From contig CAKKSE010000008.1 in the NCBI GenBank assembly GCA_919903025.1, positions 16,334 through 80,333 on the forward strand: a stretch of 64,000 nt of DNA, written 5' to 3'. Shown piece after piece: positions 1 to 64,000 of the stretch. How positions within the stretch are numbered: position 1 is the first letter of the stretch; every line of letters begins with the position of its first letter. Origin of the DNA: Nitrospiria bacterium (GTDB taxonomy: Bacteria; Nitrospirota; RBG-16-64-22). A program made the translations under genes and the position numbers. Under the pieces are notes generated by a model, which saw only the letters and a list, made by a program, of their open reading frames with translations, was not told the DNA's origin and did not search any database.

Positions 1-1
1 C

Positions 2-1171
2 TTTCCCTTTCTCGAATTCGAAGAGCAGAAGGACCTCCTCTCCCGCTTCACCGAGCAGAACCTCAAGGAGATCATCGTCGAGATGTCGCCGGACGACCGG
101 ACTGACCTTCTGGACGAGCTCCCCGCCGGCGTCGTGAAGAGACTCCTCGTCCTCCTCGATCCCGCCGAGCGGGCCGTGGCGAACGAATTGCTCAACTACC
201 CCGAGTCATCGGCCGGACGCCTCATGACGCCGGAGTTCGTGGACTTGAACGCCGACATGACGGTGGACGAGGCCATCGAGCGGATCCGCAAGACGGGCCC
301 GGACAAGGAGACGATCTACTACGCCTACGTAACCGACGCCACGCGCACCCTCAAGGGGATGGTCTCCCTCCGAACGCTCCTTCTGGCCAAGCCCGGCACG
401 CGGATCGAGGAGATCATGAAGGAGGAGCCGATCCGCGTCCAGACGGCCGACGACCAGGAGAGCGTGGCCCACGTCATTCGGAAATACGACCTGCTGGCCG
501 TCCCGGTCGTGGACCGGGAAGAGCGGCTCGTCGGGATCGTCACGGTCGACGACGTGGTGGACGTCATCGCGGACGAAGCCACGGAAGACATTCAGAAGAT
601 GGGCGCGATCGAAGCGGCCGAGGAGGGATACTTCCAGACGGGATTCCTCTCCCTCGCCCGGCGCCGGATCCTCTGGCTCATGATCCTGCTCGTAACGGCG
701 ACGCTCTCGGGAAGCATCTTGGAGCACTACACGGCCGCGCTCCAGACAGCCGTCATCCTCGTATTCTTCATTCCGATGCTCATGAACACGGGCGGCAGTA
801 CGGGCACGCAGAGCGCCACGCTCATCATCCGCGGACTCGCCATGGGCGAGATCGACGTCCGGCAGGTCGGCCGCGTTCTATGGCGGGAGTCGCTCATGGG
901 AATTGTCCTGGGAAGCGCCATCGGCGTTTTGGGGTTCCTCCGCGCCATGTTCGTCCCCGGGAGCGACCCCCAGGTCTGGCTCACGGTCGGCCTCACGCTC
1001 ATCGTGACCGTCACGACAGCAAACCTCATCGGCGCCCTCCTTCCCATCGCGGCCAAGCTGCTCCGCGCCGATCCCGCGATCATGGCCGGCCCGTTCATCG
1101 CGACGATCATGGACGCCACGACTCTCCTCATTTACTTCGAGATCGCCCGCCGGCTCCTGGGAATCGGGTAG
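2..1171 (+). CDS. mgtE: Mg2+ transporter MgtE (5'-partial; reading frame is open to the window edge)
   Basis: N-terminal MgtE_N-like acidic helix, tandem CBS domains, and a C-terminal MgtE membrane domain including GGSTGTQSATL. No stop codon upstream in frame. Confidence 0.85.
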   Translation, partial: FPFLEFEEQKDLLSRFTEQNLKEIIVEMSPDDRTDLLDELPAGVVKRLLVLLDPAERAVANELLNYPESSAGRLMTPEFVDLNADMTVDEAIERIRKTGPDKETIYYAYVTDATRTLKGMVSLRTLLLAKPGTRIEEIMKEEPIRVQTADDQESVAHVIRKYDLLAVPVVDREERLVGIVTVDDVVDVIADEATEDIQKMGAIEAAEEGYFQTGFLSLARRRILWLMILLVTATLSGSILEHYTAALQTAVILVFFIPMLMNTGGSTGTQSATLIIRGLAMGEIDVRQVGRVLWRESLMGIVLGSAIGVLGFLRAMFVPGSDPQVWLTVGLTLIVTVTTANLIGALLPIAAKLLRADPAIMAGPFIATIMDATTLLIYFEIARRLLGIG

Positions 1172-1181
1172 GGACGCTCTG

Positions 1182-1529
1182 ATGCCGAACGACGAGATCC
1201 TCGAATCTCTCCTCGCCTTCCGCCGGGAGCGGGACTGGGAGAAGTTCCACACGCCGAAGGACCTGGCGATCTCGATCGTCCTGGAAGCGGCCGAGCTTCT
1301 CGAGGAGTTCCAGTGGAAAAGCCCGGAAGAAGTCGCCCGGCACTTGTCGAATGAAGGAAAGGACCGCGTCGCCGAAGAGCTGGCCGACCTCGCCATCTAC
1401 ATCAAGCTGATGGCCCATGACCTTGAGATCGACCTGGACTCGGCCGTCCGCGCCAAGATCGAGAAAAATCGCGCGAAGTACCCGGTCGGAAAGTCCCGCG
1501 GCACAGCGAAGAAGTACACGGATCTGTAG
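1182..1529 (+). CDS. MazG-like nucleotide pyrophosphohydrolase (small, single domain)
   Basis: 115 aa with the EExxE...EELADL pattern typical of the MazG/NTP-PPase all-alpha fold. The start is 11 nt after the mgtE stop. Confidence 0.55.
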   Translation: MPNDEILESLLAFRRERDWEKFHTPKDLAISIVLEAAELLEEFQWKSPEEVARHLSNEGKDRVAEELADLAIYIKLMAHDLEIDLDSAVRAKIEKNRAKYPVGKSRGTAKKYTDL

Positions 1530-1556
1530 CCGGCCGCCTTTCTCCCCCTCTCGCCG

Positions 1557-1593
1557 TTGACACGTCCTGGCGCGGCATGCTAGGTAGCATGCC
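1557..1593 (+). promoter_or_regulatory. TTGACA -35-like hexamer followed by a perfect 20-bp palindrome GGCATGCTAGGTAGCATGCC (operator-like), upstream of the small RHH-like ORF
   Basis: Read directly: TTGACA at 1557-1562, inverted repeat at 1574-1593, AGGAGG ribosome-binding site at 1610-1615, ATG at 1621. Confidence 0.4.
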
Positions 1594-1620
1594 GTGAAGA
1601 TTGCTCGATAGGAGGCCAAA

Positions 1621-1923
1621 ATGGCCGCGCAGCGCAAAGCCCAAATTGTTTTTCCCGACGATCTCCTGCACGCAGTGGACCGCCTGGTGGGCAGGCGGAA
1701 GCGAAGCGAGTTCGTCGTCTCGGCAACGCTGGAAAAGCTCGTGCGCATCCGGTTTCAGGACGTTCTCAAGAAGACCGCTGGAGCGTGGTCCGTGGCAAGG
1801 CACCCGGAGACACACACAGATGACCCTCACCCGCTGGCTCAAGCGGACGCGAAGGGCGGCCTACTGATAGAGGACGCCGAGGCGAACCGCCGCTCTCCGC
1901 AAGGGGGTGTCCGTCGTCCATAG
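1621..1923 (+). CDS. Small ribbon-helix-helix/CopG-like DNA-binding protein (orphan antitoxin-like), weak call
   Basis: N-terminal sequence AQIVFPDDLLHAVDRLVGRRKRSEFVVSATLEKL resembles RHH antitoxins. Strong ribosome-binding site. The 3' end overlaps convergent vapC by 63 nt. Confidence 0.35.
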   Translation: MAAQRKAQIVFPDDLLHAVDRLVGRRKRSEFVVSATLEKLVRIRFQDVLKKTAGAWSVARHPETHTDDPHPLAQADAKGGLLIEDAEANRRSPQGGVRRP

Positions 1924-2220
1924 CTGAACGTTCGTCAGCAAGGCGGAGGCAAGCAGATGAGCGTCGACAAGACCAACCCCCGTTCCCATCAACCGTCTGG
2001 TCTCGATGAAGCTGAGGAGCTCGTCGTTCTCCACCGCCTTGGCCCGCGGGAGGGCCTGGAGAAGAGAAAGAACCTCGTTTCTGTTGCGCAGATGTCCGAG
2101 GGAAATTTCGCCAACGACGGACGGATGACAGAGTACCGCCCCGTCCAACAGCAATTCCCGCAAATGGACGTTTCCCTCCCGAAGGTGAGAAATCCAGATC
2201 GAGGTGTCGACCAGCACCAT
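1861..2220 (-). CDS. vapC: PIN-domain toxin VapC
   Basis: MVLVDTSIWI...D...acidic residues typical of the PIN fold. Start lies 3 nt downstream of the vapB stop. Confidence 0.8.
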   Translation of the reverse strand: MVLVDTSIWISHLREGNVHLRELLLDGAVLCHPSVVGEISLGHLRNRNEVLSLLQALPRAKAVENDELLSFIETRRLMGTGVGLVDAHLLASALLTNVQLWTTDTPLRRAAVRLGVLYQ

Positions 2221-2222
2221 CT

Positions 2223-2420
2223 TCAGCGCTTTGCGGCCCGTCTTCTCCGGACCGGCAGAAGGCGCTTTTCCGTCCCGCCGAGGTCAGCGAGTCGTCTGCC
2301 GCTTTCCCGGGCGATCAATGCCTCCAGCCCCATCTTCACGAGAGCGGTCTTCTCAGATACTCCGGTCAGCCTGGATGCTCTTGTCAGGACCTTCTCGTCG
2401 ATGTTCAGCGTCGTTCTCAT
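2223..2420 (-). CDS. vapB: VapB-type antitoxin (65 aa)
   Basis: MRTTLNIDEKVLTRASRLTGVSEKTALVKMGLEAL... is a classic VapB/MazE-like N-terminus. I trimmed the frame from the longer 189-aa ORF to the internal ATG at 2418-2420. Confidence 0.7.
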   Translation of the reverse strand: MRTTLNIDEKVLTRASRLTGVSEKTALVKMGLEALIARESGRRLADLGGTEKRLLPVRRRRAAKR

Positions 2421-2452
2421 GCATATTAGTATGCATGGCTCGTATGCGTTCG

Positions 2453-5152
2453 TCAAGCCCTCCCCAGCCACCCCTTCCGCACGGCGAGTTTCGCCGCTTC
2501 GAGAACCGGAAAGATCGTGAGCGCCGCCGCGACGGGCACAACGAGATCCGCCGGAGACAGACTCGCCGTCTGGAACACGTCGCGGAGCCCGGGCGCGTAG
2601 ACCACGGCCGCGAGAAGGGCGATCTCCCAAGCGATCGCGATGTTCAGCCACCGGTTCGACCAGAACCCCGAGCCAAAGATGGAATGGCGGTCCGAGCGAA
2701 AGTTGTACGCCTTGCCGAATTCGATCAGGATGAGCGTCACGAAGACCGTTCCCATCGCCCGCTGAACGCTTGCGCCCGTGGAGAGAAGCCACGCGAAGAG
2801 ACCCATGTTCACGCCCGCCGACCAGAGACCGCCGACGGCCATGAGGGCCACGACCGGCCGTGTGAAGATGCCTTGGCGCGGGTCGCGCGGGGGGCGTTCC
2901 ATGAGGTCCTTTTCCGGCGGATCGAAGGCGAGGGCCAGCGCCGGAAGACCGTCCGTGGCGAGGTTGACGTAGAGGATCTGGACGGCCGAGAGGGGCAGAG
3001 GGTAGCCGAGAAGCGTGGCGGACGCCATCAGAACGATCTCGCCCACGTTCGCGGACAGGAGGTACATCAGGTACTTCTTGATGTTCCCGAAGATCCCCCG
3101 CCCTTCCTCCACGGCCGCGACGATGGACGCGAAGTTATCGTCGGTGAGCGTCATGGCCGCCGCCTCGCGCGAGACGTCCGTCCCCGTGATCCCCATCGCG
3201 ATCCCGATGTCGGCCTTCTTGAGGGCCGGGGCGTCATTGACGCCGTCGCCCGTCATGGCGACGACGTGGCCCCTTCCCTGGAACGCCTCCACGACCATCA
3301 GCTTGTGGGCGGGAGAGACCCGGGCATAGACGCGGATCTCCTCGACGACCCTCGCGTGCTCTTCCGCGCCCATCGCATCGAGGTCCGCCCCGGTCATCAC
3401 CCGCCCGTCCTTGAGGAGTCCGATCTCCCGGGCAACCGCCTCGGCGGTGAAGCGGTGATCGCCCGTGATCATGACCGGGAGGATCCCCGCCGCTTCGCAT
3501 TTCCGGATCGCCTCCGGGACCTCCTCGCGCGGCGCGTCATAGATGCCGACGAGACCCAGGAGCGTCATTCCCCGCTCGCCTTCTTCGGCCGAGTAGGCCT
3601 CGGGCAGGGCCCGGTCCGCAAGGGCGAGCACGCGAAGGCCCCGGCCGGCCAGTCTTCGCGCCTCGTCGAGGATCCTCTCGCGCGCGGGGGGATCGAGGAG
3701 GGTTTCTCCTGACGGTGTCGCGCGCCGCTCGCAGGCGGCGAGGATCACCTCCGGCGCTCCTTTGGAGCAGGCGAAGAGACCGTCCGGCCCGCGGTGGAAC
3801 GTGGTCATCCGCTTCCGCTCGGAGGAAAACGGAGCCTCGCCGATTCGTGGAGCTTCGTTCTCCAGGGAGGCTTTCTCCATTCCCGCCTTCGCCGCCGCGA
3901 CCACGAGGGCCCCTTCCGTCGGATCTCCCGCGATTTGCCACCCCGCCTCCCCCCTCCGCAAGCGGGAGTCATTACAGAGGGCGCCCGCCCTCAGCAGACG
4001 AACCAGATCGGACCAGAGCGAATCCGTCGTCCCGACGGGAATCCCGCCCCGCTGAAGGCCGCCTTCCGGCTCGTATCCCGAGCCCGTCACGTCGATCTCC
4101 TCTCCGGCCAAAACGATTCGCCGGACGGTCATCTCGTCCTTCGTGAGCGTTCCAGTCTTGTCCGTGCAGATCACGGACGTGGAGCCGAGCGTCTCGACGG
4201 CCGGGAGGCGCCGGACGAGCGCGTTTCGCCTGACCATCCTCCGGACGCCCAGGGCGAGCGACACGGTCACAACGGCCGGCAGGGCCTCCGGAACGACGGC
4301 CACGGCCAGGGCGATCCCCCAGACGAACATCTGGAAAAGCGGCTCGCCCCTCAGGAGTCCCGCGCCGACGATCAGGGCCACGACAACGAGCCCGGCCTGG
4401 ACGAGCCGTTTGCCGACGCGGTCCAGCTCCTTCTGGAGCGGCGTCCTCCCCCGCTCGACGGTCTGAAGCATTCCGGCGATCTTCCCGAACTCCGTCGTCA
4501 TGCCCGTCTGAACGACGACCCCGCGCCCCCGCCCGTACGTCAAGGCCGTTCCCGCGTAGAGCATGTTCCGCCTGTCTCCCAGGGAGGCTCCGGCCTCGGA
4601 GACGAGCGAAGCGTCCTTCTCCACGGGCATCGATTCGCCCGTCAGGACCGCCTCCATCGCCTGAAGGTTGACCGCCTCGATCAGCCGCGCGTCGGCCCCC
4701 ACCTTGTCGCCCGTATGCAGGACGAGGAGGTCGCCCGGAACCAAGTCCCGTGCGGGAACCTGCCTCTCCTCGCCGTCCCGAAGGACGGTCGCCGCAGGCG
4801 CGGCGAGAGCCCGGAGCGCCTCGACGGCCCGTTCGGCCCGGTACTCCTGAATAAACCCCATGACGACGGCGAGGAGAACGATCGCCCCGATGACGACAGC
4901 CTCGGCGGCGTGACCCATCAAGGCCGAGAGCGCAACGGCGACAAGGAGGACGGCGAGAAGGACGTTCTTGAACTGGTTGAAGAAGATGGAGAGAGGCGAG
5001 ACGCCAGCGGTTTCTTTGAGCTCGTTCGGGCCGTACTCAGCCAGCCGCCTCAGGGCCTCCTGCTCGGAGAGACCGCCGGCGGAGGAACCGACCTCCCGCA
5101 AGACGTCCTCGGCGGCGAGGGAATGCCATGGAATGGTCTGTAGGCGATTCAT
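2453..5152 (-). CDS. P-type cation-transporting ATPase (P2-type, Ca2+/Mg2+-like)
   Basis: 899 aa with DKTGTLT phosphorylation motif, TGES, GDGVNDAPAL hinge and 10 predicted TM segments. Confidence 0.9.
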   Translation of the reverse strand: MNRLQTIPWHSLAAEDVLREVGSSAGGLSEQEALRRLAEYGPNELKETAGVSPLSIFFNQFKNVLLAVLLVAVALSALMGHAAEAVVIGAIVLLAVVMGFIQEYRAERAVEALRALAAPAATVLRDGEERQVPARDLVPGDLLVLHTGDKVGADARLIEAVNLQAMEAVLTGESMPVEKDASLVSEAGASLGDRRNMLYAGTALTYGRGRGVVVQTGMTTEFGKIAGMLQTVERGRTPLQKELDRVGKRLVQAGLVVVALIVGAGLLRGEPLFQMFVWGIALAVAVVPEALPAVVTVSLALGVRRMVRRNALVRRLPAVETLGSTSVICTDKTGTLTKDEMTVRRIVLAGEEIDVTGSGYEPEGGLQRGGIPVGTTDSLWSDLVRLLRAGALCNDSRLRRGEAGWQIAGDPTEGALVVAAAKAGMEKASLENEAPRIGEAPFSSERKRMTTFHRGPDGLFACSKGAPEVILAACERRATPSGETLLDPPARERILDEARRLAGRGLRVLALADRALPEAYSAEEGERGMTLLGLVGIYDAPREEVPEAIRKCEAAGILPVMITGDHRFTAEAVAREIGLLKDGRVMTGADLDAMGAEEHARVVEEIRVYARVSPAHKLMVVEAFQGRGHVVAMTGDGVNDAPALKKADIGIAMGITGTDVSREAAAMTLTDDNFASIVAAVEEGRGIFGNIKKYLMYLLSANVGEIVLMASATLLGYPLPLSAVQILYVNLATDGLPALALAFDPPEKDLMERPPRDPRQGIFTRPVVALMAVGGLWSAGVNMGLFAWLLSTGASVQRAMGTVFVTLILIEFGKAYNFRSDRHSIFGSGFWSNRWLNIAIAWEIALLAAVVYAPGLRDVFQTASLSPADLVVPVAAALTIFPVLEAAKLAVRKGWLGRA

Positions 5153-5169
5153 GGGCGGTGTCGAAGGAA

Positions 5170-5610
5170 CTAAAGCAGGCCCCTTTTCATGGCGCTCAAG
5201 AACGCCTCCGGCCCGAGAACCAGGATCCCCTCATATTCGCGGACATCCAGGAGATGGGCATCGCGGCTCACTATGTAGCGCGCGCCCGTCTTCAGCGCGA
5301 GATGGAAGAACTTGTCGTCGTCCGGGTCAGCCGGCACGATCCTCTCGCGGCCGCGGCTGTCGCCGAGATGGGAGCTCTCCTTGAGGAGCCCGATGAAGGC
5401 CTCGATTCTGTTGGCCGACCAGCCGAGAAGCGTACGTATTCTGGGATAGGAGAGAACGCGGCGGACTTCGGCCAGGATCTCGTTCGACAGCACCAGTTCG
5501 TATCTTGCCTCCCCTTCGAGTCCCGACGCCTTCAGGATCTCGAAGGACGGCCCCGTCGGGCCAAGAAGCGCCGAGACGATCTGGTTCGTATCCAGAACGA
5601 CCCGAATCAT
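5170..5610 (-). CDS. PIN-domain toxin (PIN_3 family)
   Basis: MIRVVLDTNQIVSALL...RDAHLL pattern. Overlaps the upstream antitoxin by 4 nt. Confidence 0.75.
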   Translation of the reverse strand: MIRVVLDTNQIVSALLGPTGPSFEILKASGLEGEARYELVLSNEILAEVRRVLSYPRIRTLLGWSANRIEAFIGLLKESSHLGDSRGRERIVPADPDDDKFFHLALKTGARYIVSRDAHLLDVREYEGILVLGPEAFLSAMKRGLL

Positions 5611-5888
5611 CCTGGCCGAGCGCGACGCCTCGCCCAGCGAACCGCCTGGTCAATCAGGCGCTCGATCTCCTCCGCCTTCTTCCCCTTGTTCCTTTCGTGG
5701 ACGTCCTCGATGATGGCCAACAGCGCCTTCTTCGACGCCTCGTGTCTCTCGAGAATCTCGATGGGAACGATCGCGGCGGCCGGCTTCCCCTTCTTGCTGA
5801 TGACGTAGTGGTCTCCCCGAAGACGAGCGCCATCCACCAGGTCTCCCAGCCTCTTCCGCGCATTCTCGACCGTCACGCTTCGGCTCAT
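5607..5888 (-). CDS. Phd/YefM-family antitoxin
   Basis: SVTVENARKRLGDLVDGARLRGDHYVISKKGKPAAAIVPIEILE is a typical Phd/YefM N-terminus. Start set at the internal Met (cat at 5886-5888). Confidence 0.7.
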   Translation of the reverse strand: MSRSVTVENARKRLGDLVDGARLRGDHYVISKKGKPAAAIVPIEILERHEASKKALLAIIEDVHERNKGKKAEEIERLIDQAVRWARRRARPG

Positions 5889-5979
5889 GGCTTCCTCCTG
5901 ATCCTTACAGAACTTACTAACAATGATAATTCCTGAGGGCAAGAAAGTAAAGCTCTCCCGTGGAGCGAGGAGGCCCTGA

Positions 5980-6993
5980 TCACCGCCCGCCTCTCTCCAG
6001 GATGTAGACCCCATAGGCGTTGAGAAAGTAGATCGCGAAGATCGCAGCGGCGACCCAGCTCAGGCGCAAGCCCCGCTTCGTCTCCGGCTGATAGAAGAGG
6101 GCCAGGATGGCGATCCCGCTCATAATGATCGCGGAGAGGGCCGGAAGGAAATGCGTGCGGGAGACATGCGCGAGAATGGGGCCAGGGGTGTAGAGGAGAT
6201 CATTCACGGCCAAGATGGCTAGGTTGAAGAGGTTGCTCCCCAGGAGTCCCCCAATGGCAAGGTCGATGGCGCCCATCCTCAGCGCCGCGAGCGAAGTCAC
6301 AACTTCCGGCAGCGTGGTGGCCATAGCAATGAGGAGCGTTCCTACGAACGTCTGCCCCCACCCCGTGGCCTCGGCTAGGTCCTCACCGACAAACGGCAGC
6401 CAAGCGGCCGCGGCGATGATCGCGGTCGCGTTCAGGGCAAACCCCCGGTAGGCTCTCGCCGAAGAGAACTCTTCGTACTCGCGGACCGCCTTCAGTTCTT
6501 CCCGAATCTTCCTCCGTTCGAACCGGAAGATCACCCGCATCCCGATGACGTAGAAAACGAGGAGGAGCGGTGTATACAGCCCGACCCAGGAGAGCCGAAG
6601 AGGAACTCCCATTCCGCTCATGAGGAGACCGACGGCCGCGATGCCCAGCATGACGACGCCGAACCCCGCCGCAAGAATATGCCCCTGCTCCGCCCGGGAG
6701 AGGACGGCGCCCGGGCGGTAGAGCAGGTCCAGTACGGCAATGACCGTCAGGTTGATCATGCAGGCGCCCAGCACATCCCCGACGGCGATGTCGGGCAAAT
6801 CCGCCGCCGTCACGGCACTTGCCCCCGTGATCAACTCCGGGAGAGATGTGACGGAGGCCATCAGGACGACGCCGATCCACGTCCGGCCCATTCCCGTCTT
6901 CTCGGCGATGATGTCCCCGTACCGCGTCAGGCGCACTCCCGCCGCGAGGATCAACAGCATGCACGCCGCGAATTGAAGCCAGATGGACAGCAT
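5980..6993 (-). CDS. CaCA-family cation/Ca2+ antiporter (YrbG-like)
   Basis: Two alpha-repeat regions (GxSxPE..., GNLLGSNLFN) and about 10 TM segments. Confidence 0.75.
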   Translation of the reverse strand: MLSIWLQFAACMLLILAAGVRLTRYGDIIAEKTGMGRTWIGVVLMASVTSLPELITGASAVTAADLPDIAVGDVLGACMINLTVIAVLDLLYRPGAVLSRAEQGHILAAGFGVVMLGIAAVGLLMSGMGVPLRLSWVGLYTPLLLVFYVIGMRVIFRFERRKIREELKAVREYEEFSSARAYRGFALNATAIIAAAAWLPFVGEDLAEATGWGQTFVGTLLIAMATTLPEVVTSLAALRMGAIDLAIGGLLGSNLFNLAILAVNDLLYTPGPILAHVSRTHFLPALSAIIMSGIAILALFYQPETKRGLRLSWVAAAIFAIYFLNAYGVYILERGGR

Positions 6994-7012
6994 GGTCTCC
7001 GGCTGAACGGGC

Positions 7013-8296
7013 TCAGGCGTACCTGAGCCACCAGTAGAGACTGGCGATCGCGATCGAGAACAGCATCAGCGGAAACGCCAACAGCATGAACGGGAGGAAC
7101 CGGATCGGCTGGCCCGCCCGCTCGGCGAACCCGGCGACGATCAGGTTGGCCGAGGCGCCGATGATCGAGCCGTTGCCGCCGAGGCAGGCCCCGAGCGCGA
7201 GCGCCCACCAGAGGGGGCGGATGGCCTCATCGCCTCCGAACGAGGGCCCCATGCCCTTGATAATCGGGATCATCGTCGCCACGAAGGGAATGTTATCCAC
7301 CAAGGCGGAGAAGACGGCCGAGCCCCACATGATGACCATCCCCGCCAGGAAGAGGTTTCCCCTCGTGAGGTCGGCCAGTTGGCCGGCCAGGATGTTGAGA
7401 AGCCCCGCCTTCTCCAGGCCGTGGACGAGCATGAACAAACCGACGAAGAAGAAGATCGTCACCCACTCGACCTCGCCGAACGTGTGGTGAAAATCCTTGC
7501 CGGACCACCAGAGGAGAACCACGGCGCCCGTCAAGGCGATGATGGCCGGCTCCAGGTGGAGGGAATGCGCCATCGTGAAGCCCGCGATCACTCCCGCGAG
7601 CACGGCCATCGACTTCCACAGGAGGACCCGGTCGCTGATGGCGTCCCCCTCCCGGAACTCCATGATCCGCTCCCGATCCTCCTCTGCAACCTTCATCTTG
7701 CGCCCCCAGATAAGGTAGAGGGGAAGAAGCGTGGCAAGAAAGATGACGACCGTCACGGGCGCAAGATGGATCACAAAGTCCATGAACGACAGCCCGGCGG
7801 CCGAGCCGATCAGGATGTTAGGCGGATCGCCGACGAGCGTCGCCGTCCCACCGATATTGCAGGCAAAGATCTGCGCGAACAGGAACGGGTAGGCCGAAAC
7901 CTTCAGGGCATCGGCGATCAGCATCGTCACGGGCGCCACGAGAAGGACCGTCGTCACGTTGTCCAGCAGGGCCGAGAGTACGGCCGTGACGACGGCCAAT
8001 ACGACCAGGATCGGCCACGGCCGCCCGCCCACCTTCTTGGCCGACCAGATGGCGAGGAACTGGAACACCCCCGACTTCTGGGTGATCGCCACGATCACCA
8101 TCATCCCCACGAGGAGGAAGATCGTGTTCAGGTCGATCCCTTTGAACGCGTCGGCCTGCGACTGGATGCCCGCGAAGATCATGATCGCGGCGCCCAGGAG
8201 CGCGATCACGGCGCGGTTGACCTTCTCCGTCATGATAGCGATGTACGTGGCGATGAAGATGCCCGTGGCAACGACGAGCGCGGCGGTTCCCGTCAC
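7013..8296 (-). CDS. ArsB/NhaD-superfamily anion permease (CitMHS/YbiR-like)
   Basis: 427 aa polytopic protein with IGGTATLVGDPPNILIG and duplicated halves. Confidence 0.65.
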   Translation of the reverse strand: MTGTAALVVATGIFIATYIAIMTEKVNRAVIALLGAAIMIFAGIQSQADAFKGIDLNTIFLLVGMMVIVAITQKSGVFQFLAIWSAKKVGGRPWPILVVLAVVTAVLSALLDNVTTVLLVAPVTMLIADALKVSAYPFLFAQIFACNIGGTATLVGDPPNILIGSAAGLSFMDFVIHLAPVTVVIFLATLLPLYLIWGRKMKVAEEDRERIMEFREGDAISDRVLLWKSMAVLAGVIAGFTMAHSLHLEPAIIALTGAVVLLWWSGKDFHHTFGEVEWVTIFFFVGLFMLVHGLEKAGLLNILAGQLADLTRGNLFLAGMVIMWGSAVFSALVDNIPFVATMIPIIKGMGPSFGGDEAIRPLWWALALGACLGGNGSIIGASANLIVAGFAERAGQPIRFLPFMLLAFPLMLFSIAIASLYWWLRYA

Positions 8297-8757
8297 TTCG
8301 CAGCTCCGCCGTACGGGATTTCCCGGAGGGAATCCATCTGCTTGAGGATGTCCCAGATGCCGATCACGCCCAGGATCCGGCCATCGCCGTCCACCACCGC
8401 CGCGTTGTGCGCCCGGTGCCCGCGGCGGAAGAGGAGCGTTGCCGCCTCCAGGACGGACGTCTCCGGCGACACGCGCTCGAAATCGGTCGTCATGACATCG
8501 CTCACAGGCTTTTCCCCCATCTCTTCGAGCCGTTGATAGGTCGTCGAGAGGTCCGGGGCGAACGACACGTCCTTCAAGTCCCCCGATACGATGTAGGATG
8601 GAAGGGCCTGGCGGAGCAGGTCGAAGGTAGAAAGCATCCCCACGACCCGCCCGGCATCGTCCACGACCGGGAGGTCGTGGAGACGGTGGGCCGCCACAAC
8701 CTTGAGAGCGTCGCGAACCATCTGGTTTCGATCGAGGACGACGACGCTGGATGTCAT
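8293..8757 (-). CDS. CBS-pair domain protein
   Basis: Two CBS motifs (MTSSVVVL..., VMTTDFERVSPETS...). The ORF extends to 8877, but the Met at 8755-8757 matches the usual CBS-pair start. Confidence 0.65.
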   Translation of the reverse strand: MTSSVVVLDRNQMVRDALKVVAAHRLHDLPVVDDAGRVVGMLSTFDLLRQALPSYIVSGDLKDVSFAPDLSTTYQRLEEMGEKPVSDVMTTDFERVSPETSVLEAATLLFRRGHRAHNAAVVDGDGRILGVIGIWDILKQMDSLREIPYGGAAK

Positions 8758-8890
8758 GATGTCACGGGCTTTCACGGCTGCTCCTTTCGTTCGGTAACGG
8801 ACGGCTGGCTCATCGACGGCGGAGCGGGACTTCTCCCCCGCCGCGACTACCGTAACCGGGCCGGAAGTCCGGGGCAAGTGAAATCGGTTT

Positions 8891-10108
8891 TCAGGACCGG
8901 GGGAAACGCACCCAGACGGCGAGCCCGATGAGCGCCGCCGCCGCGGACAACGCGAACAGCATCGGCGCGCCGGCCGATTCGTAGAAGAACCCGTTCACCA
9001 CCTGCCCCACGCCGATCCCAATGCCGAAGGAGAGGCTTCCGTAGACGACCTGCCCCATCGTCCGGAGACGCTCGGGGACGATCCGGTAAACGTGAAGAAT
9101 CGAGGCAACATGGAACGCACCGAAGGAGAAAGCGTGAAGCGTCTGGGCGAGGAAGAGGAGCGGCAATGAGAGCGTCGAGGCCGTGAGCGCCCAGCGGGCG
9201 GCCGCCAGGGCGAGCGAGGCACCGAGAACGGCCCGAACGCCGAGTCGGTCGATCATCCAGCCCGAAGCGAACATCACGAGGATCTCCGCCGCGACGCCCG
9301 TCCCCCAGAGAAGCCCGACGACAGACTTGGAGAACCCCACGCCGTCCAGGTAGATCGTGAAGAACCCGTAGTACGTCCCGTGGGAGAGCTGCATGAGCAA
9401 TCCCGCGATCACGATCCGGCGGTAGGCGGGATCCGCCAAGAGGCCTCGGAGGCCGTCCCCCCCGTCTTGCGGCGGCGCGTCCCCCCGGGGCGTGACGAAC
9501 GTCAACAGAAGGTTCGAGAGAAGGATGGCCGTCAGGATCGGGACGACGGCATCGGTTGAGCGCAGATCGATGGCGATTCCCGTCGCGACAACAAGAACGA
9601 TGAACCCAATCGACCCCCAGAGGCGGACGCGCCCGTAGTCGCTTCCCGACCGGTCGAGGCTCTCCAGGACGGTCACCTCGACGAGCGGATGGTGCGCCGT
9701 CCAGAATGCGGCGAACACGAGGAGGACTGCGGCCATCGCCGCAAAGCCCGACGGGAGGGCCAGCATCGCCCCCGCCGCGAGGGCCCCGGCCGCCGCAACG
9801 AGGGCGAGTCCTTTCCGGTTCGCCCTTCGGTCGGCCGCCCGCGCCCAGAAGGGCGGGATAATCGTCTTGCAGACGGGGATGATCGCGGCCAGAAGGCCGA
9901 TCTCGGCCGCCGAGAATCCCCTTCGCGCGAGGAAGAGATTGAAGTACGGAAGCAGGACACCGAGCGCGGCGAAGACAGAGAAGTAAAAGGCGCGGAGGAC
10001 CAGGATGTCTCGCGCGTCCGAAGTGGATGTGACCGGCTCTTGCACCGCCGCAAGATACGGCGGCGGACGGAAGAGTGTCAATCGAAGAACCCCAATTACC
10101 GAGAGCAA
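8891..10108 (-). CDS. MFS transporter
   Basis: 12-TM profile with MFS signature loops (GxxxDRxGRR-like). Confidence 0.75.
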   Translation of the reverse strand: MLSVIGVLRLTLFRPPPYLAAVQEPVTSTSDARDILVLRAFYFSVFAALGVLLPYFNLFLARRGFSAAEIGLLAAIIPVCKTIIPPFWARAADRRANRKGLALVAAAGALAAGAMLALPSGFAAMAAVLLVFAAFWTAHHPLVEVTVLESLDRSGSDYGRVRLWGSIGFIVLVVATGIAIDLRSTDAVVPILTAILLSNLLLTFVTPRGDAPPQDGGDGLRGLLADPAYRRIVIAGLLMQLSHGTYYGFFTIYLDGVGFSKSVVGLLWGTGVAAEILVMFASGWMIDRLGVRAVLGASLALAAARWALTASTLSLPLLFLAQTLHAFSFGAFHVASILHVYRIVPERLRTMGQVVYGSLSFGIGIGVGQVVNGFFYESAGAPMLFALSAAAALIGLAVWVRFPRS

Positions 10109-10329
10109 TCCTTGGGGAGTGGATCGGCCGCTATTCCGGCTGTTTTCAGAGATCGCCCGTCCTGCCGCCCTCCAAAACGCACTACGCCCAGAACAACATC
10201 AAGATCCCTCTCCGAGCCCCAATCAAGCCGGGACTCATCCGACACGCACAGACTCTTTGCGGAGCACAAAGGTCTTCATGTTTTAGAAGGACACGCGGTC
10301 ATGGGCCGGTTATGGGCCGGCTGAGGAAA

Positions 10330-10377
10330 TTGCTAATAATGGGTTGAGCGATAAATCGCTCAACCCATTATTAGCAA
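10330..10377 (-). terminator. Perfect 23-bp AT-rich inverted repeat (hairpin with a 2-nt loop) immediately 3' of tRNA-Met
   Basis: TTGCTAATAATGGGTTGAGCGAT-AA-ATCGCTCAACCCATTATTAGCAA read directly. No clean U-tract. Confidence 0.45.
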
Positions 10378-10383
10378 ATTTAA

Positions 10384-10460
10384 TGGTAGCGGGGGCAGGA
10401 TTTGAACCTGCGGCCTTTGGGTTATGAGCCCAACGAGCTACCGGACTGCTCCACCCCGCG
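10384..10460 (-). tRNA. tRNA-Met (CAU anticodon; initiator-like 5' CGCGGGG acceptor)
   Basis: Reverse complement reads CGCGGGGTGGAGCAGTCCGGTAGCTCGTTGGGCTCATAACCCAAAGGCCGCAGGTTCAAATCCTGCCCCCGCTACCA. Cloverleaf is canonical and CCA is encoded. Confidence 0.85.
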
Positions 10461-10499
10461 TCAGGGAAGTGATCTTATACCCGAACGACCCGCCGGGTG

Positions 10500-11882
10500 T
10501 CAAGCCTCGTCGCGAACTTCGCTGTCGATTTCGATCCCGAGCGCCTTAATCTTCCTGTGCAGGTTGCTCCGCTCGATCTCCAGCTCCTCGGCCGTGCGGG
10601 AGACGTTCCCTTTGTTCGCCTTGAGCCGGTCGAGGATGTAACTCCGCTCGAACTCGGCCCGGGCCTCGCGCAAGGGCCCAACGGTCGGAAGCGCCGCGGG
10701 TGCCTGGGATCGGCCCCCCTCCTGTTCGACCAGAGGCGGAAGGTCGGACTCCCGAATCTCCGACTCCGGCGCCATGATGACGAGCCGCTCGACAAGGTTC
10801 TTGAGCTCCCGCACGTTCCCCGGCCAGCGATGCGCCGCGAGCTTCTTGAGCGCCTCCGGCGAGACCGTCTTCGGGCGCTTTCCGTAGTCTTCCGAGAACG
10901 CCTTGAGAAAGGCGCTGACCAGAAGAGGGATGTCCTCGGCGCGATCCCGCAGAGGCGGAACGTGGATGGGAACGACGGCGAGGCGGAAGTAGAGGTCGTC
11001 CCGGAATCGGCCCGCCGCGATCTCGGCCTGGAGGTCCTTGTTGGACGCGGCGATGACGCGGACGTCGACCCGCATCGTCTGCGTCCCGCCGACCCGCTCG
11101 AACGTCTGCTGCTCGAGGACGCGAAGCACTTTCGCCTGCGTGGCGAGGCTCATGTCGGCCACCTCGTCTAGGAAGATCGTCCCGCCGTCGGCCAGCTCGA
11201 ACTTGCCGGGTTTAGCCCCCGTGGCCCCGGTGAAAGCCCCCTTTTCGTGCCCGAAGAGCTCGCTCTCGATCAAGTCTTGAGGGATGGCCGCGCAGTTTAC
11301 TTCCACGAACGGGCGGCCGGCCCGGTCGGAGGCGGCGTGAATGGCGCGGGCGACGAGCTCTTTCCCCGTCCCGCTCTCGCCGGAGATGAGGACGCGTCCC
11401 CGCGACGGCCCGGCCGTCGCGATCTGCCGCTTGAGATCCTCCATCGCCGCGCCCCCGCCGACCATCTCGCAACGGGAGTCCACTTTCCGGCGGAGAGCGC
11501 GGTTCTCCGAGAGGAGGCGGGACTCGGAGGCGGCGTGCTGGATCAGGAGGACGATCTTCTCGTACGAGAGAGGTTTTTCGAGGAAGTCGTACGCCCCGAG
11601 CTTGGTCGCCCGGACGGCCGTCTCGATCGTCCCGTGGCCGGACATCATGATGACGGGAACGTCGGGGTACGACTCGCGGATCCGCTTCAGGGCCTCCATC
11701 CCGTCCATGCCGGGCATCCAGATGTCGAGGAGGACGGCCTGGGGCTGTTCCTCGCGGAGGATCGCGAGGGCCGCCGTTCCAGAATCGGCCGTGCGGACCC
11801 GGTACCCTTCGTCGCCCAGGACTCCCCTCAGGGATTCAAGGATGCTCGCTTCGTCGTCAACGACCAGAATCGTCTCGGGCAC
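10500..11882 (-). CDS. ntrX: Sigma-54-dependent response regulator (NtrC/NtrX family)
   Basis: REC domain (D52-like), AAA+ sigma-54 activator core (GESGTGKE, GAFTGA) and a C-terminal Fis-type HTH. Confidence 0.85.
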   Translation of the reverse strand: MPETILVVDDEASILESLRGVLGDEGYRVRTADSGTAALAILREEQPQAVLLDIWMPGMDGMEALKRIRESYPDVPVIMMSGHGTIETAVRATKLGAYDFLEKPLSYEKIVLLIQHAASESRLLSENRALRRKVDSRCEMVGGGAAMEDLKRQIATAGPSRGRVLISGESGTGKELVARAIHAASDRAGRPFVEVNCAAIPQDLIESELFGHEKGAFTGATGAKPGKFELADGGTIFLDEVADMSLATQAKVLRVLEQQTFERVGGTQTMRVDVRVIAASNKDLQAEIAAGRFRDDLYFRLAVVPIHVPPLRDRAEDIPLLVSAFLKAFSEDYGKRPKTVSPEALKKLAAHRWPGNVRELKNLVERLVIMAPESEIRESDLPPLVEQEGGRSQAPAALPTVGPLREARAEFERSYILDRLKANKGNVSRTAEELEIERSNLHRKIKALGIEIDSEVRDEA

Positions 11883-11955
11883 GAAACCTCCTTATTCAGG
11901 CCGTTCGGTTGATGGGTAGATAGGAAAAGCCCAAACCACAAGCTCTTGTCGATCT

Positions 11956-11992
11956 GCAATTTTCAATTTTCAATTTCCAATTTTCAATTCTT
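11956..11992. repeat. AT-rich heptad tandem repeat (AATTTTC)n, copy A
   Basis: CAATTTTCAATTTTCAATTTCCAATTTTCAATTC between the ntrY stop and the ntrX start. Confidence 0.6.
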
Positions 11993-12014
11993 GGCATCCA
12001 CCCATCCGCCCAGG

Positions 12015-14219
12015 TCACGCCGCCTTGAGCGGCAGGTCGATCATGAACGTCGTCCCTTGGGGCTCGCCCCGGCCCACGCGGATCTGCCCGGCGTGCTCGC
12101 TCACGATCCGGTTCACGATCGCGAGGCCCAAACCCGTCCCGGATTTCTTCCGCGAGAAGTACGGGAGGAATATCTTGTCCATCTCCTCGGCGGGGATCCC
12201 CGGCCCGTTGTCCGCGACCTCGATCGCGACCTTCCCCTCGGCCCGGTGGGCGCGCGTCCGGACAACGAGGCGCCCGCGCCCGTCCATGGCTTGGACGGCG
12301 TTCTCAAAGAGATTCACGAAGAGCCGCCGAAGCTGCTCCTTGTCGAACGAGAAGACCGTCACGCCCGGATCCAGCTCGGTCTCGATCACGATGTCCCGGT
12401 GGGCCGAGCGGTAGAGCGCCGCCACTTCGCCGATCAGGATGTTCAGGTCGTTCGGCTGGGGACGGGCCACGGGGAAGCGAGCGAACTGGGAGAACTCGTC
12501 CACGAGCCTCTTGAGATCGTCCACTTGCTGGACGATCGTCCGCGTGCATTCCTCGAGGATGGAAGGGAAGTCGCCGGCCCCTTCCGCGAACCGCCGGCGC
12601 AGACGCTGGGCCGAGAGCCGGATCGGCGTGAGCGGGTTCTTGATCTCGTGGGCGATCCGCCGGGCCACCTCCTCCCACGTGGCAGTCTTCTGGGCCTTGA
12701 TGAGCTCGGTGAGGTCCTCGAAGAGAACCAGGAACCCCAGCGGCTCGCCCTTGGAATCGACCAGCCGGGAGACGGCCATGTGAAGATGGAGGCCCCGTCC
12801 GCCGATCGTCAGGGTCAGGTTCTTCTCAACCGTCCGCCTTCCCCCCTCCGAGAGCGACCGGACCAGATCGAGAACGGGCCGGAAGCCCCCCTCCGAAAGA
12901 ACCTCCCGGTACGGCCGGCCGACGATCTGGGCGGGGTCGATCCCGAGGATCTCTCCTGCCGCCCGGTTGAATGTCGTCACCTTGTTCGTGATGTCGACCG
13001 ACACGACGCCCGCCGCGACGTTCTCGAGGATCGTCTCGGTGTAGGCCCGCCGGGCGTCGATCTCCATCGCCGAGACTTGGAGCGACCGGTACGCGGCGTC
13101 GAGCCGCTGTCGCCCCGTCCGAATGTCCTCGGTCATCTTGTTGAAGGAGTCGACGAGCGTGCCGATCTCGTCGGCCGCGGTCGCCTCCACCTTGACGTCG
13201 AGGTCCCCCTGCGAAACGCGGTGCGTGGCCTCGGCGAGCTTCTGGATCGGGATCGTGATTCCCTTCGACAGGTAGAGGCCGTACCAGATCGCGATGAACA
13301 GGATCGCCAGCGTGATGAGGAGGAAGGTGAGGAAATAGCTCGCCTTGATGGGCGTCCGGTACGCCTGGAGCTGGCGGTACTCGTCGTACGCCGTGGAGAT
13401 GGAACCCAGCTTGGAGACGAGGGCCGGAGGGAAGTAGACGTCGATGATGACGATTCCCGGGATCCGCCCGCCCTTCGCCGGGATGGGAACGACGGCCCGG
13501 ACGATTTCGCCGGCGGGAGTCGCGACGATGTCCGAGACCGCCTCCCCCCGGAAGCCGCTCTCGACGGACTCGGGCGCCGGGGGACGAACGGCCTCTTCGG
13601 GAATGTCGGAGGCGGCTACCTTGAGGCGGGAGAGCGTGGGGCTCGTCCGGACCTCGATCCGGGCCATGTTCTCGTCGCGGAGCTTCCGGGACAGGAGGGC
13701 CGAGAGCCTCCCTTCGGCGCCCAAGGCGAGGAGCTCCTCCCGCGTGATTTCGTCCGCGATCCGGCTCCCGGCCCCCGCCGCCCGCTTCCGGGCCTCCTCG
13801 TAGTAGAGGGAGTGGGCCAGCTCGACGGCGTCGCGGAGCGACCGCTCGACGGGAGGGGAGAACCAGTTGTTCACGATGGCATTGATCATCCCCGTCCCCA
13901 CTATGAAGAGCCCGGAGGTCGGGATCAGGATGAGGACGACGAACGTGAGGACGAGCTTGGTCCGGAACTTCGAGCCCAGGACGTCCTGCCGCCGCTCGTA
14001 GTAGAGCTTGACCACGTTCCGCCCGACGAAGATCCCGAGGGCCAGGAGCAGGACGATGTTGATGTTGAGGAGGGTGAAGACGATGATCGTGTCGCCGAGC
14101 GAGCGCTCCGGAACGCCCTGGGCCAGGAGCTCGATCCCGGTGGCGACGACGGAGACGACGAAGAGCAGGAGGAGGACGCGGATCGTCCGCGTGTTTTTTG
14201 CCTTCCGCTCCTCGAACAT
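12015..14219 (-). CDS. ntrY: Sensor histidine kinase, NtrY-like (TM-HAMP-PAS-HisKA-HATPase)
   Basis: N-terminal multi-TM region, HAMP, PAS, H-box (HEIKNPL), and N/G1/G2 boxes. Start trimmed to the Met at 14217-14219 (MFEERKAKNT...). Confidence 0.8.
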   Translation of the reverse strand: MFEERKAKNTRTIRVLLLLFVVSVVATGIELLAQGVPERSLGDTIIVFTLLNINIVLLLALGIFVGRNVVKLYYERRQDVLGSKFRTKLVLTFVVLILIPTSGLFIVGTGMINAIVNNWFSPPVERSLRDAVELAHSLYYEEARKRAAGAGSRIADEITREELLALGAEGRLSALLSRKLRDENMARIEVRTSPTLSRLKVAASDIPEEAVRPPAPESVESGFRGEAVSDIVATPAGEIVRAVVPIPAKGGRIPGIVIIDVYFPPALVSKLGSISTAYDEYRQLQAYRTPIKASYFLTFLLITLAILFIAIWYGLYLSKGITIPIQKLAEATHRVSQGDLDVKVEATAADEIGTLVDSFNKMTEDIRTGRQRLDAAYRSLQVSAMEIDARRAYTETILENVAAGVVSVDITNKVTTFNRAAGEILGIDPAQIVGRPYREVLSEGGFRPVLDLVRSLSEGGRRTVEKNLTLTIGGRGLHLHMAVSRLVDSKGEPLGFLVLFEDLTELIKAQKTATWEEVARRIAHEIKNPLTPIRLSAQRLRRRFAEGAGDFPSILEECTRTIVQQVDDLKRLVDEFSQFARFPVARPQPNDLNILIGEVAALYRSAHRDIVIETELDPGVTVFSFDKEQLRRLFVNLFENAVQAMDGRGRLVVRTRAHRAEGKVAIEVADNGPGIPAEEMDKIFLPYFSRKKSGTGLGLAIVNRIVSEHAGQIRVGRGEPQGTTFMIDLPLKAA

Positions 14220-14254
14220 CTCGGCCGGGCTCTTGGATGGAGAAGGAATCGTCG

Positions 14255-14920
14255 TCACGGCGTCTCCCGGCGGAGGGCGACAGCCAGCGGGCCCGGGGAG
14301 CCCGGGGAGAAGGACCCGGGCCCCCGGAACGATTGCGTCCCCTCCTTGAGCGTGAACTCGGGCGACGTCTTCCACGACGTGGAGAAGTCGTTGAACGAGA
14401 CGAAGAAGAGGATCGTCTCCAGGATGGCCGGAACGTTCGGCGTCCGCGACTCGGCCTTGAGCTGGATGTAGTACGGCTCGTTGGGCGCGAGGACCGAGCG
14501 GGGCGCCACGACGACGGACGCGAGCCGGCTCGTCCACACGAGCATCGGTGAAAACTCAGCGAAACTCTTCTCCTCGGAGCGCTCCCCGTCGCTCGCCCGG
14601 ACGGCGTAGAGCTTCTTGACCGAGTCGTACTTCACCTGCCGGAGGATCGTCCGCTGGGCGATGAATTCATCCGGCCACCAGTTGTACGACCGGTAGAGGT
14701 TGAGCGTATAGCGGAACTCCTTCGAGAAGCCGTTCTTGAGCGCCTCTTCGATCGCGGACGCGAACGGCCCCGTGAGCACCGCCGAGACGGCGACGCCCGA
14801 CGGCCCGATCGTCACGACGACGTTCGAGATCTGCTCGCCCTTCGCGAGCGCCGAGGCTGGAAAGAAGGGAACGAGGAGGGCGGAAACGGCAATCAAGAGG
14901 AGCGATCGAATTTTCGTCAT
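14255..14920 (-). CDS. Secreted DUF4390-like protein (commonly encoded upstream of ntrY)
   Basis: Signal peptide followed by a roughly 190-aa domain. Positionally conserved with NtrYX in several lineages. Confidence 0.45.
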   Translation of the reverse strand: MTKIRSLLLIAVSALLVPFFPASALAKGEQISNVVVTIGPSGVAVSAVLTGPFASAIEEALKNGFSKEFRYTLNLYRSYNWWPDEFIAQRTILRQVKYDSVKKLYAVRASDGERSEEKSFAEFSPMLVWTSRLASVVVAPRSVLAPNEPYYIQLKAESRTPNVPAILETILFFVSFNDFSTSWKTSPEFTLKEGTQSFRGPGSFSPGSPGPLAVALRRETP

Positions 14921-15073
14921 CCGTCCGGAACCGGTGATGGAAACGGGGAACCGACTGACCTAATTTTGCAACACTAGCACCCGATCAGCCGGTGTGTCAA
15001 GGGGCTATTTGTGTAAGTATTTGATTCTTCAATATTTTTCTTCTTCCCCGCTTCCCCTTCCCGTTTCCCCGTT

Positions 15074-16117
15074 TCAGTCCTTTCCCCGCCTCTTCGGATC
15101 CATGTGATCGCGGAGAGCGTCGCCCAGGAAGTTGAAAGCCATCACGGTGAGGAAGATAAGGAGCCCCGGGATGAGAAGCCACTGGAACCTGAGGAGGTAT
15201 TCCACGTTCTGCGCCTCGGCGAGAAGAAGTCCCCAGGAGGAATCCGGGTCCTTGATCCCCAGACCAAGGAAGGACAGGGCGCTCTCGCCCAGGATGTAGC
15301 CGGGGATCGAGAGCGTCGCCGAGACGACGGCGTAATTGAACGTCGAGGGGACGACGTGGCGGACGAGAACCCGGGCGCCCGAGGCGCCCATCGCCCGGGC
15401 GGCCAGGACGTACTCGCGCTCCCGCTCGGAGAGGACGAGACCGCGGACGATCCGGGCGAGCCCCGCCCATCCGATGAACGAGAGGATGGCGACGATCAGC
15501 AGGTAGGTGAGCGACGACGGAAGCGTCGCCGGGATGATCACGGCCAGGGCCAAGAGGAAGTAGAACGTGGGGAGAGACATGAGGATCTCCGTCGCGCGCA
15601 TGATGACGAAGTCCGTCCGTCCCCCGACGTACCCGGAGAATGCCCCGATCAGGATCCCCAGCGTGTAGCTGATTGCGACGCCCACGAGGCCGATGGAGAG
15701 GGAGATCCGGCCTCCATACACGAGGCGCGAGAAGAAATCGCGCCCCAGAGCGTCAGTCCCGAGGAGGAAGAGGCGGGCGTCCGGGTCGGCCGTCGTGAGG
15801 ACCTTGCCGCGCTTGAAGAACGAAAGGCGGATCCGCTCCTCCGTCTCTTCGTACCGGCGCTTCCGGATGTCGGCAAGCTTCGTCTTGTGGACGTAGAGGG
15901 GCCCCTCCGACCACTCGCCCGGGGGCGCGAGATGGACGCGCATCGGCGGATGGTGCGGGTGGCGGCGGTTCTGCGCCGCCGGATCGTACGGCGCGGCGAC
16001 CGGCGCGAAGAGAGCCGCCAGCGCAAAGGCGGCGAGAAGCGCGAGACTAACGCGCGCCGGCCAGCCGGCGGATATCCAGAAGTCAGTCATCTTTCCCGAC
16101 CGGTGATCGTTTCTCAA
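15074..16117 (-). CDS. ABC transporter permease, OppC/DppC family (binding-protein-dependent inner-membrane component)
   Basis: EAA-loop region and 6 TM segments. Long N-terminal extension as in YejE/OppC. Confidence 0.8.
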   Translation of the reverse strand: MRNDHRSGKMTDFWISAGWPARVSLALLAAFALAALFAPVAAPYDPAAQNRRHPHHPPMRVHLAPPGEWSEGPLYVHKTKLADIRKRRYEETEERIRLSFFKRGKVLTTADPDARLFLLGTDALGRDFFSRLVYGGRISLSIGLVGVAISYTLGILIGAFSGYVGGRTDFVIMRATEILMSLPTFYFLLALAVIIPATLPSSLTYLLIVAILSFIGWAGLARIVRGLVLSEREREYVLAARAMGASGARVLVRHVVPSTFNYAVVSATLSIPGYILGESALSFLGLGIKDPDSSWGLLLAEAQNVEYLLRFQWLLIPGLLIFLTVMAFNFLGDALRDHMDPKRRGKD

Positions 16118-16206
16118 ACACTCACGGCCCGCCTATTACACACTTATGCTCCCTCCTCCCGCTTCACATCCCGACAACGGTGCACCCGGGCGACAACCAC
16201 CCTTCT

Positions 16207-16497
16207 TCAAGCAGCCTTGGCCTTTGCGATCCGGAGTCTCACCATGAGACCGATCTGGGCCAGCATGGCAATGAGCGTGTCGACGCTGAAGACGTCGATT
16301 TTTCCGCGCATCAAGTCGCTGATCCGAGGCTGAGTGACGCCCAGACTCTTGGCGGCCTCGGCCTGGGTCATGCCCTTGCGGCGGATGTATTTCTCGATCT
16401 CGGCCATCAGCTCGGCTCGAACACGCAGGTTCTCCGCCTCTTCGCGCTCGAACCCAAGATCCTTGAAAACGTTCCCGGATGACCTCGTCATCTTCAT
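16207..16497 (-). CDS. higA: HigA-like Xre-HTH antitoxin
   Basis: GMTQAEAAKSLGVTQPRISDLMRGK is a Cro/C1-type HTH. Start at the internal Met gives an ATGA overlap with the upstream toxin. Confidence 0.7.
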   Translation of the reverse strand: MKMTRSSGNVFKDLGFEREEAENLRVRAELMAEIEKYIRRKGMTQAEAAKSLGVTQPRISDLMRGKIDVFSVDTLIAMLAQIGLMVRLRIAKAKAA

Positions 16498-16835
16498 GTT
16501 TTCTCCTTTCTCCATTTCAACAGACGCCAGAAGCGTTCGGCCGCAAGATCGATGTCGTGCTTGGGCGTTTTCCTGGTCTTCTTGCCGAAGGCATGCAGAA
16601 CGTAAACGGCCTCTTCGAACTTGGCCACGTAGAGGACCCGAACCTCGCTCCCCGCGTGCACCCGGATTTCCCGAACGCCTGGGCCGACGGCCGGCATCGG
16701 CTTCCAGTCGGTCGGTTCATCTCCGGCCTGAACTTTGAAGAGCTGATACCCGGCATCCTTCCGCGCGTCGGGCGGAAAATCTCTCAGATCGTCGAGCGTT
16801 GTCGCCACCCATACCAGCGGCTTCATGATATACAA
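16494..16835 (-). CDS. higB: HigB/RelE-superfamily toxin (Gp49-like)
   Basis: 113 aa in toxin-first order, as in HigBA. AT-rich promoter directly upstream (16840-16880). Confidence 0.7.
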   Translation of the reverse strand: MYIMKPLVWVATTLDDLRDFPPDARKDAGYQLFKVQAGDEPTDWKPMPAVGPGVREIRVHAGSEVRVLYVAKFEEAVYVLHAFGKKTRKTPKHDIDLAAERFWRLLKWRKEKT

Positions 16836-16975
16836 ATACTTATATATATGTCAATGAATCCGCCGTCAAGTCTCGGCGGGTCCGGTGACCCGCCCTACGA
16901 AATTCGTCCGCTCACCCGACCGTAGGGCGGCACACCGTGCCCGCCCAACACCATGCGCGCCGCCCGGCCGCCGCC

Positions 16976-17941
16976 TCACTCATACCGAATCCTCGGGTCG
17001 GCGAACTTGAGGGCGATGTCGGCCAGAAGATTGCCGACAATCAACAACACCGCGCCGATCAGGATCGAGCCCATGAGGAGGAAGAGGTCCTGGGAGAGGA
17101 CGGCCTGGAGCATCAGGTTTCCCATCCCTTGCAGGTGAAGGACCGCCTCCACCAGCGCCGCGCCGCCGAAGAGAGCGCCCAACTCGTACCCCGCGATCGT
17201 GATGAACGGGTTGATCGCATTCCGGAGGATGTGCTTGTAGACGACGGTCCGCTCCGGGAGCCCCTTCGCGCGGGCCGTCCGGACGTAGTCCGCGTTCATG
17301 ATCTCCATCACGTTCCCGCGCATGAGGCGCATGAGTCCCGCCACACCCGAAGTCCCCAGGACGACGACGGGCAGGATGAGGTGATGCACCCGGTCCCAGA
17401 TCTTCTCGAAGAACGAAAGCGTGTCGTAGTTCGGCGAGAACGAGCCGCCCGTCGGGAACCACCCCGTCTGGAGGGCAAAGATGAGAAGGAGGAGAGCGAA
17501 GAAGAAGGATGGGATCGACATCCCCATGAAGGCGAAGAACGAGAGGAGCCGGTCGGCCCACGTCCCAGGCCGGAGGGCCATGAAGAGGCCCAGGGGGACC
17601 GCAAGCCCCCAGGAAACGACCATCGCCGCGGCCGAGAGGATCACCGTGTTGGGGAGGAAGCGGCCGATCAGGGAGAGGACGTCCACGTGGTAGAAGATGC
17701 TCTCGCCGAAGTCGAGATGGAGCACCCGCCAGAGCCAGAGAAAATAGCGGATGACGAGCGGCTTGTCGAACCCGTACTTGGCCTCCATCGCCTGGAGCGT
17801 CTCGGGCGAGAACTGGGGGTTCATCTTGAGGGAAGTGAAAAAGTCGCCCGGCGCGAGATCCACAACAACGAACGAGATGAACGTGATCCCGATGATGAGC
17901 GGGACCGCGTTGACCAGGCGCCTTAGAACGTACCGGCCCAT
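16976..17941 (-). CDS. ABC transporter permease, OppB/DppB family
   Basis: N-terminal MGRYVLRRLVNAVPLIIGITFISF is a classic OppB start. EAA loop present. Confidence 0.8.
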   Translation of the reverse strand: MGRYVLRRLVNAVPLIIGITFISFVVVDLAPGDFFTSLKMNPQFSPETLQAMEAKYGFDKPLVIRYFLWLWRVLHLDFGESIFYHVDVLSLIGRFLPNTVILSAAAMVVSWGLAVPLGLFMALRPGTWADRLLSFFAFMGMSIPSFFFALLLLIFALQTGWFPTGGSFSPNYDTLSFFEKIWDRVHHLILPVVVLGTSGVAGLMRLMRGNVMEIMNADYVRTARAKGLPERTVVYKHILRNAINPFITIAGYELGALFGGAALVEAVLHLQGMGNLMLQAVLSQDLFLLMGSILIGAVLLIVGNLLADIALKFADPRIRYE

Positions 17942-17986
17942 CTCACATCACCCCAACGCTGCGGAGCCGCGCCCGGACAGACGCGG

Positions 17987-19471
17987 CTACTCCTCTCTCA
18001 GGCTGTAGGCAAAATCGTTGTAAGCCATGAGCGTGATGATCGTTGATATCCTCACCCTTCTGTCGAACACCCACGGCAGGATCTTGAAGATGAACTTGAT
18101 CCGCTCCAGGTCGCGCGTCAGAAGATACGTCATCAGCCTCGCGGCAAAGAGCACCCTGTATTTCGCCTTGATCGGATTTCTCCTGTTCTGCTCCCGCCAG
18201 AAGTCCTTCTCCCAGAAATACTTGAGTTTCCTGTAGATGGACGCGAACGAATAGACCTCTCTCCACACGCGGACAAAGCCCTTCTTGAGTTCGGCGGGCG
18301 TCATGTTTCTTGGCTTGAAAACGACCGTCTTGGAATCGTATCGGTCCCAGTCCTTGTGCAACAGCCGGCCTTCCTTCTCCATCCTGTCGAAGAGGCCGGT
18401 GCCGGGGAACGGCGTCAGGATGCTGACGAGCGCGAAGAGCACGTTGTTGCCGTTGATGAACTCGGCCAGTCCGCGAAACGTCTCCTGGGTGTCGTTGTCA
18501 TGGCCCACGATGAAAGCGCCTTGAACGAGAATGCCGTGGGAATGGATCTTCCCGATCGCTTCGCTGAAGTCCTGCCTCAGATTTATCTTCTTGTTCATCT
18601 GCCTCAGGGTGTCGGGGGTGATGGATTCGAAGCCGATGAGGATCCCGCCGCACCCGCTCTTCGCCATGAGACCCAGAATCTCGTCGTTCCGGGCCACGTT
18701 CAGGCTCGCCTGGCACGACCAGCTCACGTCCAAGGGAGCCAGTTCCTCAAGAAACGCCTTCGCGTACCTTCTGTCCGCGACAAGGTTGTCGTCGGCGAAG
18801 AAGATCGCCTTCTTCCTCTCGAGGATGCCGTCCAGCTGAGTCTCACGGATATCGTTCATCACCTGCTCCAGGGAGCGGTGCCGGATCCGGGTCCCGTCGA
18901 ACGCGTGGACCGAGCAGAAATCGCAGAAGAACGGACATCCCTTTGTCGTCTGGACGATGTGCAGAAGGTACCTGTCGTTCTTGAGGAGGCGCCGGTCGGG
19001 CATCGGGCATTCCGCGAGATTGGGGTGGCCTGGGCTTCTGTAGATCGGCTTGAGCCGGTTGTTCCTGAAATCCTCCAGCAGATCCCCCCAGACCCCTTCC
19101 GCCTCGCCGATCACGACGCTGTCCGCGTGCCGGCACGCCTCCTCCGGGAGCATGGAGGCGTGAATCCCTCCCAGGACCACCTTGACGCCCCGCGCGCGGA
19201 ATTGCGATGCAATCTCGTACGCCCGCTTCGCGAACATCGTGCGAACGCTGATGCCGACGAGGTCCGCCGGCGCGTCGAAATCGATCGGCTCCACGTTCTC
19301 GTCCACGACCGTGACGTCGACGTCCGGCGGGGTGAGCGCCGCCAGCGTGGGAATGGCCAGGAGGTAGCCCGAGTACGCCTTCGAGAATATGAACCGGGCC
19401 ACGTACCTGTAGTCGTAGATGTTCTTTTCGTTGTCCGTTCCCTGCCGTGGGGTAATCAGCGTCAGTCTCAT
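17987..19471 (-). CDS. B12-binding radical SAM protein (class B) with a C-terminal DUF4070-like extension
   Basis: N-terminal cobalamin-binding Rossmann region, CPFFCDFC (CxxxCxxC) radical-SAM cluster motif, and a C-terminal roughly 100-aa basic/aromatic domain. Its start codon shares a nucleotide with the upstream substrate-binding-protein (SBP) stop. Confidence 0.8.
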   Translation of the reverse strand: MRLTLITPRQGTDNEKNIYDYRYVARFIFSKAYSGYLLAIPTLAALTPPDVDVTVVDENVEPIDFDAPADLVGISVRTMFAKRAYEIASQFRARGVKVVLGGIHASMLPEEACRHADSVVIGEAEGVWGDLLEDFRNNRLKPIYRSPGHPNLAECPMPDRRLLKNDRYLLHIVQTTKGCPFFCDFCSVHAFDGTRIRHRSLEQVMNDIRETQLDGILERKKAIFFADDNLVADRRYAKAFLEELAPLDVSWSCQASLNVARNDEILGLMAKSGCGGILIGFESITPDTLRQMNKKINLRQDFSEAIGKIHSHGILVQGAFIVGHDNDTQETFRGLAEFINGNNVLFALVSILTPFPGTGLFDRMEKEGRLLHKDWDRYDSKTVVFKPRNMTPAELKKGFVRVWREVYSFASIYRKLKYFWEKDFWREQNRRNPIKAKYRVLFAARLMTYLLTRDLERIKFIFKILPWVFDRRVRISTIITLMAYNDFAYSLREE

Positions 19472-21201
19472 CAGTACGCGAGCCTCATCTTATCCGGGTC
19501 GGGCGTCCCCCAGATCGTGGGATTGTACCCGAGCACGCGGTTCTTGTGGGCGACGAAGACCGACTCCCGGGCCGTGAGGATCACCGGAAGCTCTTCGTGC
19601 AGGATCTCCTGGATTCTTTTGTAGTACTGCGGCCTCTTCTTCGGGTCGAGCTCCCGCGCCCCGAGGTCGATCAGCCTGTCGATCTCCGCCTCCCACGCCG
19701 TCTCAGGCTTGGCCTGCCGCGGGTTCCACATGTGGAGATGGCCGCTCGACTTGTAGAAGGTCGAGCCCCAGTGCGGCTCCAGCCCCCCCGTCAGGCCGAT
19801 CAGGATCGCGTCCCACTCGAAGTTGCTGTCGAGCTTCTCGACAAGCGTATTGAATTCGAGCGGCTTGTAGTTGACCTTGAGCCCGAGCTTCTTCCAGTCC
19901 TCGAGGACGATCGCCGCGATCCGTTCGCGCGTCCGGTTCCCCTGGTTCGTGTAGAGGTCGAACGAGACGGGATTCCCGTTCGGGTCCTCGCGGATCTTGT
20001 CCCCGTCGCGGTCCCGGTACCCGGCCTCGTCGAGAAGTCTCTCCGCCTTCTTGAGATCGTACTCGTAGTCCTTGATGGCGGCGTTGTGGAACCTCTTGAC
20101 CTCTGGAGAGATGTCAGCCACAGCCGGCTCGCCGTACCCGCGGAACGCGTTGAAGACGATCGTCTCCTTGTCCACGGCGTGGGCCAGCGCCCGGAGGAAC
20201 CTCTTGTCCGTGAACCAGTCGAGGCGCGGATCGCGCTTCCCGCCCTTCACGTAGTGCCGGGGGTTCCGGTTGAAGGCGATGAACGGCGTCCCCGTGGAAA
20301 GCCCCAGCTCCTTCAGCGTCCAGTCCCTCGCCCGGGCCTTCCCGCGAATGGTCTCGACCATGTCGGCCGAGGGGCCGTAGATGTCCGTGTCCCCCGCGTC
20401 GAACTTGACGTAGGCCGTGTTGATGTCCTTCACGATCAGGAGGACGCGCCGCTTGACGTACGGAAGCCGCTCTCCCTTCTCGTCCGTCCGCCAGTAGCGG
20501 GGATTGACCTCGTACAGGACGTGCTGGGCGGGAACGTACTTCGTGATGAGGTACGGCCCCGTTCCGGCAAGCTCTTCCGGGGGCGTGTTGATGTTCCAGG
20601 CCGAGTCGAACTTCCCGGCGTCCAGCGCCGCTTCGAGCTTGTGCCTCGGCAGAATATCCACCTGCACGATGTCGAGGAACGGCGCGAAGGGAAAGGGAAG
20701 CGTGAACGTGACCGTGTGCCGATCGGCCGCCTTCACGATCATCTTCCCCCCCTCGATCATCCAGGCGTCCCGGATCGAGGAAGCGACCTTGGGGTCGTAG
20801 ATCGCCCGCGCCGTGAAGACGACGTCCTCGGCCGTGAACGGCACGCCGTCGCTCCAGAGAACGTCCTTGCGGAGCCTGAAGGTCCACGTCCGGCCGTCGG
20901 GCGAGACGGACCACGACTCCGCCAGGACGGGCTCGAAGTCGGTCGTGACGGGATCGCGCCGGATGAGCCCCTCGAAGAGGATCCCCGCGACGGCCGACGA
21001 CGACGTCTCCTTCGAGACGATCATGTTGAAGGTCTTGGGGTCCCCCAGCGTGTCGGTCGTGAGCGTGGGCGGAAGCTCCACCCGCTCCGCCTTGCCCGAG
21101 CAGGCGAGAAGAAGGGCAAACAGCGGAATGTAAGCGAACCGGGGAACGATCGTAATTCTGCGCACGGCGCGCATAATACCATAGTGAGAGCGCATTGCCA
21201 C
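19471..21201 (-). CDS. ABC transporter substrate-binding lipoprotein, family 5 (oligopeptide/dipeptide/nickel type)
   Basis: Lipobox LLLACSG and an SBP_bac_5 domain over about 520 aa. The start could be one of several N-terminal Mets. Confidence 0.8.
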   Translation of the reverse strand: MAMRSHYGIMRAVRRITIVPRFAYIPLFALLLACSGKAERVELPPTLTTDTLGDPKTFNMIVSKETSSSAVAGILFEGLIRRDPVTTDFEPVLAESWSVSPDGRTWTFRLRKDVLWSDGVPFTAEDVVFTARAIYDPKVASSIRDAWMIEGGKMIVKAADRHTVTFTLPFPFAPFLDIVQVDILPRHKLEAALDAGKFDSAWNINTPPEELAGTGPYLITKYVPAQHVLYEVNPRYWRTDEKGERLPYVKRRVLLIVKDINTAYVKFDAGDTDIYGPSADMVETIRGKARARDWTLKELGLSTGTPFIAFNRNPRHYVKGGKRDPRLDWFTDKRFLRALAHAVDKETIVFNAFRGYGEPAVADISPEVKRFHNAAIKDYEYDLKKAERLLDEAGYRDRDGDKIREDPNGNPVSFDLYTNQGNRTRERIAAIVLEDWKKLGLKVNYKPLEFNTLVEKLDSNFEWDAILIGLTGGLEPHWGSTFYKSSGHLHMWNPRQAKPETAWEAEIDRLIDLGARELDPKKRPQYYKRIQEILHEELPVILTARESVFVAHKNRVLGYNPTIWGTPDPDKMRLAY

Positions 21202-21344
21202 CCACGGCCGTTCACCACGGCCGTTCGATTCTGCATTCCCTTCACCCCCACCCTGGCCCTTGTATCTTGTCCAAGGGGGTCTGGGTCATAGACAATGGAA
21301 CCGTTCTTTAGCCAAGGCGTGGCAGATCGTCCTTGCCCCCCCCC

Positions 21345-21424
21345 GTCAAGGGGGAGGAAATTCCTGAAGCACCGACTTGCTCTTTTCCTCCCCCCTTGAG
21401 GGGGAGGAATAAGGTGGGGGGGGG
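21345..21424. repeat. G-rich hairpin element (CCTCCCCC-loop-GGGGGAGG family), two adjacent units
   Basis: CAAGGGGGAGGAAA ... TTTCCTCCCCCCTTGAGGGGGAGGAA read directly in the divergent promoter region. Confidence 0.5.
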
Positions 21425-21458
21425 TGATTCACCTTTTTCTGTGCTATACTTCCCGCCC

Positions 21459-22937
21459 ATGTCATCCCCGCGAACGTTCAAACTCCTGTACAAGATCGTC
21501 GGCCTCGTCATCATTATTGTGGCCGCCATCGCCGCGGCCTCCTACGCCGTCTCCGCCACCCGGGAAGAGAGGATCAAGCGGGAGGAGCAGGAGCTCCAGA
21601 TGTACAAGATGGCGAACATCATCGCCTCCCTCAAACTCATCGAGCCGGTCACCGGCCGGAACATCGACTGGGGAATCTACCAGAAGTTCGTGGACATCAC
21701 TGGAAGCCTCGACCCGGACATCGTTGCGATCGCCGTCATGGACGGGGCGAACAGCATCAAGGCCTACTGGGCGGAAGAAAACCGGTTCAAGACCGCGAAC
21801 CCCCAGGCCGCCCTGGACTTGAAGAGCGCCCTCCGCTCCGCCGTCGCCCAGGGAAAGCTCCGCTCCCGGGAAGGGGACCTCGTGACGGTGGACTCTCCGA
21901 TCGCGGTGGACAACCGCCCCGTCGCGCTCATCCGGATCGTCTTCTCCCAGACGCGCATGAAGGAAGACGTCGCGCGGAACAGGCGGACCAGCCTCAACAT
22001 CGCGCTCGGCGTCCTGGGACTCGGCATCTTGGGCGGAATCGTCCTGGCGCGCGGCGTGACGCGACCGCTCGAAAACCTCGCCGGCAAGATGCAGAAGGTC
22101 GCCGCGGGCGACTTCTCGGAACGGATGACGTCTTTCCCGCGGGACGAGGTGGGGATGCTCGCCCGCACGTTCAACGGAATGGTCGACGGGCTCGTCGAGC
22201 GGGACCGGATCAAGGCCGAGCGGGACCGGCTGGAAGTGGAGAAAGCGCGCTACCGCGATACCCTCCAGCGGTACGTCTCCCGCCAGGTGGCGGATCGGAT
22301 CCTGAGCGAGCACGGGACGCCCTTCCTCAAGGGAGAACGGCGGGACGTGACTATCCTCTTCTCGGACATCCGCGGCTTCACGCGGATGTCCGAGCGGATG
22401 CAGCCCGAAGAGGTCGTCCTGCTGTTGAACGAATACTTCTCGCTCATGATCGACATCGTCTTCAAGTACGACGGGATGCTCGACAAATTTATCGGGGACT
22501 GCGTGATGGCCGTCTTCGGCGCGCCGGAAGGGCACCCGGACGACGCCATCAGGGCCGTCCGGACGGCCCTGGAGATGAGGGACGCGGTCCGCCGGTTCAA
22601 CGACCGCCGCGCCAAGGAGGGTAAGGAGATGATCCAGGCCGGGATCGGGATCAACTCCGGCCAGGCCGTGGCGGGGAGCATCGGCTCCCTGGAGCGGATG
22701 GAGTACACGGTCATCGGCGACAACGTGAACCTGGCGAGCCGCCTCACGTCGAGCGCCGTGAGCGGGCAGATCCTGATCAGCGAGCAGACGTACAGGAAGG
22801 TCGGGAATTACGTCCGGGCGGCGAAGCTCCCGTCGATCCAGGTCAAGGGGAAGGAAGCGCTCGTGGACATTTACGAAATCGAGGACCTCGCGGCGGCCGA
22901 GACCGTCGCGATGCCCGGAGGAGGTCAGCGACAATGA
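21459..22937 (+). CDS. Membrane adenylate/guanylate cyclase with HAMP domain (class III CHD)
   Basis: One TM segment, a periplasmic-type region, a second TM segment, HAMP, then CHD with FSDIRGFT...GDCVMAVFG...NLASRL metal and substrate residues. Start trimmed to the Met at 21459. Confidence 0.8.
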   Translation: MSSPRTFKLLYKIVGLVIIIVAAIAAASYAVSATREERIKREEQELQMYKMANIIASLKLIEPVTGRNIDWGIYQKFVDITGSLDPDIVAIAVMDGANSIKAYWAEENRFKTANPQAALDLKSALRSAVAQGKLRSREGDLVTVDSPIAVDNRPVALIRIVFSQTRMKEDVARNRRTSLNIALGVLGLGILGGIVLARGVTRPLENLAGKMQKVAAGDFSERMTSFPRDEVGMLARTFNGMVDGLVERDRIKAERDRLEVEKARYRDTLQRYVSRQVADRILSEHGTPFLKGERRDVTILFSDIRGFTRMSERMQPEEVVLLLNEYFSLMIDIVFKYDGMLDKFIGDCVMAVFGAPEGHPDDAIRAVRTALEMRDAVRRFNDRRAKEGKEMIQAGIGINSGQAVAGSIGSLERMEYTVIGDNVNLASRLTSSAVSGQILISEQTYRKVGNYVRAAKLPSIQVKGKEALVDIYEIEDLAAAETVAMPGGGQRQ

Positions 22938-23866
22938 TGCGTTGGATGGGCGTGATCGCCGTATCGGCCGGACTGGTCTTTTCCCAGGGATGCGGGAAAA
23001 AAGAGGAAGACAAGAAGATCACGATCGAGTTCAACGTGAAGAAAGAGGAGGCCCAACCTCCCGAGAAAGCGGAGGAGAAAAAGGTCGCCGCCGCACCCGC
23101 TCCGACCGTGCCTTCGGGGCCTGCCCCGACTGTGCCTTCGGGGCCGGCTCCCGCTCCCCAGCCTCCGCCGGTCGCGCCTCCCAAGGCCGAAGTGAGAGAG
23201 GCGCCGCCGTCTCCGGCCGCGGCGCCCAAGACCGAGCCAAGACCCGAACCCAGGCCCGAAAAGAAGAAAGAAGAAGGACGGGTCGCCGCCATCGCGCCCA
23301 AGGCGCCGCCGCCGCCCAGGCCCAAGCCTGTCAACCTTCCGGACGATTTCCTCAACAAGGAAGTCTACGTCCGCACAACCCTCCACGCCTTGAAGAACAA
23401 GCTTTTCTGGCAGAATTTCCTGTCGGGCACGCCGATCGTCCCGGGAACGCCCGCGACGATCACGCTTGTGAAGGGAGGCGCGGCGGTCGTCACGATCAAC
23501 GGCGTCCCGCACAAGTTCGCCTTCTCGGGACACAAGGCGGAGCCCCGGCCGGCCGTAATGCTCTCGAAGTTCTTCTCCCCCGCCGACCCGGCGAAAGTCC
23601 TAACGCCCGAGGACCTCAGGGCGTCCCGGGAGCCCGAGGCCAGGCCCGGCATGTCGAAGACAGCCGTCCTCGCTCTCTACGGCGTACCGTACGCCGTGGG
23701 CGCGAACGAGAACCCCACGGGGATGCTGGCCCTCGACGAGATCCACAAGGACACCCGGTGGGTCTATCTCGTGACGAAGAAGGAGAAGCTCGTCATTGTC
23801 TTCAGCAACGGCAGGGTCTCCGGAGTGCAGAAGGGGAGCCCGAAGGGACGAGTCGAAGCGCCGTGA
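22934..23866 (+). CDS. Lipoprotein with Pro/Ala-rich linker (paralog 1)
   Basis: Lipobox FSQGC, repeated PAPTVPSGPAP units, and a C-terminal globular domain. ATGA overlap with the cyclase stop. Confidence 0.55.
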   Translation: MMRWMGVIAVSAGLVFSQGCGKKEEDKKITIEFNVKKEEAQPPEKAEEKKVAAAPAPTVPSGPAPTVPSGPAPAPQPPPVAPPKAEVREAPPSPAAAPKTEPRPEPRPEKKKEEGRVAAIAPKAPPPPRPKPVNLPDDFLNKEVYVRTTLHALKNKLFWQNFLSGTPIVPGTPATITLVKGGAAVVTINGVPHKFAFSGHKAEPRPAVMLSKFFSPADPAKVLTPEDLRASREPEARPGMSKTAVLALYGVPYAVGANENPTGMLALDEIHKDTRWVYLVTKKEKLVIVFSNGRVSGVQKGSPKGRVEAP

Positions 23867-24588
23867 AGAGCGGCCGCTTTATCGCCCCTCTTCTCCTTCT
23901 CGCCCTCGCCTCCTTCCCCGCCTGCGGCGAGAAGAAGGAAGAGGACAAGAAGATCACGATTCAGTTCAACGTCTCGAAGGAGACGGAGGAGAAGAAGAGC
24001 GAGACGGCCCCCGGGGCGCCGCAGAAGCCGCCCGCTCAGGCGGGAGCGCAAACTGCGCTCGCCCCGGCGGAACGCAAGGTTTCCCCCCAGCCCCCCGCTG
24101 TGCGGGGCGCCAAAGCAGCCGCCCGCGCGCCCCTGCCGCCTGAGGCCCCTGAAGCCAATGAAGTCAAAGAAAAGATCGAGGCCGCGAAGCGCGCTCTCGA
24201 TCAGCGGCAGGCGGCCGAGGCGATCCGGCTCCTGAACGAAGCCAAGCGGCTAGCCCCCGATCATCCCCGTCTTTACCCGATGCTCGCCCGCGCCCACCAG
24301 ATGAACCGGGACCGGGAAGGAGCGCGGGCCGCAATCCAGGAAGGCCTCGTTCGGAACCCGGACAACGCGCTCCTTCTCTATCTGCGCGGGTTCCTTTACC
24401 ATCGGGAAGGAAACGCCCATCTCGCCCGGCAGGACCTTCGACGGGCGCTTGAGATCGACCCGAACCTTCCGATGGCTCAGCGGGCCCGCCAGACGCTCCA
24501 GGATATCGAGGAAGGCAAGCCGCCCCGCCGTCCGGCCGCCCGCAGGCAAGGCCCCGGGGGAGGCCCGCCCGGAGTTGACGACTTCTGA
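23863..24588 (+). CDS. Lipoprotein with TPR-like repeats (paralog 2; GTG start overlapping the previous stop)
   Basis: MKSGRFIAPLLLLALASFPAC lipobox. Shares the CG(E)KKEEDKKITI(E/Q)FNV N-terminus with paralog 1. C-terminal TPR-like helices. Confidence 0.5.
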   Translation: MKSGRFIAPLLLLALASFPACGEKKEEDKKITIQFNVSKETEEKKSETAPGAPQKPPAQAGAQTALAPAERKVSPQPPAVRGAKAAARAPLPPEAPEANEVKEKIEAAKRALDQRQAAEAIRLLNEAKRLAPDHPRLYPMLARAHQMNRDREGARAAIQEGLVRNPDNALLLYLRGFLYHREGNAHLARQDLRRALEIDPNLPMAQRARQTLQDIEEGKPPRRPAARRQGPGGGPPGVDDF

Positions 24589-24654
24589 AGCCCCGGGTAA
24601 GATGGGTTTTGCCTTTGCCGGGCGCTTGGCCCGGCCTTCCACGGAGACGCCGCA

Positions 24655-25029
24655 ATGCCGTCGACCGCGAATATCCTTGTCATCGAGGATGAAGAACCGA
24701 TGCGGGCTCTTCTTTCCGCGGAGCTTGCCGACGAGGGATACGACGTCGCAACGGCCGCCAGCGGCGAGGAAGGCCTTGCCTTGTTCGACGCGAGGCGTCC
24801 AGACCTCGTCATCCTGGACATCAAGATGGCGGGGATCGGCGGCATGAAGACGCTCGAGCTTCTCCGCGAGCGGACGCTGGACGTCCCGGTCCTTCTCTTC
24901 ACGGCATATCCTGAATACAAGCAGGACTTCAACGCCTGGGCGTCCGACGACTACGTCGTGAAATCCTCGGACATGGCCCCGCTCAAGGAGAAGATCCGCT
25001 TCCATCTGAACGCCCGGAGGACTCGTTGA
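24655..25029 (+). CDS. Single-domain response regulator (CheY-like receiver)
   Basis: DD...D(57-like)...T...K receiver residues. 124 aa. Confidence 0.8.
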   Translation: MPSTANILVIEDEEPMRALLSAELADEGYDVATAASGEEGLALFDARRPDLVILDIKMAGIGGMKTLELLRERTLDVPVLLFTAYPEYKQDFNAWASDDYVVKSSDMAPLKEKIRFHLNARRTR

Positions 25030-26336
25030 CCGACCCGTCCGGGGGAAGCGCCGATCTCTCCGCCGCCCGCTTGGGCGAGCTCTGGCGGACGATCGAGGAC
25101 CTCAAGCGCCAGATCCGCGAGCGGGACGAGCTTCTCGCCGAATACCGCAAGGCCCTCGAAACCCACCTGGCCCCCCCCCGCCCGTACCAGATCGTGACGG
25201 CCAAGGAGAAGGTGGACCGTTCCATCGCCATCCTGAACACGCTCTACCACGTGAACGGCGGGTACACCTCGGCCATGTCCGGGCCGTACCGGGCGCTCTG
25301 GCTCCGGGACACGCTCTACTGCGCGATCGCCCGCGAGTACGTGGGCGACTTCGAGAGCATCAAGAAGACGTACGGCTTGGCCTTCGACATCTTTCACAAG
25401 TCCGGCGACAAGATATCGAGCTGTATCGACGATCCGCCGACGGCGAAGACCGACTTTCTCCACGCCCGCTACAATCCCCACACCCTCCAGGAGTTTCCCG
25501 AGGAGTGGGGCCACAACCAGCTCGACATCTTCGGCCTCTTTCTCTACAAGGTGGGGGATCTGCGGCAGAAGGGGATCGTCGTCTACCGCGACTACAAGGA
25601 CCTGAAGCTGGCCCAGGACCTCGTCTGGTATCTCTTCTCGCTGGACTGGGACAAGGCCCCCGATTTCGGCGTATGGGAAGAAGGGCCGGAGGTCCACGCG
25701 TCGAGCGTCGGGGCCGTCCTGGCCGGGCTCCGCGCGGCCCGGGAGCACATCGCCGAGATCCGCGTTCCCGGCCGCTTCCTCGCCGCTGGGCGCGAGGCCT
25801 TGGGCCGCCTTCTCCCGCGGGAAAGCGAGTCGCGGCCGTATGACCTGGCCCAGCTCTCCCTTCTCTGGCCGTACCGCGTCGTCTCGCCCGAGCAGAGGGA
25901 GCAGATCCTGTCGAACATCGAGACTCACCTCGTCCGCGAACGGGGGGTCATCCGCTACCCCGGGGACCGTTACTACAACGCCGATCCGAGCCGCCCCGAC
26001 GGAAATGAAGCGGCCTGGCCGATGGGCTTCTCGTGGCTCTCGATCGTGTACACCAAGATCGCCGAGGAAGACCTCGCCGCGGGACGCCGTTCCGACGTCA
26101 TCGCGTCATTCAAGAAAGCACACCACTACATCAAGAGGACCGAGTCAGCCATGGTGGACGGAGGGGCGATCCCCGAGCTCTACGTGGGCGACAAACCGAA
26201 TCCGAACACGCCGCTCACCTGGGCGCAGGCGATGTACATTGTGGCCGTCCAATCCCTGGAAAACCTCAAGCTTTCCCTGGACCGCGTCGAAATGGGAAGT
26301 GTGGCCGCGGAAATGGAGAGGGAAGGCGCGGGCTAA
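25026..26336 (+). CDS. Glycoside hydrolase family 15-like protein (glucoamylase/trehalase/phosphorylase-kinase-type (alpha/alpha)6 barrel) with an N-terminal coiled coil
   Basis: GH15-type motifs (LWLRDT, WEEGPEVHASSVG, W...E catalytic-region pattern). ATGA overlap with the upstream response regulator. Confidence 0.65.
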   Translation: MTDPSGGSADLSAARLGELWRTIEDLKRQIRERDELLAEYRKALETHLAPPRPYQIVTAKEKVDRSIAILNTLYHVNGGYTSAMSGPYRALWLRDTLYCAIAREYVGDFESIKKTYGLAFDIFHKSGDKISSCIDDPPTAKTDFLHARYNPHTLQEFPEEWGHNQLDIFGLFLYKVGDLRQKGIVVYRDYKDLKLAQDLVWYLFSLDWDKAPDFGVWEEGPEVHASSVGAVLAGLRAAREHIAEIRVPGRFLAAGREALGRLLPRESESRPYDLAQLSLLWPYRVVSPEQREQILSNIETHLVRERGVIRYPGDRYYNADPSRPDGNEAAWPMGFSWLSIVYTKIAEEDLAAGRRSDVIASFKKAHHYIKRTESAMVDGGAIPELYVGDKPNPNTPLTWAQAMYIVAVQSLENLKLSLDRVEMGSVAAEMEREGAG

Positions 26337-26344
26337 AGACGGTA

Positions 26345-26388
26345 TTGAAAATTGTAAATTTCAAATTGAAAATTTTCAATTTTCAATG
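26345..26388. repeat. AT-rich heptad repeat, copy B (palindromic arrangement GAAAATT...AATTTTC)
   Basis: TTGAAAATTGTAAATTTCAAATTGAAAATTTTCAATTTTCAATG between two convergent genes. Confidence 0.6.
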
Positions 26389-26408
26389 CCCTGCCAATGA
26401 CCTGGCGC

Positions 26409-26933
26409 CTACGTCCTCAGCGCCAGCTCGACAATGAGGACGACGAGAGTTCCGAGGACGAGGTTGACGCGGACGAGCGCGGTGAGACTCTTCAGATGGG
26501 CCGGGATCTCCGCGTACCGCACGCTCCCTGGCTGTTCCAAGCGGGCGAGATCGGACGCGGCGGCGTAGTGGCGGAAGACGATCCGGAGGAAGACGAGAAC
26601 CATCGCGAGCGTGACCGCGAACTTCGCCGTCATGAGAATCCCGTACCGGCTCCCGGCGAGGCTTGGCGACACGCCGAGCCGGGCGAAATAGAAGTAGGCG
26701 CCCGTCGCCGCGAGGACCGCGATGCTTGACCCGGCCAGGATGAAGAACCGCCGAAGGACCGGAACGATGAGCGGGATTCGCTCCTCGATCGGGCGGGTGA
26801 CGAGAACCGGGTGCAAGGCCAGGATGGCGAAGACCATGCCCCCAAGCCACGTCACGGCGGCAAGAACATGAAGAACGTGGAGCAGGGCATCGATCGTCAC
26901 CATGCGGATCCTCCGGAAGACGTCCGCGATCAT
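26409..26933 (-). CDS. Small polytopic membrane protein (CopD-like/DUF-type), function unknown
   Basis: About 5 TM helices. The N-terminal 57 codons of the longer ORF look non-coding, so the start is trimmed to an internal Met. Confidence 0.4.
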   Translation of the reverse strand: MIADVFRRIRMVTIDALLHVLHVLAAVTWLGGMVFAILALHPVLVTRPIEERIPLIVPVLRRFFILAGSSIAVLAATGAYFYFARLGVSPSLAGSRYGILMTAKFAVTLAMVLVFLRIVFRHYAAASDLARLEQPGSVRYAEIPAHLKSLTALVRVNLVLGTLVVLIVELALRT

Positions 26934-26987
26934 ATCCGGCGGGGGGCCGCGGCGTCCAGCGCCTGCTGAACCGAAGGAGAAGAACTC

Positions 26988-28250
26988 ATGGCGGAAGGAA
27001 TAAGCGGTTTCGTCGTCGTCGGCGTCATTCTGGCCGGCTCGATCGCAGCCTTCGTCATCGGCGCGATCATCGGCCGAAAAAAGGGCGCGGCCGAAGTCGA
27101 GCAATCCTTTAACCAGAACATCAAGCAGGTCGAGGCCCGCCTAGCCTCCGAGGGTTCTTTCCGGAAGGCGCTCCAGAACGAGATCGACTGGCTCAAAAAG
27201 GAGAACGAGCGGTACATCCACCTGTTCGTTACGTTCCCCGAGGCCGTCAAGCGCCTCAACTCCACCCAGTCGGTGGACGAAGTCTCCTCGGCCGTCGTCC
27301 GCCTGGCGAAGATGCTCATCGACGCGGACGAGATCAGCCTCTTCTTCTACAAGGAGGCCGAGAACGAGCTCCGCATCGCCCTGGCCTTCGGGATCAAGCG
27401 CGAGCAGGCCGAGGGGCTCCGCGTGCCGTTCGGCGAGGGGATGATCGGGACGGCGGCCGAGACCCGCGTCCTCCTCTCCGAGAACGAATACCGGACCAAC
27501 CCCGAATACGTCGAAAAGAGGGCCCGCGCGCGGGAGACGCGGATCGTGTCCACCTACGCCGCGCCGATCGTCTGCAAGGAAAAGCTCTACGGCGTCCTCA
27601 ACATCGGGAACATCAAGAACCGCACGGGAAACGAGCGGAAATTCCTGGCCATGATCTCCGACCTGGCCGCCGTCTCGCTGGAGAACGCCCTCACGCTCTC
27701 GGGGACGAGAACGGAGGCGACGACCGATCCCCTCACGAGCCTCTACAACCGGCGTTACTTCCAGGAGCGCCTCGTCGAGGAAGTCCAGCGCTCCCGGACG
27801 TACAACGTCCCTCTTTCCGTCTTCATGATGGACATCGACAACTTCAAGCACTACAACGACAACAACGGCCACCCGGAGGGCGACAGGCTCCTCAAGGCGG
27901 TCTCCAAGCTCATCCGGGACAACACGCGCAAGACCTCCATCGTCGCCCGCTACGGCGGCGAGGAGTTCATCGTCCTTCTTCCCGACACTCCCAAGGAAGG
28001 CGCCATGGCCTACGCGGAGAAGATGCGATCGCTCATCTCGGGGACGGAGTTCCCGCACGGCGACAACCAGCCGCTCAGGTGCATCTCGGTCTCCGGGGGC
28101 GTCGCCACGTTTCCCTTCGACGGGGACTCGGGCGACGAGATCGTCCGCCGCGCCGACGAGGGGCTCTACCAGAGCAAGGAGCGGGGGAGGAACCGCGTCA
28201 CCCCCTACGAGCCGCCCGCCTTCCACAAGATGACCCTGCCGGGAGACTGA
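26988..28250 (+). CDS. GAF-GGDEF diguanylate cyclase (membrane-anchored)
   Basis: N-terminal TM segment, coiled coil, GAF domain and a GGDEF domain with an intact RYGGEEF active site. Confidence 0.85.
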   Translation: MAEGISGFVVVGVILAGSIAAFVIGAIIGRKKGAAEVEQSFNQNIKQVEARLASEGSFRKALQNEIDWLKKENERYIHLFVTFPEAVKRLNSTQSVDEVSSAVVRLAKMLIDADEISLFFYKEAENELRIALAFGIKREQAEGLRVPFGEGMIGTAAETRVLLSENEYRTNPEYVEKRARARETRIVSTYAAPIVCKEKLYGVLNIGNIKNRTGNERKFLAMISDLAAVSLENALTLSGTRTEATTDPLTSLYNRRYFQERLVEEVQRSRTYNVPLSVFMMDIDNFKHYNDNNGHPEGDRLLKAVSKLIRDNTRKTSIVARYGGEEFIVLLPDTPKEGAMAYAEKMRSLISGTEFPHGDNQPLRCISVSGGVATFPFDGDSGDEIVRRADEGLYQSKERGRNRVTPYEPPAFHKMTLPGD

Positions 28251-28251
28251 C

Positions 28252-28635
28252 TTGACGAGAGAGAAGTTCGAGCGCCTCGTCGCGGAGGCCCTGGACGGCC
28301 TCCCCCTCAAGTTCCGCGAGAAGATGGCCAACATCGCCGTCACCGTCGAGAGCTGGCCCTCTCACGAGGACCTGGAATCGGTCGGCCTCGACCCGGAAGA
28401 AGACGCCCTCTACGGCCTCTACCACGGCGTCCCCCTTCCCGAGCGTGAATTCAACTACGGAAACACCCTCCCCGACCGGATTGTCCTGTACCAGGACGTG
28501 ATCGAAGAGGACGCCGCGGACGAGGACGAAATCCGCGAGATCGTCCAGGAGACCGTCGTCCACGAAGTCGGCCATTACTTCGGCCTCTCGGACGAGGAGA
28601 TGGAGGAATGGGAGGCGGGGGGGTGGAGGGAATAG
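28252..28635 (+). CDS. Zincin-like metallopeptidase-family protein (PF06262-like), TTG start
   Basis: HEVGHYFG is an HExxH motif. Acidic C-terminus. 127 aa. Confidence 0.55.
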   Translation: MTREKFERLVAEALDGLPLKFREKMANIAVTVESWPSHEDLESVGLDPEEDALYGLYHGVPLPEREFNYGNTLPDRIVLYQDVIEEDAADEDEIREIVQETVVHEVGHYFGLSDEEMEEWEAGGWRE

Positions 28636-28706
28636 AGAGAACGTACGATCCGGGCATCCACCGCTTCAACAGTACCCAGTTCGCTACCCAATTGGGCCGG
28701 TATTAC

Positions 28707-29759
28707 CTATTTCCGCCATCTCTGCGTCTTCCGCCACGCCGCGCTCTGTCCGCGTCCAAGGCACTCGATGCGGCCGTCCGATTTCAGGTTTTTCAAAACG
28801 CGCCGGATCAAGTCGATGCTCACGCCCGGACATAGCCTCTGAATCTCCGCCACACGAAAGGCATCGGACATTTCGTCAATCGCACGGGCCACAAGCTCCG
28901 ACTTTTCTCCCTTGGGGCTCTTGACCTGCCCCATGCGTTCCTCGAATTCCAGGTAAGCGGTCTTGAGGATGTAAAGAAGGTAATTCACATACGGCCAAGG
29001 ATCATTCTTCCCTTCATGCCATTTCGTGGAACTCTGCTCAAGCGTCTCGTAATAGCGTTCTTTATTCTGCTCGATGAGGCGTTCCAGACTGATATACCGG
29101 CCGACTTCATATCCGAGGTGATGGCATTGGAGCAGGAGCAACAGCCGCGACACCCGGCCATTGCCGTCCCTGAACGGATGAATACAGAGAAAATCCAGAT
29201 TGAACGCGGCCATCGCGATCAACGGGTGAATCTTGCGCTCCTCAAGGCTCGCGTCCCAGAGCACGGCTAAAGTCTTCATGGCACCGGGGGTTTTCGCGGC
29301 CGGCAAGGTCTTGAAACGGATGCGGGATGTGCCGTCCGGACGCTTTTCGATGATATCCCCGTCTTTTTCCTTGTACTTGCCGGCATCCCAGATTTCCCCG
29401 CGAGCCAGCCGGTGCAAACGCAGGATCGTCTCTTCGGTAATCGGAAGCCTCGGCCCTTTCTCATGGATCAGGGCCAGCGCTTCCCGATAACCATGCACTT
29501 CCTCTTCGTTCCGGTCTCGGAGAAGTGGCCTGCCGAAAACGAGCGTCTCGATGCGCGCCCTCTCCACCTCCACCCCCTCGATCCGGTTCGACGAAACCGT
29601 GCTCTCGATCAACGCGTGCTCGCGCAACACCTTCAAGCGCTGGGGTGATTGCCGCGTGAACAACTCCTGTTTGCCGCGCGCCTCGCCGAGATCGGTGAGA
29701 TACCACGAGGTTGTTACCGGAATGCTCTCGTGCTTCGCCAAGAGCTGGCGCAATGTCAT
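28707..29759 (-). CDS. Fic family protein (class II; N-terminal inhibitory SxxxEG helix) with a C-terminal wHTH
   Basis: HPFRDGNGRVSR Fic motif. TVSSNRIEGVEV is the inhibitory motif. Start trimmed to the Met at 29757-29759. Confidence 0.8.
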   Translation of the reverse strand: MTLRQLLAKHESIPVTTSWYLTDLGEARGKQELFTRQSPQRLKVLREHALIESTVSSNRIEGVEVERARIETLVFGRPLLRDRNEEEVHGYREALALIHEKGPRLPITEETILRLHRLARGEIWDAGKYKEKDGDIIEKRPDGTSRIRFKTLPAAKTPGAMKTLAVLWDASLEERKIHPLIAMAAFNLDFLCIHPFRDGNGRVSRLLLLLQCHHLGYEVGRYISLERLIEQNKERYYETLEQSSTKWHEGKNDPWPYVNYLLYILKTAYLEFEERMGQVKSPKGEKSELVARAIDEMSDAFRVAEIQRLCPGVSIDLIRRVLKNLKSDGRIECLGRGQSAAWRKTQRWRK

Positions 29760-29971
29760 CACGGTTCTCGCTCTCCAATGGGCTGTTGTAGCGCGGATTC
29801 TATCATCTTTTCGCATCTGTACAACGGAACTCGGAAATCGTCGAGGAGAACCGCATGGGCGGCAACAATCCCGGCCCGTAAGTTCTTACAGACTTATGAC
29901 AGGGGTCACTACGAGGTGGAAGGAGTCTCGGCGGGTGTGATATAAAGGCCGCTCGTTCGGATTCAGCTTCT

Positions 29972-30070
29972 GGGAGCGGCTCGGTCACTGGTGGACCGCT
30001 AGGTCTTCAAAACCCATGTGGGGTGCTGAGAGGCGCTCCAGGTGGGTTCGATTCCCACACGCTCCCGCCA
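29972..30070 (+). tRNA. tRNA-like gene with selenocysteine-tRNA architecture (UCA anticodon, long extra arm), a candidate selC or a pseudo-tRNA
   Basis: Hand-folded from the sequence. The 7-bp acceptor GGGAGCG/CGCTCCC is followed by a G8·A mismatch abutting the T-stem, giving 8/5 geometry. The D-stem is CGGTC/GACCG. The anticodon arm has loop CTTCAAA, identical to the E. coli tRNA-Sec loop. The extra arm is an 8-bp stem (3 G·U pairs) with a GAGA tetraloop. The T-arm is GTGGG-TTCGATT-CCCAC, with G73 and an encoded CCA. Total length is 99 nt. Confidence 0.45.
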
Positions 30071-30399
30071 GATTCTCTTTGTTTCCAGGGTCGCCCCCAC
30101 TGGTCAACGCCATCAATCGTTCGCTTCCATCGTCTTTTCGCCCCCGCCGCCCTCTTTCGCACCAGATGAGGAACGCTGACGGCTTTGCAGAACGAGCGTC
30201 CAGCAGACCGTCGGCTTCCACTCCTCAGGGGCTCCGCCGGCCTTCCGATCCTCTCTCAGGATCTTGCGGAGTTCCCGCCAGTCCTCCCGCGTCCACCTGT
30301 ACCCCTCGCTCCGGTCTTCGCTCCGTGTATTCCCGTTCCGGCACATGCCCTATCCCCCCTTGCGAACCGGCCGCCCAAGACGGGTAACACAGGGTCCGT

Positions 30400-32619
30400 C
30401 TACTCAAACTCGATCTTTACATCGTTGGAGAGGTTCAGATCGGCCAGAATCTGCTGAAGTTCGGTCTGCAGGGACCGGGCCGAATCTGCGCTGGTGGTCA
30501 CCGAGAACTCTACACCGATACGCAGATCGGAGCCCGATCTGAGCTTCGGAATGATCTTGGTTCCCAGCCTGTTCCAGTGCTCCGGAGGGATCGTGCCGAC
30601 CACTCTGAGCGTCCGCGTTTCCTGAGCAGGTCCCTTTGTAATGCCGGGAAGCGACGTGAGTATTTCCGGTTCCGCCTCGGGTAGACGTTCCGGCCCTTTC
30701 ACGACGACCCCAACCTTCAACGCCTCGGCCCTCGCCTTCGTCAGGAGGAAGACCCCGCTGTCGAACACAATCTCCTCCGGCGCGACAACCTCCTTAAACC
30801 AGACCCTCTCGTATTCTCCATCCGTCCTCAATCCCGACGCCAGGCCCAAGCTTCCCTTGTCCACGAACTCAGAGATCTTGCTCCTCAAGACCTGTTCGGG
30901 ATCCACGAGACGGGTCAGCGCCCCGGTCAGAAAACTCTGGCGGAGGCTCGCCAGCGGCCAGGCACTGGTTTCCTTGAAAGCGGGCGGCCAGTTCCGCTCT
31001 ATGCAGCCGGCTCCCACGGATTCGTTTAGAAGCGAGTATGACTTGAGAGCGGAGATAATCCGGCCGGCCAGCGTCTCACTGGCGCTCGCGTGTCCCGCAC
31101 CGAGGTCAATGATTTTGAGCCCGCTTGCTTCACCAGGATCCGCAAGCGCCACGCACCGATAGCTGGCCCATACTTCGGCCTTTGCGGACTCCTCGGCGTC
31201 CCTGACGCGCGTGTGCAGTTCAAGCCGGTCGGACCGGTCGAAGTCGCCGCCCAGGATGCCTTCATCCACGTCTCTTTTCACGCGCCTCCAAGCGAGCCAT
31301 GTCTCGACCTTCTCGCGGAGGTCCCGGCCGGGCTTCTTGACGCACCAGACGAGCGCCGCTGGATACAGCCGGTCGGAAGACCCCCGCCTCTTCGTCCACT
31401 CAAGAACCCTCTTTGGCACGTCCCCTTTCGCTTCCCACTCGATCTCCGGAGACGTAACCACGAGTGTCAGCCTGGGGGAATCCTGGATTTCAGACGCATC
31501 CGCCGGAAAGGGGGCCCAGGAGATGCTTCGCCCCCGGTCGAATTCGACTTTGACAACCAACTCCATGGCAGGCCGGATTTCGTTCTCCTCGTCAAGAGAG
31601 GCCCGTCTGTCGCTCACGACCTTCTTCAAAGTCGGCAGGTAGCCGATCCGAAAGCCATCGGTTCCCGCCTTCCGTACGTAGTAGGCTTTCGACTCGAGCG
31701 CCAGGGCGGCAGTGTCGATGGATGTCGTGTCGGTCCCTGGCTCGCCCAGGGCGAACCTCAGCTCCGGGAGATGTGCGACCCGGTCCAGTTGTCCCCCGGA
31801 CGATTCGAAGAGAATGGCTGTCGCTACCCGCCTATGAATGCCGCGCAGCAACCCCTTGGCATCCGCATCGAGCACGCGGGTATGCGCGTTGGCGCCGGCA
31901 ATGTCGGTATCGATCGCGGCGACCAGGCGGGATTCTCCCAGTTGACCGAGCACGATGCTTCGGAACTCCGGTACTTCGAGCGGCGCCGAGCCGAGAGTAA
32001 TTAGCGGCTCTGTTCTTGCCTTCTGGAAGCCTTCCCGCCAGTCGCAATGCACATAGATGCTTCCATCATCCGCCAACAAATCACGCATCAACACCAATCT
32101 CTCGTAGATCATGGCTATAAAGGAATCTGCGCCCTTCCCCCACGTATCGCGGTAGGCGAGTTCTTCGAGAATGCTCGGCTTCTTGGTAAAGGTGTCGTCG
32201 CCAATTTCGATGTCCATCGAGAAGTCCGCGCCCACGTCGAACGGCGGATCGATGTAGATCAGCTTGATGCCGCCCTGCTTCTCGATTTCCTCATGCAACG
32301 GACCATTCTTGAGGCTGGCGAGAATCAGCTTGTTGTCGCCCCAGATCAGCTTGTTGGTCCAGCCCTTGAGCTGCCGCCCACTGGCGGGGTCGAACAGGTC
32401 GCCCTGAATCTTTACGTCCTTCTCCGCCCGCGGCTCGTCCACCTGCTCGATAGTCTGAAACGGCAGCACCACATTGCAGACCCCATTCGTTTTGCCGTTC
32501 CATACCAACTCCACCTCGCGCTTCTCCTCGAACAATAGAAAGCGGTACTTCTCCGGCAGCGGCTTGCCGGCCTCCAGCAGTTTCACAATGTCGCGGATTT
32601 CGTTGTCGGTTAGCTTCAT
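30400..32619 (-). CDS. Mod-like N6-adenine DNA methyltransferase-domain protein with a roughly 480-aa uncharacterised C-terminal region (canonical FxGxGTT motif I not evident)
   Basis: N-terminal 200 aa include NKLIWGDNKLILASL and GGIKLIYIDPPF (motif IV, DPPY-type), then SIYVHCDWR. This matches the beta-class Mod/N6_N4_Mtase order. The start overlaps the stop of the upstream ATPase (ATGA). Confidence 0.6.
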   Translation of the reverse strand: MKLTDNEIRDIVKLLEAGKPLPEKYRFLLFEEKREVELVWNGKTNGVCNVVLPFQTIEQVDEPRAEKDVKIQGDLFDPASGRQLKGWTNKLIWGDNKLILASLKNGPLHEEIEKQGGIKLIYIDPPFDVGADFSMDIEIGDDTFTKKPSILEELAYRDTWGKGADSFIAMIYERLVLMRDLLADDGSIYVHCDWREGFQKARTEPLITLGSAPLEVPEFRSIVLGQLGESRLVAAIDTDIAGANAHTRVLDADAKGLLRGIHRRVATAILFESSGGQLDRVAHLPELRFALGEPGTDTTSIDTAALALESKAYYVRKAGTDGFRIGYLPTLKKVVSDRRASLDEENEIRPAMELVVKVEFDRGRSISWAPFPADASEIQDSPRLTLVVTSPEIEWEAKGDVPKRVLEWTKRRGSSDRLYPAALVWCVKKPGRDLREKVETWLAWRRVKRDVDEGILGGDFDRSDRLELHTRVRDAEESAKAEVWASYRCVALADPGEASGLKIIDLGAGHASASETLAGRIISALKSYSLLNESVGAGCIERNWPPAFKETSAWPLASLRQSFLTGALTRLVDPEQVLRSKISEFVDKGSLGLASGLRTDGEYERVWFKEVVAPEEIVFDSGVFLLTKARAEALKVGVVVKGPERLPEAEPEILTSLPGITKGPAQETRTLRVVGTIPPEHWNRLGTKIIPKLRSGSDLRIGVEFSVTTSADSARSLQTELQQILADLNLSNDVKIEFE

Positions 32620-35297
32620 GATCCACCCACCAAATGCGCAGCTTGTGTGTTCTTCTTCAGATGCGCATGCTGCTCTTGTGCTTTTTCCGCCTTATCTTTC
32701 TGCTTGCTCAAAAAATCCTTGAACGACTCAAGATCGGCGGTCATCTCTTTGGTCGTTGGTAATGATGTATTCGCGGCAACGGCGTGGTCATGCAAGTCAA
32801 CAATTGACGATGCGCGCGTCATTCCGGCGAACACCGATTCGACCGACTCAAAATCTACGCGAACACCGGTTAAGCTCTGTGTCTTAATCTCGTTTTCCAA
32901 TCTCTGTAACACTTTATTAAACAGGATCTCCTCCACCGAGCGCTCCCACGTTGAACGCAGTAGTACGTAGTACTCACGATTCAGCTTCCTGTAATCGTCA
33001 GGGTTGCCAGCGGTTTCTGCTGCTTTTGCGTCCGCAAGCAGTTTATCCAGGTGATGTACGCGCAGCGCCACTTTGGAGCCAGACCATGGCAGAAAGCGGG
33101 TAACGATTCCGGTGGCGTTACCAAGCGCCTCAATGTTCTGCGGCGAAATCTCGGTGCCCTGATGGTCGGCGTCGGCTTCCTCCCACAAATCGCGAAGGAA
33201 GACGAGATCGTGCGTGAAGATGATGACTTGCCTTGTCCTTGCCTCTTTGACTAAAAGCCGGACAACACCACCGCGGATGCGGTGGTCGAGGGAGGTTACC
33301 GGATCATCCAGGATGATTCCGCAATTATCGTCATTCGCACTCAGTTCAGCCAGAAAGCAGGCGAGCGAGATGGCTGTCCGCTCGCCTTCACTAAATACCG
33401 CCTCGGGATTGCCCAGCGTGGCTCCTTCGATGGTTACCTTGTGGAGAACCTTGCCTTTGCCGCCCGGTTGCCGTTCGACGCCGAGCCGAGCTCTATCCAG
33501 GCCGATGTCTTTGAGATTATTAAGCATCTGGGTCTTGAACGCGTCGGTAACGAGTCGTTGCTGGAGTTCGCCCGCTTTCAGGGCAATCTTGTTCGTCGTG
33601 ATCTTGTCAGCCGCCGCTTTTTCAGCTTCGGCCAGCTTCAGGCTGCGCAAATGAGCGAGGACTGAAGCGAGATTTTGATTCAATTTAAGGCGGGCCTTGA
33701 GTTCGGCTATTTCCGCTTCGAGTAGCCGTATTTGCTCAGTTACTTTGGCATCATCGGCAAGCTCCTTGAGCCGTTCCCCAATGGCTTTGATCTCCGCGTC
33801 ACAGGCCTGCGCTGGTGACATTGGCTCAGGCGGCAGTTCTTCCCATTGGCGGGATTTGGCCGCTTCTTCGATGGCGGTAAGTCTGTTTGTTGCGGCTGGA
33901 AAGAAAACCTTGAGTTCTTCGAAGATTGTCGAACCGGCCGCCTTCAAAGAATCCTCAAGAACTTCGATTTCCTTCGGCATACCGTGCGGCAGTTCTGCCA
34001 ATGCCTTCCGCTCCGCTTCAGCATTTAGGGCTGCTGCATCGCGCTTGCTTGATACATCGTCCTGAATGAACTTCCAAAACCCTTCCAGCCGGAGCCGCGC
34101 TGCCTCATCAAGCGGTTGCAGGCAGAGCACGCATTTGGCGCCTTCTTGACTGGCTGGGAAGGGTTGGCCTGGGTATGCTACCTGCGTCGAATACTTCTCT
34201 GCGGCCATTAGTAGCTCGCGCCACACGTCACCGCCGACATCTTTCATTTCGAGGCCGCCGAACGTGGCCTTCGCGGCGACTTCAACGGCCTGCTCGCACT
34301 TCTGCAACTCGGCGATCTTGCCATTTATCTCGGTGACCCGGGCTGCTGAGATACCGTTCAGCATCGAGGATACGCTGGACTTGATTGTTTCCAGCCGTTT
34401 CTTCTGCGCGAGAAGCGAAGCTCGCAGAACCTGCGGTGAATTGGCCTTGAGTTGGGATAGTTCCTGTTCCTTGGCCTTGAGAGTCTCAGTATTTTGTTCT
34501 GTCCACTCGGCCCGTTTCTTTACATCGTCTTCCGATGTGCGCGCACCGATTGCCCCGATGAATTTGCCCGTAGCCGTGGTGTCCACAAGATGACTGAGCG
34601 CGTCCGGTTTCGGCGCATGCTGGGTAGCAAGGTCTTGAAGGCGTTTCTTGACCTCGGCAGTAATGTCGCCAAGCCCCCTGATGATGTCGAAACCATAGGG
34701 CAGGAAACTCAGCTCGTTGCTGCCCGTAATGTAGATGCGCGCGCACTTGGAATCGAACACCGCGAAGCGGCTGAGGCCGCTGGACGAGGGCGAGCCGTCA
34801 ATCCATTTTTCGTCGCGGACTTTGCCGGTCTCTTCGATCTCAAAAATTGCGGATGCGGGCCCCGTTTTCGCTGAAGCGTAGACATTGGGCAAGATGTCAT
34901 CGACCACACGCGCATGAAACGCCTTTTTCATCACACGGGCGTAACCAGACTTGCCGGACGCATTGTGGCCGTAGATCACGGTAAGCTGTTTGCCGATGGG
35001 CAGGCGCTGACCGTCTTTTAGCGCATTCACGTTTTCCAGGTCGCGCACCCCGACAAGGGCCAGTTTCTGACCAGGCACTGGTGGCGGAGGCAGGTCAGCG
35101 TTTTTCAACATCAGGTCGCCGAGAGGTGCAGCCGCCTTCTTTAGCCCGTGCTCGACAAGCGCGATATCGAATATTTCGTCTCTGTCTTTCTGCGGCAGTG
35201 AGCCACTTTTGGCGAACATCCGACGAATCGCCTCGTTTTGCCAAGGGGCCAAGTCCTTCGACAAGCTCAACAGTTCGGAAAATATATTGTTCGCCAT
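32616..35297 (-). CDS. AAA_13-family ABC-type ATPase, RloC-like (putative anticodon nuclease with a Rad50-like coiled coil and CxxC zinc hook)
   Basis: Walker A GHNASGKS. A roughly 400-aa coiled-coil insert containing KCVLCLQPL (CxxC). Then the signature, Walker B and D-loop (ILDDPVTSLD) and an H-loop (FTHD). The C-terminal roughly 200 aa are a non-ATPase domain, as in PrrC/RloC anticodon nucleases. Confidence 0.55.
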   Translation of the reverse strand: MANNIFSELLSLSKDLAPWQNEAIRRMFAKSGSLPQKDRDEIFDIALVEHGLKKAAAPLGDLMLKNADLPPPPVPGQKLALVGVRDLENVNALKDGQRLPIGKQLTVIYGHNASGKSGYARVMKKAFHARVVDDILPNVYASAKTGPASAIFEIEETGKVRDEKWIDGSPSSSGLSRFAVFDSKCARIYITGSNELSFLPYGFDIIRGLGDITAEVKKRLQDLATQHAPKPDALSHLVDTTATGKFIGAIGARTSEDDVKKRAEWTEQNTETLKAKEQELSQLKANSPQVLRASLLAQKKRLETIKSSVSSMLNGISAARVTEINGKIAELQKCEQAVEVAAKATFGGLEMKDVGGDVWRELLMAAEKYSTQVAYPGQPFPASQEGAKCVLCLQPLDEAARLRLEGFWKFIQDDVSSKRDAAALNAEAERKALAELPHGMPKEIEVLEDSLKAAGSTIFEELKVFFPAATNRLTAIEEAAKSRQWEELPPEPMSPAQACDAEIKAIGERLKELADDAKVTEQIRLLEAEIAELKARLKLNQNLASVLAHLRSLKLAEAEKAAADKITTNKIALKAGELQQRLVTDAFKTQMLNNLKDIGLDRARLGVERQPGGKGKVLHKVTIEGATLGNPEAVFSEGERTAISLACFLAELSANDDNCGIILDDPVTSLDHRIRGGVVRLLVKEARTRQVIIFTHDLVFLRDLWEEADADHQGTEISPQNIEALGNATGIVTRFLPWSGSKVALRVHHLDKLLADAKAAETAGNPDDYRKLNREYYVLLRSTWERSVEEILFNKVLQRLENEIKTQSLTGVRVDFESVESVFAGMTRASSIVDLHDHAVAANTSLPTTKEMTADLESFKDFLSKQKDKAEKAQEQHAHLKKNTQAAHLVGGS

Positions 35298-35377
35298 AGG
35301 AAACGCTGCTGGTTAGTAGTGCGTAAGCCTACAATCGCGGAATCTTCCGATGTTTTCGATACTGATAAATTTCTCAA

Positions 35378-36676
35378 TCATGGCTCACCGCTCTTGTCCG
35401 GCACCGCGTCTATGGGAGTAGATGCCTCAAGTGCCTTCATTTCCAGACCTTCGATCTCCTGCAACGACTTGCCCGCGATGCCTTGCAGGTCCCCATACAT
35501 TCCGACGGTTGACTGCATGACGCGGTCGATCTGCTCCTCGCGCTTGGCCCACTGCTTGGTGATCGCCTTCCTCTCCTTGTCGAGGTCTTCCTGCATGTTG
35601 GAAAACGCTTCGACGATGGCTTCCACCCTCTGGCGGAAGCGCGGGCCGGTGAGGTACTGGTAGATCATTTCCGTTTTTGTTTGCTGGCCTTCGGATGCCT
35701 GCCGCGCTATGGTGATTTCCAGCAACGACTGGCGAAGGATTACCGCCACCGGCAATGCAACGCGGGGGTGTGTTACCCAGACGCCCTCAACCATCTCGAA
35801 GGTTTCAACCCCTTTCGGCAAACTCTGGCTTACAATCACGGCGATTTCAGCTTTTGCGGTGCGTTGGTCTTCCCGCAATTTGGTCAGCCATGCGTCGCTC
35901 CAGTTTTTGGTGCGCTTGGACTCCCACAGGATGGTGCCGCTGGCCTGGCCGCCCGAGCCGACAACACGGTGCACCACATCCCCGCCGTATTCGCCCTTGG
36001 GCACGGGCTCGATAACATCGAAAGGGAATTTAGTGCGCAACAGACTTTCTAGTTCCAGTTCCTGCACTTCGCCCTGCAATTGCTGCGAGCCTTGTTCAGC
36101 CTTGCGTTTCAGGTCTTCAATCTGTTTCTGCATCGCGGCGATGATCTGTTCTTTCTCCATCACCTTAAGCTTCTGTTCGTCTTCGACCTCCTTGCGCGCC
36201 TGGACACGGGTAGCGGCAAGCCCTTCCTGAATCCGCTTCTCGATGGTCAGTTCTATTTCACGTCGGGCATCATCAAGCTCGCGCTGTTTGCGGATCAGGT
36301 CAGCCTGTGCCTTCTGCGCCTCGGCGAGTTTCACGTCCCGTTGTTTCAGCACTTCTTGCAGATCGGCAAGCTCCTTGCTCTTCTGATCCAGATCGTTCGC
36401 CAGCGCTAATTTGGCTTTCTTGGCTTCCTCCGCGGCGATCTTGGCGCGTTCCTGCCGAACCTTCTCGGCGACCTGATCGTCGATGGTGTCTTTCGCCTTG
36501 GTGAGTGCTTCTTCACGCTCACGGAGCGACGATTCGCGGCTGGCAATGTCAGCGTCTTTCTTTGCCAGGCGCTGCTCATAGTCACGGCGAGTGGATTCAA
36601 TGAGTGGCGCCGCCAGTGATTCCGTGAGTTTGATCTCGGTTTTGCACTGCGGGCAGACAATAGTTGGTTCTGTCAT
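35378..36676 (-). CDS. DUF2130-family protein (N-terminal CPxC zinc ribbon, long coiled coil, conserved C-terminal domain)
   Basis: MTEPTIVCPQCKTEI..., then KE-rich coiled coil, then a C-terminal globular domain of about 200 aa. Own AT-rich promoter region at 36680-36750. Confidence 0.55.
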   Translation of the reverse strand: MTEPTIVCPQCKTEIKLTESLAAPLIESTRRDYEQRLAKKDADIASRESSLREREEALTKAKDTIDDQVAEKVRQERAKIAAEEAKKAKLALANDLDQKSKELADLQEVLKQRDVKLAEAQKAQADLIRKQRELDDARREIELTIEKRIQEGLAATRVQARKEVEDEQKLKVMEKEQIIAAMQKQIEDLKRKAEQGSQQLQGEVQELELESLLRTKFPFDVIEPVPKGEYGGDVVHRVVGSGGQASGTILWESKRTKNWSDAWLTKLREDQRTAKAEIAVIVSQSLPKGVETFEMVEGVWVTHPRVALPVAVILRQSLLEITIARQASEGQQTKTEMIYQYLTGPRFRQRVEAIVEAFSNMQEDLDKERKAITKQWAKREEQIDRVMQSTVGMYGDLQGIAGKSLQEIEGLEMKALEASTPIDAVPDKSGEP

Positions 36677-36755
36677 CGACCTCTCCTTAACTCACTGAAA
36701 TTCGCTTTCCGAAATCAATTCCGGGAATCTTATAAAATTCTTCCTGACTCGGCGG

Positions 36756-37100
36756 TTACCTGTATTCGATACAAATTGCTATCCCCGCCACGATCTCCTC
36801 CATCAGCGGTTCGGGGAGCTGCCCCAGCTTCTTGACCAAACGGGTTTGGTCAACGGAACGGACCTGGAACGTATCCGCCCCCGACTTCTTGGTGAGGCCG
36901 TTCTGTTTGTCAGGTTCAAGGTAAATCATCCACGGGTAGCCGGCATATGGCGGTTTCCAGTCCGTGATGGGGACGATGATCTTCAAAGGCAGTTTGCCAA
37001 TGCTGTTGGAACTCACCACGACGGCGGGCCGGGTCTTCTTGATTTCCTGTCCAATGGTCGGATCGAGATTGACCAGCCACACCTCTCCACGGTCAATCAT
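36756..37100 (-). CDS. MazF/PemK/Kid-family toxin (mRNA interferase)
   Basis: GEVWLVNLDPTIGQEIKKTRPAVVVSSNSIGKLP is the PemK signature. Overlaps the upstream gene by a few codons. Confidence 0.75.
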   Translation of the reverse strand: MIDRGEVWLVNLDPTIGQEIKKTRPAVVVSSNSIGKLPLKIIVPITDWKPPYAGYPWMIYLEPDKQNGLTKKSGADTFQVRSVDQTRLVKKLGQLPEPLMEEIVAGIAICIEYR

Positions 37101-38295
37101 TGACCGCCCCGTCAAGTTCGGTGAAGGCGGTCAGCTCTTTGTCTGTTTCGTACTCGTGCACCGCGCGTTCCGCCGCCGCTTCGAGCAGTGTGCGGCGTTC
37201 GTCCAGCGACAGCGCGGCGATCTTCTTGGCCTTGGTCATTTCTCCCTCCTTACCGTTCAGCGATACTACGCCGGGATTCAATTCCTCGGCTCGCTCACGG
37301 GAGATAATGCCTTCCGCCATCGCTCGCAGCACGAGCTGTTTGAAGCGTAGCGGCTGTTCCGGTGCGACTTGCTTGCCGGGCTCGTGCTTGTGCCATCTAC
37401 GTTTGCGAAAAATGACCACGGTGTTCTTGTACCAGCTTGGCGTGATAATCCCGAGGTCCTTTGCGCGCCGCAACCAGGCCTGCATGCTCAAGCCGTATTT
37501 GTGTTTTAGCAGCAGCAGTTCATCGAACTCGATACGGCTTCGAGACCTACCAAGCTCCATGTATGCCGCTTCATCCGGCACCAAGAAGGCCGCGGCAAAG
37601 CGATGAGCGATATCCTCGTCTTCTTTCGGTTGTTTCTGCTTTATTACCAAATGCCCAAGTTCGTGGGTGAGATTGAACCGCTGACGATCTCCGGACATGG
37701 CGGCATTGGTGACAAGTACCGGAACCTTTCCCCCGTCGTCACCGAGAACCGTCGCCCAGGCTGAATGGCCGTCGAATCGCTCATCGGCATCCAGCGCCAA
37801 TACCGCGGCGGCGTGGTCTTCGAGTGTTTCGGCTAGATTCTCGATGGGGTCCAGACCGATTTTCCAAACCTCTCTAAGCTCTTTGGCGATTTTCTCTGCA
37901 TCGTCCACAGACTTCGCTTGTCGGGGTTTCGGAATGCCGGCCGCCGCGCGCCATTCGAGTTTCCTGTCGGCGGGGAACAGGGCGGCCAACCAACAATAGT
38001 GTTCGAGGTGATCGGAGATCTGTACTTGCAGCCGACTGGCCTCGGCCTTGGGCAAGCGGCTGTGTTTGCGGTAGGCGATGAACTCCACCTTGACCTTCGG
38101 TTCCTGCATGAAGTAGCTCGTCTTGACGCGCAGCGCATCAGCCAGACGCACGAGCACTTCCGGGCCTGGAACGCTCTTGCCGGTTTCGTACTTGGAAATG
38201 GCCTGCTTCGTGAGGAAGTGGTCCATCTTGGCTACCAGCGCGTCCATGGACAAACCTGCACCGAGCCTGGCCTGTTTCAACCGTTCGCCTATCAT
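37093..38295 (-). CDS. Xre-family HTH fused to an ImmA/IrrE (COG2856, M78) zinc peptidase domain, with a short C-terminal tail; predicted antitoxin/regulator partner of the MazF-like toxin
   Basis: N-terminal HTH_3 (LSMDALVAKMDHFLTKQAISKYETGK). Central HELGH (HExxH) with the downstream E typical of ImmA/IrrE. The last roughly 50 aa are charged/helical and overlap the toxin start. Confidence 0.7.
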   Translation of the reverse strand: MIGERLKQARLGAGLSMDALVAKMDHFLTKQAISKYETGKSVPGPEVLVRLADALRVKTSYFMQEPKVKVEFIAYRKHSRLPKAEASRLQVQISDHLEHYCWLAALFPADRKLEWRAAAGIPKPRQAKSVDDAEKIAKELREVWKIGLDPIENLAETLEDHAAAVLALDADERFDGHSAWATVLGDDGGKVPVLVTNAAMSGDRQRFNLTHELGHLVIKQKQPKEDEDIAHRFAAAFLVPDEAAYMELGRSRSRIEFDELLLLKHKYGLSMQAWLRRAKDLGIITPSWYKNTVVIFRKRRWHKHEPGKQVAPEQPLRFKQLVLRAMAEGIISRERAEELNPGVVSLNGKEGEMTKAKKIAALSLDERRTLLEAAAERAVHEYETDKELTAFTELDGAVND

Positions 38296-38307
38296 TCGAC
38301 CTCCGGT

Positions 38308-38390
38308 AGGTTGACGGAAAGGATTAGATTGACGAATTCGTCAACAGTTGACAGAATAACAAATAAGTTCCGTATTGTCAACCCATTGTC
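38308..38390. promoter_or_regulatory. Divergent promoter/operator region: perfect 16-bp palindrome TTGACGAATTCGTCAA plus inverted GTTGACA...TGTCAAC half-sites
   Basis: Read directly: palindrome at 38329-38344, GTTGACA at 38347-38353, TGTCAAC at 38376-38382, a further TTGAC at 38311. AT-rich. Confidence 0.5.
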
Positions 38391-38393
38391 GAG

Positions 38394-38576
38394 GTGGTCC
38401 ACATGGCAAAGAACCCACCACCCCGCGATAACCATCGCAAAGGCGCCGTTACCGGCCGTTCGCAGACTTACAACCCCAAGACCGACTCTTGGGTAAAGCG
38501 CGATACCGAAACCGGTCGGTTTATGGACCAGAAGTCCGATGACAAACCGTTCAAGGGCGTACGGAAAGAGAAATAG
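38394..38576 (+). CDS. Small basic hypothetical protein (60 aa)
   Basis: ORF lies immediately downstream of the operator region. Lys/Arg-rich. No recognisable family. Confidence 0.25.
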   Translation: MVHMAKNPPPRDNHRKGAVTGRSQTYNPKTDSWVKRDTETGRFMDQKSDDKPFKGVRKEK

Positions 38577-38627
38577 GATTTCGCACAAGCAGCCCCCCCG
38601 GACAAGTTCTCTCCCGGCCTCATGGTT

Positions 38628-38773
38628 GCCTGCGCGCCGCGCGCAAGCAGGCCGGTGATGATCCCGGGGTCTTCTTGCTTGCAGGCGCATGGTGGCGAGC
38701 GAAGCGAGCCACGATGCGCTTTACCCTGAAAGGGAGTCTGCCGGAGCGCCCGCCTGCGCGCCGCGCGCAGGCT
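38628..38773. repeat. Two copies of a GC-rich palindromic element GCCTGCGCGCCGCGCGCAGGC (REP-like, or bidirectional terminator hairpins)
   Basis: Copy 1 at 38628-38652 (with an AAGC insertion). Copy 2 at 38753-38773 is a perfect 21-bp palindrome. Confidence 0.45.
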
Positions 38774-38905
38774 GGGGGGGTTGCGGGGTTGTCGGTGGGC
38801 AGTGTCCGCGTCCGGCTCACGGCTCGCACCGCTAAAGAAAGTTCGAGCCTCGGTTAAGATGGTCCCGCCAGAGTCGTTGGGAGGAAGCGGTCAGGGTCCG
38901 CCCCG

Positions 38906-40156
38906 TCAGCCGGTGGGCGTTGCGGGTTGAGGCTCTTTGGCCGACTCGGGCTCCGGCTCCTTGTATTTCTCGTAGACCTCGAGTATCTCGTCTACCCCCT
39001 CGAAGAAAGCGTCCACGCAAACCGGGTCGAACTGCTTGCCGCGCTCCTGTCTCACCCACTCGATCACGTGGTCGAGGCTCATGGGGGGCTTGTAACAGCG
39101 GCGGGACGAGAGCGCGTCGAACACGTCGGCCAGGGAGACGACCCGCCCTTCCAGCGGAATCCGGTCGCCCCGCAGGCCGTAGGGGTACCCGGTGCCGTCG
39201 TAGTGCTCGTGGTGCGAGAGGGCCACGGACTTGGCCACGCGGATGAGGTCCGAGTCCGGGTTCCCGAGGATGTCGGCGCCGATGATCGTGTGGCCCTCCA
39301 TCACCTTCCGCTCGTCCTGCGTGAGCGGCCCCGGCTTCATGAGGATCGAATCGGGGACGCCGAGCTTCCCCACGTCGTGCATCGGCGAAGCGTAGAGGAG
39401 CAGGTCAATCTCTCCCTTGCTCCACCCCATGGCCTTCGAGATCAGGGCCGAGTACCGGCTCATCCTCTGGATGTGGTAGTAGGTGTCCCGGTCCCGGTAT
39501 TCGGCCGCGACCGACAGCCGTAGGATCGAGTCGAAGTGGGCCTTCTTGATCTGCGCCGTGAGATGGGCGTTCTTGAGAGCCACGGCGGCCTGGGACGCTA
39601 GGGATAGGACCAGTTCCTCGACCATCCCGGAGAACGCGACGGGCTTCCCGTGGGCGTCGAGCGCGTTGATGAGCTGGAGGACGCCGATCACCGTGTCCTG
39701 CGGGTCCTTGAGCGGCACGACCATGAGCGAGCGCGTCCTGTACATGTACCGCTCGTCGAACTCCTTGTTGAAGTGGTAAGGCTCCGAAGCGGGAATCTTG
39801 TAGGCGTCGCGGATGTTGAGTATCTGGCCGGTCGAAGCGACGTAGCCGGCGAGGCTCTGGTGGGAGATGGGGATCGTCCGGTTGAGGTATGGGTTCTTTT
39901 GAACGGCGCCGGCCTGGCGCTTCATGATCGTGTCGTTCTGAGACACGACGAACCGGAGGAGGCCGTCCTCGACGACATAGAGGCTTCCTGCGTCGGACCG
40001 CGTGAACCGTCTCGCTTCGGTGACGATCTGCTCGAGGAGAACGTCAAGATCGTGCTCGCTCGTGAGGGCGATGCCGATCTTGAGCAGATTGGAGATGAGC
40101 TGTTCGGTCCTTGAAGGGGCCATCGTCTTCTGAGAAATCCCCGCCGACACCGGCAT
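38906..40156 (-). CDS. GAF-domain HD-GYP phosphodiesterase
   Basis: GAF N-terminal domain. HD domain with HD...HHEHYDGTGYP (HD-GYP signature). Confidence 0.85.
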   Translation of the reverse strand: MPVSAGISQKTMAPSRTEQLISNLLKIGIALTSEHDLDVLLEQIVTEARRFTRSDAGSLYVVEDGLLRFVVSQNDTIMKRQAGAVQKNPYLNRTIPISHQSLAGYVASTGQILNIRDAYKIPASEPYHFNKEFDERYMYRTRSLMVVPLKDPQDTVIGVLQLINALDAHGKPVAFSGMVEELVLSLASQAAVALKNAHLTAQIKKAHFDSILRLSVAAEYRDRDTYYHIQRMSRYSALISKAMGWSKGEIDLLLYASPMHDVGKLGVPDSILMKPGPLTQDERKVMEGHTIIGADILGNPDSDLIRVAKSVALSHHEHYDGTGYPYGLRGDRIPLEGRVVSLADVFDALSSRRCYKPPMSLDHVIEWVRQERGKQFDPVCVDAFFEGVDEILEVYEKYKEPEPESAKEPQPATPTG

Positions 40157-40423
40157 CGTAAACCTCCAGACCTAGATTATACCAGAGGAATCCTCCCTTT
40201 CAAGAGCCCTGAATGGTTTTCCACAGTTTCTACATATTGTGTTCACAGCCCGTCGTCATCCTCCCGCTGGCCCTCGCCGATCCCCGGCCCCGAATCCTCC
40301 TTGACCCTCTTCTCGGGCCTCCCCTATAATCCGCGCGCTGACTGGAGTCCCCGGCCGCGAGCCCCTCTCCGCCGCCATCATTCCCAGCCATCATTCCAAG
40401 GACGAGCCGCCACACTGTTCCCA

Positions 40424-41872
40424 ATGAGCGCCCTTTCCGAACCTTCCGACGATTTCTTCGCCAGCCGGTACGCCCTTTCCGGGACCGACCTGGATCGAGT
40501 CCTGACCCGCGTCCTGGGTCGCTCGGTGGACTACGCCGATCTCTACTTCGAATACACAGAGAGCGAATCGGCTTCCCTCGAAGAGAGCATGGTCAAGAGA
40601 GCGGGGAGGAGCGTCAGCCAGGGCGTCGGCGTCCGGGCGACGGCCGGCGAGAAGACCGGCTACGCCTACTCGGACGACATCACGCTCGAGCGCCTGGCGG
40701 ACGCTGCCACCGCGGCCCGCGCGATCGCCGAAGGGACCGGCTCCGTCGTTCCCGCCCGCGTGGGGTCGCCTCGCCCTCCCGCCCGCAATCTCTACCCGGT
40801 CGAGCGGTACGCCGGAGAGATCCCCTTGAGCGAGAAGATCGATCTCCTGGCCGAGGTCGACCGGATCGCCCGGGCGGTCGATCCGCGGATCCGGAACGTG
40901 ATCGCCTCCTTCTCCTGCTCAAAGAAGCGGTTTCTCGTCGTCACGTCCGAGGGGGTCATCGTCGAAGACACTCAGCCGCTCGTCCGGCTCAACGTAGCCT
41001 GCATCGCCGAGGACGGGGGGAACCGTCAGTCCGGATCGTACGGGGGCGGGGGGAGGGCCGGTCTTGACTTCGTTCTCGGGGACCGCCTGTTCGAATTCTA
41101 CGCAAGAGAGGCCGCCCGCCAGGCCATTCTCAACCTCTCGGCCGTCGACGCGCCCGCCGGCGCGATGGACGTAGTCCTCGGCCCCGGCTGGCCGGGGATT
41201 CTCCTCCACGAGGCCGTGGGCCACGGCCTGGAAGGCGACTTCAACCGCAAGGGAACGTCGGCTTTCAGCGGGCGGCTCGGTCAGAAGGTCGCTTCCGACC
41301 TCTGCACGGTCGTGGACGACGGGACGATCCCCGGCCGGCGCGGGTCGATCAACGTGGACGACGAGGGGACGCCCTCGTCGAGAACCGTCCTGATCGAGAA
41401 GGGGATCCTCCGGGCCTACCTGCAGGATCGTCTGAACGCGAGGCTCATGAAGATGCCTCTCACGGGAAACGGCCGGCGCGAGTCGTACGGCCACCATCCC
41501 ATGCCGCGGATGACCAACACCTTCATGCTGGCCGGCGGGGACGACCCGGAGGAGATCATCCGGAGCGTCGGCAGGGGACTCTACGCGGTTGCGTTCGGGG
41601 GCGGACAGGTTGACATCACGAACGGGAAGTTCGTCTTCTCCGCCTCGGAAGCGTACATGATCGAGAACGGCCGCGTCACGGCCCCGGTCAAGGGGGCGAC
41701 GCTCATCGGAAACGGGCCGGACGTCCTCACGCGCGTCTCCCGCGTGGGGAACGACCTGAAGCTCGACGCCGGGATCGGGACGTGCGGCAAGGACGGCCAG
41801 TCCGTCCCGGTCGGCGTGGGCCTCCCCACGATCCGGATCGACGGGATGACCGTCGGGGGAACGAGGCCATGA
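40424..41872 (+). CDS. tldD: TldD-family metalloprotease
   Basis: TldD/PmbA fold motifs (HEAVGHGLEGD) and about 480 aa. Start trimmed to the Met at 40424. Confidence 0.85.
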   Translation: MSALSEPSDDFFASRYALSGTDLDRVLTRVLGRSVDYADLYFEYTESESASLEESMVKRAGRSVSQGVGVRATAGEKTGYAYSDDITLERLADAATAARAIAEGTGSVVPARVGSPRPPARNLYPVERYAGEIPLSEKIDLLAEVDRIARAVDPRIRNVIASFSCSKKRFLVVTSEGVIVEDTQPLVRLNVACIAEDGGNRQSGSYGGGGRAGLDFVLGDRLFEFYAREAARQAILNLSAVDAPAGAMDVVLGPGWPGILLHEAVGHGLEGDFNRKGTSAFSGRLGQKVASDLCTVVDDGTIPGRRGSINVDDEGTPSSRTVLIEKGILRAYLQDRLNARLMKMPLTGNGRRESYGHHPMPRMTNTFMLAGGDDPEEIIRSVGRGLYAVAFGGGQVDITNGKFVFSASEAYMIENGRVTAPVKGATLIGNGPDVLTRVSRVGNDLKLDAGIGTCGKDGQSVPVGVGLPTIRIDGMTVGGTRP

Positions 41873-43215
41873 CGTTCGACATGAACCGCGCCCACTACCT
41901 CCTCGCGCGCGCGAAACGGCTGGGCGCCACGTCTGCCGACCTCCTCTTCGCCGAAGGAGAAGCCTTCACGGCGAGCGTCCGGCTGGGGCAGGTCGAGAAG
42001 ATCAAGGACGCGCGGGAGAAGGTCGTGGGCATGCGGATCTTCGTCGGCCGCCGTCAGGCCATGAGCGCGACATCCGACCTGGCCGACGCCTCGCTGGACG
42101 GGCTGGTCGAGGACACGCTCGCGATGGCCCGCGTCACGGCCGACGATCCCGACGCCGGCCTCCCCGAACGGGAGGAGTTCCGGCTGGACCTTCCCGACCT
42201 CGGCCTGTGGGAGCCGGAGCCGGTCGATCTGACGCTCGACCGGCGGATCGATCTGGCCCGAGAGACCGAAGCCGCCGCCCTCTCGTCGGACGCAAGGCTT
42301 ACGAACTCGGACGGCGCGGAATTCGGGTCCTCCTCTTCCCGGATCCTTTTCGCGAACAGCCACGGCTTCCGCGGCGAGTACGCCGGAGCGACGTACGGAC
42401 TCTCGGTCGTGCCGATCGCCGCCGAGAACGGATCGATGCAGCGCGACCACTGGTACTCCGTCAAGCGCCGCTTCGCCCTGCTCGACTCCCCGGAATCGAT
42501 CGGAAAGGAAGCCGCCCGGCGGACGCTGAGGCGTCTTGGAGCGAGACGGGTCAAAACCCAGCGCGTCCCCGTCGTCTTCGATCCGGAGGTGTCGGCCGGT
42601 CTCATCGGCCAGTTGGCCGGCGCCGTCTCGGGGTACGCAATCTACAAGGGGGCATCGTTTCTCGTGAACCGGCTGGGCGAGGCGATCGCCGCCCCGGGCG
42701 TCACGATCATCGACGACGGAACGATCCCGGCCGGCCTCGGATCGAAGCCGTTCGATGGCGAGGGCCTCCCGACCCGGCGGACTGTCGTCGTGGAGAACGG
42801 CGTCCTCAAGAGTTATCTCCTCGACACGTACTCGGCGCGAAAGCTCTCGCTCCGATCCACGGGAAACGCGACGCGGGGACCAGCCGACGCCCCGACCGTC
42901 TCGCCGACCAATTTCTACCTCGAAGCCGGCGCGGTGTCTCCCGAAGAGATCGTCCGCGAGATTCCGGACGGCTTCTACGTCACGGAGCTGATCGGCTTCG
43001 GCGTGAACCTCGTGAACGGCGACTACTCGCGCGGCGCCGTGGGCCTCTGGATCTCCGGCGGGGAGCTCGCCTATCCCGTCGAGGAAGTGACCATCGCCGG
43101 GAACCTGAAGGAGATGCTGGGGTCGATCACGCGGATCGGGAACGACCTCGTCTTCCGCGGCCGGATCGCGGCCCCGACGATTCGAATCGACGGCTTGACG
43201 GTGGCCGGAGCGTAG
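41869..43215 (+). CDS. pmbA: PmbA/TldE-family protein
   Basis: Paralogous to the upstream TldD. ATGA overlap. About 450 aa. Confidence 0.85.
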   Translation: MTFDMNRAHYLLARAKRLGATSADLLFAEGEAFTASVRLGQVEKIKDAREKVVGMRIFVGRRQAMSATSDLADASLDGLVEDTLAMARVTADDPDAGLPEREEFRLDLPDLGLWEPEPVDLTLDRRIDLARETEAAALSSDARLTNSDGAEFGSSSSRILFANSHGFRGEYAGATYGLSVVPIAAENGSMQRDHWYSVKRRFALLDSPESIGKEAARRTLRRLGARRVKTQRVPVVFDPEVSAGLIGQLAGAVSGYAIYKGASFLVNRLGEAIAAPGVTIIDDGTIPAGLGSKPFDGEGLPTRRTVVVENGVLKSYLLDTYSARKLSLRSTGNATRGPADAPTVSPTNFYLEAGAVSPEEIVREIPDGFYVTELIGFGVNLVNGDYSRGAVGLWISGGELAYPVEEVTIAGNLKEMLGSITRIGNDLVFRGRIAAPTIRIDGLTVAGA

Positions 43216-44082
43216 ATGACCGAATCGCGCGAACTCAAGGTGGCGCTTGAGGCGGCCGATTCGGCGGGCGAGATCGTCCGCGGCTTCTACCGTCAGCGCT
43301 TCGACGTCTGGCAGAAGAGCAAGGACCAGCCGGTCACGGACGCGGATCTCGCCGCGGACAAGACCCTCAAGAGCGTCCTTCTTGGGGCCTTCCCCAACGA
43401 CGGGTGGCTCTCGGAGGAAACGGCCGATTCCCCCGAGCGCCTCTCGGTCCGGCGGCTCTGGGTCGTCGATCCGATCGACGGGACGAAGGAGTTCATCCGG
43501 GGCATTCCGGAGTTCTCGATCTCCATCGCCCTCGTGGAGGACGGACAGCCGATCGTCGGCGTCATCCAGAACCCGGTCACGGGCGAGACGTTCTCGGCAG
43601 CCCGCGGAAAAGGAGCGTCGCTGAACGGGCAGACAATCCGCGCGACGAAGACGCGGCGCTTCGCGGACGCGCTCATCATGACGAGCCACCGGGAGGTGAA
43701 GGCCAAGCGCATCTCGGCCGTGAAGGAAGAAGTCCGGGTCAAAGCGGTGGGGAGCACGGCCTACAAGATCGCCCTCGTCGCCGCCGGCCGGTGCGACCTC
43801 ATGGTCTCGTTCAAGCCGAAGAACGAGTGGGACGTGGCCGCGGGCGTCCTGATCGTCGAGGAAGCCGGAGGCCGCGTGACGGACCACGAGGGGAACGCGT
43901 TCCAGTTCAACCAGCCCGACACCATCCGCCCCAACCTCCTCGCCACGAACGGCCTCCTCCACGCCGCCGCCCTGCGGTTCATCCGGGACGTCAACCGACG
44001 AATCGATCTCGGCGTCACGAAGCCGGTTCAGCGTCCGTGCCGGCTTAAGCGGCCTTGCCGCCGCGTTTCTTCGCCTCCATAA
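43216..44082 (+). CDS. Inositol monophosphatase / 3'(2'),5'-bisphosphate nucleotidase (CysQ-like)
   Basis: IMPase motifs WVVDPIDGTKEF and a metal-binding DxE region. The C-terminal 30 aa may be a frame run-on. Confidence 0.75.
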   Translation: MTESRELKVALEAADSAGEIVRGFYRQRFDVWQKSKDQPVTDADLAADKTLKSVLLGAFPNDGWLSEETADSPERLSVRRLWVVDPIDGTKEFIRGIPEFSISIALVEDGQPIVGVIQNPVTGETFSAARGKGASLNGQTIRATKTRRFADALIMTSHREVKAKRISAVKEEVRVKAVGSTAYKIALVAAGRCDLMVSFKPKNEWDVAAGVLIVEEAGGRVTDHEGNAFQFNQPDTIRPNLLATNGLLHAAALRFIRDVNRRIDLGVTKPVQRPCRLKRPCRRVSSPP

Positions 44083-44320
44083 AGGCGCGGAGAAGCCGAT
44101 TGACGCGGGTCTGGTAGCCCCGGCCCTGGGCCCTGAACCAGTGGAGGACGTCCTTGTCGATTCGGATCGTGACGGTCTCCTTTTTCTTCGGCCACTCGAC
44201 GACAGCCTTCGTAAAGAACGAATCGTCAAGCGGAGGAATGTCGGAGTAGTCGATATCCCCGTCACTCATCGCGTCGAGTCTCTTCAAGTCGCTCTTGATA
44301 GATTTTCCTTTCGCGCGCAT
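44045..44320 (-). CDS. brnA: BrnA antitoxin (RHH/CopG-like, DUF-type)
   Basis: LKRLDAMSDGDIDYSDIPPLDDSFF is the conserved BrnA N-terminus. Downstream of brnT. Confidence 0.7.
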   Translation of the reverse strand: MRAKGKSIKSDLKRLDAMSDGDIDYSDIPPLDDSFFTKAVVEWPKKKETVTIRIDKDVLHWFRAQGRGYQTRVNRLLRAFMEAKKRGGKAA

Positions 44321-44552
44321 TGGCTTTCCTCATCGAAATGCCCCGCGTGGCATTGCCCCGCGGAGTATGGACCACGACGACGACACGGCCGGCCAGTGCT
44401 CCCAAGGAAATGAGACGCTCTTCGCCGTAGTCCGCCCGGTTATCCTCGAAGGTAACAGTGGGGCCGGCTAAGACGATGTCCGCGTCCTCGAAGCTCAGGC
44501 CGTGCTTCTTGAGATTCGCCCGGTTCTTCTTCTCGTCCCATCCTATTCTCAC
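44262..44552 (-). CDS. brnT: BrnT toxin (DUF497 ribonuclease), GTG start
   Basis: (M)RIGWDEKKNRANLKKHGLSFEDA...VVVVVHTPRG is the BrnT signature. Start set at the GTG at 44550-44552. Tandem TGTAAATA direct repeats lie upstream at 44564-44583. Confidence 0.7.
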   Translation of the reverse strand: MRIGWDEKKNRANLKKHGLSFEDADIVLAGPTVTFEDNRADYGEERLISLGALAGRVVVVVHTPRGNATRGISMRKANARERKIYQERLEETRRDE

Positions 44553-44625
44553 CGTAACGCAACTGTAAATACATTTGTAAATAACTGCAAGTTCTTCGGC
44601 CCCCAGCCCGGCCTGCCCGCCGGAA

Positions 44626-45420
44626 TCACCGCTGCGCCTTCTCCACCCGCACGACGTACCGATCATTCTTGAAAGCGAGGACCCGCGATTCGAACCTCTC
44701 CGCAAGGGCCGGTTCAACCTTCAGGCGGCGGAGAATGGCGAGATGGGCGTCGAACTCCTTTTCGCCTTGGGCCGCCGTTACGAGGACGCCGCCCGGCGTG
44801 AGGATCTTGAGGGCGTGGGCGAAGAAGGCCAAGGGATGAAGACGGTCGAGCGGCAGACCCCAGGCGAGGTGGGGAGTTTTCGTCACGAACGGGAAGAGGG
44901 CCGTGACGAGGTCCGCCGGGCCGGGCGCATCGAGAAAGTCCCCGGCAACGAACCGGGTCCCGGGCAGGAACGAGGCGTATCCGCGAGCGTGGTCGGCGCG
45001 GGAGCGGAGGTCGGTGTAGACACGGTAGGCGTCAATCTCGTATCCTGTCAGGGTAATCTTTCGCGTCCCGTGGATACGGAAGCGCTCCAGGAACCGGAAC
45101 AGGCCGAAGGCATAGAAGAAATTCTTGCACCCCGCGTCGATCCCGATTGCGGCCTCCCCATAGTTCCCCGTCCATCCCCGGTGGGCCGCCTCCAGGAGGT
45201 CCAGGAGATAGAGGTTCTCCAGGTAGGTCCTGAGGCGGGAGCGGGCCTTGAGGGGCGCCAGATCGTACCGGCCTTCCAGGTCGCGGATCCGGTCGGACGC
45301 CGGATGGTCGCGGAGAGAATCCTTCGGCTCGTTCCGCTCGACGAACGGCCCCCTCTGCCAGCGGACCTTTTGGCGAAGGCGGAAGAAGAAAGCGTTTCGG
45401 GCGGAGCGGATGGAGATCAT
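44626..45420 (-). CDS. Class I SAM-dependent methyltransferase-like protein (weak call)
   Basis: Roughly 265-aa ORF with IGIDAGCKNFFYAFGL (motif I-like) and plausible codon usage. The N-terminal extension of the longer ORF is antisense to mtgA. Its start overlaps the mtgA start by 11 nt. Confidence 0.4.
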   Translation of the reverse strand: MISIRSARNAFFFRLRQKVRWQRGPFVERNEPKDSLRDHPASDRIRDLEGRYDLAPLKARSRLRTYLENLYLLDLLEAAHRGWTGNYGEAAIGIDAGCKNFFYAFGLFRFLERFRIHGTRKITLTGYEIDAYRVYTDLRSRADHARGYASFLPGTRFVAGDFLDAPGPADLVTALFPFVTKTPHLAWGLPLDRLHPLAFFAHALKILTPGGVLVTAAQGEKEFDAHLAILRRLKVEPALAERFESRVLAFKNDRYVVRVEKAQR

Positions 45421-46189
45421 GATCGGAATGCTATCCAAACGGATGAACAGCCGCAAGAAACGGTTTGTGTACGCCGGGATCGGCCTCGGCGCCGGCCTTG
45501 TCCTGGCCCTGGGAGCCTTTGTCCTGACTCTGCCGGACGTGTCCGCGCTCGCCGGAACGAACCCGAGGACGACGGCGCTCATGGAGCAACGGGCCTCCGA
45601 GGCAAAGGCGAAGGGAAACAGCCGTGCCAGCCGCCGCGACTGGGTGCCGCTCAATCGGATCGCCCCGCACGCCGTCCTCGCAGTCGTCACGATGGAGGAC
45701 GACCGGTTCTGGCGGCACGAGGGGTTCGACTTCGTGGAGATGAAGGAGGCCGTGCAGAAGAACTGGGAGAAGAAAAGCTGGCGCCGCGGCGCATCGACGA
45801 TCACCCAACAGCTCGCGAAGAACCTCTACTTCGGGACGGAGAAGAACCTCTGGCGGAAAGTCCGCGAAGCGGCGACGGCCTGGAAGATAGAGCGGGCGCT
45901 GTCCAAGCGGCGGATCCTCGAGATCTATATGAACGTCGTCGAATGGGGAAACGGGATCTACGGCATCGAGGCCGCGTCACGGCACTATTTCGGAAAGAGC
46001 CCGGCGGACCTGTCGGTCGACGAGGCCGTCCGCCTCGCCGTCGTTCTTCCAAGCCCGAGGCGGTACGATCCCCGCGGATCGTCCGCGTTCGTCGAGAACC
46101 GGCGGTCTGTACTGCTGGAACGTCTCGCCCGAAAGGGCGTCCAGACCGAAGCGGAACTCGCGTTTGGAACGCCGGGGTCTTCACTTTGA
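45410..46189 (+). CDS. mtgA: Monofunctional biosynthetic peptidoglycan transglycosylase
   Basis: TM anchor followed by a GT51 domain (EDxRFxxHxG, STITQQL, RKxxE motifs). About 260 aa. Confidence 0.8.
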
Positions 46190-46220
46190 AATTTTCAATT
46201 TTCAATTTTCAATTTACAAT
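46186..46220. repeat. AT-rich heptad repeat, copy C
   Basis: TTGAAATTTTCAATTTTCAATTTTCAATTTACAAT, 13-47 nt upstream of the ABC-F start. Confidence 0.6.
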
Positions 46221-46232
46221 CCGGCTCTCATC

Positions 46233-48236
46233 ATGATCTCAATCCAGAATCTCCAGAAATCGTTCGGCGGCCGGGTCCTCTTCCGTGACGCCTCGCTCCG
46301 GATCGGCGCCCGGGACCGCGTGGCCCTCGTCGGGCCGAACGGCGCGGGAAAGACGACGCTGTTCGAGATGGTCGCCGGGAACGAACCGCGGGACGGCGGC
46401 GAGATCGTTATCGCCCGCGGCGTCACGGTGGGTTACCTTCCCCAGGAGATCCTTCCCCAGGGGAGCCGGGACGTCCTCAAGGAAGTCCTATCCGTCGCGG
46501 GCGACATCACGAGCATCGAGCACCGGCTGAAAGCCCTGGAAGCCGACATGGCCGAGGCGCCTCCCGAAGAAGCCGAGCGCCTCGCCCACGAGCACGGCGA
46601 GCTCATGCACCACTTCGAGCGGATGGGCGGATACATGATCGAGAACGAGGCCAAGCGCATTCTCACCGGCCTCGCCTTCCGGGAGACCGACCTCTCGCGC
46701 AGCGTGGAGACGTTCTCCGGCGGCTGGCGGATGCGGATCGCCCTGGCCAAGCTCCTCCTGGTCAACCCGGACCTCCTCCTCCTGGACGAGCCGACGAACC
46801 ATCTCGACCTTCTTTCCGTCATCTGGCTCGAGGGGTTCCTCCGCGCGTACGAAGGAGCGATCGCCGTCATCTCCCACGACCGCCAGTTTCTGAACAACCT
46901 CTGCACCGGCGTGGTGGAAATCGAGGGCGGGAGGCTCGCGGCCTACGTGGGAAACTACGAGGCCTTTACGGCGGCCAAGGCGGAGGGCCGGGCAATCCTC
47001 GAAGCGACGGCCAAGAACCAGCAAAAGAAGATCGCCGAGACCGAGAAGTTCATCGAGCGGTTCCGGTACAAGGCGACGAAAGCCCGGCAGGTCCAGAGCC
47101 GGATCAAGATGCTCGCAAAGGTGGACCGCGTCGCCCTTTCCGAGGAGCGGAAGAAGGTCCGCTTCCATTTCCCCGATCCGCCCCGGTCGGGGGAAGACGT
47201 GCTGGTTCTCTCCGGGGTCTCCAAGTCCTACGGCGGGAAGACCGTCTACCAGGACCTCGATCTCACCGTGCGTCGCGGGCAGAAGATCGCCTTGGTCGGG
47301 CCGAACGGCGCCGGCAAGTCCACCCTGCTCAAGATCCTGGCGGGCGTCCTGCCGTTCGAGACGGGCGAGCGGCGCGTGGGCCACAACGTGGAGACCGCCT
47401 ACTACGCCCAGCATCAGCTCGAGGCGCTCGAGCCCCGGCGGACGATCCTCGCGGAGATGCAGAACCACTGCCCGGAAGATTCCCAGGAGCGCCTCCGGAC
47501 CCTTCTCGGCGCGTTCCTCTTCACGGGAGACGACGTCGACAAGAAGATCTCCGTCCTCTCGGGCGGCGAGAAGGCGCGCGTCGCCCTCGCCAAGATGCTC
47601 GTCCGCCCGGCGAACTTCCTCTGCCTCGACGAACCCACGAACCACCTGGACATCCCTTCCCGCGACATTCTCGAATCGGCCCTCTCCAGCTTCGCCGGGA
47701 CTGTCGTCTTCATCACGCACGACCGGCACCTGATCCGCGCCATCGCCAACGGGATCGTCGAGATCGACGGCGGGCGCGCGTCGATCTATCCCGGCGATTA
47801 CGACTACTATCTGTACAAGAAGGGTGTATCAACCACGACCGCCTCGCGCGAATCGAGCGTGCCCACACCCCCTCCTCCCCTCCCCCCGCCCGCGGTGGGA
47901 GGGCCAGGGTGGGGGGCGGTCGCGTCCGGCCCGAAGACCCGTGACATGAAGAAAGCCGAGGCCGAAGCGCGGAACGCCCGGTACAAAGCGACGAACAGCG
48001 TGAAGAACCGGGTCAAAAAGGTGGAGGAATCGCTGAACAAAGCGCTGATCCGGAAGGAAGAGATCGAGCGTCAACTTGCCGATCCGGCGTTCTACGAGAA
48101 GAAGGAATCCTTCTTCGAGCTTCTCTCCGAGCACGGGAAGCTCAAGAAAGAGGTAGAGCGGTTCACGGCCGAGTGGGAGAAACTCTCCGCGCAACTGGAA
48201 GAAGCCGAGCAGGCCCTCGCCGAAACGGGGACCTGA
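46233..48236 (+). CDS. ABC-F family ATPase (two ABC domains, no TMD; Uup/EttA-like) with a C-terminal coiled coil
   Basis: Two Walker A motifs ([18 protein letters not shown]), two LSGG signatures and a C-terminal KE-rich coiled coil. The linker between ABC2 and the coiled coil contains a Pro/Gly-rich segment encoded by a G-rich repeat element. Confidence 0.85.
47868..47919. repeat. G-rich element (CCCTCCCC...GGGAGGGCCAGGGTGGGGG) embedded in-frame in the ABC-F coding sequence
   Basis: The 19-nt string GGGAGGGCCAGGGTGGGGG also occurs at about 55199-55218 in intergenic DNA. Here it encodes [18 protein letters not shown]. Confidence 0.5.
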
Positions 48237-49081
48237 TGAACAGCCGTCCGCCGGTCGCGCTTCTCGTTCTCCGGCTCCTTCCCCTGCGGCTCGTCTCCCG
48301 GCTGGCCGGCTGGCTGGCCGACAGGCGCCTCCCTCCTTCGATCCTCAAGCCGCTCATCAATTGGTACGCAAACCATTATGACGTGGACATGGACGAGGCG
48401 GTCGAGCCGCCGGGCGGATTCGGCACGTTCAACGAGTTCTTTGTCCGCCCCCTCAAGGAGGGCGCTCGGCCCGTCGATCCGTCTCCCGACGCCGTCGTCT
48501 CGCCCGTGGACGGCCGGCTCGTCATGACCGGAACGATCGAGGATGGGCGTCTCATCCAGGCGAAAGGCCTCGACTACTCAACCGTGGATCTTCTGGGCTC
48601 GCGGGAGGCCGCGGCATTGTTCGCGGGAGGGGGGTATGCGACCCTCTATCTCTCCCCCCGCGACTACCACCGAATCCACGCGCCCGTCGCCGGAAGGGTC
48701 GCAAGCGTCCGCCGCCGCCGCGGCCGCCTTCTTCCGGTGAATGATCTTTCAGTCCCGTTCGTAAAGGACCTCTTCGCCACGAACGAGCGGGTGATCGTGT
48801 CCATGGAGACGGAAGCCGGGCCAGTGGCCGTCGTGATGGTGGGGGCAACCAACGTGGGCCGGATCTCGCTGGCGTTCGAGGTTGCACCGGCGCAACGGCG
48901 GACGGACTGGGACTGGACGCCGGAACGCGACATCCGCCTCGCCAAGGGCGAGGAGCTGGGCCGCTTCGAGCTGGGCTCCACGGTGATCCTCCTCTTTGGA
49001 CAAGAGCGCGTGGCCCTCGATCCGTTCGCCGTGGGCGCCAGCGTCCAGATGGGCTCCCGCCTGGGACAAATCGTCCCGTAG
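48236..49081 (+). CDS. psd: Phosphatidylserine decarboxylase proenzyme
   Basis: PSD family motifs (FNEFF, LSPRDYHR, GST cleavage-site region near the C-terminus). ATG overlaps the ABC-F stop. Confidence 0.8.
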   Translation: MNSRPPVALLVLRLLPLRLVSRLAGWLADRRLPPSILKPLINWYANHYDVDMDEAVEPPGGFGTFNEFFVRPLKEGARPVDPSPDAVVSPVDGRLVMTGTIEDGRLIQAKGLDYSTVDLLGSREAAALFAGGGYATLYLSPRDYHRIHAPVAGRVASVRRRRGRLLPVNDLSVPFVKDLFATNERVIVSMETEAGPVAVVMVGATNVGRISLAFEVAPAQRRTDWDWTPERDIRLAKGEELGRFELGSTVILLFGQERVALDPFAVGASVQMGSRLGQIVP

Positions 49082-49222
49082 GGGTCGCACGGCCGCGCGC
49101 CCCTGCGCATCGAGGGTCGAGATCGCCGAATCGGCTTTCCCAGCCCGCTTTTCGCCGGCGCCTGGAAGGCGATGCCGCCTCGTTTGACACACGGACCCAA
49201 AAAGGGTACAAACGCACCCAAT

Positions 49223-49657
49223 ATGGGTGCGGAGATCGCCCCAGCTAGCCCCACCGACCTGAACGATGTTCTCGCGCTCCTGGCGGGCACCTCTCTCCCC
49301 ACGGACGGAGTCGCGGAATACTTTCGGCACTTCGTGGCGGCTCGGGTGGAGGACCGCGTCGTGGGCTCCGTCGGGATGGAGCCGTATGGGCCCAGCGCCC
49401 TCCTTCGTTCGCTGGTCGTGGCCCCGGATCTGAGGAATCAGGGAATAGGCCAGGCTCTCGCCAAGGAGCTCATCGCCAGGCTGCGCCAACAAGGAACCCG
49501 GCAGGTCTTCCTCCTGACGGAAACGACACTCACCTTCTTCGAGCGCCTCGGCTTTCGTCGTATCCCCCGAAGCGAAGCGGACCCGGCTGTCCAGCAGTCC
49601 GTCGAGTTTCGCTCAGCCTTTTGCGAGTCCGCCGCCTGCATGCAACTCGACCTCTGA
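49223..49657 (+). CDS. GNAT-family N-acetyltransferase
   Basis: Acetyl-CoA-binding motif RNQGIGQALAKEL (Q/RxxGxG/A). About 145 aa. Confidence 0.7.
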   Translation: MGAEIAPASPTDLNDVLALLAGTSLPTDGVAEYFRHFVAARVEDRVVGSVGMEPYGPSALLRSLVVAPDLRNQGIGQALAKELIARLRQQGTRQVFLLTETTLTFFERLGFRRIPRSEADPAVQQSVEFRSAFCESAACMQLDL

Positions 49658-49723
49658 CCAATCTTGCCCCGGGCGCGCGCTGGCGGCTTGGCTGACCGCG
49701 ACCCGCATCCCATGGGATCGGAC

Positions 49724-49772
49724 TTGACACAACCACGCCAATTCCGTATTGTCATACCAACCGGTAGGTATG
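49724..49772 (+). promoter_or_regulatory. Sigma-70-like promoter (TTGACA-17-TATTGT) with an imperfect palindrome CATACCAACCGGTAGGTATG overlapping the tetR start (likely TetR operator)
   Basis: Read directly: -35 at 49724-49729, -10 at 49747-49752, palindrome at 49753-49772. Confidence 0.45.
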
Positions 49773-50381
49773 CAAATGAGGAAACCACAGCCTGACTCCC
49801 CAACAAAGCGGAAACTCCTGGCGGCCGCCCAGAACCTTATGCTGGCCAAGGGATTCACCGCTACAACCGTGGATGATGTCTGTGAGTCAGCGAGGCTCAC
49901 GAAAGGAAGCTTCTTTCACTACTTCGAAACAAAAGAAGCCTTGGGGAAAGCCGTGCTGGACCGGTATGTCTCGACGATGTTTCAGGCCATCCAGGACGCG
50001 CCGTTCCTGAAAAAGGATGACCCCCTTCAGCGGATCTATGGCTACGTGGATTTCCTGATAGAGATGTCCCGGAACCCCGCCAAGCAAAGCGGCTGCCTGC
50101 TCGGGACCTTCTCGCAGGAGCTTTCTGACACCCATCCCGGCATCCGGAAGACTTGTGCCCAGCATTTCGCCCGTTGGGCCGAGGCCCTCCGGCTGGACAT
50201 CGCGTCCGCGAAGGCCAAGCACGCCGGAAGGAAACGCTGGGACCCCGCGGCACTGGCCGAGCACATCATCATAGTCGTGGAGGGATCCCTTATCCTGGCG
50301 AGGGCAAACCAGAACTACGGAGTCGTTGAAAGGAACCTGAAACAACTCAAGCAGTACATGAACGGTCTCTTTGGCAGATGA
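49770..50381 (+). CDS. TetR-family transcriptional regulator
   Basis: N-terminal TetR HTH (TTVDDVCESARLTKGSFFHYFETKEAL). The ORF also allows a TTG start at 49749. Confidence 0.8.
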   Translation: MQMRKPQPDSPTKRKLLAAAQNLMLAKGFTATTVDDVCESARLTKGSFFHYFETKEALGKAVLDRYVSTMFQAIQDAPFLKKDDPLQRIYGYVDFLIEMSRNPAKQSGCLLGTFSQELSDTHPGIRKTCAQHFARWAEALRLDIASAKAKHAGRKRWDPAALAEHIIIVVEGSLILARANQNYGVVERNLKQLKQYMNGLFGR

Positions 50382-50398
50382 CAAGGGAGGGAAACGCC

Positions 50399-51283
50399 AT
50401 GTACGTCGTTATCGGGGCAACGGGTAACACGGGAAGAGCGGTCGCCGAGACCCTGCTGGCCAGCGGCAAGAAGGTCAGAGTCGTCGGGCGGAGCGCCGAG
50501 CGGCTGAAACCTCTCATCAAAAAGGGCGCCGAACCGTTCGTCGGCTCCGTGGACGATCCGTCCGCGATGGCTCGCGCCTTCCAGGGAGCAAAGGCCGTCT
50601 ATGCCATGGTCCCGCCGAACTATACCGCGGAGAACCCGCGGGCAGACCAGAACAAGATTGGCGACGCCCTCGCAAGGGCCCTCGCCGAGGCGCGCGTCAC
50701 GCACGTCGTCAACCTGAGCAGCCTGGGCGCCCATCTCTCGAATGGGGCCGGCCCCATCAGCGGGCTCCACGACGTCGAAAAACGGCTCAGCACCCTGAGC
50801 GGCGCCCACATCGTCCACCTTCGGCCGGCCTACTTCATGGAGAACTTCCTCTTGAACATTCCCCTCATCAAAGGCCAGGGGATCAACGGGAGCCCGATGC
50901 GGCCCGACATCCCCATGCCAATGATCGCGACGCAGGACATCGCAACCGAGGCCGTTCGGCTCCTCCTGGACCTTGGCTTCTCCGGGAAGACGACGCGCGA
51001 ATTGATGGGGCCAAGAGACCTGAGCATGGTAGAAGCCACCCGCATCATCGGCTCCGCGATCGGCAAGCCGGATCTTCCCTATGTTCAATTTCCTTACGAG
51101 CAGGCCGAGAAGGCGATGGCCGGGATGGGGCTGTCGGCAGGGATGGCGCAGGCCATGACGGAGATGTACCGCGGCTTCAACGAGGGGGCCATAAGGTCCG
51201 CCGAGGGGCGATCAACCCGGAACACGACTGCGACCTCTCTTGAGGAGTTCGCCAAGCGCTTTGCAGCCGCATACGCCGCCTAG
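50399..51283 (+). CDS. NmrA-like NAD(P)H-binding protein (atypical SDR)
   Basis: GATGNTG Rossmann motif at the N-terminus. About 295 aa. Strong GGGAGG ribosome-binding site. Confidence 0.7.
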   Translation: MYVVIGATGNTGRAVAETLLASGKKVRVVGRSAERLKPLIKKGAEPFVGSVDDPSAMARAFQGAKAVYAMVPPNYTAENPRADQNKIGDALARALAEARVTHVVNLSSLGAHLSNGAGPISGLHDVEKRLSTLSGAHIVHLRPAYFMENFLLNIPLIKGQGINGSPMRPDIPMPMIATQDIATEAVRLLLDLGFSGKTTRELMGPRDLSMVEATRIIGSAIGKPDLPYVQFPYEQAEKAMAGMGLSAGMAQAMTEMYRGFNEGAIRSAEGRSTRNTTATSLEEFAKRFAAAYAA

Positions 51284-51430
51284 CGGTGTGTCCCACAAGC
51301 AGCTTTGCAGGCCGTTCGCGGTAAGTCCCGCCATCCGCCTTCAAGAAGAGCCGGAAACGCCGTTGATTTCCCCGCCGCTTCCGGTACAATACCGGCTCGC
51401 TCCAACCCTTCCAGGAGGTTTCGCGTGAAG

Positions 51431-52795
51431 ATGGCCTCAACCCCCGACGAGCGAAGAGCGGCGGCCGATCCCGTCTCCGCTTTTCTCGATCGCATCGCAA
51501 CCAGGCAAGCCCGCGTCGGAGTCGTCGGCCTGGGATACGTCGGCCTTCCCCTCGTCCTTCGGTTCGCCGAAGAGGGGTTCGAAGTCCTCGGCTTCGACGT
51601 GGACCCCCGCAAGGTCGAGGCATTGAACGCCGGCCGCTCCTACATCCACCACATCAAGGCGGAGACTGTCTCCGCCGCGCGCTTCCGTCCGGCCAAGCCG
51701 CTCGCCGCCACGGCCGACTTCGACCGGCTCTCCGAAGCCGACGCGATCATCGTCTGCGTCCCGACGCCGCTCGACGACCACCGGGAGCCAGACCTTCGCT
51801 ACATCGACCAGACGGCCGAATCGATCGCGCGCGTCCTCCGGCCGGGCCAGCTCGTCGTCCTCGAGAGCACGACTTATCCCGGGACGACGGATGAACGCCT
51901 CCTCACGCGCTTCTCGGCCGGGGGAATGCAGGTGGGCCGAGATTTCTTCCTGGCGTTCTCGCCCGAGCGGGAGGACCCGGGAAACCCGAAGTTCTCCACG
52001 CGCACGATCCCGAAGGTGGTGGGCGGGACGACGCCCGCGTGCCGCGAGGCCGCCGTCGCCCTGTACCAGTCAGTGATCGACAAGGTGGTCCCCGTCTCCT
52101 CGACGCGGGCGGCCGAGCTCACGAAACTCCTCGAGAACATCTATCGAAGCGTCAACATCGCCCTGGTCAACGAGCTCAAGGTCCTCTGCGACAGGATGGG
52201 GCTCGACATCTGGGAGGTCATCGATGCGGCCAAGACCAAGCCGTTCGGCTTCACGCCGTTTTACCCCGGCCCCGGCCTGGGCGGCCACTGCATCCCGATC
52301 GATCCGTTCTATCTCACGTGGAAGGCGCGGGAGTACGACTTCGCGACGCGGTTCATCGAGCTGGCCGGAGAGATCAACGCCGGGATGCCCGAATACGTCG
52401 TCCGGCGGATCGTGGACGCCCTCTCCGACAAGGGGAAGGGAATCCGCGGAGCGAAGATTCTGGTCCTGGGCGTGGCCTATAAGAAGGACGTGGACGACCA
52501 GCGGGAATCTCCCTCGCTCAAGCTGATCGAACTTCTCAAGGGACGAGGCGCGGAGGTCTCCTACCACGACCCTTACGTCCCCGTCTGCCGCGGACACCGG
52601 CACTATCCGGACCTGGAACTCAAATCGGTCCCCATGACGGACGAGTTCCTCCGGTCGGTCGACTGCGTCCTGATCGCCACGGACCACTCGAACGTGGACT
52701 ACGGCCGCGTCGTGGCCCTGGCCCCCCTCGTCGTCGACACCCGGAACGCCGCCAAGAACGTTCAGCACGGCCGGGAAAAGATCGTCAAGGCCTGA
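51431..52795 (+). CDS. Nucleotide-sugar dehydrogenase (UDP-GlcNAc/UDP-ManNAc 6-dehydrogenase, WbpO/TviB/WecC-like)
   Basis: GxGYVG NAD-binding motif, catalytic Cys region (GGHCIPIDP). About 455 aa. Confidence 0.8.
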   Translation: MASTPDERRAAADPVSAFLDRIATRQARVGVVGLGYVGLPLVLRFAEEGFEVLGFDVDPRKVEALNAGRSYIHHIKAETVSAARFRPAKPLAATADFDRLSEADAIIVCVPTPLDDHREPDLRYIDQTAESIARVLRPGQLVVLESTTYPGTTDERLLTRFSAGGMQVGRDFFLAFSPEREDPGNPKFSTRTIPKVVGGTTPACREAAVALYQSVIDKVVPVSSTRAAELTKLLENIYRSVNIALVNELKVLCDRMGLDIWEVIDAAKTKPFGFTPFYPGPGLGGHCIPIDPFYLTWKAREYDFATRFIELAGEINAGMPEYVVRRIVDALSDKGKGIRGAKILVLGVAYKKDVDDQRESPSLKLIELLKGRGAEVSYHDPYVPVCRGHRHYPDLELKSVPMTDEFLRSVDCVLIATDHSNVDYGRVVALAPLVVDTRNAAKNVQHGREKIVKA

Positions 52796-52798
52796 CCC

Positions 52799-53755
52799 GT
52801 GAACGTCCTCGTCACCGGCGGAGCCGGGTTCATCGGATCCAACCTCGTCCTCGCCCTGCTCGACCGGGGCGACCGTGTCCGCGTCCTGGACAACTTCGCC
52901 ACGGGGAGCAGGGACAACCTCGACGGGATCGAACCGGACCGCGCCGACCGCCTCGACGTCGTTGAGGGAGATATCCGCGATCAGGCCGCCTGCCGCGAGG
53001 CCTGCCGCGGCGTCGAGGTCGTCTATCATCAGGCGGCCCTGGGCTCCGTCCCCCGCTCGATCGAGGACCCGTCGACGACCGACGCCGTCAACATTCACGG
53101 CACGGTCAACATCTTCTCGGCTGGCCGCGAGGCCGGCGTTCGCCGGATCGTCTATGCGTCGTCCTCCTCGGTTTACGGAGACGAGCCGACTCTCCCCAAG
53201 GTCGAGGGCCGGATCGGCCGGCCGCTCTCGCCGTACGCTCTGACAAAGCTCACCAACGAGCGGTACGCCGACCTCTTCGCGTCCCTGTACGGAATGACGC
53301 TCGTTGGACTCCGGTACTTCAACATCTTCGGTCCCCGCCAGAGCCCGGACGGACCCTACGCCGCCGTGATTCCCCGCTTCATCCAGGCGCTTCTCTCGAA
53401 GAAAGCGGCGACGATCAACGGCGACGGCGAACAGAGCCGCGACTTCACGTACGTCGCCAACGCCGTCCAGGCGAACATCAAGGCGGCGGACGCGGGACTC
53501 CCGGCCGGCCACCATGTCTTCAACGTGGCCTGCGGCGAACGGTTCACGCTCAATGAGCTTCACCGGGTCCTGGCCGGCATGGTGGAGTCGCCCGTTCCTC
53601 CAATCCACGGTCCCGCCAGACCGGGGGACGTCCGGCACTCCCTCGCCGACATCATGGCGATTCAAGAGCGGCTCGGATACGCCCCGGAAACCGACATGGA
53701 AGCAGGCCTCCGCCGGACGCTTGATTGGTTTCGGATGGGGTCGCGGCCCGCCTGA
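52799..53755 (+). CDS. NAD-dependent epimerase/dehydratase (UDP-GlcNAc(A) 4-epimerase, WbpP/TviC-like), GTG start
   Basis: GGAGFIGS, YxxxK (YALTK) and an extended-SDR fold. Adjacent to the dehydrogenase, as in UDP-GalNAcA pathways. Confidence 0.8.
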   Translation: MNVLVTGGAGFIGSNLVLALLDRGDRVRVLDNFATGSRDNLDGIEPDRADRLDVVEGDIRDQAACREACRGVEVVYHQAALGSVPRSIEDPSTTDAVNIHGTVNIFSAGREAGVRRIVYASSSSVYGDEPTLPKVEGRIGRPLSPYALTKLTNERYADLFASLYGMTLVGLRYFNIFGPRQSPDGPYAAVIPRFIQALLSKKAATINGDGEQSRDFTYVANAVQANIKAADAGLPAGHHVFNVACGERFTLNELHRVLAGMVESPVPPIHGPARPGDVRHSLADIMAIQERLGYAPETDMEAGLRRTLDWFRMGSRPA

Positions 53756-53803
53756 TTCGCCGAGTGAATCGCCTCAAACGGTTGCGTGAGGAGGATATGA
53801 ACC

Positions 53804-54283
53804 ATGGAGACCTGCCCGGAATGTCTGTCCCCCGTCCCGGGCGAGGCATCCGTGTGTGCCGCCTGTGGGAGACGGATCAAGGGAAAGCAATGCCCAGAGT
53901 GCGGCGAACTGTCAAGGGCGGTCGCCAAGAAGTGCCAGTACTGTGGGCACAGCTTTGCGCGTGAGGAGAAGGTCGCGAGATTCGAACCTTATAGAACGAA
54001 GGCCTCCCTCCTCCCCACGCTCCTCCTTCGCGGCCGCTTGATCCCGCAAGAAATTCAGTTAACCCCTGACAAGATCGTTATCCGGAGCTGGGGCTTCTTC
54101 TGGCTCAGCCGCACCGACGAAGAAAGCCCCTGGGAAAAGATCGCGGGGTATCACTACCATTCCGGGTGGTTCTGGGATGGCGTCGAAATCCAGACCCGAG
54201 GCCAAAGAGCAAGCATCATAACTTGCTTGCCAAAACCAAGCGCGGCTCACATCAAGCGAATTTTGGAGCAAATGAAAGAGTAA
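53804..54283 (+). CDS. Double zinc-ribbon protein with a C-terminal bacterial PH-like domain
   Basis: CPEC...CAACG...CPECG...CQYCG (two C4 ribbons), then a roughly 90-aa bPH-like region. Confidence 0.5.
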   Translation: METCPECLSPVPGEASVCAACGRRIKGKQCPECGELSRAVAKKCQYCGHSFAREEKVARFEPYRTKASLLPTLLLRGRLIPQEIQLTPDKIVIRSWGFFWLSRTDEESPWEKIAGYHYHSGWFWDGVEIQTRGQRASIITCLPKPSAAHIKRILEQMKE

Positions 54284-54723
54284 AAACCCTCTCTAAACTA
54301 CGCGTCTACCTTCCGCAACTCTCAGGGGTCCACTGCAAGCCGCTCGACCCCGAAAGGGAGAGGAGGGCAGGCACGGTGTGCTTGCCCTACGGTGGCTTTT
54401 CGTAGGGCGGGTCACTGAACCCGCCTGAATTGATGCCCCGTGTTCTCCTCCCCCCCCCTAGACGGCCTGCCGGTCACCCGTAGACGACAGGGAGTCGACT
54501 GAAAGAGACCCAAGGATTCCGTCTCTCCGCCGCTGGACACTCTGGAACCACGACGTAACTCGCCGTTTTCATTGAGTATTCATCCAGTCGCTCTTTTCGG
54601 TCCGACCGCTCCCGTTATTGGAACATGGGTTGCATATCAGTTCATCCGGCCGTCGTCAAAGGGGATCGCGGCTCCTTGAAACGCAACTCAAGCCTCCGGC
54701 GCGGGCCGGAAGAACAAGGAGAA

Positions 54724-54921
54724 ATGACGATGACCCTCCTCGACAACATCGCCGAAGTCCACCTGGACGGTCTCGAAGCCGTGGTTGACATCGCAAAGAA
54801 CGACCCCGAATTCCTGAGCCAGCTCCGGCGGGACCCGGCTGAGGCCGTTCGAAAGGTCGGGATCGTTCTCTCCGACTTCGAATGGAGAATCATCCGCACG
54901 GCCGCCCGCCACATCGTTTGA
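54724..54921 (+). CDS. Small acidic protein (65 aa) with faint resemblance to NHLP/Nif11-type leader-like helices; function unknown
   Basis: AAGGAG ribosome-binding site 7 nt upstream. LSQLRRDPAEAVRKVGIVLSDFE resembles the DPxxAxxxxGxxL pattern of that family. Confidence 0.3.
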   Translation: MTMTLLDNIAEVHLDGLEAVVDIAKNDPEFLSQLRRDPAEAVRKVGIVLSDFEWRIIRTAARHIV

Positions 54922-55087
54922 TCGAAGGCAAGACGGATCGAGCCCAAACCGCCACGGACGGCATCATCCACGACTTCCCCCGCCAGCCGGAAATCCCTCC
55001 GCTCTCAGGGTGTTGAAAAAGTGGTCCTTCCGGCTTTCCTGTGGGTATCCCCCGCATGTTGTGGTCTCGGGATGTCCGCGTTTTTTC

Positions 55088-55222
55088 CCCCCCACCTTGA
55101 TCCTCCCCCGCAAGGGGGGAGGAGAGCGTGAGGCGGAAACGCCGCTTTTCCAAGGAGGTGGAGGAAGCCCTCAGAAAACAATCCCCTCCCCCTGGACGGG
55201 GGAGGGCCAGGGTGGGGGTGGT
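55088..55222. repeat. Two G-rich hairpin units (TCCTCCCCC-GCAA-GGGGGGAGGA and CCCCTCCCCC-TGGAC-GGGGGAGGG) plus the shared GGGAGGGCCAGGGTGGGGG segment
   Basis: Read directly in the 500-bp intergenic region upstream of the addB-like gene. Confidence 0.5.
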
Positions 55223-55460
55223 CGAGCGGGGCAACGCTTCCCCCAAGATATGGGCCACACCCACACAAAACCCGGATGCGCCGAAAAAGTATCTCACCCC
55301 AGCATCTCCTGGATTCCCGCTTTCGCGGGAATGGCGTGGAAGGGTGCGCGGGAGGTTTTTCAACAAGCTCCTATTGTTCGATCAGCCCCAATCTGATATT
55401 GATTGACCGGCGCATCCGGGAGTGACCCCATCTGTCACGGACGTCTGCTACCCTTTCACC

Positions 55461-58400
55461 ATGCCGATCGCCGTCCACACATTCTCGTACGCCGACTCCG
55501 GCGCCCTAGACCGCCTTCTTGCCCCGTGGGTGGCTGAGGCCGCCCGCCGCGGGCGGCCGTTCCGGTTCGACGACCGGATCGTTCTCGTGCCCTCCTCGCG
55601 GGCGGGCCGATTCGTCCGCGGGCGGATCGCCGTTCACGTCGCGCGAGCCGCGCAAGGCCAATCCGCGGCGTTCCTGCCTCCTCCGACGTGGACCTTCCGC
55701 CAGCTCGTCCGGGAGATCCTCCGGCCTGAGGAGGTCCCCGTCGTGGAGGAACTGGAGGAGGGAGTCCTTCTTGGAGGTCTCCTCAACGAGATGGGCGATC
55801 TCCCCGTCCTGGAGCCGCTCCGCGGACCTGACGGGAGCTTTTCCACCGGCCTCGTCTCGCACATTCTTAAGTTCTTCCGGGAGATCCGGGACTACGACGC
55901 GCCGCTTCCTCTGACGCCGCGGGTCGACGCAATCCGCAATCATCTCGGGCTGGTCCGGGAAACGGCCGAGGCCCTGGACGCCGTTCTCGACCGCTACGTC
56001 GGCCTCCTGGACCGGCTGAACGTTTGGGACGAGGCGGGTCTCCGCTACAGGGCACTGGAACGGCTCGCCGGGCCTGAAAACGATGCCCCGGCCTTTCTCG
56101 ACAACGTCCGGGAGATCGCGGCCTGGGGGTTCGAGGACATGGGCGCCCGGGAGCGGGACATCCTCCACCGCTTGTCCGAGCGCGTGCCGGTGACGGCCCA
56201 CGTCCCTTTCGTTCCGGCCTGCGGCGGATACGCCTCTTCCGGCCGCCTCGCCCGGCAATTGGGCGGGACGGAATCCCCGGAAGACGCATCCGCCGAGCCC
56301 TCGCTCGACGCGTTCATGTTTAACCGGGCGACGCCCGAGGAGCGCTCTGCCCTGGCCGGGCGGATCGTTCTCGCGCACACGATCACGCTCACGCCCGTTC
56401 CGAGTCCGGAGGCCGAAGTCACGGCCATCGCCCGGATCGTCAAGCAGGGCGCTCTGAACGGAGAAATCCCGGATCTCTCGCGCGTCCTCGTGACGTTCTT
56501 CGGGTCGGACCGCTACATCCCGCTCGTGGAGGAGATCTTTCCCCGGTACGGGATTCCGGCGAACATCGCGCCCGGGAAACGCGCGCCGCGGGTCCCGCCG
56601 ATTCAGGCCGTCATGGCACTCCTGGACGCCGCCATCGAGGCTTCGCCCGCCGCCGTCGCGCGCCTTCTCTCGACTCCCTATCTCTCCTTCCTCTCCGCCG
56701 AGGCGCATTCCCTTCTCCTCTCCCTCGCCCGGACGAATCCGCCGGCCGCGTCGAGGGAGGAATGGCTCTCCCTCGTCGACGAGACGCTTTCGGCCCAACG
56801 AAGTGAGCGGACGAATGAAGGAGACGCGAGCGGCGAGCCGCCCCGCGGAAAGGACGAAGAGCTCCGGCGGAGCGTGTCGGCCCTTTTCGATCGTCTCGAC
56901 CGGATAGCGAGGGCGTCCGGCTGGGAGGACGGAAGACAGGCGCTGTGGGAAGCTCTCGCCGCCGGAGGGTTCCGCGGGAACCTGAAGACGGAAGAAGACC
57001 ACCATGGGGTAAGACGGCTCTTCGAAATCTGGCACAGGCTCCAGTCGGCGGCTGGCGCAATGTCGAAGCTCTGCGGTCAGGCCGGCCCCCCGGGTCTCCG
57101 GGAGATCGCCGATCATCTCCGCCGGACCCTGGGCGGAGAGGCGGTTCGCGTCGCCGGCGATGGGGCGGCCGCCGTCCAGGTCCTCGATCCGATGGAGGCG
57201 CGGGGGATCGATTTCGATCTCGTCTGCGTGGGCGGGCTGACGATCGACGGCCTTCCCGGGAACGCGCCGACGAACATCTTCTTCGGCGGATGGGTCCGCG
57301 AACAGCTTGGGCTTCCCTCGGCCCGCCAGCGCGTCGAGGCCCGGCGGCAGGATTTCCTCCGCCTCCTCCATGCGGGGCGACGGGCCTGTCACCTCGTCTA
57401 TCCTCTCGAGGTGAACAACCGGCCCGTGGAGCGGTCACCATTCCTGTCCGAATTGGACGAGCTGGTCGAGATCGGACGGATCGTCAGCGTTCCGCCGAAA
57501 CAGACGGGTCCTCCCCTCTCGAAGGAAGAATGGGACCAAGCCGCGTTCGGTCAGGGGTCTCTCCCAGCCGGCGCGGCGCCGAGCACGGGCGATCTCCCGG
57601 AGATCGCGGAATCGTTCCGGTCGGCGATCGCCCAAGGCGCGGGGATCCGCGGCGGAACTCCCGGATACGGCGGGAACCTGACCGGGACGCCAGCCGCGCC
57701 CGTCATCCGGGACCGATTCGCCGACCGGATTTTTTCCGTTTCGGAAATCGAAAGCTGTCTCGAATGCGGGTACAGGTACTTCCTCCTCAAAGTCCTGGGC
57801 CTCCCCGCGCCCCTCCCCGGCCCCGACCAGGCGGAGGCGATCCTCCGGGGCAAGGCGTACCACGAGATCCTGGCCGCTTTCTACGGGGAATGGAAACGGC
57901 CGATCGCGGAAGGGGAGAAGGACGCGGCGTTGGCGCGGATGACGGAGATCGCGAAGGGCGTCTTTGCGCGCGAGGGGCTCGACGTCGAGGCAAGGCGGGC
58001 GCTGGCCTACGACGGCGTCCTCTCCTCCTGGATCGACGCCGAAGCGGAGGGCGGGTGGCCGGCCGAAGAGGTCTTCTCCGAGCAGACCGTGGAGGGAACG
58101 CTTGCCTCCGAAGACGGAGACGCGCGGTTCCGGGCGCGGATCGACCGGATCGACCGGATCGGATCCGATGCAGCCATCCTCGACTACAAAACGGGTTCGA
58201 GCCTTCCGACGCAGACGAGCGTCCGGGAGGGACGATCGCTCCAGCTTCCGCTTTACGCGCTTCTCCTCGAGCGGAGCGGCAAAGGGACCCGAGTGACGCG
58301 GATGGGTTACGCATCCGTGCGTCCGAAGCCAAAGGCGGGCATCACGCCGATCCTTCTGCGTGAGAGCGGGAAGACCGCGGACCGCCCCGCGGCCCGCACG

Positions 58401-58619
58401 AAGGCCTGGGCCGCGGACGAAGAGTTCGACGCCGTCCTGAATCTCGCCGCCGGCAGGGCCGTCGATGTCGTCCGCGCCGTCCGGGACGGCTTCTTTCCCC
58501 GCGCGGACGACCCGCGTGCGTGCAAGACCTGCGGTCTCTCCGACGTCTGCCGGAACCATCTGCTGTCGGAGGACACGGATGACGCCCCAAACAGGGGGGA
58601 GAATCAAGATGGCGGCTGA
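55461..58619 (+). CDS. addB: AddB-like PD-(D/E)XK nuclease subunit (degenerate helicase-like N-terminus, C-terminal RecB-type nuclease with Cys cluster)
   Basis: C-terminal ILDYKTG...LQLPLYALL nuclease motif and CKTCGLSDVC. No Walker A, as in alphaproteobacterial-type AddB. Stop overlaps the addA start. Confidence 0.7.
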   Translation: MPIAVHTFSYADSGALDRLLAPWVAEAARRGRPFRFDDRIVLVPSSRAGRFVRGRIAVHVARAAQGQSAAFLPPPTWTFRQLVREILRPEEVPVVEELEEGVLLGGLLNEMGDLPVLEPLRGPDGSFSTGLVSHILKFFREIRDYDAPLPLTPRVDAIRNHLGLVRETAEALDAVLDRYVGLLDRLNVWDEAGLRYRALERLAGPENDAPAFLDNVREIAAWGFEDMGARERDILHRLSERVPVTAHVPFVPACGGYASSGRLARQLGGTESPEDASAEPSLDAFMFNRATPEERSALAGRIVLAHTITLTPVPSPEAEVTAIARIVKQGALNGEIPDLSRVLVTFFGSDRYIPLVEEIFPRYGIPANIAPGKRAPRVPPIQAVMALLDAAIEASPAAVARLLSTPYLSFLSAEAHSLLLSLARTNPPAASREEWLSLVDETLSAQRSERTNEGDASGEPPRGKDEELRRSVSALFDRLDRIARASGWEDGRQALWEALAAGGFRGNLKTEEDHHGVRRLFEIWHRLQSAAGAMSKLCGQAGPPGLREIADHLRRTLGGEAVRVAGDGAAAVQVLDPMEARGIDFDLVCVGGLTIDGLPGNAPTNIFFGGWVREQLGLPSARQRVEARRQDFLRLLHAGRRACHLVYPLEVNNRPVERSPFLSELDELVEIGRIVSVPPKQTGPPLSKEEWDQAAFGQGSLPAGAAPSTGDLPEIAESFRSAIAQGAGIRGGTPGYGGNLTGTPAAPVIRDRFADRIFSVSEIESCLECGYRYFLLKVLGLPAPLPGPDQAEAILRGKAYHEILAAFYGEWKRPIAEGEKDAALARMTEIAKGVFAREGLDVEARRALAYDGVLSSWIDAEAEGGWPAEEVFSEQTVEGTLASEDGDARFRARIDRIDRIGSDAAILDYKTGSSLPTQTSVREGRSLQLPLYALLLERSGKGTRVTRMGYASVRPKPKAGITPILLRESGKTADRPAARTKAWAADEEFDAVLNLAAGRAVDVVRAVRDGFFPRADDPRACKTCGLSDVCRNHLLSEDTDDAPNRGENQDGG

Positions 58620-61600
58620 AATGATCCGCGATATCCGCCGTCACGTCATGATCCACGCCCCGGCCGGGTCGGGAAAGACCCACGCCCTCGTCACGCGGAC
58701 GCTCGCCCTGCTCGCCGCGGGAGAGACCCCGGAAGGGATCGTCGCCGTAACGTTTACGGACAAGGCGGCGCTGGAAATGCGGGAGCGGATTGTCCGGGGA
58801 CTCGCCCGTCCGGACCAAGCCGGATTCCCGGGCGCCGAGGAGAAGGACCGGCTTCGGTCGCTCTGGATGGAGGTCCGCGACGAGCCGCGGCGGCTCCGCG
58901 TGAGCACGATCCACGCCTTCTGCGGCGACGTCCTCCGCCGGTTCCCGATCGCCGTCGGCCTCGATCCGGACTTTTCCGTCCTCGACCCGCACGACCAGGC
59001 GTACCTCAGGGCGCGCGCCGTGGAGGAGTCTGTCTCCGTGTGGAGGCGGGGCCGCGGGACGGAGGCGGGCGAGAGGTTCCGAGAGACCGCGGGCGCGGCC
59101 GGAGGGATCCGCGCCCTGACGAAGATGCTGGTGGAGATGCTCGCGGGTCGAAAGCGGCTGGGAGACGTCATCAGGCGGTGGGCGGGGGACGGCGCGATCG
59201 ACCCGGACGAATACGCCGAGGAGTACGCCCGCGGCATGAAGATCGCCTGGACGCGCGTCTGGCTGGGAGGAGGAGGAGAGACCCTGCGGGAAAGACTGAT
59301 CGAGTTCTGCTCTGTCATGAAGGGCCACCCGACGGCGAACAAAGAGTACGCGCTCGAAACACTCACCGCCCGAGTCCACGCGGACGATTTCGGGACGACC
59401 GACGACATCGTCTCGCTCACGCTGGGATTCCTCACGAAGAAGGGCGAACCCCGCAAGGCATTCCGCATCGCGAAGAAGGAGATGAACGGCATTGACCGTG
59501 CCCTCTACGAATCGCTCCACGCTACGGTCGCCGGTCTCCTTGCCCCGCTCGCCGGCGAAGCGATGAGCCACCCGCCCGTCGAAACCGCGCGCCGGGCCGC
59601 CCGCGCGTGGGCTTCGTGCCTGGCCCTCTACGTCGAGGTCGAGCGGAGATACGACAATCTCAAGAGACAGCACGGGGGGATCGACTTCGACGACCTGGAG
59701 ATTCTGGCCTTGGGCCTCCTGACCGGCCAGGCGGCCGAGCGCGCGAGAGGCGACGCCGGGTTCCACCCGATGGACGCCCTCCTGGCCCTCGACAACCGCG
59801 TCCGCCACCTCCTGATCGACGAGTTCCAGGACACGAGCGGCCTCCAGTGGGAGATCGTGAAACCCCTCGTCTCGGAATGGCTCTCCGGAGAGGGATCGTC
59901 CGACACGCCCAGGACGTTCTTCGCCGTGGGAGATCCGAACCAGTCGATCTACCTCTTTCGAGACGCCGAAGTGACGCTCATGAGGTCCGTCCGGCGGAAG
60001 ATCGAGGACCTGCCGGAGGAAAACCGGGCCCTCGTCCCCTTTGAGACAAACCGCCGCTCAACCCGTGCGATCGTCGCGTTCGCGAACCACGTCTTTCCCC
60101 CCCTCCTCAAGGGCGATTACACGACTTCCCTCGGCACGCGCCTGGAAGAGGGCTCGGTGTCGATCCGGCTGGTCCTGGGAAAGGACCCGGGGCGGATCCT
60201 GGAGGCAAGGCTCGTGGCGGAAACGCTCCGGTCGGCCGAGGGACTCCCGGTCTTCGACAGAGACGCCAGGGACCCGCGCCCCGCCTCCTGGGGGGACATG
60301 GCCGTCCTCCTCCGCACCCGGACTTCCCTCGAAGTCTACTGCGACGCCTTCCGGACAGCGGGCGTTCCCTACGTCGTCATCGGCGGGCTGGGATTCTTCG
60401 ACCGCCCGGAGGTGCGGGACGTCCTGAACCTCTTCGCCCTCTTGATCGACGAGAACGACGACCTGGCCCTCGCCGCGTGGCTCACCTCGCCGGGGGCCGG
60501 TCTCTCCGACCTCGACCTCTTTGGCGTCGCGTCAGCCGAAGGAACGACCCTTCGCAGCCGCCTGAGGCGTCTGGCGTCCGCCGACCCCCGGCTCGGTCGG
60601 GTTAGCAGCGCGCTCGACCGCTGGTCGGCCTGGGCGGGCCGGGTCTCGATGGCCGAGATTTTGCGCCGCGTCTTCGAGGAGACGGCGTTCCGCGAAACGA
60701 CAGCCGCCCTGCTCGGACCGCCGGCCCGGGCGAACTTGGCGAAGCTCCACGAAATGGTCCGCGCCGTCGAGGCGCGCGGCTGGTCGGCCCCGGCCGACGT
60801 CCTCCACCGCCTCCAGACCCTTCGCGTCCACGGCGGAGACGAGGCCCAGGCCGACCTCCCGATGGAAGAAGCGAACGGATTGGGAAAAGCCCGTCATGGG
60901 TCGGTCCGGATCATGACCGTCCATGCCGCCAAGGGTCTCGAATTCCCGATCGTTATCGTCCCCATGCTGGGGAAACCGCATCCCCAGGACAAGCGTTCCG
61001 TCGCTGTCGAGGGAGGTTTCGCGGGCATCGATCTCCCCGGCGCCGCAAAGGGAGACCGCAATCCGTTCGCCTGGTTCCGCGCCCGGTACAATGAGAAGAG
61101 ACTCGCGGAAGAGAAGCGCCTCCTGTACGTCGCCGCGACTCGCGCCCGCGATCACCTCTTCCTGGCGGGAGGCGTTTCCGTAAAGGGAGAGACCGGACGG
61201 ACGATCGAATGGCCAAAAGCCGACTCCTCGTGGCTCGGCCTCATCGCCTCCACCGCGCTGATTCCCGAAGCGCCCGTCCCCGACCCGGCCGATGTATTGG
61301 AGATGCGGTTTAGATCTGCATCTTCCCCCGAAGTCATATTCCACGCGGCTGTGGACCCGTCCGCCTCCCTCCCCGACACGTCGGGGCGAGAGGAAACGGT
61401 CTCCGCGCGGAGTTACCCCGCCACGGAGGGCCTGGCGCAGGTCCGGCCGGCCGGACCGGTCTTCGTATCGGACGGCAAGAATCCCGATGAGGACGAAAGG
61501 CCCTTATCCTCGGCGCCGTGGGAGCCCGCGGTCGATCTGGCGCGGGAGAAAGGAACGCTCGTTCACCGGGCCCTCGACATTCTCGCGCGGGGCGGAGAAC

Positions 61601-62028
61601 CGGCCTGGGACCGCTGGAAGGACCGGATCGCCGCGGCCGCGCCCGAGATCGACGAGGCCGGCATTCAAAACGAGATCGGGAGAGTCCGCGAACACGTGGA
61701 ACGGGCCGTGTCGTCGCCCGGCGTTTCGTGGGCGGCGGGAAGGGAGGGATTGGTCGGGTCCGAGATCGACATCATCGTCGCCGAGAAGGAGAAGGCTCTC
61801 GCCGTTCGCCTCGATCGGCTATACTTGCGGGATGGGGTCTATCATATCGTCGACATCAAGACCGGCCGGGCCGACACGCCGGAGGAGACCGCCGCCCAGG
61901 TCGAGAAGTACCGTCCCCAAATGGCAATGTACGCAAGAGCCGTGAGACTCCTCTACGGGCCGGATGCGGCCGTCCGGACGTGGCTGTTGTTCACGGGCGC
62001 CCCGAAGGTTGTGGAAGTAGAAAATTGA
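58609..62028 (+). CDS. addA: AddA-like UvrD/Rep superfamily-1 helicase–nuclease
   Basis: Walker A APAGSGKTH, helicase motifs through VI, and a C-terminal PD-(D/E)XK nuclease (IVDIKTG). About 1140 aa. Confidence 0.8.
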   Translation: MAAEMIRDIRRHVMIHAPAGSGKTHALVTRTLALLAAGETPEGIVAVTFTDKAALEMRERIVRGLARPDQAGFPGAEEKDRLRSLWMEVRDEPRRLRVSTIHAFCGDVLRRFPIAVGLDPDFSVLDPHDQAYLRARAVEESVSVWRRGRGTEAGERFRETAGAAGGIRALTKMLVEMLAGRKRLGDVIRRWAGDGAIDPDEYAEEYARGMKIAWTRVWLGGGGETLRERLIEFCSVMKGHPTANKEYALETLTARVHADDFGTTDDIVSLTLGFLTKKGEPRKAFRIAKKEMNGIDRALYESLHATVAGLLAPLAGEAMSHPPVETARRAARAWASCLALYVEVERRYDNLKRQHGGIDFDDLEILALGLLTGQAAERARGDAGFHPMDALLALDNRVRHLLIDEFQDTSGLQWEIVKPLVSEWLSGEGSSDTPRTFFAVGDPNQSIYLFRDAEVTLMRSVRRKIEDLPEENRALVPFETNRRSTRAIVAFANHVFPPLLKGDYTTSLGTRLEEGSVSIRLVLGKDPGRILEARLVAETLRSAEGLPVFDRDARDPRPASWGDMAVLLRTRTSLEVYCDAFRTAGVPYVVIGGLGFFDRPEVRDVLNLFALLIDENDDLALAAWLTSPGAGLSDLDLFGVASAEGTTLRSRLRRLASADPRLGRVSSALDRWSAWAGRVSMAEILRRVFEETAFRETTAALLGPPARANLAKLHEMVRAVEARGWSAPADVLHRLQTLRVHGGDEAQADLPMEEANGLGKARHGSVRIMTVHAAKGLEFPIVIVPMLGKPHPQDKRSVAVEGGFAGIDLPGAAKGDRNPFAWFRARYNEKRLAEEKRLLYVAATRARDHLFLAGGVSVKGETGRTIEWPKADSSWLGLIASTALIPEAPVPDPADVLEMRFRSASSPEVIFHAAVDPSASLPDTSGREETVSARSYPATEGLAQVRPAGPVFVSDGKNPDEDERPLSSAPWEPAVDLAREKGTLVHRALDILARGGEPAWDRWKDRIAAAAPEIDEAGIQNEIGRVREHVERAVSSPGVSWAAGREGLVGSEIDIIVAEKEKALAVRLDRLYLRDGVYHIVDIKTGRADTPEETAAQVEKYRPQMAMYARAVRLLYGPDAAVRTWLLFTGAPKVVEVEN

Positions 62029-62072
62029 TAATTGAAAATTCTCAATTGAAGATTTGAAATTGAAGATCGAGA
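62019..62072. repeat. AT-rich heptad repeat, copy D (reverse orientation: GAAAATT units)
   Basis: GAAAATTGATAATTGAAAATTCTCAATTGAAGATTTGAAATTGAAG between the addA stop and the psuG start. Confidence 0.6.
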
Positions 62073-62080
62073 GACAAGAC

Positions 62081-63007
62081 ATGCGGACTGAAGGCGGAAT
62101 GTCGCAAGATTTCATTGTCTCGCCGGAAATCAAGGACGCCCTCGCCTCCGGGGCGGGCGTCGTCGCTCTGGAATCCTCCGTCATCGCCCACGGTCTCCCG
62201 TCGCCCGTGAACAGGACAGCGGCCCTGGAGATGGAACGGGCCGTCCGGTCGGCGGGGGCCGTCCCCGCGACGATCGCCGTCATGGACGGATCGGTTCGAA
62301 TCGGCCTCAATGCGTCCGAGATCGACCGCCTCTCCGACGGCGAAGGGATCGGCAAGGCCGGCGCGCGCGACATCCCATTCCTCGTCGCGTCAAATGGAAC
62401 GGCTGGGACGACGGTGTCGGGGACAATCCGGATCGCGGCCCTGGCCGGCATCCGGATCGCGGCCACGGGCGGGATCGGCGGCGTGCACCGCGGCGCGGAT
62501 AGTACGTTCGACGTCTCGGCCGATCTCCGCGAGATCTCCCGGACATCCGTCGCCGTCGTCTGCTCGGGGGCGAAAGGCATTCTCGATCTGGCCAAGACCG
62601 TCGAGATGATCGAAAGCCTGGGCGTACCGGTCGCGGGATACCGGACCGGCTTCTTTCCAGCCTTCTACGCCGTCAGCTCCGGCCTCAGGCTCGAACACCG
62701 GATCGAGACGCCGGACGAAGCCGCCCGGCTGGTAATGGAGTCCGCCCGTCTCGGGCTTGGAGGCCCGCTCATCGTCCAGCCGATTCCGGAGGACAAGGGG
62801 CTCGATCCCGCGTGGCTGGAGGAGACGATCGGCGAAGCGCTTCTCTACGCCGAGAGGGAAGGGATCCGCGGAAACGCCGTCACGCCGTTCCTCCTCCGCG
62901 CCGTCGCCGAGGCCACAGGCGGAGCCTCCATCGAAGCCAACCTCGCCCTCCTGATCTCCAACGCCCGCACAGCCGCCGAAATCGCCGTGAAGCTGGCAAC
63001 AGCATGA
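62081..63007 (+). CDS. psuG: Pseudouridine-5'-phosphate glycosidase
   Basis: VALESSVIAHGLP...GGIGGVHRG...VCSGAKGILD PsuG (IndA-like) motifs. Alternative start at 62099. Confidence 0.75.
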   Translation: MRTEGGMSQDFIVSPEIKDALASGAGVVALESSVIAHGLPSPVNRTAALEMERAVRSAGAVPATIAVMDGSVRIGLNASEIDRLSDGEGIGKAGARDIPFLVASNGTAGTTVSGTIRIAALAGIRIAATGGIGGVHRGADSTFDVSADLREISRTSVAVVCSGAKGILDLAKTVEMIESLGVPVAGYRTGFFPAFYAVSSGLRLEHRIETPDEAARLVMESARLGLGGPLIVQPIPEDKGLDPAWLEETIGEALLYAEREGIRGNAVTPFLLRAVAEATGGASIEANLALLISNARTAAEIAVKLATA

Positions 63008-63283
63008 GGGGAGACTGTGTCCGAAGGGGCGAGGATCGAGGAACGCTTGCGGTTCAGTCGCCGCGCGGGCTGAAGATCTCTTCCAGCATGAACCGGGCGC
63101 GGGGAGGAACTTGCGCTTCCGGATAGACCTCTTGGACAGCCTCCATGGCCTCGCCGGCGCTCCTGATTCCGACGTGCGCCAGGAGAAAGCGGATGTCGTC
63201 GGATGCCGCGTGCGGAGAGCCGCTCCGCCAGGGCCGTCAAACAGCGAACAATCTCGGAACGGTCCAAGGATTCGCCCGCCCGC

Positions 63284-63670
63284 TCAACAACGCTTGAGTT
63301 CGGTATCGTCCACGAAAATGCCCCGCCGCCTGAAGGACGCGGGGCTCTGGACGAGGGCGATCGCGTGCAGGCTCTTGAACGTCGTCGGGAACCACCAGCG
63401 GTCCAGGAACCGTTCGGGCTCGGAGGCCCAGGAAGGAACCGAGAGACCGTAGTGGAAAGCCAGGTGCTCCGCAAGAGCCCCCAAATAGGCGTCGAGCCGC
63501 GGATCGGCAACCCCCTCCGGTCGTTCCAGAATCATCCGAAAGCGCCGAGCGTCATCGGCGGCGTAGAAATCATCCAGGAATTCACGGATGCAGAGCCAGG
63601 GTTCTTCCCCCTCTTTCATGCGTTCCGCGGTTCTTCTGAGAGAAAGCAGTTTGTAGTCAACAACCGCCAC
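63284..63670 (-). CDS. Hypothetical protein (128 aa)
   Basis: Compact ORF with genome-typical codon usage and an upstream Shine-Dalgarno-like AGGAA. No recognisable motif. Confidence 0.3.
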   Translation of the reverse strand: MAVVDYKLLSLRRTAERMKEGEEPWLCIREFLDDFYAADDARRFRMILERPEGVADPRLDAYLGALAEHLAFHYGLSVPSWASEPERFLDRWWFPTTFKSLHAIALVQSPASFRRRGIFVDDTELKRC

Positions 63671-63771
63671 GATATTCCTCCGCGCAAGCGAAAGATAGCA
63701 CCAAGACGCTCTTCCGGCAAGGTTGAAGCGGCCCTCTCGCCCCTCGCTGGACCGCTTTGAAGCAAGCTGCG

Positions 63772-64000
63772 GCTATCCCTCCCCCGCCAGCGCTTCGGCC
63801 TCAGCGACCAGCTCCTCGATGAACGTCAGGCCCGTGTCCCAGAAGCCGGGGGCCAGGGTGTCGATCCCGAGCCGGGCGAGGAGGTTCTTCGGGGAATCCG
63901 ACCCGCCCGCGGCCAGGAGATCGATGTACTTCGGCACGAACGATTCCCCTTCCCGCTTGTATGTCTGGTAGAGAGAGAGGACGAGAAGCTCGGCGAAGGC
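63772..64000 (-). CDS. M3-family oligoendopeptidase (PepF-like), C-terminal fragment; the gene continues beyond the window
   Basis: The reverse-strand translation ...YKREGESFVPKYIDLLAAGGSDSPKNLLARLGIDTLAPGFWDTGLTFIEELVAEAEALAGEG* matches the conserved PepF C-terminus. Confidence 0.6.

Follow-up and report, generated by a model that had tools for sequence, protein, structure and literature searches.

A mosaic genomic island linked to the tRNA-Sec gene of a groundwater Nitrospirota bacterium

The DNA of a groundwater Nitrospirota bacterium contains a genuine, though ordinary, genomic island of mosaic make-up that is linked to a tRNA gene. Positions 30063–38862 of the window (the whole 64-kb stretch of DNA that was analysed), a length of 8,800 bp with one repeat copy counted, are best explained as horizontally acquired DNA that entered at the 3′ terminus of the tRNA-Sec gene (selC) and has since decayed to a CIME-like defence island. 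We assign a probability of roughly 0.8 to this reading. An earlier note on this DNA had proposed a decayed integrative element or defence island; the lack of an integrase, cargo that mostly matches defence models, and one ORF that fuses two gene fragments support this proposal. Features of the locus are collected in Table 1.

Table 1. Features of the tRNA-Sec locus in window coordinates
Feature	Position	Strand	Basis
SoFic-like Fic gene, 5′ of the tRNA, outside the insertion	28707–29759	-	Pfam Fic; PADLOC SoFic 1.2e-30
tRNA-Sec (selC), intact, integration target	29972–30070	+	ARAGORN and Rfam
attL core TCCCGCCAGATTC, final 8 nt of the tRNA and the 5 nt that follow	30063–30075	+	Repeat match and comparison with empty sites
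77-aa ORF, possibly not a real gene	30113–30346	-	Called in metagenome contigs
739-aa chimeric ORF, Mod N-terminal fragment plus HmaC C-terminal fragment	30400–32619	-	PADLOC, tblastn, homologue search
893-aa AAA_13 ABC-type ATPase, defence-candidate family PDC-S06	32616–35297	-	PADLOC PDC-S06 8e-184, full length; Pfam AAA_13 3e-21
432-aa DUF2130 protein with a zinc-ribbon-like N-terminus, a predicted coiled coil and a C-terminal nuclease-fold domain	35378–36676	-	Pfam DUF2130 1.6e-80
MazF/PemK-family toxin (called length 114 aa); gene overlaps that of RmrA at the latter's 3′ end	36756–37100	-	Pfam PemK_toxin 7.6e-27
400-aa Xre HTH plus ImmA/IrrE (M78) zinc peptidase, RmrA-type antitoxin/regulator (Rosmer-like TA)	37093–38295	-	Pfam HTH_3 and Peptidase_M78; PADLOC RmrA 2e-44
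57-aa PDC-S38 (defence-candidate family) gene, divergent from RmrA	38403–38576	+	PADLOC PDC-S38 2.6e-33, 57/57 positions
GC-rich imperfect inverted-repeat structure	38590–38785	.	Repeat search
Right-arm segment adjoining attR, candidate recombination arm	38805–38859	+	Likeness to L019
attR core TCCCGCCAGAGTC, displaced original tRNA 3′ end	38863–38875	+	Continuous with native sequence per empty sites
Native spacer, original tRNA end to HD-GYP stop codon, outside the insert	38876–38905	+	Alignment with empty sites
GAF/HD-GYP gene, conserved right flank	38906–40156	-	Pfam; syntenic in all relatives

The tRNA-Sec gene, its repeat and the empty sites

The selenocysteine-tRNA fold that the earlier note had drawn for 29972–30070 is accepted by two predictors: ARAGORN calls a tRNA-SeC with anticodon TCA at exactly these positions on the plus strand, and the Rfam tRNA-Sec model RF01852 matches them with 70 bits (gathering score 47, E=5.9e-13). 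The last 30 nt of the gene are the same in the relatives L019, L020 and L022, and a few positions of the 5′ half vary between window and relatives. The core at the tRNA 3′ end, TCCCGCCAGATTC (30063–30075), and the core beside the HD-GYP gene, TCCCGCCAGAGTC (38863–38875), are identical at 12 of 13 positions. The repeat described earlier is thus real, its right copy lying 2 nt to the right of the 38861–38873 first given. Matches to the 13-mer with at most one mismatch number two in the 64-kb window (shuffle mean 0.22) and fall on the two junctions, so that the many unrelated copies which were to count against the proposal do not occur there. The repeat alone is suggestive; together with the comparative data it is solid. 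By eye, the right arm at 38780–38862 also looks T-arm-like (GTTCGAGCC). Aligned locally with the tRNA 3′ half it scores 13, under the shuffle mean of 17.6, and the repeat is therefore the 13-mer only.

Empty-site variants, which the earlier note had suggested looking for in related genomes, are present in two lineages (~96% and ~90% identical). In four contigs from the lineage closest to the window (L027, L028, L033, L034), and likewise in L022, L023 and L024 of a lineage ~90.6% identical, 33–35 nt separate the tRNA-Sec gene from the HD-GYP stop codon. The sequence ends in CGCTCCCGCCAGAATCGTCGGGAGAAAGCGGAAAGGTCGTCCGCGCG directly followed by TCA in L027, L028, L033 and L034, and in TCCCGCCAGAATCTCCGGGAGGACAGGGAACGGGCCGCGCG directly followed by TCA in L022, L023, L024 and L025. 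Core-region identity is 96.2% between window and L027, 92.1% between window and L019, 90.6% between window and L022, and 97.1% between L022 and L020; the HD-GYP genes of L027, L033 and L034 are 96.7–97.2% identical to that of the window. On the far side of the tRNA, the empty sites of L022 and L024 carry Fic-Zincin_1-GGDEF, the same as the window. Window positions 38863–38890 align with the L027 empty site at 25 of 28 positions (TCCCGCCAGAATCGTCGGGAGAAAGCGG), and the whole stretch 38863–38905 is homologous to the tRNA end and spacer of the empty sites, as attR would be. The attL of the window is identical to the empty sites through the core and diverges just past 30075. From the empty sites and the homology of 38863–38905 it follows that an 8,800-bp segment entered at the tRNA 3′ end and that 13 bp were duplicated in the process. 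Of the three outcomes that the earlier note had named as refuting its proposal, none was observed.

GC content is 0.635 in the window, 0.555 at 32041–38600, 0.618 at 30071–32040 (near the host value) and 0.676 at 38601–38862. The AT-richer stretch is therefore real, yet non-uniform and not coextensive with the inserted segment. Of the 28.65–38.6 kb to which it had been assigned, 32.0–38.6 kb are indeed AT-richer, a composition atypical of the window as would be expected of a tRNA-integrated island, whereas the first 2 kb of the insert are host-like. The Fic gene at 28.7–29.8 kb, upstream of the tRNA, is also low in GC (0.575), lies outside the insertion and is present at ~70% amino acid identity in the empty-site contig L022. 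In L019 it is a mere remnant.

Cargo of the island and its remodelling

The 739-aa ORF joins two gene fragments. Residues 1 to ~195 come from the N-terminus of a type III Mod protein, with DPPF at residue 124 and the remaining domain absent; residues ~196–739 correspond to the last ~545 aa of an HmaC/DUF499 ATPase and lack the ATPase core. PADLOC assigns residues 36–195 to MTase_III and residues 200–609 to HmaC. In tblastn, the full-length Mod of L029 matches only residues 1–192 (85%). In a search of representative proteins, the ORF matches full-length HmaC/DUF499 proteins of ~910–980 aa from residue ~376 to their end; the ATPase core, at residues 164–377 of the full-length homologue P0258, is absent from the window ORF. 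The Pfam model N6_N4_Mtase covers profile positions 1–60 of 221 at 26.0 bits, under the cutoff of 26.7, and neither Pfam nor comparison with the L029 Mod found a complete Mod methyltransferase domain in the ORF. The junction lies near 32035–32045, with a GC step at the same point, and three or more independent assemblies contain the same gene call. The in-frame Mod::HmaC fusion marks an internal deletion. The methyltransferase of the methyltransferase/RloC-like pair in the earlier note is not intact: it is a truncated Mod fused to an HmaC fragment.

The PDC-S06 protein carries a Walker A motif (GHNASGKS) at residue 110 and the signature and Walker B region at residues 636–666 (SEGE at 636, LDDP at 663). 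RloC and PrrC anticodon nucleases are linked to restriction-modification genes. The PDC-S06 protein is like them in its AAA_13 ABC-ATPase and in a gene that adjoins Mod. Its CxxC (CVLC, residue 389), within a central region that is 59% E/K/A/L/Q/R, is a candidate counterpart of the zinc hook that RloC carries in a coiled-coil insert. It differs in that its best family is the uncharacterised PDC-S06, the match to PrrC being weak (PADLOC 5e-4) and confined to residues 661–709 of the ATPase signature region. The label RloC-like is thus a candidate one and unproven. Homologues of 73–89% identity adjoin a full or remnant Mod gene and AbiE; the one in L029 has a full Mod and a ResIII helicase as neighbours.

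The C-terminal domain of DUF2130 is assigned to the PD-(D/E)XK nuclease superfamily (PMC3424549); the DUF2130 protein of the island has no PADLOC match. Among proteins of solved structure, DUF2130 and PDC-S06 gave generic ABC ATPase matches or noise only. RosmerTA is described as a system with an Xre HTH plus zinc peptidase antitoxin and a toxin that originally had no known function (Millman et al. 2022, bioRxiv 10.1101/2022.05.11.491447). By Pfam and PADLOC, the 400-aa protein has this antitoxin architecture of HTH plus M78 zinc peptidase; its NCBIfam match, to the spr1629 family, is below cutoff. Its partner, overlapping the RmrA 3′ end, is of the MazF/PemK family, and PADLOC reports no match to the RmrT model. 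The toxin has an NCBIfam MazF/ChpB match below cutoff and is 94% identical at amino acid level in L019.

The PDC-S38 gene also matches phrog_12550 (5.5e-23), is called in contigs, and has 81% amino acid identity in L019. An overlapping 132-aa minus-strand ORF at 38292–38690 is probably spurious, and the 77-aa ORF at 30113–30346 has no match in Pfam, PADLOC, NCBIfam or PHROGs. The structure at 38590–38785, which the earlier note had called an operator (a candidate label, unproven), consists of C7/G7 runs and two copies of a 21–25-nt palindrome at 38628–38652 and 38748–38772. Within the window the palindrome core is confined to this structure, the fold z-score is −2.5, and several assemblies break in it (contig ends at 38739/38749). 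The gene content given in the earlier note stands except for the methyltransferase, and most of the cargo matches defence models (PDC-S06 and PDC-S38 being candidate defence families only).

Proposed mechanism of insertion and alternative explanations

We hypothesize that the incoming DNA brought its own copy of TCCCGCCAGAnTC. A crossover inside the 13-bp core would rebuild an intact tRNA at attL and move the original tRNA end with its 30-nt spacer 8.8 kb off, beside the HD-GYP gene, as attR. The recombinase would most likely have been a site-specific integrase that the island no longer encodes; as no recombinase was identified, we infer this enzymatic step. Later decay, shown by the Mod::HmaC fusion and the GC mosaic, included the internal deletion that joined the type III Mod fragment to the HmaC fragment, and remodelling can also be read from the segmental GC differences and from a relative that shares only the Rosmer/PDC-S38 module. 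What would remain is an island that keeps attL and attR without integration genes and carries PDC-S06, the DUF2130 nuclease-fold protein, the Rosmer-like RmrA/MazF pair and PDC-S38. Points against the insertion model are the shortness of the core (13 bp with one mismatch), the failure to see an excised circle or attP, and the failure of searches elsewhere to find a close, integrase-bearing copy of the island.

No integrase or excisionase domain was found by Pfam, NCBIfam, PHROGs or PADLOC in any island ORF, small end ORFs included, which agrees with the earlier note, nor in the other window ORFs scanned or in the gene tables covering 18.7–50.2 kb. Relaxase, T4SS and coupling-protein domains were likewise not found among the island ORFs. 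An integrase pseudogene in 30071–30400 or 38577–38862 was considered and rejected, as ORFs of at least 60 aa there had no Pfam or PHROGs match. No convincing internal att remnant that would prove stepwise accretion was found between DUF2130 and MazF, 11-mers with two mismatches being common (73 in the window). No phage or element carrying the att site or the right arm turned up in three scans of viral contigs (0 matches), and a metagenome scan that used the tRNA 3′ half as query yielded the L020 contig only. As leads to a parent element, the PDC-S06 homologues gave unrelated defence contexts (AbiE; Mod with KilA-N, Bro-N and ResIII; or alone), and downstream of an HmaC homologue (66% identical) lie DUF3489 and a small serine recombinase, in a flank unlike that of the window.

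Against decay stands the reading that the island is still mobile as a satellite or CIME-type element, its att sites, right arm and palindromes being recognised in trans by an integrase from elsewhere in the genome or from a helper; we consider this unlikely. The empty site of the 96% lineage, with its single clean core, would then reflect precise excision. Both att cores are almost intact, the right arm at 38805–38859 is kept at 87.5% identity in L019, where it lies inverted beside the tRNA-Sec gene, and CIMEs can move with incoming elements (PMC5704250). If the island moved in trans, the inverted arm and the several occupancy states of the site would be footprints of ongoing, sometimes aberrant recombination, and the locus would be a defence-cargo shuffling site in Nitrospirota, akin to a one-cassette integron or a CIME. 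However, the scanned ORFs of the 64-kb window contain no integrase, viral and metagenome scans gave no circular junction or attP, and all 16 contigs read from the window's own population carry the island or end within it. Contig ends at 30069 and 38739/38749 in several assemblies might be taken as a sign of mobility. As proof of strain heterogeneity they are ambiguous, because they coincide with the GC-rich palindrome and the end of the conserved tRNA, and strain variation is not required for them.

In this Nitrospirota lineage, insertions have recurred in the interval between selC and the HD-GYP gene, a hotspot with at least four occupancy states among related genomes. The slot holds BrnT/BrnA in L020, a 2.9-kb remnant with only Rosmer and PDC-S38 of the island cargo in L019, and a different element in L035, whose right junction retains the tRNA 3′ end as far back as the T-loop (24 nt). 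L019 and L020 have no clean attR or repeat and, together with the inverted arm of L019, indicate that the history of the locus includes rearrangements beyond the insertion model; spacer-like fragments in L019 and L020 scored too weakly to serve as evidence of inversion. The phyletic pattern is patchy: the closest lineage (L027) is empty and the more distant L019 has the Rosmer module, which requires either that the L027 lineage excised or lost the insert or that it passed from one lineage to another.

Such patchiness, the number of occupancy states and the lack of a clean repeat in L019 and L020 could also fit a slot whose cargo passes from strain to strain by nothing but homologous recombination in the conserved flanks (tRNA-Sec/Fic and HD-GYP), with the 13-mer fortuitous or irrelevant, and a nearby TA slot at ~44–45 kb varies among relatives without any tRNA. 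This account is quite improbable: the second core lies exactly where native sequence resumes, as site-specific insertion and not flank exchange predicts, and L035 has an independent partial-tRNA attR at tRNA-Sec. Flank recombination may well spread the island, yet it leaves the origin of the duplication unexplained. Some transposon families home to tRNA-proximal sites, and a short direct duplication does flank the insert, but a transposon-type insertion (e.g. Tn7-like, downstream of the tRNA) with the 13 bp as target-site duplication is hardly credible, as no terminal inverted repeats join the two ends, transposase and Tns genes were not found, and a 13-bp duplication with the tRNA CCA end typifies an att core, unlike known target-site duplications.

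Relation to known islands

Insertion at selC is established for islands and prophages of Enterobacteria such as LEE, SHI-2 and retronphage phiR73 (PMC2704930, PMC7545054). The present island is similar to these in its position at the tRNA(Sec) 3′ end, the direct repeat containing the tRNA 3′ terminus, the intact rebuilt tRNA, the atypical composition, the accessory cargo and the empty sites in related strains. It differs in that no integrase gene lies beside the tRNA or in the island, that the core, at the extreme acceptor/CCA end, is only 13 bp long, and that the host is an uncultured groundwater Nitrospirota with defence cargo instead of virulence cargo. The locus thus provides a clean, comparatively validated example of selC as an insertion hotspot outside Proteobacteria, for which empty, differently filled and decayed states of one site were all recovered from metagenomes.

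CIMEs are defined by retained attL and attR with integration and transfer genes absent (PMC5704250). The island resembles them in its kept att cores, absent recombination genes, internal decay, and position at a tRNA 3′ end used by other elements (L035), and differs by carrying no relics of conjugation or mobilisation genes that would mark descent from an ICE or IME.

PDC-S06, PDC-S38 and DUF2130 are poorly known defence candidates which here share one mobile context with the Rosmer-like RmrA/MazF pair. This is mildly useful for guilt-by-association annotation and reveals no new mechanism. As in defence islands with RosmerTA, SoFic and PADLOC candidates, defence-type modules are clustered, with a Rosmer antitoxin architecture and a SoFic-like gene just across the tRNA. 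In contrast to RosmerTA, the putative toxin partner is a MazF/PemK RNase, and of Hma and type III Mod only fragments are present. Elsewhere, a full-length HmaC has an SNF2 helicase and DUF1156 as neighbours, as is typical of Hma loci.

Insertion at the tRNA-Sec gene

The tRNA-Sec gene (selC) proposed in the earlier note is predicted at exactly the same position by ARAGORN, as one of two tRNA genes in the window, and matches the Rfam tRNA-Sec model at 29972-30066 (70 bits, gathering score 47, E=5.9e-13). Its last 8 nt form, together with the 5 nt downstream, the 13-mer TCCCGCCAGATTC, which has TCCCGCCAGAGTC as its sole other match with at most one mismatch in the 64 kb. Shuffled sequence gives a mean of 0.22 such matches. 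The repeat of the tRNA 3' end described earlier is present, its true copy lying 2 nt further to the right than had been given.

Many contigs of about 100% identity to the window carry its HD-GYP and Fic proteins (Hainich groundwater metagenomes and other samples). Relatives were drawn from a genome-collection scan and from members of the 90% HD-GYP protein cluster. Over HD-GYP/TldD/PmbA, the contigs L026, L027, L019, L022 and L020 show 99.8%, 96.2%, 92.1%, 90.6% and 90.0% identity to the window, respectively, and L022 and L020 show 97.1% identity to each other. An empty site, in which the tRNA is followed directly by the HD-GYP gene, had been named earlier as a check; it proves decisive here, and is found in two lineages. 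In L022 and two further relatives, L023 and L024, 33 nt separate the end of tRNA-Sec from the HD-GYP stop codon, and a fourth contig, L025, has the same junction; beyond tRNA-Sec, L022 and L024 carry Fic, Zincin_1 and GGDEF, as does the left flank of the window. In the closest relative lineage, represented by contigs from four separate sequencing runs (L027, L028, L033, L034), the site reads ...CACACGCTCCCGCCAGAATCGTCGGGAGAAAGCGGAAAGGTCGTCCGCGCG followed by TCA (stop). The window sequence at 38863-38905 is TCCCGCCAGAGTCGTTGGGAGGAAGCGGTCAGGGTCCGCCCCG followed by TCA, and 25/28 positions agree with L027 from the core onward. On the left side, the window equals the empty sites through ...TCCCGCCAGA (29/29 with L027), or through ...GATTCTC (36/37) when compared with L022, and diverges beyond.

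Because the empty sites match on both sides up to the cores, the sequence between the cores was inserted at the 3' end of the tRNA. The inserted unit measures 8,800 bp, and the 13-bp core was duplicated. Of the two copies, the left one completes the tRNA, and the right one is the original end, displaced along with its native spacer. The AT-richer tract reported earlier is real, with an extent that differs from that of the inserted tract: GC content is 0.635 in the window, 0.555 at 32041-38600, 0.618 at 30071-32040 and 0.575 in the Fic gene.

Cargo and internal decay

Features of the island, its flanks and the wider window
Feature	Position	Strand	Context or match
tRNA-Met gene	10384-10460	-	adjoins sigma-54 response-regulator gene
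GGDEF/GAF	26988-28250	+	left flank
Zincin_1	28252-28635	+	left flank
SoFic-like Fic	28707-29759	-	between Zincin_1 and tRNA-Sec
tRNA-Sec gene	29972-30070	+	anticodon TCA
Left core (attL)	30063-30075		
77-aa orphan ORF			first ORF right of tRNA-Sec, followed by 739-aa ORF
739-aa ORF	30400-32619	-	between 77-aa orphan ORF and AAA_13 ATPase
893-aa AAA_13 ATPase			right of 739-aa ORF; PADLOC PDC-S06, 8e-184, end to end
DUF2130, 432 aa			between AAA_13 ATPase and MazF
MazF			between DUF2130 and RmrA-matching gene
Xre-HTH + M78 peptidase protein, 400 aa			right of MazF; RmrA (Rosmer antitoxin), 2e-44
PDC-S38 gene (probable), 57 aa	38403-38576	+	full-length match, 2.6e-33; also phrog_12550
Right core (attR)	38863-38875		
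GAF/HD-GYP	38906-40156	-	right flank, then TldD/PmbA
AddAB-like pair (PD-(D/E)XK nuclease + UvrD helicase-nuclease)	55422-62028	+	

Every cargo gene other than the 739-aa ORF covers all or most of its family profile. DUF2130 has been placed in the PD-(D/E)XK superfamily (PMC3424549), and Rosmer is a defence system described in bioRxiv (10.1101/2022.05.11.491447). The PDC-S38 ORF, which is divergent from RmrA, is probably a real gene; an overlapping 132-aa ORF (38292-38690, minus strand) has zero matches. Promoter-like hexamers pointing in both directions are located beside PDC-S38 and RmrA at 38329-38381. No ORF of the island and its surroundings, and none of the remaining window ORFs scanned, matches an integrase, excisionase, transposase, relaxase or resolvase model, which agrees with the earlier statement that integrase and excisionase are missing.

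The 739-aa ORF had been taken for a methyltransferase, which it is not. Type III Mod is matched by the first ~195 residues (PADLOC 6.7e-45, residues 36-195), and these are 85% identical to the N-terminus of a 757-aa full-length Mod that comes after a PDC-S06 homologue in L029, a contig with cargo homologues; the likeness ends at residue 192. The Pfam model N6_N4_Mtase is covered only at positions 1-60/221, under the cutoff. Residues 196-739 correspond to the C-terminal ~545 residues (~376 to the end) of proteins of 910-980 aa, which are full-length HmaC/DUF499 AAA+ ATPases with an ATPase core at ~164-377, and one full-length HmaC homologue is located in a typical Hma locus. The fusion point at ~32.04 kb coincides with a GC step, and this gene call recurs in three or more independent assemblies. 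The ORF is an in-frame deletion scar uniting an N-terminal fragment of Mod with a C-terminal fragment of HmaC/DUF499, and automated annotation would wrongly call it a DNA methylase. Presumably this deletion took out the remainder of Mod and the Hma partners, and possibly Res. An integrase module may plausibly have gone in a comparable event.

Homologues of PDC-S06 (73-89% identical) were seen in three contexts. In L029 (1437-10477) the gene immediately precedes a full type III Mod, and KilA-N, Bro-N and a ResIII helicase are present as well; in L031 (1942-6442) it comes after AbiEi/AbiEii; and in L030 (3596-6471) just a 68-aa Mod remnant follows it. The association of PDC-S06 with Mod is recurrent, yet not obligatory. 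Outside the insertion, the SoFic-like Fic has only ~70% amino acid identity to its L022 orthologue, while neighbouring genes show 88-94% nucleotide identity, and all that is left of Fic in L019 is a short N/C-terminal remnant (L019 9289-9522). Fic looks like a defence gene with rapid turnover.

Mechanism of insertion

The insertion at the end of the tRNA, the duplication of the 13-bp core, the clean empty sites in two lineages, the lack of recombinase genes and the internal decay support the earlier proposal of a decayed integrative element or defence island, which was correct in its essentials. What lies in selC of this groundwater Nitrospirota bacterium is a mosaic defence island, decayed and lacking an integrase. 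We hypothesize that a site-specific integrase made the insertion, acting on an attP that bore the core, and that this integrase either was lost afterwards or is provided in trans.

Mobilisation in trans that is still ongoing seems improbable. Conservation of the right arm (38805-38859) in L019 with 87.5% identity would favour it, as would the breaks of several assemblies at 30069 and 38739/38749. However, the breaks also fall together with a GC-rich palindrome: an imperfect inverted-repeat structure of ~190 nt (38590-38785, fold z-score -2.5) contains C7/G7 runs and two copies of the palindrome GCCTGCGCGCCGCGCGCAGGC, the core of which occurs nowhere else in the window, and at least five metagenome or Logan contigs stop inside this structure, at 38739/38749. 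Swapping of cargo purely by homologous exchange through the flanks gives no reason to expect a second core at the very point where the native sequence resumes. A transposon-type insertion is unsupported, as there are neither terminal inverted repeats nor a transposase.

Elements that keep attL and attR and have lost their integration genes are termed CIMEs (PMC5704250). By this definition the island fits a CIME operationally: both keep attL and attR without integration genes, whereas the island contains no relic of conjugative or mobilisable ancestry. It belongs to a well-known kind of element, and its significance is modest.

Other occupants and history of the slot

The slot between tRNA-Sec and the HD-GYP gene is differently filled in other relatives. 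In L020, whose identity to the empty L022 is 97%, a 0.72-kb BrnT/BrnA pair separates the CCA end from the HD-GYP stop, and the repeat is absent. The L019 slot (2.9 kb) has PDC-S38, RmrA (92% aa) and MazF (94% aa) in common with the window and lacks the window's tRNA-nearest 6.6 kb. Its Rosmer module is located directly at the HD-GYP stop, where window 38754-38903 is absent. At L019 8895-9016, the island's right arm with a CCGCCA core is found in inverted orientation, 55 nt downstream of tRNA-Sec, which is intact. The flank of this unit repeats that of the tRNA in inverted form, and together with the tRNA end and flank the unit makes an inverted repeat of ~24 nt. Weak spacer-like fragments in L019 and L020 hint at inversions. 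In L035, a short contig with an HD-GYP gene 97.2% identical to that of the window, the neighbour is an Xre-type/HigA-like HTH gene, followed by TTCGATTCCCACACGCTCCCGCCA, which is 24 nt from the tRNA 3' end beginning in the T-loop, and by the native spacer (L035 1403-1778); ARAGORN finds no whole tRNA there. L035 holds the right-hand junction of a different element, which retained more of this tRNA. The slot is a hotspot, with at least four independent contents among relatives of 90-97% identity.

The Rosmer module of L019 is 87.6% identical to that of the window at the nucleotide level, though the closer L027 lineage is empty. So patchy a distribution calls for lateral spread or else for a precise loss in the L027 lineage. 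Along the HD-GYP flank, no obvious drop in identity between the window and L027 is seen beside the island.

A second hypervariable toxin-antitoxin slot, with no tRNA involved, lies ~5 kb from the island between inositol-monophosphatase and transglycosylase genes (44045-45420). Its content is BrnA alone in the window, BrnT and BrnA in L026 (5491-6112), and BrnA and DUF488 in L027 (1743-2571); its counterpart in L022 (1-5700) holds Gp49/HTH, two PIN toxin-antitoxin pairs and DUF4160/DUF2442. A GC-rich element of 52 nt (…GTAGGGCGGCACACCGTGCCCGCCC…) at window 16898-16949 recurs with 92% identity at an unrelated position in L019 (9259-9310), and looks like a REP-type dispersed repeat.

Follow-up and report, generated by a model that had tools for sequence, protein, structure and literature searches.

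RloC proteins, anticodon nucleases that serve as suicidal defence enzymes, have reportedly been characterised from Geobacillus kaustophilus and Acinetobacter baylyi, in work attributed to Davidov & Kaufmann 2008 and to Klaiman et al. 2012 and 2013. They reportedly cleave the anticodon loop of tRNA and excise the wobble nucleotide, an activity switched on by DNA and ATP hydrolysis. The published definition of the family (Davidov & Kaufmann 2008; PMC2610378) includes a C-proximal Arg-X3-Glu-X36-52-His motif, and its members range in size from 658 to 897 aa. Some rloC genes accompany type I or III R-M loci or an R-M relic, the Geobacillus gene adjoining an hsdR relic (PMC2610378); linkage of this kind is already known. 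RloC is described as having its own internal switch, as usually lacking R-M company, and as requiring no external silencer (PMC3458546).

We compared with this family a locus in a 64,000-nucleotide stretch of Nitrospiria bacterium DNA (the window). Two minus-strand ORFs of 893 and 739 aa overlap there by ATGA (...GGA TCA TGA / ATG AAG), as an initial annotation of the window had described; however, the span 32616-35297 that it assigned to both genes holds the ATPase gene only, the partner lying at 30400..32619. We consider it likely that the larger ORF encodes an RloC-family protein whose R-M operon was destroyed by a deletion, that the 739-aa ORF is a relic of this operon, and that rloC is the only part still at work.

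Architecture of the RloC-like ATPase

The comparison with RloC was made through published sequence-level criteria. The 893-aa product (32616..35297, minus strand) has the AAA_13 architecture proposed for it, with a Pfam AAA_13 match over residues 387-710 (E 3e-21), and the PADLOC model PDC-S06 (PDLC04891) covers it nearly end to end (residues 6-867, aligned to positions 4-854 of the 858 in the model, E 8.1e-184), while the PADLOC PrrC model matches the Walker B region only (E 5e-4). Its domains are, in order, an N-terminal helical domain (residues 1-50), the ABC N-lobe, a CxxC-bearing insert (203-598), the C-lobe and a four-helix bundle. The Walker A motif IYGHNASGKSG (residues 108-118; 34944..34976, minus strand) has G110, N112, G115, K116, S117 and G118 invariant in alignment A1. 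As annotated, the remaining ATPase motifs return only after the insert (33204..33398, minus strand), namely, the ABC signature VFSEGERT (634-641), the Walker B/D-loop CGIILDDPVTSLDH (659-672) and the H-loop IIFTHDL (692-698), where S636, E637, G638, E639, D664, D665, P666, S669, D671, T695 and H696 are invariant. All ABC-ATPase motifs of the RloC definition are thus present and invariant in the family.

The insert that splits the ATPase head carries a central CX2C, a predicted zinc hook, in the motif KCVLCLQPL (residues 388-396; 34110..34136, minus strand); both cysteines, C389 and C392, are invariant in the family alignment, and Q394 nearly so. In the AlphaFold model (pLDDT 81) residues 203-598 are mostly helical, and the CxxC lies mid-insert, in the loop that separates helix 356-374 from helix 398-411. 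The helical insert with its CxxC was therefore correctly recognised in the initial annotation, but the roughly 400-aa coiled coil is modelled as a chain of 20-30-residue helices with no single continuous coil.

The non-ATPase C-terminal domain, expected at about 200 aa, was found at about 150-190 aa (residues 743-893; 32619..33071, minus strand). A search for an Arg/Glu/His triad had been recommended, and the domain does contain R781-X3-E785-X50-H836, which fits the RloC motif (PMC2610378) and forms a putative anticodon-nuclease triad; its codons lie at 32955-32957 (R781), 32943-32945 (E785) and 32787-32792 (H836-D837), all on the minus strand. The triad is invariant across alignments of 25, 31 and 43 sequences, the 31-43 homologs including proteins with identity as low as 21-28%, and Y777, R799 and D837 are likewise invariant. 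This bears out the RloC-like reading of the ATPase. The domain is modelled as a four-helix bundle (pLDDT 88), for which the top Foldseek match is the HEPN protein 2hsb at a non-significant E of 0.028, HEPN RNase domains (Anantharaman 2013) being four-helix up-down bundles with a conserved Rx4-6H-type motif. Sequence-based tests for HEPN, by Pfam scans of a single sequence and of 25 members and by a PDB profile search, produced nothing above noise level.

We found 283 homologs of the ATPase at E<=1e-5, the full-length ones being about 870-900 aa. A profile of the C-terminal domain matched 3049 cluster representatives (50% identity clusters) among 1.84 billion searched, and among the best 150 of the 3049 the full-length proteins measure about 860-900 aa and carry the domain at their C-terminal end. 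The matches listed share one architecture, so that no bridge to PrrC-sized proteins could be shown; the profile confirmed a large coherent family. Judged by the published definition and the motifs above, and with its length of 893 aa, the gene is probably an intact member of the RloC family.

It might be argued that the protein is an ordinary DNA-repair ATPase of the SbcC/RecN/Rad50 type, as its best Foldseek matches are SMC, Rad50, RecN and JetC heads; in a sequence search of solved structures the closest match was to generic ABC transporters. This is highly improbable, because SbcC, RecN and Rad50 proteins lack the extra conserved C-terminal domain and its invariant R/E/H-D motif. In addition, none of the neighbouring window genes scanned with Pfam encodes an Mre11/SbcD-type (Metallophos) phosphoesterase, the genomic surroundings of the family vary and resemble islands (R-M genes, integrases, pAgo and TA genes), and a defence-candidate HMM was matched at full length.

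Origin of the 739-aa downstream ORF

The downstream ORF (30400..32619, minus strand) consists of two parts. Residues 1-195 (32035..32619) are 85-99% identical to the N-termini of full-length Mod proteins encoded downstream of close relatives of the ATPase. The half methyltransferase of the initial annotation is indeed a Mod N-terminus, but at about 195 of some 757 residues it amounts to a quarter: PADLOC MTase_III is matched at model positions 20-179 of 616, and Pfam N6_N4_Mtase at positions 1-60 of 221 with 26.0 bits, under the 26.7 cut-off. The motif IV DPPF is present at residues 124-127, while the TRD and AdoMet motif I (FxGxG; residue 390 of the intact L001 Mod) are absent from the remnant, DPPF being the only one of the elements of a complete type III Mod (motif IV, TRD, motif I) in the ORF. 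The remainder, described earlier as 480 aa of unknown sequence, is 543 aa long (residues 197-739; 30400..32031) and 66% identical to residues 373-919 of the DUF499 protein P0003, corresponding to about residues 373-920 of an HmaC-like DUF499 ATPase. PADLOC HmaC matches it at positions 376-791 of 941, so that the C-terminal 60% of DUF499 is retained, and the DUF499 P-loop is absent from the ORF, a Walker A-like GGGKT lying near residue 86 of P0003, in the lost portion.

Codon-level comparison with the mod genes of L088 and L001 and with the DUF499 gene of L086 fixed the in-frame junction at codons 195-197, CGG GAA GGC, encoding R-E-G (32029..32037, minus strand). Composition shifts near the junction too, since the DUF499-derived part has a GC content of 0.615 against 0.549-0.558 upstream. 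The window was searched by tblastn with the L001 Res and with DUF1156 and helicase probes, none of which found a match; without a TRD, an AdoMet motif or a res gene, the window does not encode a functional type III R-M system. These sequence comparisons identify the ORF as an in-frame join of two unrelated gene fragments, most likely a deletion scar.

Since the source genome was assembled from a metagenome (P0121, Nitrospirota bacterium) and GC changes near the junction, a chimeric assembly join has to be considered. It is barely credible, as a separate ENA assembly (L094), collinear with window positions 21745-42627 at 97% identity, encodes the identical junction, ...YVHCDWREGFQKARTEPL....

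Coverage of the whole ORF stays at or below 75% in each of its best 120 homologs. Among the best 120 matches to a junction-spanning query, P0241 is the only one that crosses the junction (84% of the query), the others covering the mod side (48-71%); P0241 is the same locus in L094, the second assembly of a near-identical genome. The ORF is not a new fusion protein. The initial annotation had not recognised this pairing and fusion as a described system, whereas two gene fragments are joined here and the closer relatives have an ordinary full-length Mod, and Res where the contig reaches that far. Recognising a deletion scar where an undescribed defence system had been suspected removes a false lead.

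EcoprrI silences PrrC, and on this model the 739-aa protein might still be a functional coupled partner, for example with the Mod N-terminus docking to and silencing RloC and the DUF499 region serving as a new sensor. The frame is intact over 739 codons, the ATGA overlap is kept, the junction is identical in the second assembly, and a second lineage, L005, has like the window lost most of mod yet kept its 5' end beside rloC. However, we regard this as improbable. Apart from the same locus in P0241 the junction has no match among the best 120, no homolog of the whole ORF exceeds the coverage given above, and both catalytic cores are missing. L005 retains 62 codons only, so that no common retained domain is evident; moreover, any deletion that spares rloC necessarily leaves a mod 5' stub, a third of random fusions fall in frame, and RloC is reported to be self-sufficient, needing no external silencer (PMC3458546). 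The open 739-codon frame and the kept coupling are by themselves compatible with either a recent deletion or a kept function; the ORF is most likely a non-functional relic.

Relatives and genomic surroundings

A mod gene or mod remnant lies directly downstream of the ATPase gene in all seven distinct contigs, the window included, whose ATPases are at least 73% identical (L001/L087, L088, L090, L091/L092, L004, L005 with its 62-codon remnant, and the window). The one contig long enough to reach res, L001, has the order mod-KilA-N-Bro-N-res. We conclude from this association that the rloC gene of the window outlived its type III R-M operon. The initial annotation had named a truncated type III R-M locus present in every relative as grounds for its refutation; this largely applies, in that truncation is found here, but the relatives are mostly intact. 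The ATGA coupling is not conserved among them: the ATPase and mod genes overlap by 4 nt in L004 and by 1 nt in L090 and are separated by 24-31 nt in L001, L088 and L091. In the wider family the neighbours vary and R-M-linked loci make up about 12-15%; since even the commonest neighbour family is limited to at most 7 of 80 genome loci, Mod is not a family-wide partner.

On the reading we favour, the ancestral state would be that of the relatives, with rloC as the first gene of a type III operon, rloC-mod-[KilA-N/Bro-N]-res. A deletion or illegitimate recombination would then have fused mod, at codon 195/196, in frame with an HmaC-like DUF499 gene at about its codon 373, with loss of the remainder of mod, of res and of the front of a helicase/DUF1156/DUF499 system; in L086, a helicase-DUF1156-DUF499 operon ends with DUF499. 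The resulting 739-aa ORF would have kept the mod start codon and the ATGA overlap with rloC but no complete methyltransferase or ATPase core. An undeleted ancestor, with rloC-mod-res beside a complete DUF499 system, was not found in a scan of metagenomes for closely related loci that yielded 3 loci only. In the present genome rloC would act by itself. By analogy with the Geobacillus and Acinetobacter proteins, the ATPase and zinc hook may act together as an internal switch; on sensing DNA ends or breaks, this switch would free the C-terminal anticodon nuclease, which would cleave tRNA and so stop translation during infection or DNA damage.

The island in which these genes lie has a GC content of 0.55-0.58 against 0.64-0.65 in the flanks; it is thus lower in GC than its surroundings but not, as annotated, AT-rich. 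At its upstream side, this low-GC block of same-strand genes includes a MazF/PemK toxin gene (36756..37115) and an overlapping HTH_3 + Peptidase_M78 gene (37093..38295), both on the minus strand and both identified by Pfam and PADLOC RmrA-like matches. The 3' end of the chimeric ORF is separated by 330 nt from a tRNA-Sec gene (29972..30070, plus strand; ARAGORN; Rfam RF01852, 70 bits). In a search for the borders of the island, the 3' end of this tRNA gene was not found repeated elsewhere in the window, there were no other long direct repeats, and no integrase gene was present. A promoter and terminator scan gave counts at chance level, which say nothing for or against a single transcript; the HTH-M78 gene is preceded by one sigma70-like site.

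Directly upstream of the rloC-like gene, co-directional and separated by 80 nt, is a gene for a 432-aa DUF2130 protein (35378..36676, minus strand; Pfam DUF2130, E 1.6e-80). DUF2130 proteins are uncharacterised, have a zinc ribbon and a coiled coil, and have been placed in the PD-(D/E)XK superfamily (PMC3424549). The arrangement recurs in L084 (gap 6), L020 (gap 26), L036 (gap 99) and L089, and as remnants in L051. Between the window and L084 the DUF2130 proteins are 76% identical and the ATPases only 30%, and the L084 pair is isolated, flanked by flagellar genes on one side and a sensor kinase on the other. RmuC, another PD-(D/E)XK family, is encoded beside the ATPase in 4 more loci.

These adjacencies, the unequal divergence, the solitary pair of L084, the RmuC neighbours and the non-significant HEPN match of the C-terminal domain could all be accommodated if DUF2130 and the ATPase were the functional unit, acting on DNA or triggered by DNA cuts like Rad50-Mre11 or SbcC-SbcD, with a C-terminal bundle for regulation or interaction and no tRNase. 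We think this unlikely. DUF2130 occurs in only about 6 of about 90 loci, and four DUF2130-linked ATPases form one clade (49-63% identical), which implies that independent events were few; in most of the family no nuclease gene adjoins that of the ATPase, and the invariant R-X3-E...H-D has the look of a catalytic site and agrees with the RloC triad. Nor would a DNA-acting partner preclude a tRNase effector. We put forward, tentatively and with more doubt than conviction, that some RloC-like ATPases may have DUF2130 as their dedicated partner, giving an autonomous two-gene module of DNA cutting or end-sensing, Rad50-like switch and tRNase, comparable to Mre11-Rad50. As a neighbour that recurs, DUF2130 offers a small, testable lead to the way in which Rad50-like defence ATPases of this kind meet DNA.

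Comparison with described systems

The locus shares with type III R-M systems (Mod/Res) a bona fide Mod N-terminus in the first 195 residues of the chimeric ORF, and its relatives have full Mod and Res, whereas TRD, AdoMet motif and res are missing from the window. Likewise, the DUF499-derived part resembles the Hma (DUF1156-DUF499-helicase) system in the C-terminal region of DUF499/HmaC, but neither the P-loop part nor the DUF1156 methylase nor the helicase occurs in the window. As in PrrC-EcoprrI, where an anticodon nuclease is embedded in an R-M locus, the closest relatives encode an ABC-ATPase with the same triad pattern within an R-M operon. However, PrrC has 341-416 aa without a coiled coil or zinc hook and is always R-M-linked, in a type Ic locus, while the R-M system here is of type III and was destroyed in this genome.

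The full-length HMM match places the protein with the single-gene AAA_13 ATPases of PDC-S06, a family that is a computational candidate only. In the papers found, PDC-S06 appears only in listings of defence-system inventories, with no functional data and no statement equating it with RloC. This unnamed PADLOC family, whose best-matching model for the present protein is PDLC04891, is now tied to RloC-defining sequence features, and the link, if confirmed with authentic RloC sequences, would improve annotation.

Compared with RloC itself, the ATPase head is split by a helical CX2C insert in both (C288/C291 in the Geobacillus protein, C389/C392 here), the C-terminal Arg-X3-Glu-Xn-His is shared (R692/E696/H737 and R781/E785/H836, respectively), the length falls within 658-897 aa, and the genes mostly stand alone, a minority being linked to type I or III R-M. 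The protein differs in having about 90-100 extra N-terminal residues with the conserved helical domain at 1-50, a Glu-to-His spacing of 50 rather than 40 as in Geobacillus, and Leu or Ala rather than Ser before the His. The locus offers a clean natural case in which an RloC-type gene has outlasted its R-M operon, which fits the published idea that RloC has its own on/off switch and can spread without an external silencer. With an R-M relic as its neighbour, this survival parallels that of the published Geobacillus rloC beside its hsdR relic.

Locus and architecture of the ATPase

The rloC-like ATPase gene lies in a Nitrospirota metagenome-assembled genome, within a block of five co-directional minus-strand genes (~30400-38295), namely, an HTH_3 and Peptidase_M78 gene (37093..38295, 400 aa), its 3' partner encoding a MazF/PemK toxin (36756..37115), a gene for a DUF2130 protein (35378..36676), the ATPase gene itself (32616..35297, 893 aa) and a 739-aa ORF (30400..32619). 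As the initial annotation had described, the ATPase stop codon and the start of the 739-aa ORF share ATGA (...GGA TCA TGA / ATG AAG CTA); its interval, 32616-35297, delimits the ATPase ORF correctly but leaves the second ORF outside. GC content is 0.55-0.58 in the first four genes and in the last gene's part derived from mod, the methylase gene of type III restriction-modification (R-M) systems, versus 0.64-0.65 in the flanks; thus, the block is lower in GC than its surroundings, but is not the AT-rich island it had been called. A tRNA-Sec gene (29972..30070, +) lies 330 nt past the 3' end of the 739-aa ORF, and on its far side from the block is a Fic/DOC-family gene (28707..29816, -; PADLOC SoFic-like, E 1e-30; GC 0.57). 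In published surveys, RloC-like genes share neighbourhoods with R-M genes and DOC toxins. Searching the window for a repeat of the tRNA-Sec 3' end, an att repeat or an integrase returned none. At the other end of the block, the MazF/PemK gene overlaps the 3' end of the HTH_3 and Peptidase_M78 gene by 23 nt, an unusual toxin-partner pairing; the latter gene matches PADLOC RmrA models (E ~1e-44) and, under the cut-off, the NCBIfam spr1629 repressor/antitoxin model. Immediately outside the right edge of the block, the GC-rich 24-nt sequence GCCTGCGCGCCGCGCGCAAGCAGG occurs twice (38628-38651 and 38752-38775), the copies being 92% identical and 124 nt apart.

The ATPase matches Pfam AAA_13 over residues 387-710 (E 3e-21) and, end to end, the PADLOC candidate defence family PDC-S06 (residues 6-867, E 8e-184). 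A sequence search (E<=1e-5) identified 283 homologs, the full-length ones being ~870-900 aa with a query coverage of 95-100%, and scanning genomes yielded at least 548 relatives in many phyla. In an alignment of 31 sequences, down to 28% identity, the Walker A residues G110, N112, G115, K116, S117 and G118, the cysteines C389 and C392 (inside KCVLCLQPL), the signature S636-E639, the Walker B/D-loop residues D664, D665, P666, S669 and D671, and T695 and H696 are all invariant, bearing out the AAA_13 architecture with Walker A, signature, Walker B/D-loop and H-loop first proposed from the sequence. The full-length AlphaFold model (pLDDT 81) consists of an N-terminal helical domain (residues 1-50), an ABC head and a C-terminal helical bundle; the insert that splits the head (203-598) is mostly helical, and its CxxC sits in an interhelical loop. 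Modelled alone (pLDDT 88), the C-terminal domain is a four-helix bundle, and it bears an invariant R/E/H-D cluster (Y777, R781, E785, R799, H836 and D837 in the 31-, 43- and 25-sequence alignments), including an Arg/Glu/His triad (R781/E785/H836) of the kind the initial annotation had suggested looking for. The closest PDB folds to the full model are the heads of SMC, Rad50, JetC, LmuB and RecN. However, it is extremely improbable that the protein is an ordinary repair ATPase, since neither the extra conserved C-terminal domain nor the variable, island-like context fits such a role.

The public record of the protein (P0121, 867 aa) is 100% identical to it but starts 26 residues downstream of the ATG at 35297, so that part of the conserved N-terminus is missing. 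As the omitted segment (35220..35297, -) contains W19, which is invariant, and Q20, R25 and R26, which are nearly so, the database start is probably wrong.

The 739-aa ORF and the probable ancestral R-M operon

The 739-aa ORF had been regarded as the N-terminal part of a methylase fused to a long stretch of unknown sequence. The methylase part holds: residues 36-195 match within the first 179 of the 616 positions of the PADLOC type III methylase model (E 7e-45), and residues 1-195 share 85-99% identity with the Mod N-termini encoded beside close ATPase relatives. The remainder is instead the C-terminal part of a DUF499 protein, residues 200-609 matching positions 376-791 of 941 in the PADLOC model of HmaC, a DUF499 ATPase (E 8e-17), and residues 197-739 being 66% identical to residues 373-919 of the DUF499 protein P0003. 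At the codon level, homology to mod extends to ...CAT TGC GAC TGG CGG (R195) and that to DUF499 begins at GGC TTC CAG (G197), the two being joined in frame at 32032-32034, and GC content changes from 0.558 to 0.615 between the two parts. Of the methylase, the ORF keeps motif IV (DPPF at 124-127) but neither the target-recognition domain nor the AdoMet motif FxGxG, found at residue 390 of the full-length Mod of contig L001. Also missing is the DUF499 P-loop region, which sits within the 372 N-terminal residues lost. Coverage of the ORF stays at or below 75% in each of its best 120 homologs. When residues 90-310, across the junction, served as the query, thousands of Mods or DUF499 proteins were retrieved, each covering about half, and among the best 120 matches P0241 alone covers both sides. 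This protein comes from ENA contig L094 (ERZ1286166), a second assembly of the same locus that is collinear with 21745-42627 of the window (97% identity, 231 gap openings); almost all genes in L094 are split into fragments, which looks like uncorrected long-read indel error rather than true pseudogenes. Since a separate assembly carries the same junction, an assembly artefact is ruled out and the junction is real in that population; judging from the matches, it appears not to be conserved outside the population sampled by these two assemblies. What had been taken for a novel fusion partner is thus better described as a deletion scar. As a separate observation, Mod residues 90-195 are unusually conserved and widely spread in this Mod family, with hundreds of metagenomic proteins (P0242-P0360 among them) matching them at 92-97% identity; many of these proteins are just 150-390 aa long, and they come from taxa as different as Desulfitobacteriaceae, Aminicenantes and ANME-2 archaea.

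In all contigs that carry an ATPase at least 73% identical to ours together with downstream sequence, mod or a mod remnant directly follows the ATPase gene. In L001 and its pair L087, a 757-aa full Mod is followed by KilA-N, Bro-N and an 898-aa ResIII protein, and in L090 a 767-aa Mod by a KilA-N-like gene; L088 encodes a Mod of >519 aa, the Mods of L091/L092 and L004 run to the contig end, and L005 retains 62 codons of mod and nothing more of it. In this clade, therefore, rloC heads a type III R-M operon, of which L005 and the window show at least two decays. DUF499 normally closes an operon of the form helicase-(143 aa)-DUF1156-DUF499, as in L086; Res, DUF1156 and helicase probes had no match in the window. 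In the simplest history, with the order and number of events as we infer them, a deletion or illegitimate recombination would have taken res, the 3' three-quarters of mod and the second system, sparing the DUF499 tail; the undeleted arrangement was not found among the relatives' loci. It is very unlikely that the chimera is a functional partner of the ATPase: its ORF is open and translationally coupled to the ATPase, but lacks both a conserved counterpart and a catalytic core, and a mod 5' stub is expected from any rloC-sparing deletion. Most likely the 739-aa ORF is an inert relic, which may still be translated owing to its inherited mod start.

A ~65-codon duplicate of the mod 5' end occurs upstream of the ATPase in L001 (1140-1331), L091 (1786-1989) and L087, with the full mod downstream; the two copies in L001 align over 153 nt at 79% nucleotide identity. 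In these contigs, the ATPase gene has the appearance of a cassette that went into the mod 5' region. No upstream copy of this kind is present in the window.

Neighbours across the wider family

Mod is not a general partner of the ATPase. L002 and L003, whose ATPases are at most 58% identical, contain nothing R-M-like, only a nearby DpnII-MboI-like gene on the opposite strand, and in L093 (370-6648) a 58%-identical ATPase lies directly upstream of a pAgo (Piwi, 778 aa) and a DpnII-MboI-like nuclease (419 aa). Among 80 genome loci with ATPases ~30% identical, the top neighbour family reaches just seven: HsdM (7), HsdR (6), N6_N4 methylase (5), two kinds of ResIII-type genes (5 and 3), tyrosine integrases (6), serine recombinases (3), RmuC (4) and DUF2130 (3), the R-M-linked share being ~12-15%.

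The most interesting alternative is that the ATPase forms a two-gene module with DUF2130, a PD-(D/E)XK superfamily protein of uncharacterised function (PMC3424549), for which there are hints. DUF2130 is directly upstream of and co-directional with the ATPase in the window, L084 (8657-9961), L020 (8673-9968), L036 (8222-9859) and L089 (~4651-5211), with remnants in L051 (1034-1873). The L084 pair stands alone, as a two-gene island, with flagellar genes on one side and a sensor kinase on the other; its DUF2130 is 76% identical to that of the window, whereas the adjoining ATPases are just 30% identical. Four further loci have RmuC, also a PD-(D/E)XK family, beside the ATPase. However, the independent events behind such a module are few. 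In L036, a DUF499 protein (4924-8247, 1107 aa) lies directly upstream of the pair, a second DUF499/RloC-like adjacency.

Comparison with RloC

RloC was defined as a group of distant PrrC homologs of 658-897 aa that share PrrC's ABC motifs, with a coiled-coil insert broken by a CX2C-bearing loop and a conserved C-proximal Arg-X3-Glu-X36-52-His motif (PMC2610378). Geobacillus RloC has C288/C291 and R692/E696/H737 at these positions, and lost its nuclease activity when the triad was mutated (PMC2610378). The window ATPase has C389/C392, R781-X3-E785-X50-H836 and a length of 893 aa, differing in ~90-100 additional N-terminal residues. Since it agrees with the published description in every sequence feature tested, we treat it with good confidence as an RloC-family member at the level of architecture, and the RloC-like reading of the initial annotation is supported by the ABC motifs, CxxC insert, triad and size alike; a tRNase function is what we infer by analogy. 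[quoted passage not shown] With the switch internal, loss of Mod and Res should neither unleash nor disable the enzyme. The ATPase gene is intact with all family-invariant residues, and the neighbouring R-M operon is dead.

The initial observation was thus of a real RloC-like ATPase but partly mis-described its partner, the fusion being a deletion scar, and the ATPase-Mod pairing is not supported as an undescribed system, R-M linkage being a known trait of the RloC family; the DUF2130 pairing is a modest side lead. RloC has been described as rarely R-M-linked (8 of 72 reported) and as capable of spreading in the absence of an external silencer (PMC2610378; PMC3458546), and the ~12-15% found here is near that share. 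Geobacillus rloC, which adjoins an hsdR relic (PMC2610378), offers a direct precedent for the dead R-M neighbour in the window.

Follow-up and report, generated by a model that had tools for sequence, protein, structure and literature searches.

Which part of a two-gene operon restrains a MazF-family toxin when the gene directly upstream encodes not a MazE or PemI antitoxin but a 400-residue fusion of a helix-turn-helix (HTH) domain and a zinc peptidase? This question is raised by a pair of genes in a 64,000-nucleotide stretch of Nitrospiria bacterium DNA, which is called the window below (coordinates in Table 1). The pair probably forms a type II toxin–antitoxin operon of the RosmerTA / VapBC52 kind, in which a MazF toxin is joined to a three-part antitoxin of 400 residues. 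As in the MazE-MazF and PemI(Kis)-PemK(Kid) systems, the antitoxin gene lies upstream and the stop and start codons overlap; unlike MazE and PemI(Kis), the window antitoxin has no AbrB/SpoVT or RHH DNA-binding domain.

Table 1. Features of the gene pair and its upstream region, in window positions.
Feature	Position	Strand	Basis
mazF/pemK toxin gene, 114 aa	36756..37100	(-)	PemK_toxin PF02452; ATG 37098-37100
8-nt overlap ATGATTGA	37093-37100	(-)	mazF start / upstream stop; read from sequence
HTH - M78 peptidase - helical domain - tail protein, 400 aa, RmrA-like	37093..38295	(-)	Pfam, PADLOC, AF2
C-terminal tail, aa 353-400 (MTKAKKIAALSLDERRTLLEAAAERAVHEYETDKELTAFTELDGAVND), proposed MazF-neutralising element	37096..37239	(-)	conserved motif + MazF association
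In-frame AAGGAGG (37245-37251), N5, ATG (37237-37239, Met353)	37237..37251	(-)	at tail module start
Flexible linker, aa 341-352	37240-37275	(-)	precedes tail
M78 (ImmA/IrrE/CapP-type) zinc-peptidase core, aa 182-278	37462..37752	(-)	Peptidase_M78, E 5.7e-11
E227, probable third zinc ligand	37615-37617	(-)	profile alignment
HELGH, H211-H215	37651-37665	(-)	zinc-peptidase motif
Tyr75-Arg76 in HTH-peptidase linker, candidate self-cleavage site	38068..38073	(-)	family consensus [F/Y]-R-K-H
Xre/Cro-type HTH domain, aa 1-63	38107..38295	(-)	HTH_3 aa 6-62, E 2.6e-11
GTCAAC half-site, putative operator	38310-38315	(-)	repeat scan
Perfect palindrome TTGACGAATTCGTCAA, putative operator	38329-38344	(-)	palindrome I1 + direct repeats
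Putative operator GTCAACTGTTGAC	38340-38352	(-)	repeat scan
Promoter-like site, -35 TTGACA 38376-38381, -10 38353-38358	38310..38381 incl. operators	(-)	promoter scan, 10/12 matches

The ORF list and Pfam place two genes on the minus strand exactly where the sequence-only reading of this DNA had put them, and exact NCBI entries exist for both proteins. The upstream gene, taken there for a fusion of a Cro/C1 HTH and a COG2856 peptidase with the motif HELGH, does match both HTH_3 and Peptidase_M78. Because this gene and mazF (ATG 37100) overlap by 8 nt, there is no room for an intervening antitoxin ORF, and Pfam finds no PF04014 AbrB/MazE domain in the 400-aa protein, so that the expected small AbrB/SpoVT-type antitoxin is missing, as had been said. 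A separate antitoxin ORF, which would count against the fusion as antitoxin, thus fits nowhere between the genes, but a nested start at codon 353 (see below) touches the same point. The overlap also suggests that the translation of the two genes is coupled.

The identical overlap is present in the called genes of four relatives (L161, L164, L167 and L169), and the pairing of an HTH/M78 protein with MazF occurs with the same overlap in 13/80 genome loci from several phyla, and is found again in at least 10 metagenome loci. In relatives at 79-92% identity the pair lies in differing genomic neighbourhoods: that of L161 adjoins ribosomal protein genes, and that of L169 is likewise without defence-like cargo. 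The pairing is not due to chance. An ImmA/ImmR-like prophage or ICE regulator standing fortuitously beside an orphan MazF might be supposed here, since the locus belongs to a low-GC defence island adjoining a tRNA-SeC gene; however, relatives preserve the 8-nt overlap, more than 25 independent loci, from many phyla and in different neighbourhoods, have the same pairing, and neither integrase nor phage genes were found among the island genes scanned. Such an accident is extremely improbable, and the recurrence data effectively refute it.

The toxin is, judged by its sequence, a bona fide member of the PemK/MazF family, for which RNase activity is predicted. It matches PF02452 over profile positions 2-107 of 109 (E 7.6e-27, 94.1 bits against a cut-off of 23.1), and among solved structures Kid (E 6.8e-10) and MazF9 (E 7.7e-9) come closest to it. 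Conservation of at least 90% among 66 subfamily members is seen for the motifs RPAxV and VPxT and also for R23 (in KTRPAVVV) and T46 (in VPIT), which we take, by eye, to correspond to the catalytic Arg/Thr pairs of E. coli MazF (R29/T52) and the B. subtilis enzyme (R25/T48); the alignment with the solved relatives does not preserve the Kid-specific R73/D75. The profile score and the conserved R23/T46 agree with the standard PemK fold first assigned to this protein. The toxin ORF spans 36756..37115 and offers an alternative TTG at 37115 (119 aa), but the ATG at 37100 is the more likely start, because the 114-aa sequence exactly equals entry MEK6813260.1, a PemK/MazF toxin. No PADLOC model, those for RmrT included, matches the toxin at E <= 0.1; as RmrT stands for loosely defined, diverse toxins, this lowers strict RosmerTA membership only.

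The 400-aa protein is predicted by AF2 with a pLDDT of 88.4, and the best fold match of the model in the PDB is CapP (7t5t, E 3.4e-4); the PADLOC capP and capH models match the protein as well. In addition, 14 PADLOC RmrA models match it (E 2e-44 to 1.4e-24), covering aa 1 to ~345 only, and since their alignments stop at ~aa 345, the C-terminus is the variable part of the RmrA-type family. The NCBIfam model antitox_spr1629 (NF052239) aligns with aa 2-332 at E 4.6e-36, and its 124.7 bits fall far short of the cut-off of 335, so that the window protein is not an spr1629 equivalog. The HTH domain superposes on those of ImmR, P22 c2 and DdrO at an rmsd of 1.0-1.3 Å (Foldseek), and the window-family profile matches the DNA-binding domain of ImmR (E 9.9e-11), the structure 9vzy_A, which is probably VapB52 (E 5.6e-7), and also CapP and IrrE. 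Profiles alone detect both VapB52 and CapP; aa 60-280, searched as a single sequence against the PDB, found neither.

The zinc-peptidase residues H211, E212 and H215 are invariant in 81 sequences of 39-93% identity from both toxin classes, in which E227, set opposite E245, a Zn ligand in 9vzy_A, by the profile alignment, is at least 90% conserved. This conservation across both toxin classes indicates selection on catalysis, and the M78 peptidase looks catalytically intact. At the HTH/peptidase junction R76 is invariant in the same number of sequences (n=81), and the pLDDT of the model falls to 68 at residues 71-80. The insertion that carries the cysteine switch in relatives is missing from the window protein, which shows a 13-residue gap against 9vzy_A and a 17-residue gap against CapP in the profile alignment, and its loop LVIKQKQPKEDED, which connects HExxH to the third Zn ligand, contains no Cys; a Cys at H+5 is found in some homologues. 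The absence of this insertion, which regulates CapP and VapB52, would suit a conventional type II system in which the peptidase is a structural or dimerisation scaffold, there is no signal-dependent proteolysis, and the antitoxin is turned over by host Lon/Clp as MazE is. The zinc site of VapB52 is moreover dispensable for toxin binding (PMC13273310), and ClpX is involved in the RipAB antitoxin relationship (10.1101/2025.09.02.673660). Against such a passive scaffold stand the invariant H211, E212 and H215 with the nearly invariant E227, and the fact that the characterised relatives (ImmA, IrrE, CapP, VapB52) are all active proteases gated by a signal, so that we regard it as unlikely.

The tail that follows the flexible linker comprises about 48 residues, mostly helical and acidic/aromatic, with the conserved motif L[SP]xxERxxxLxxAAxxAxxxYxxDxELTxF. 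AF2 places helices at residues 349-360, 364-384 and 390-395, with a linker of low confidence at 341-360, and these helices together with the 8-nt overlap bear out the earlier description of a roughly 50-aa helical tail whose coding region overlaps the toxin start. MazE and Kis neutralise their toxins through a C-terminal acidic/aromatic segment, and the window tail is proposed to act likewise. An alignment of the tail to MazE/PemI gave no detectable similarity: hhalign of the tail profile returned probabilities of 0.05% for E. coli MazE and 0.28% for Kis. No Pfam family (MazE_antitoxin included) or NCBIfam family is related to the tail at E <= 10, and the tail profile finds nothing significant among all PDB sequences. 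The MazF-associated 'XF1863' of Makarova was considered as the tail family and set aside, the comparison being with its description (strand-helix-helix) only.

A search with the tail-only profile, by contrast with these families, recovers 1235 protein clusters (50% identity) at E <= 1e-3, most of them 45-125-aa proteins without a Pfam family. Free-standing tail proteins are about 63-75 aa long (~68 typically), and three proteins of 45-47 aa (P0199, P0242 and P0260) consist of just the tail module. The tail is also found together with a MazE/AbrB domain (P0126; PF04014 at 23.9 bits, just under the gathering score of 24.7) and with an AF2212-like domain (P0124). When a natural fusion of tail and MazF was sought, only P0166 turned up, which is truncated and artefact-like.

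The distribution of the tail bears on its function. The scaffold homologues fall into two length classes, of ~350 aa without a tail and ~400 aa with the conserved tail. Across the 80 genome loci, a C-terminal extension is present in all 13 MazF-linked homologues and in none of the other 67 (0/67); in 56/80 a tail-less ~350-aa protein is followed by a PIN/DUF3368-like ORF. The tail HMM detects 8/13 of the MazF-linked tails, the other 5 being diverged acidic/aromatic ends recognised by eye, and the association of tail and MazF is significant with the HMM-detected tails only (Fisher p = 4e-8). In a neighbour-joining tree of aa 1-340, midpoint-rooted and without bootstrap, the MazF-linked proteins form two groups rather than one clade. 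Among 68 metagenome loci, that is, the tail ORFs having enough downstream sequence, a MazF of the same subfamily lies directly downstream in 59 (49/57 small tail ORFs and 10/11 fused ones); these MazFs are 44-55% identical to the window MazF, and those beside fused antitoxins mostly lie within a similar 46-60%.

Because the tail tracks MazF loci and also exists free upstream of MazFs of the same subfamily, it is very probably a MazF-neutralising element grafted onto a repressor/peptidase scaffold. It would then be a portable, MazF-specific antitoxin module, which can stand alone, behind AbrB/MazE-type or AF2212-type N-domains, or on the HTH-peptidase scaffold. This co-variation of tail and toxin, together with the free tail proteins, supports what the sequence-only reading had supposed, namely that the fused protein takes the place of MazE/PemI with the tail as an embedded antitoxin. 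The claim of a fused architecture fared less evenly: the fusion is real, but it is less novel than was implied, as HTH-M78 antitoxins had already been described. These are the COG2856-Xre fusions (PMC2701414), RmrA of RosmerTA (10.1101/2022.05.11.491447; PMC10440598), RipB (10.1101/2025.09.02.673660) and VapB52 (PMC13273310).

The start of the tail module at Met353 coincides with an in-frame Shine-Dalgarno (SD) sequence and ATG, which may be an internal translation start or possibly the relic ribosome-binding site of a captured antitoxin gene. It could even be that a separate ~48-aa peptide, made from codon 353 as a nested gene, is the true antitoxin and the full-length protein only a regulator or sensor. 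Met353 is the sole internal start with a strong SD in 400 codons and lies exactly at the module edge; its AAGGAGG is, by eye, better than the SDs of both annotated starts; the methionine is retained by most homologues as far down as 71% identity, among neighbouring residues that vary; and free tail proteins of 45-47 aa do exist, as described above. The DNA of 3/5 relatives (L161, L168 and L169) keeps an SD-like motif with ATG at this site. However, L167 lacks an SD at its ATG, L164 offers a GTG whose SD is distant, and the site is conserved neither in L164/L165 (80% identity) nor in any distant fused gene. An internal SD with a start arises by chance in about half of the compared genes, with a prior of ~3% for a ~15-codon stretch, which makes the coincidence suggestive, not significant. 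The fusion is furthermore conserved across phyla, and therefore the tethered form is arguably functional. On balance a nested antitoxin gene appears quite unlikely, and the full-length protein is preferred as the antitoxin.

In the region upstream of the 400-aa gene, GTCAAC/GTTGAC palindromes lie at the promoter and suggest that the operon represses itself; inverted repeats of this kind stand just past a -10-like box upstream of eight orthologues (L001, L004, L021, L024, L029, L032, L037 and L060). The window palindromes are situated between promoter-like sites of both strands, the divergent gene being an extremely conserved one for a 57-aa PDC-S38 protein, and no terminator-like site was found by the scan on the minus strand past mazF. 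The co-directional neighbours encode DUF2130, a PDC-S06 ATPase and a type III-like methyltransferase. PDC-S38, PDC-S06 and the methyltransferase make an anti-phage context suggestive; PDC-S38 comprises 1510 clusters, and among its viral loci, 1/11 has an M78 neighbour (with narrow HMMs). In L164/L166 the cargo by the pair consists of DUF3644, N6_N4_Mtase, DUF3800 and ResIII, and in L165 the same chromosomal site carries a DEAD/Helicase_C/MZB gene.

From this arrangement it might be argued that the 400-aa protein is mainly a fused transcriptional switch of the CapH+CapP type for the whole island, with MazF as one of several regulated effectors besides PDC-S38, DUF2130, the PDC-S06 ATPase and the methyltransferase. 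The CapP fold and the capP and capH matches, the palindromes between promoter-like sites of both strands, the lack of a terminator-like site after mazF on the minus strand, and the position of the pair at the head of defence-like genes that run in the same direction, lie close together and differ from locus to locus (in the window, L164/L166 and L165) all point this way. Yet the pair is also found without such cargo (L161 and L169), and the strict co-variation of tail and MazF, with free tails beside MazF, needs a direct protein–protein relationship. As the main role of the protein an island switch is unlikely; it is compatible with the toxin–antitoxin explanation rather than an alternative to it.

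The preferred toxin–antitoxin reading resembles several known systems, among them VapBC52 of M. tuberculosis (NAR 2026, PMC13273310). It shares with the window pair an antitoxin made of an Xre HTH, a CapP/IrrE-like HExxH peptidase and a helical C-terminal part, and a toxin gene immediately downstream of this large antitoxin. At the HTH/peptidase junction, Y75-R76 may correspond to the conserved aromatic-Arg 'FR motif' that VapB52 has between NTD and MD, the 9vzy_A profile alignment beginning past these residues. In VapB52 the C-terminal domain (CTD) of the fused HTH-peptidase-CTD antitoxin occludes the toxin, and ssDNA triggers self-cleavage, the cut falling between HTH and peptidase and away from the C-terminus; a phage-defence role has been proposed (PMC13273310). 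VapB52 is the one experimental precedent for the suggestion of the sequence-only reading that the protease domain could release or degrade the tail, and its cut lies elsewhere. For the window protein, tail occlusion is suggested by co-occurrence and ssDNA-triggered self-cleavage by analogy. The two differ in that the VapBC52 toxin is a PIN RNase and that of the window PemK/MazF, the four-helix C-terminal domain of VapB52 is unrelated to the window tail, and VapB52 has a 13-residue insertion with the Cys229 'cysteine switch' which the window family lacks. RosmerTA (Millman et al. 2022; Ernits et al. 2023, NetFlax node D25) likewise has an HTH + M78 antitoxin, interchangeable toxins and defence islands, and its RmrA models match the window scaffold but leave the tail uncovered. 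The RosmerTA/NetFlax literature, within the portions available, mentions no MazF/PemK partner for the HTH-M78 antitoxin class, and the literature on MazF/PemK with COG2856, ImmA or DUF955 does not describe the pairing, which under its incomplete coverage is absence of evidence only.

The COG2856-Xre fusions beside PIN/RelE (Makarova, Wolf & Koonin 2009, PMC2701414) have the same architecture and predicted type II toxin link as the window pair, and the tail-less homologues with a PIN/DUF3368 neighbour belong to this class. The COG2856 partners counted there are xre (145), PIN (60) and RelE (22), and MazF, unlike in the window, is not listed; the protease was taken for a toxin or third component, not for an antitoxin scaffold (PMC2701414). 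In RipAB of S. pneumoniae (spr1630/spr1629), RipB is an essential antitoxin with an HTH and an ImmA-like part, similar to the window scaffold, whereas the proposed target of RipA is the DnaN sliding clamp, and the toxin gene comes first, unlike in the window. CapH/CapP, ImmR/ImmA and DdrO/IrrE share with the window protein the peptidase fold (CapP 7t5t) and the HTH type (ImmR, DdrO), and their logic, in which a signal-gated protease inactivates an Xre repressor, is also that of the window model; but they are two proteins that control transcription and neutralise no toxin, while the window has one ORF with an added tail that would bind a toxin. The hyperpromiscuous PanA antitoxins (Panacea/DUF4065, PMC10440598) follow the same design of a conserved, possibly sensory scaffold with exchangeable toxin-specific add-ons, the scaffold domain itself being unrelated, so that this likeness is analogy only.

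On these grounds the following mechanism is proposed. The Xre HTH probably binds the GTCAAC/GTTGAC inverted repeats over the promoter and represses the operon, perhaps together with the divergent small gene, while the tail would bind the MazF dimer and block the cutting of RNA. The tail is perhaps not the sole contact with MazF, because the N-terminal domain of VapB52, not its CTD, is essential for toxin pull-down. The activation step by a signal-triggered peptidase is the least certain part of the model and is offered tentatively, with less than even confidence: on the model of VapB52, CapP and IrrE, the peptidase would be turned on by a signal, for example ssDNA arising in phage infection or after DNA damage, and would cut its own chain, the best candidate site being the invariant [F/Y]75-R76 junction. 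Self-cleavage would relieve repression and destabilise the antitoxin, and the freed MazF would cleave RNA and arrest growth. Since the window protein is without the Cys-switch loop of CapP/VapB52, activation may differ or not exist; in addition, a cut at Y75-R76 could leave a peptidase-tail fragment on MazF, in which case cleavage alone would not explain toxin release.

The model can be extended, in a form that we consider quite unlikely, to a single-chain hub of the defence island, in which the signal-gated, self-cleaving protein would clamp MazF through its tail and at the same time repress PDC-S38, through the shared palindromic operators, and the read-through to DUF2130, PDC-S06 and the methyltransferase; translation from Met353 might in addition yield the tail as a free 48-aa peptide. 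If this were true, one proteolytic event would release an RNase and turn on several other defences.

The new element of this locus is MazF as the toxin partner of a known kind of 'sensor-antitoxin' (RosmerTA / VapBC52-like). How the RmrA-type HTH-M78 antitoxins neutralise diverse toxins, and what their peptidase is for, are largely unsettled in the field; in the window family, sequence comparison allows the neutraliser to be told apart from the scaffold. One and the same module of ~45 residues would work alone or grafted, and where sister scaffolds lack it, their partner is a PIN toxin. The tail profile brings to light a large family of putative small MazF antitoxins for which there is no Pfam or NCBIfam model. 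A variant without the cysteine-switch loop may be activated otherwise than CapP and VapB52.

The operon consists of two overlapping genes on the minus strand. The downstream ORF matches PemK_toxin in Pfam (E 7.6e-27, 94 bits vs a cut-off of 23), which bears out the PemK-type toxin proposed by the sequence-only reading. The upstream 400-aa protein contains HTH_3 (aa 6–62, E 2.6e-11) and Peptidase_M78 (aa 182–278, E 5.7e-11), confirming the fusion of about 400 aa described there, and its HELGH motif corresponds to residues 211–215 (nt 37651–37665). Exact database entries exist for both proteins: MEK6813260.1 ("PemK/MazF family toxin", Nitrospirota MAG) for the 114-aa toxin and MEK6813261.1 ("XRE family transcriptional regulator") for the 400-aa partner. 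The start of mazF is most likely the ATG at 37100, which gives the 114-aa form, rather than the TTG at 37115. With this start the two genes share 8 nt (ATGATTGA, 37093–37100), so there is no space between them for the separate small antitoxin that had been reported as absent, and the 79-nt gap after mazF holds no ORF of 30 aa or more.

The HTH-M78 family (1583 matches at E < 1e-5 among 8000 candidates scored) falls into two length classes, about 340–360 aa and about 390–410 aa, and the longer one carries a conserved C-terminal motif, approximately L-[SP]-x-x-E-R-x-x-x-L-x-x-A-A-x-x-A-x-x-x-Y-x-x-D-x-E-L-T-x-F-x-x-(L/F)-(D/G)-x-x-D. ORFs were called by script in 80 fetched genome loci. In 13 of them, all of the long class, the next gene downstream encodes a homologue of the window MazF and usually overlaps; these loci come from Planctomycetaceae, Chloroflexota, Ktedonobacterales, Zixibacteria, Dethiobacter, Thermoactinomycetaceae and others. 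In 56 of the remaining 67 the next gene encodes a protein of about 165 aa with weak PIN and DUF3368 matches; this partner of the tail-less homologues is also an overlapping ORF (Pfam E 1e-3 to 4e-5, 56 of the 80 loci), and these scaffolds (loci L002–L080) end 13–25 residues beyond the conserved core. Of the 13 MazF-linked proteins, a tail HMM picked out the module in 8; of the other 67, in none (Fisher p = 4e-8). The five that it missed end in diverged forms of the same acidic/aromatic stretch. A grafted tail agrees with the PADLOC models of the RosmerTA antitoxin RmrA, 14 of which match the 400-aa protein (E down to 2e-44) over residues 1 to about 345 only. The C-terminus appears to be the variable, toxin-specific part of the RmrA-type antitoxin class.

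For the tail itself (aa 353–400), no relatives were found in Pfam, NCBIfam or the PDB, and the suggested alignment to E. coli MazE and Kis, when run, gave no detectable similarity. A profile of 48 positions, built on the tail only, was run against 1.84 billion representative proteins, of which 1235 matched at E ≤ 1e-3 and 215 at the stricter E ≤ 1e-10. The large majority of the best 150 matches are 45–125 residues long with the module at the C-terminus, and some barely exceed it (P0134, 68 aa; P0137, 63 aa; P0199, 45 aa); in the source databases the free tail proteins are annotated "hypothetical protein". In other retrieved proteins the module stands behind a MazE/AbrB-type domain (P0126, a match just under the Pfam gathering score), an AF2212-like domain (P0124) or DUF3467 (P0245). 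In a metagenome survey, an alignment of the small tail proteins yielded 80 loci, and 59 of the 68 tail ORFs with at least 300 nt downstream are immediately followed by a MazF homologue (small 49/57, fused 10/11). The MazFs of these loci share 44–55% identity with the window MazF, and those adjoining fused antitoxins mostly 46–60%; the similar ranges indicate one MazF subfamily. From this co-occurrence, the tail is very probably the cognate MazF-neutralising element, and the window tail would be such a module grafted onto the HTH-peptidase scaffold; the fused and free proteins thereby support the embedded antitoxin that the sequence-only reading had placed in the tail. The module can be duplicated, as P0129 and P0148 (125 and 154 aa) contain two tandem copies (two matched stretches) and P0240 (1179 aa) has 12 partial matches.

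The ATG of codon 353 is the sole in-frame internal start with a strong Shine-Dalgarno sequence in the 400 codons. It may be the leftover ribosome-binding site of a captured antitoxin gene, and it may also have arisen by chance; a functional internal start that yields a free 48-aa antitoxin is improbable. Met353 is retained in most homologues down to 71% identity while the linker around it varies, and the DNA of five relatives has a Shine-Dalgarno-like motif with ATG in three, ATG without the motif in one, and GTG with a distant motif in one. More distant fused genes do not have this start with its Shine-Dalgarno sequence.

The scaffold to which the tail is joined also matches the PADLOC capP and capH models, more weakly than RmrA, and the NCBIfam "spr1629 family repressor/antitoxin" model over residues 2–332, with a score well below its cut-off. 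The AlphaFold2 model (81-homologue input) is confident (pLDDT 88.4, pTM 0.79), with a weak linker at 341–360 and a helix at 364–384 of pLDDT about 90. Its N-terminal domain superposes at about 1 Å on the HTH domains of ImmR, P22 c2 and DdrO, and the top solved-structure match of the protein is CapP (7t5t, E 3.4e-4). The family profiles match CapP, IrrE and 9vzy_A, a three-chain entry of 393 residues titled "HTH cro/C1-type domain-containing protein", which we take to be M. tuberculosis VapB52. H211, E212 and H215 do not vary among 81 sequences (39–93% identity) and E227 hardly does, and in the profile alignment E227 falls on the third zinc ligand of 9vzy_A. Unlike 9vzy_A and CapP, the window protein lacks the 13–17-residue cysteine-switch insertion, and its loop contains no cysteine.

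Upstream of the operon, GTCAAC/GTTGAC repeats follow a sigma-70-like site, and a -10-like box followed by GTCAAC-N(0-2)-GTTGAC is also found 5' of orthologues from other phyla (loci L001, L004, L021, L024, L029, L032, L037 and L060). With this good comparative support, the repeats are a putative operator to which we infer that the HTH domain binds, and the antitoxin probably represses its own promoter in this way, a reading held with some reserve. The divergent 57-aa protein matches PDC-S38, a phage-defence candidate, over its full length (PADLOC, E 2.6e-33) and no Pfam family; it has about 1510 homologous clusters, and its best 120 matches are 75–91% identical and come from several phyla. Homologues occupy the same divergent position at L164–L167, follow separate HTH and M78 genes in Geobacter, next to a BglII R-M system, stand first in a CBASS operon that diverges from an M78 gene at one locus, and lie directly downstream of a tail-less RmrA-like gene on viral contig L181. 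The protein could serve M78 regulators as a small effector or partner.

The operon lies inside a lower-G+C stretch of about 8.5 kb (30070–38600; 0.53–0.58 vs 0.61–0.69 in the flanks), where five co-directional minus-strand genes encode a methyltransferase, PDC-S06/AAA_13, DUF2130, MazF and HTH-M78; no integrase was found among the island ORFs scanned. A 369-aa Fic/DOC-domain protein is encoded just before the tRNA-SeC gene, and cyclic-di-GMP-type signalling genes, for a GAF-GGDEF diguanylate cyclase and a GAF-HD(HD_5) protein, flank the island on both sides. In the relatives L164, L165 and L166 (80% identity; positions 7546 onwards) the pair occupies one chromosomal site, where msrB/msrA and the 57-aa gene precede it, and the cargo starts 14–16 nt past mazF and differs: DUF3644, N6_N4 methylase, DUF3800 and ResIII in L164/L166, a 707-aa unknown protein and a DEAD/Helicase_C/MZB protein in L165. 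This site resembles a defence-cargo hotspot with the toxin-antitoxin pair at its head. Because cargo differs at one site and other relatives carry no defence-type cargo, the pair is a self-contained unit with a tendency to precede variable defence genes. At other MazF-linked loci the next gene encodes DUF3800 (L001), Beta_protein (L032) or an HsdS fragment (L024).

Features of the operon and its surroundings (window positions)
Feature	Position	Strand	Remarks
Fic/DOC and island-flanking signalling genes (joint entry)	28707-29816; 26988-28250; 38906-40156	-; +; -	
tRNA-SeC	29972-30070	+	Low-GC island begins just after
Type III-like DNA methyltransferase, 739 aa	30400-32619	-	PADLOC MTase_III, E 6.7e-45
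PDC-S06 / AAA_13 ATPase, 893 aa	32616-35297	-	PDC-S06 E 8e-184; 4-nt overlap with methylase start
DUF2130 protein	35378-36676	-	Downstream of mazF
400-codon HTH-M78 ORF	37093-38295	-	ORF call
AAGGAGG, 5-nt spacing, ATG codon 353	37237-37251	-	Exactly at N-terminal edge of tail module
Extra GTCAAC	38310-38315		Downstream of sigma-70-like site
Perfect 16-bp palindrome TTGACGAATTCGTCAA	38329-38344		Downstream of sigma-70-like site
Repeat element GTCAACTGTTGAC	38340-38352		Immediately downstream of sigma-70-like site
Sigma-70-like promoter site	-35 TTGACA 38376-38381; -10 38353-38358	-	Promoter scan
57-aa basic protein gene, MAKNPPPRDNHRKGAVTGRSQTYNPKTDSWVKRDTETGRFMDQKSDDKPFKGVRKEK	38403-38576	+	Divergent from operon across 107-nt palindromic putative operator region to 38295

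In 2009, COG2856-Xre fusion proteins with PIN and RelE toxins as neighbours were predicted (PMC2701414), phage defence by RosmerTA was shown in 2022 (10.1101/2022.05.11.491447), an ImmA-domain antitoxin is a hub with many toxin partners in NetFlax (PMC10440598), and RipB (spr1629) is an HTH/ImmA-type antitoxin against a DnaN-targeting toxin (10.1101/2025.09.02.673660). The most relevant precedent is VapBC52 of M. tuberculosis (PMC13273310, June 2026), whose antitoxin VapB52 consists of an HTH, a peptidase resembling CapP and a C-terminal helical domain occluding the PIN active site. A cysteine-switch loop keeps its zinc site blocked at rest, and ssDNA triggers HExxH-dependent self-cleavage where HTH and peptidase join, close to a conserved "FR" motif. 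The window protein shares this architecture and has an invariant [F/Y]75-R76 in a linker, a match to "FR" that the profile alignment does not confirm, whereas its toxin is MazF instead of PIN and its C-terminal element is another, portable module. In the proposed mechanism of this MazF operon, the HTH of the antitoxin would repress the operon promoter, the tail would clamp MazF, and the peptidase would be a signal-gated self-cleavage device; that triggered self-cleavage frees MazF is a tentative idea, to which we give less than an even chance. A cut at Y75-R76, if made, would have derepression rather than toxin release as its immediate effect.

No description of MazF paired with this antitoxin class was found in the searchable literature, which is absence of evidence only. 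The general kind, an HTH-M78 fused antitoxin with a toxin, is already known and the toxin partner is new: the window pair is a RosmerTA/VapBC52-like fused sensor-antitoxin with a new MazF partner and a recognisable grafted, putatively neutralising module.
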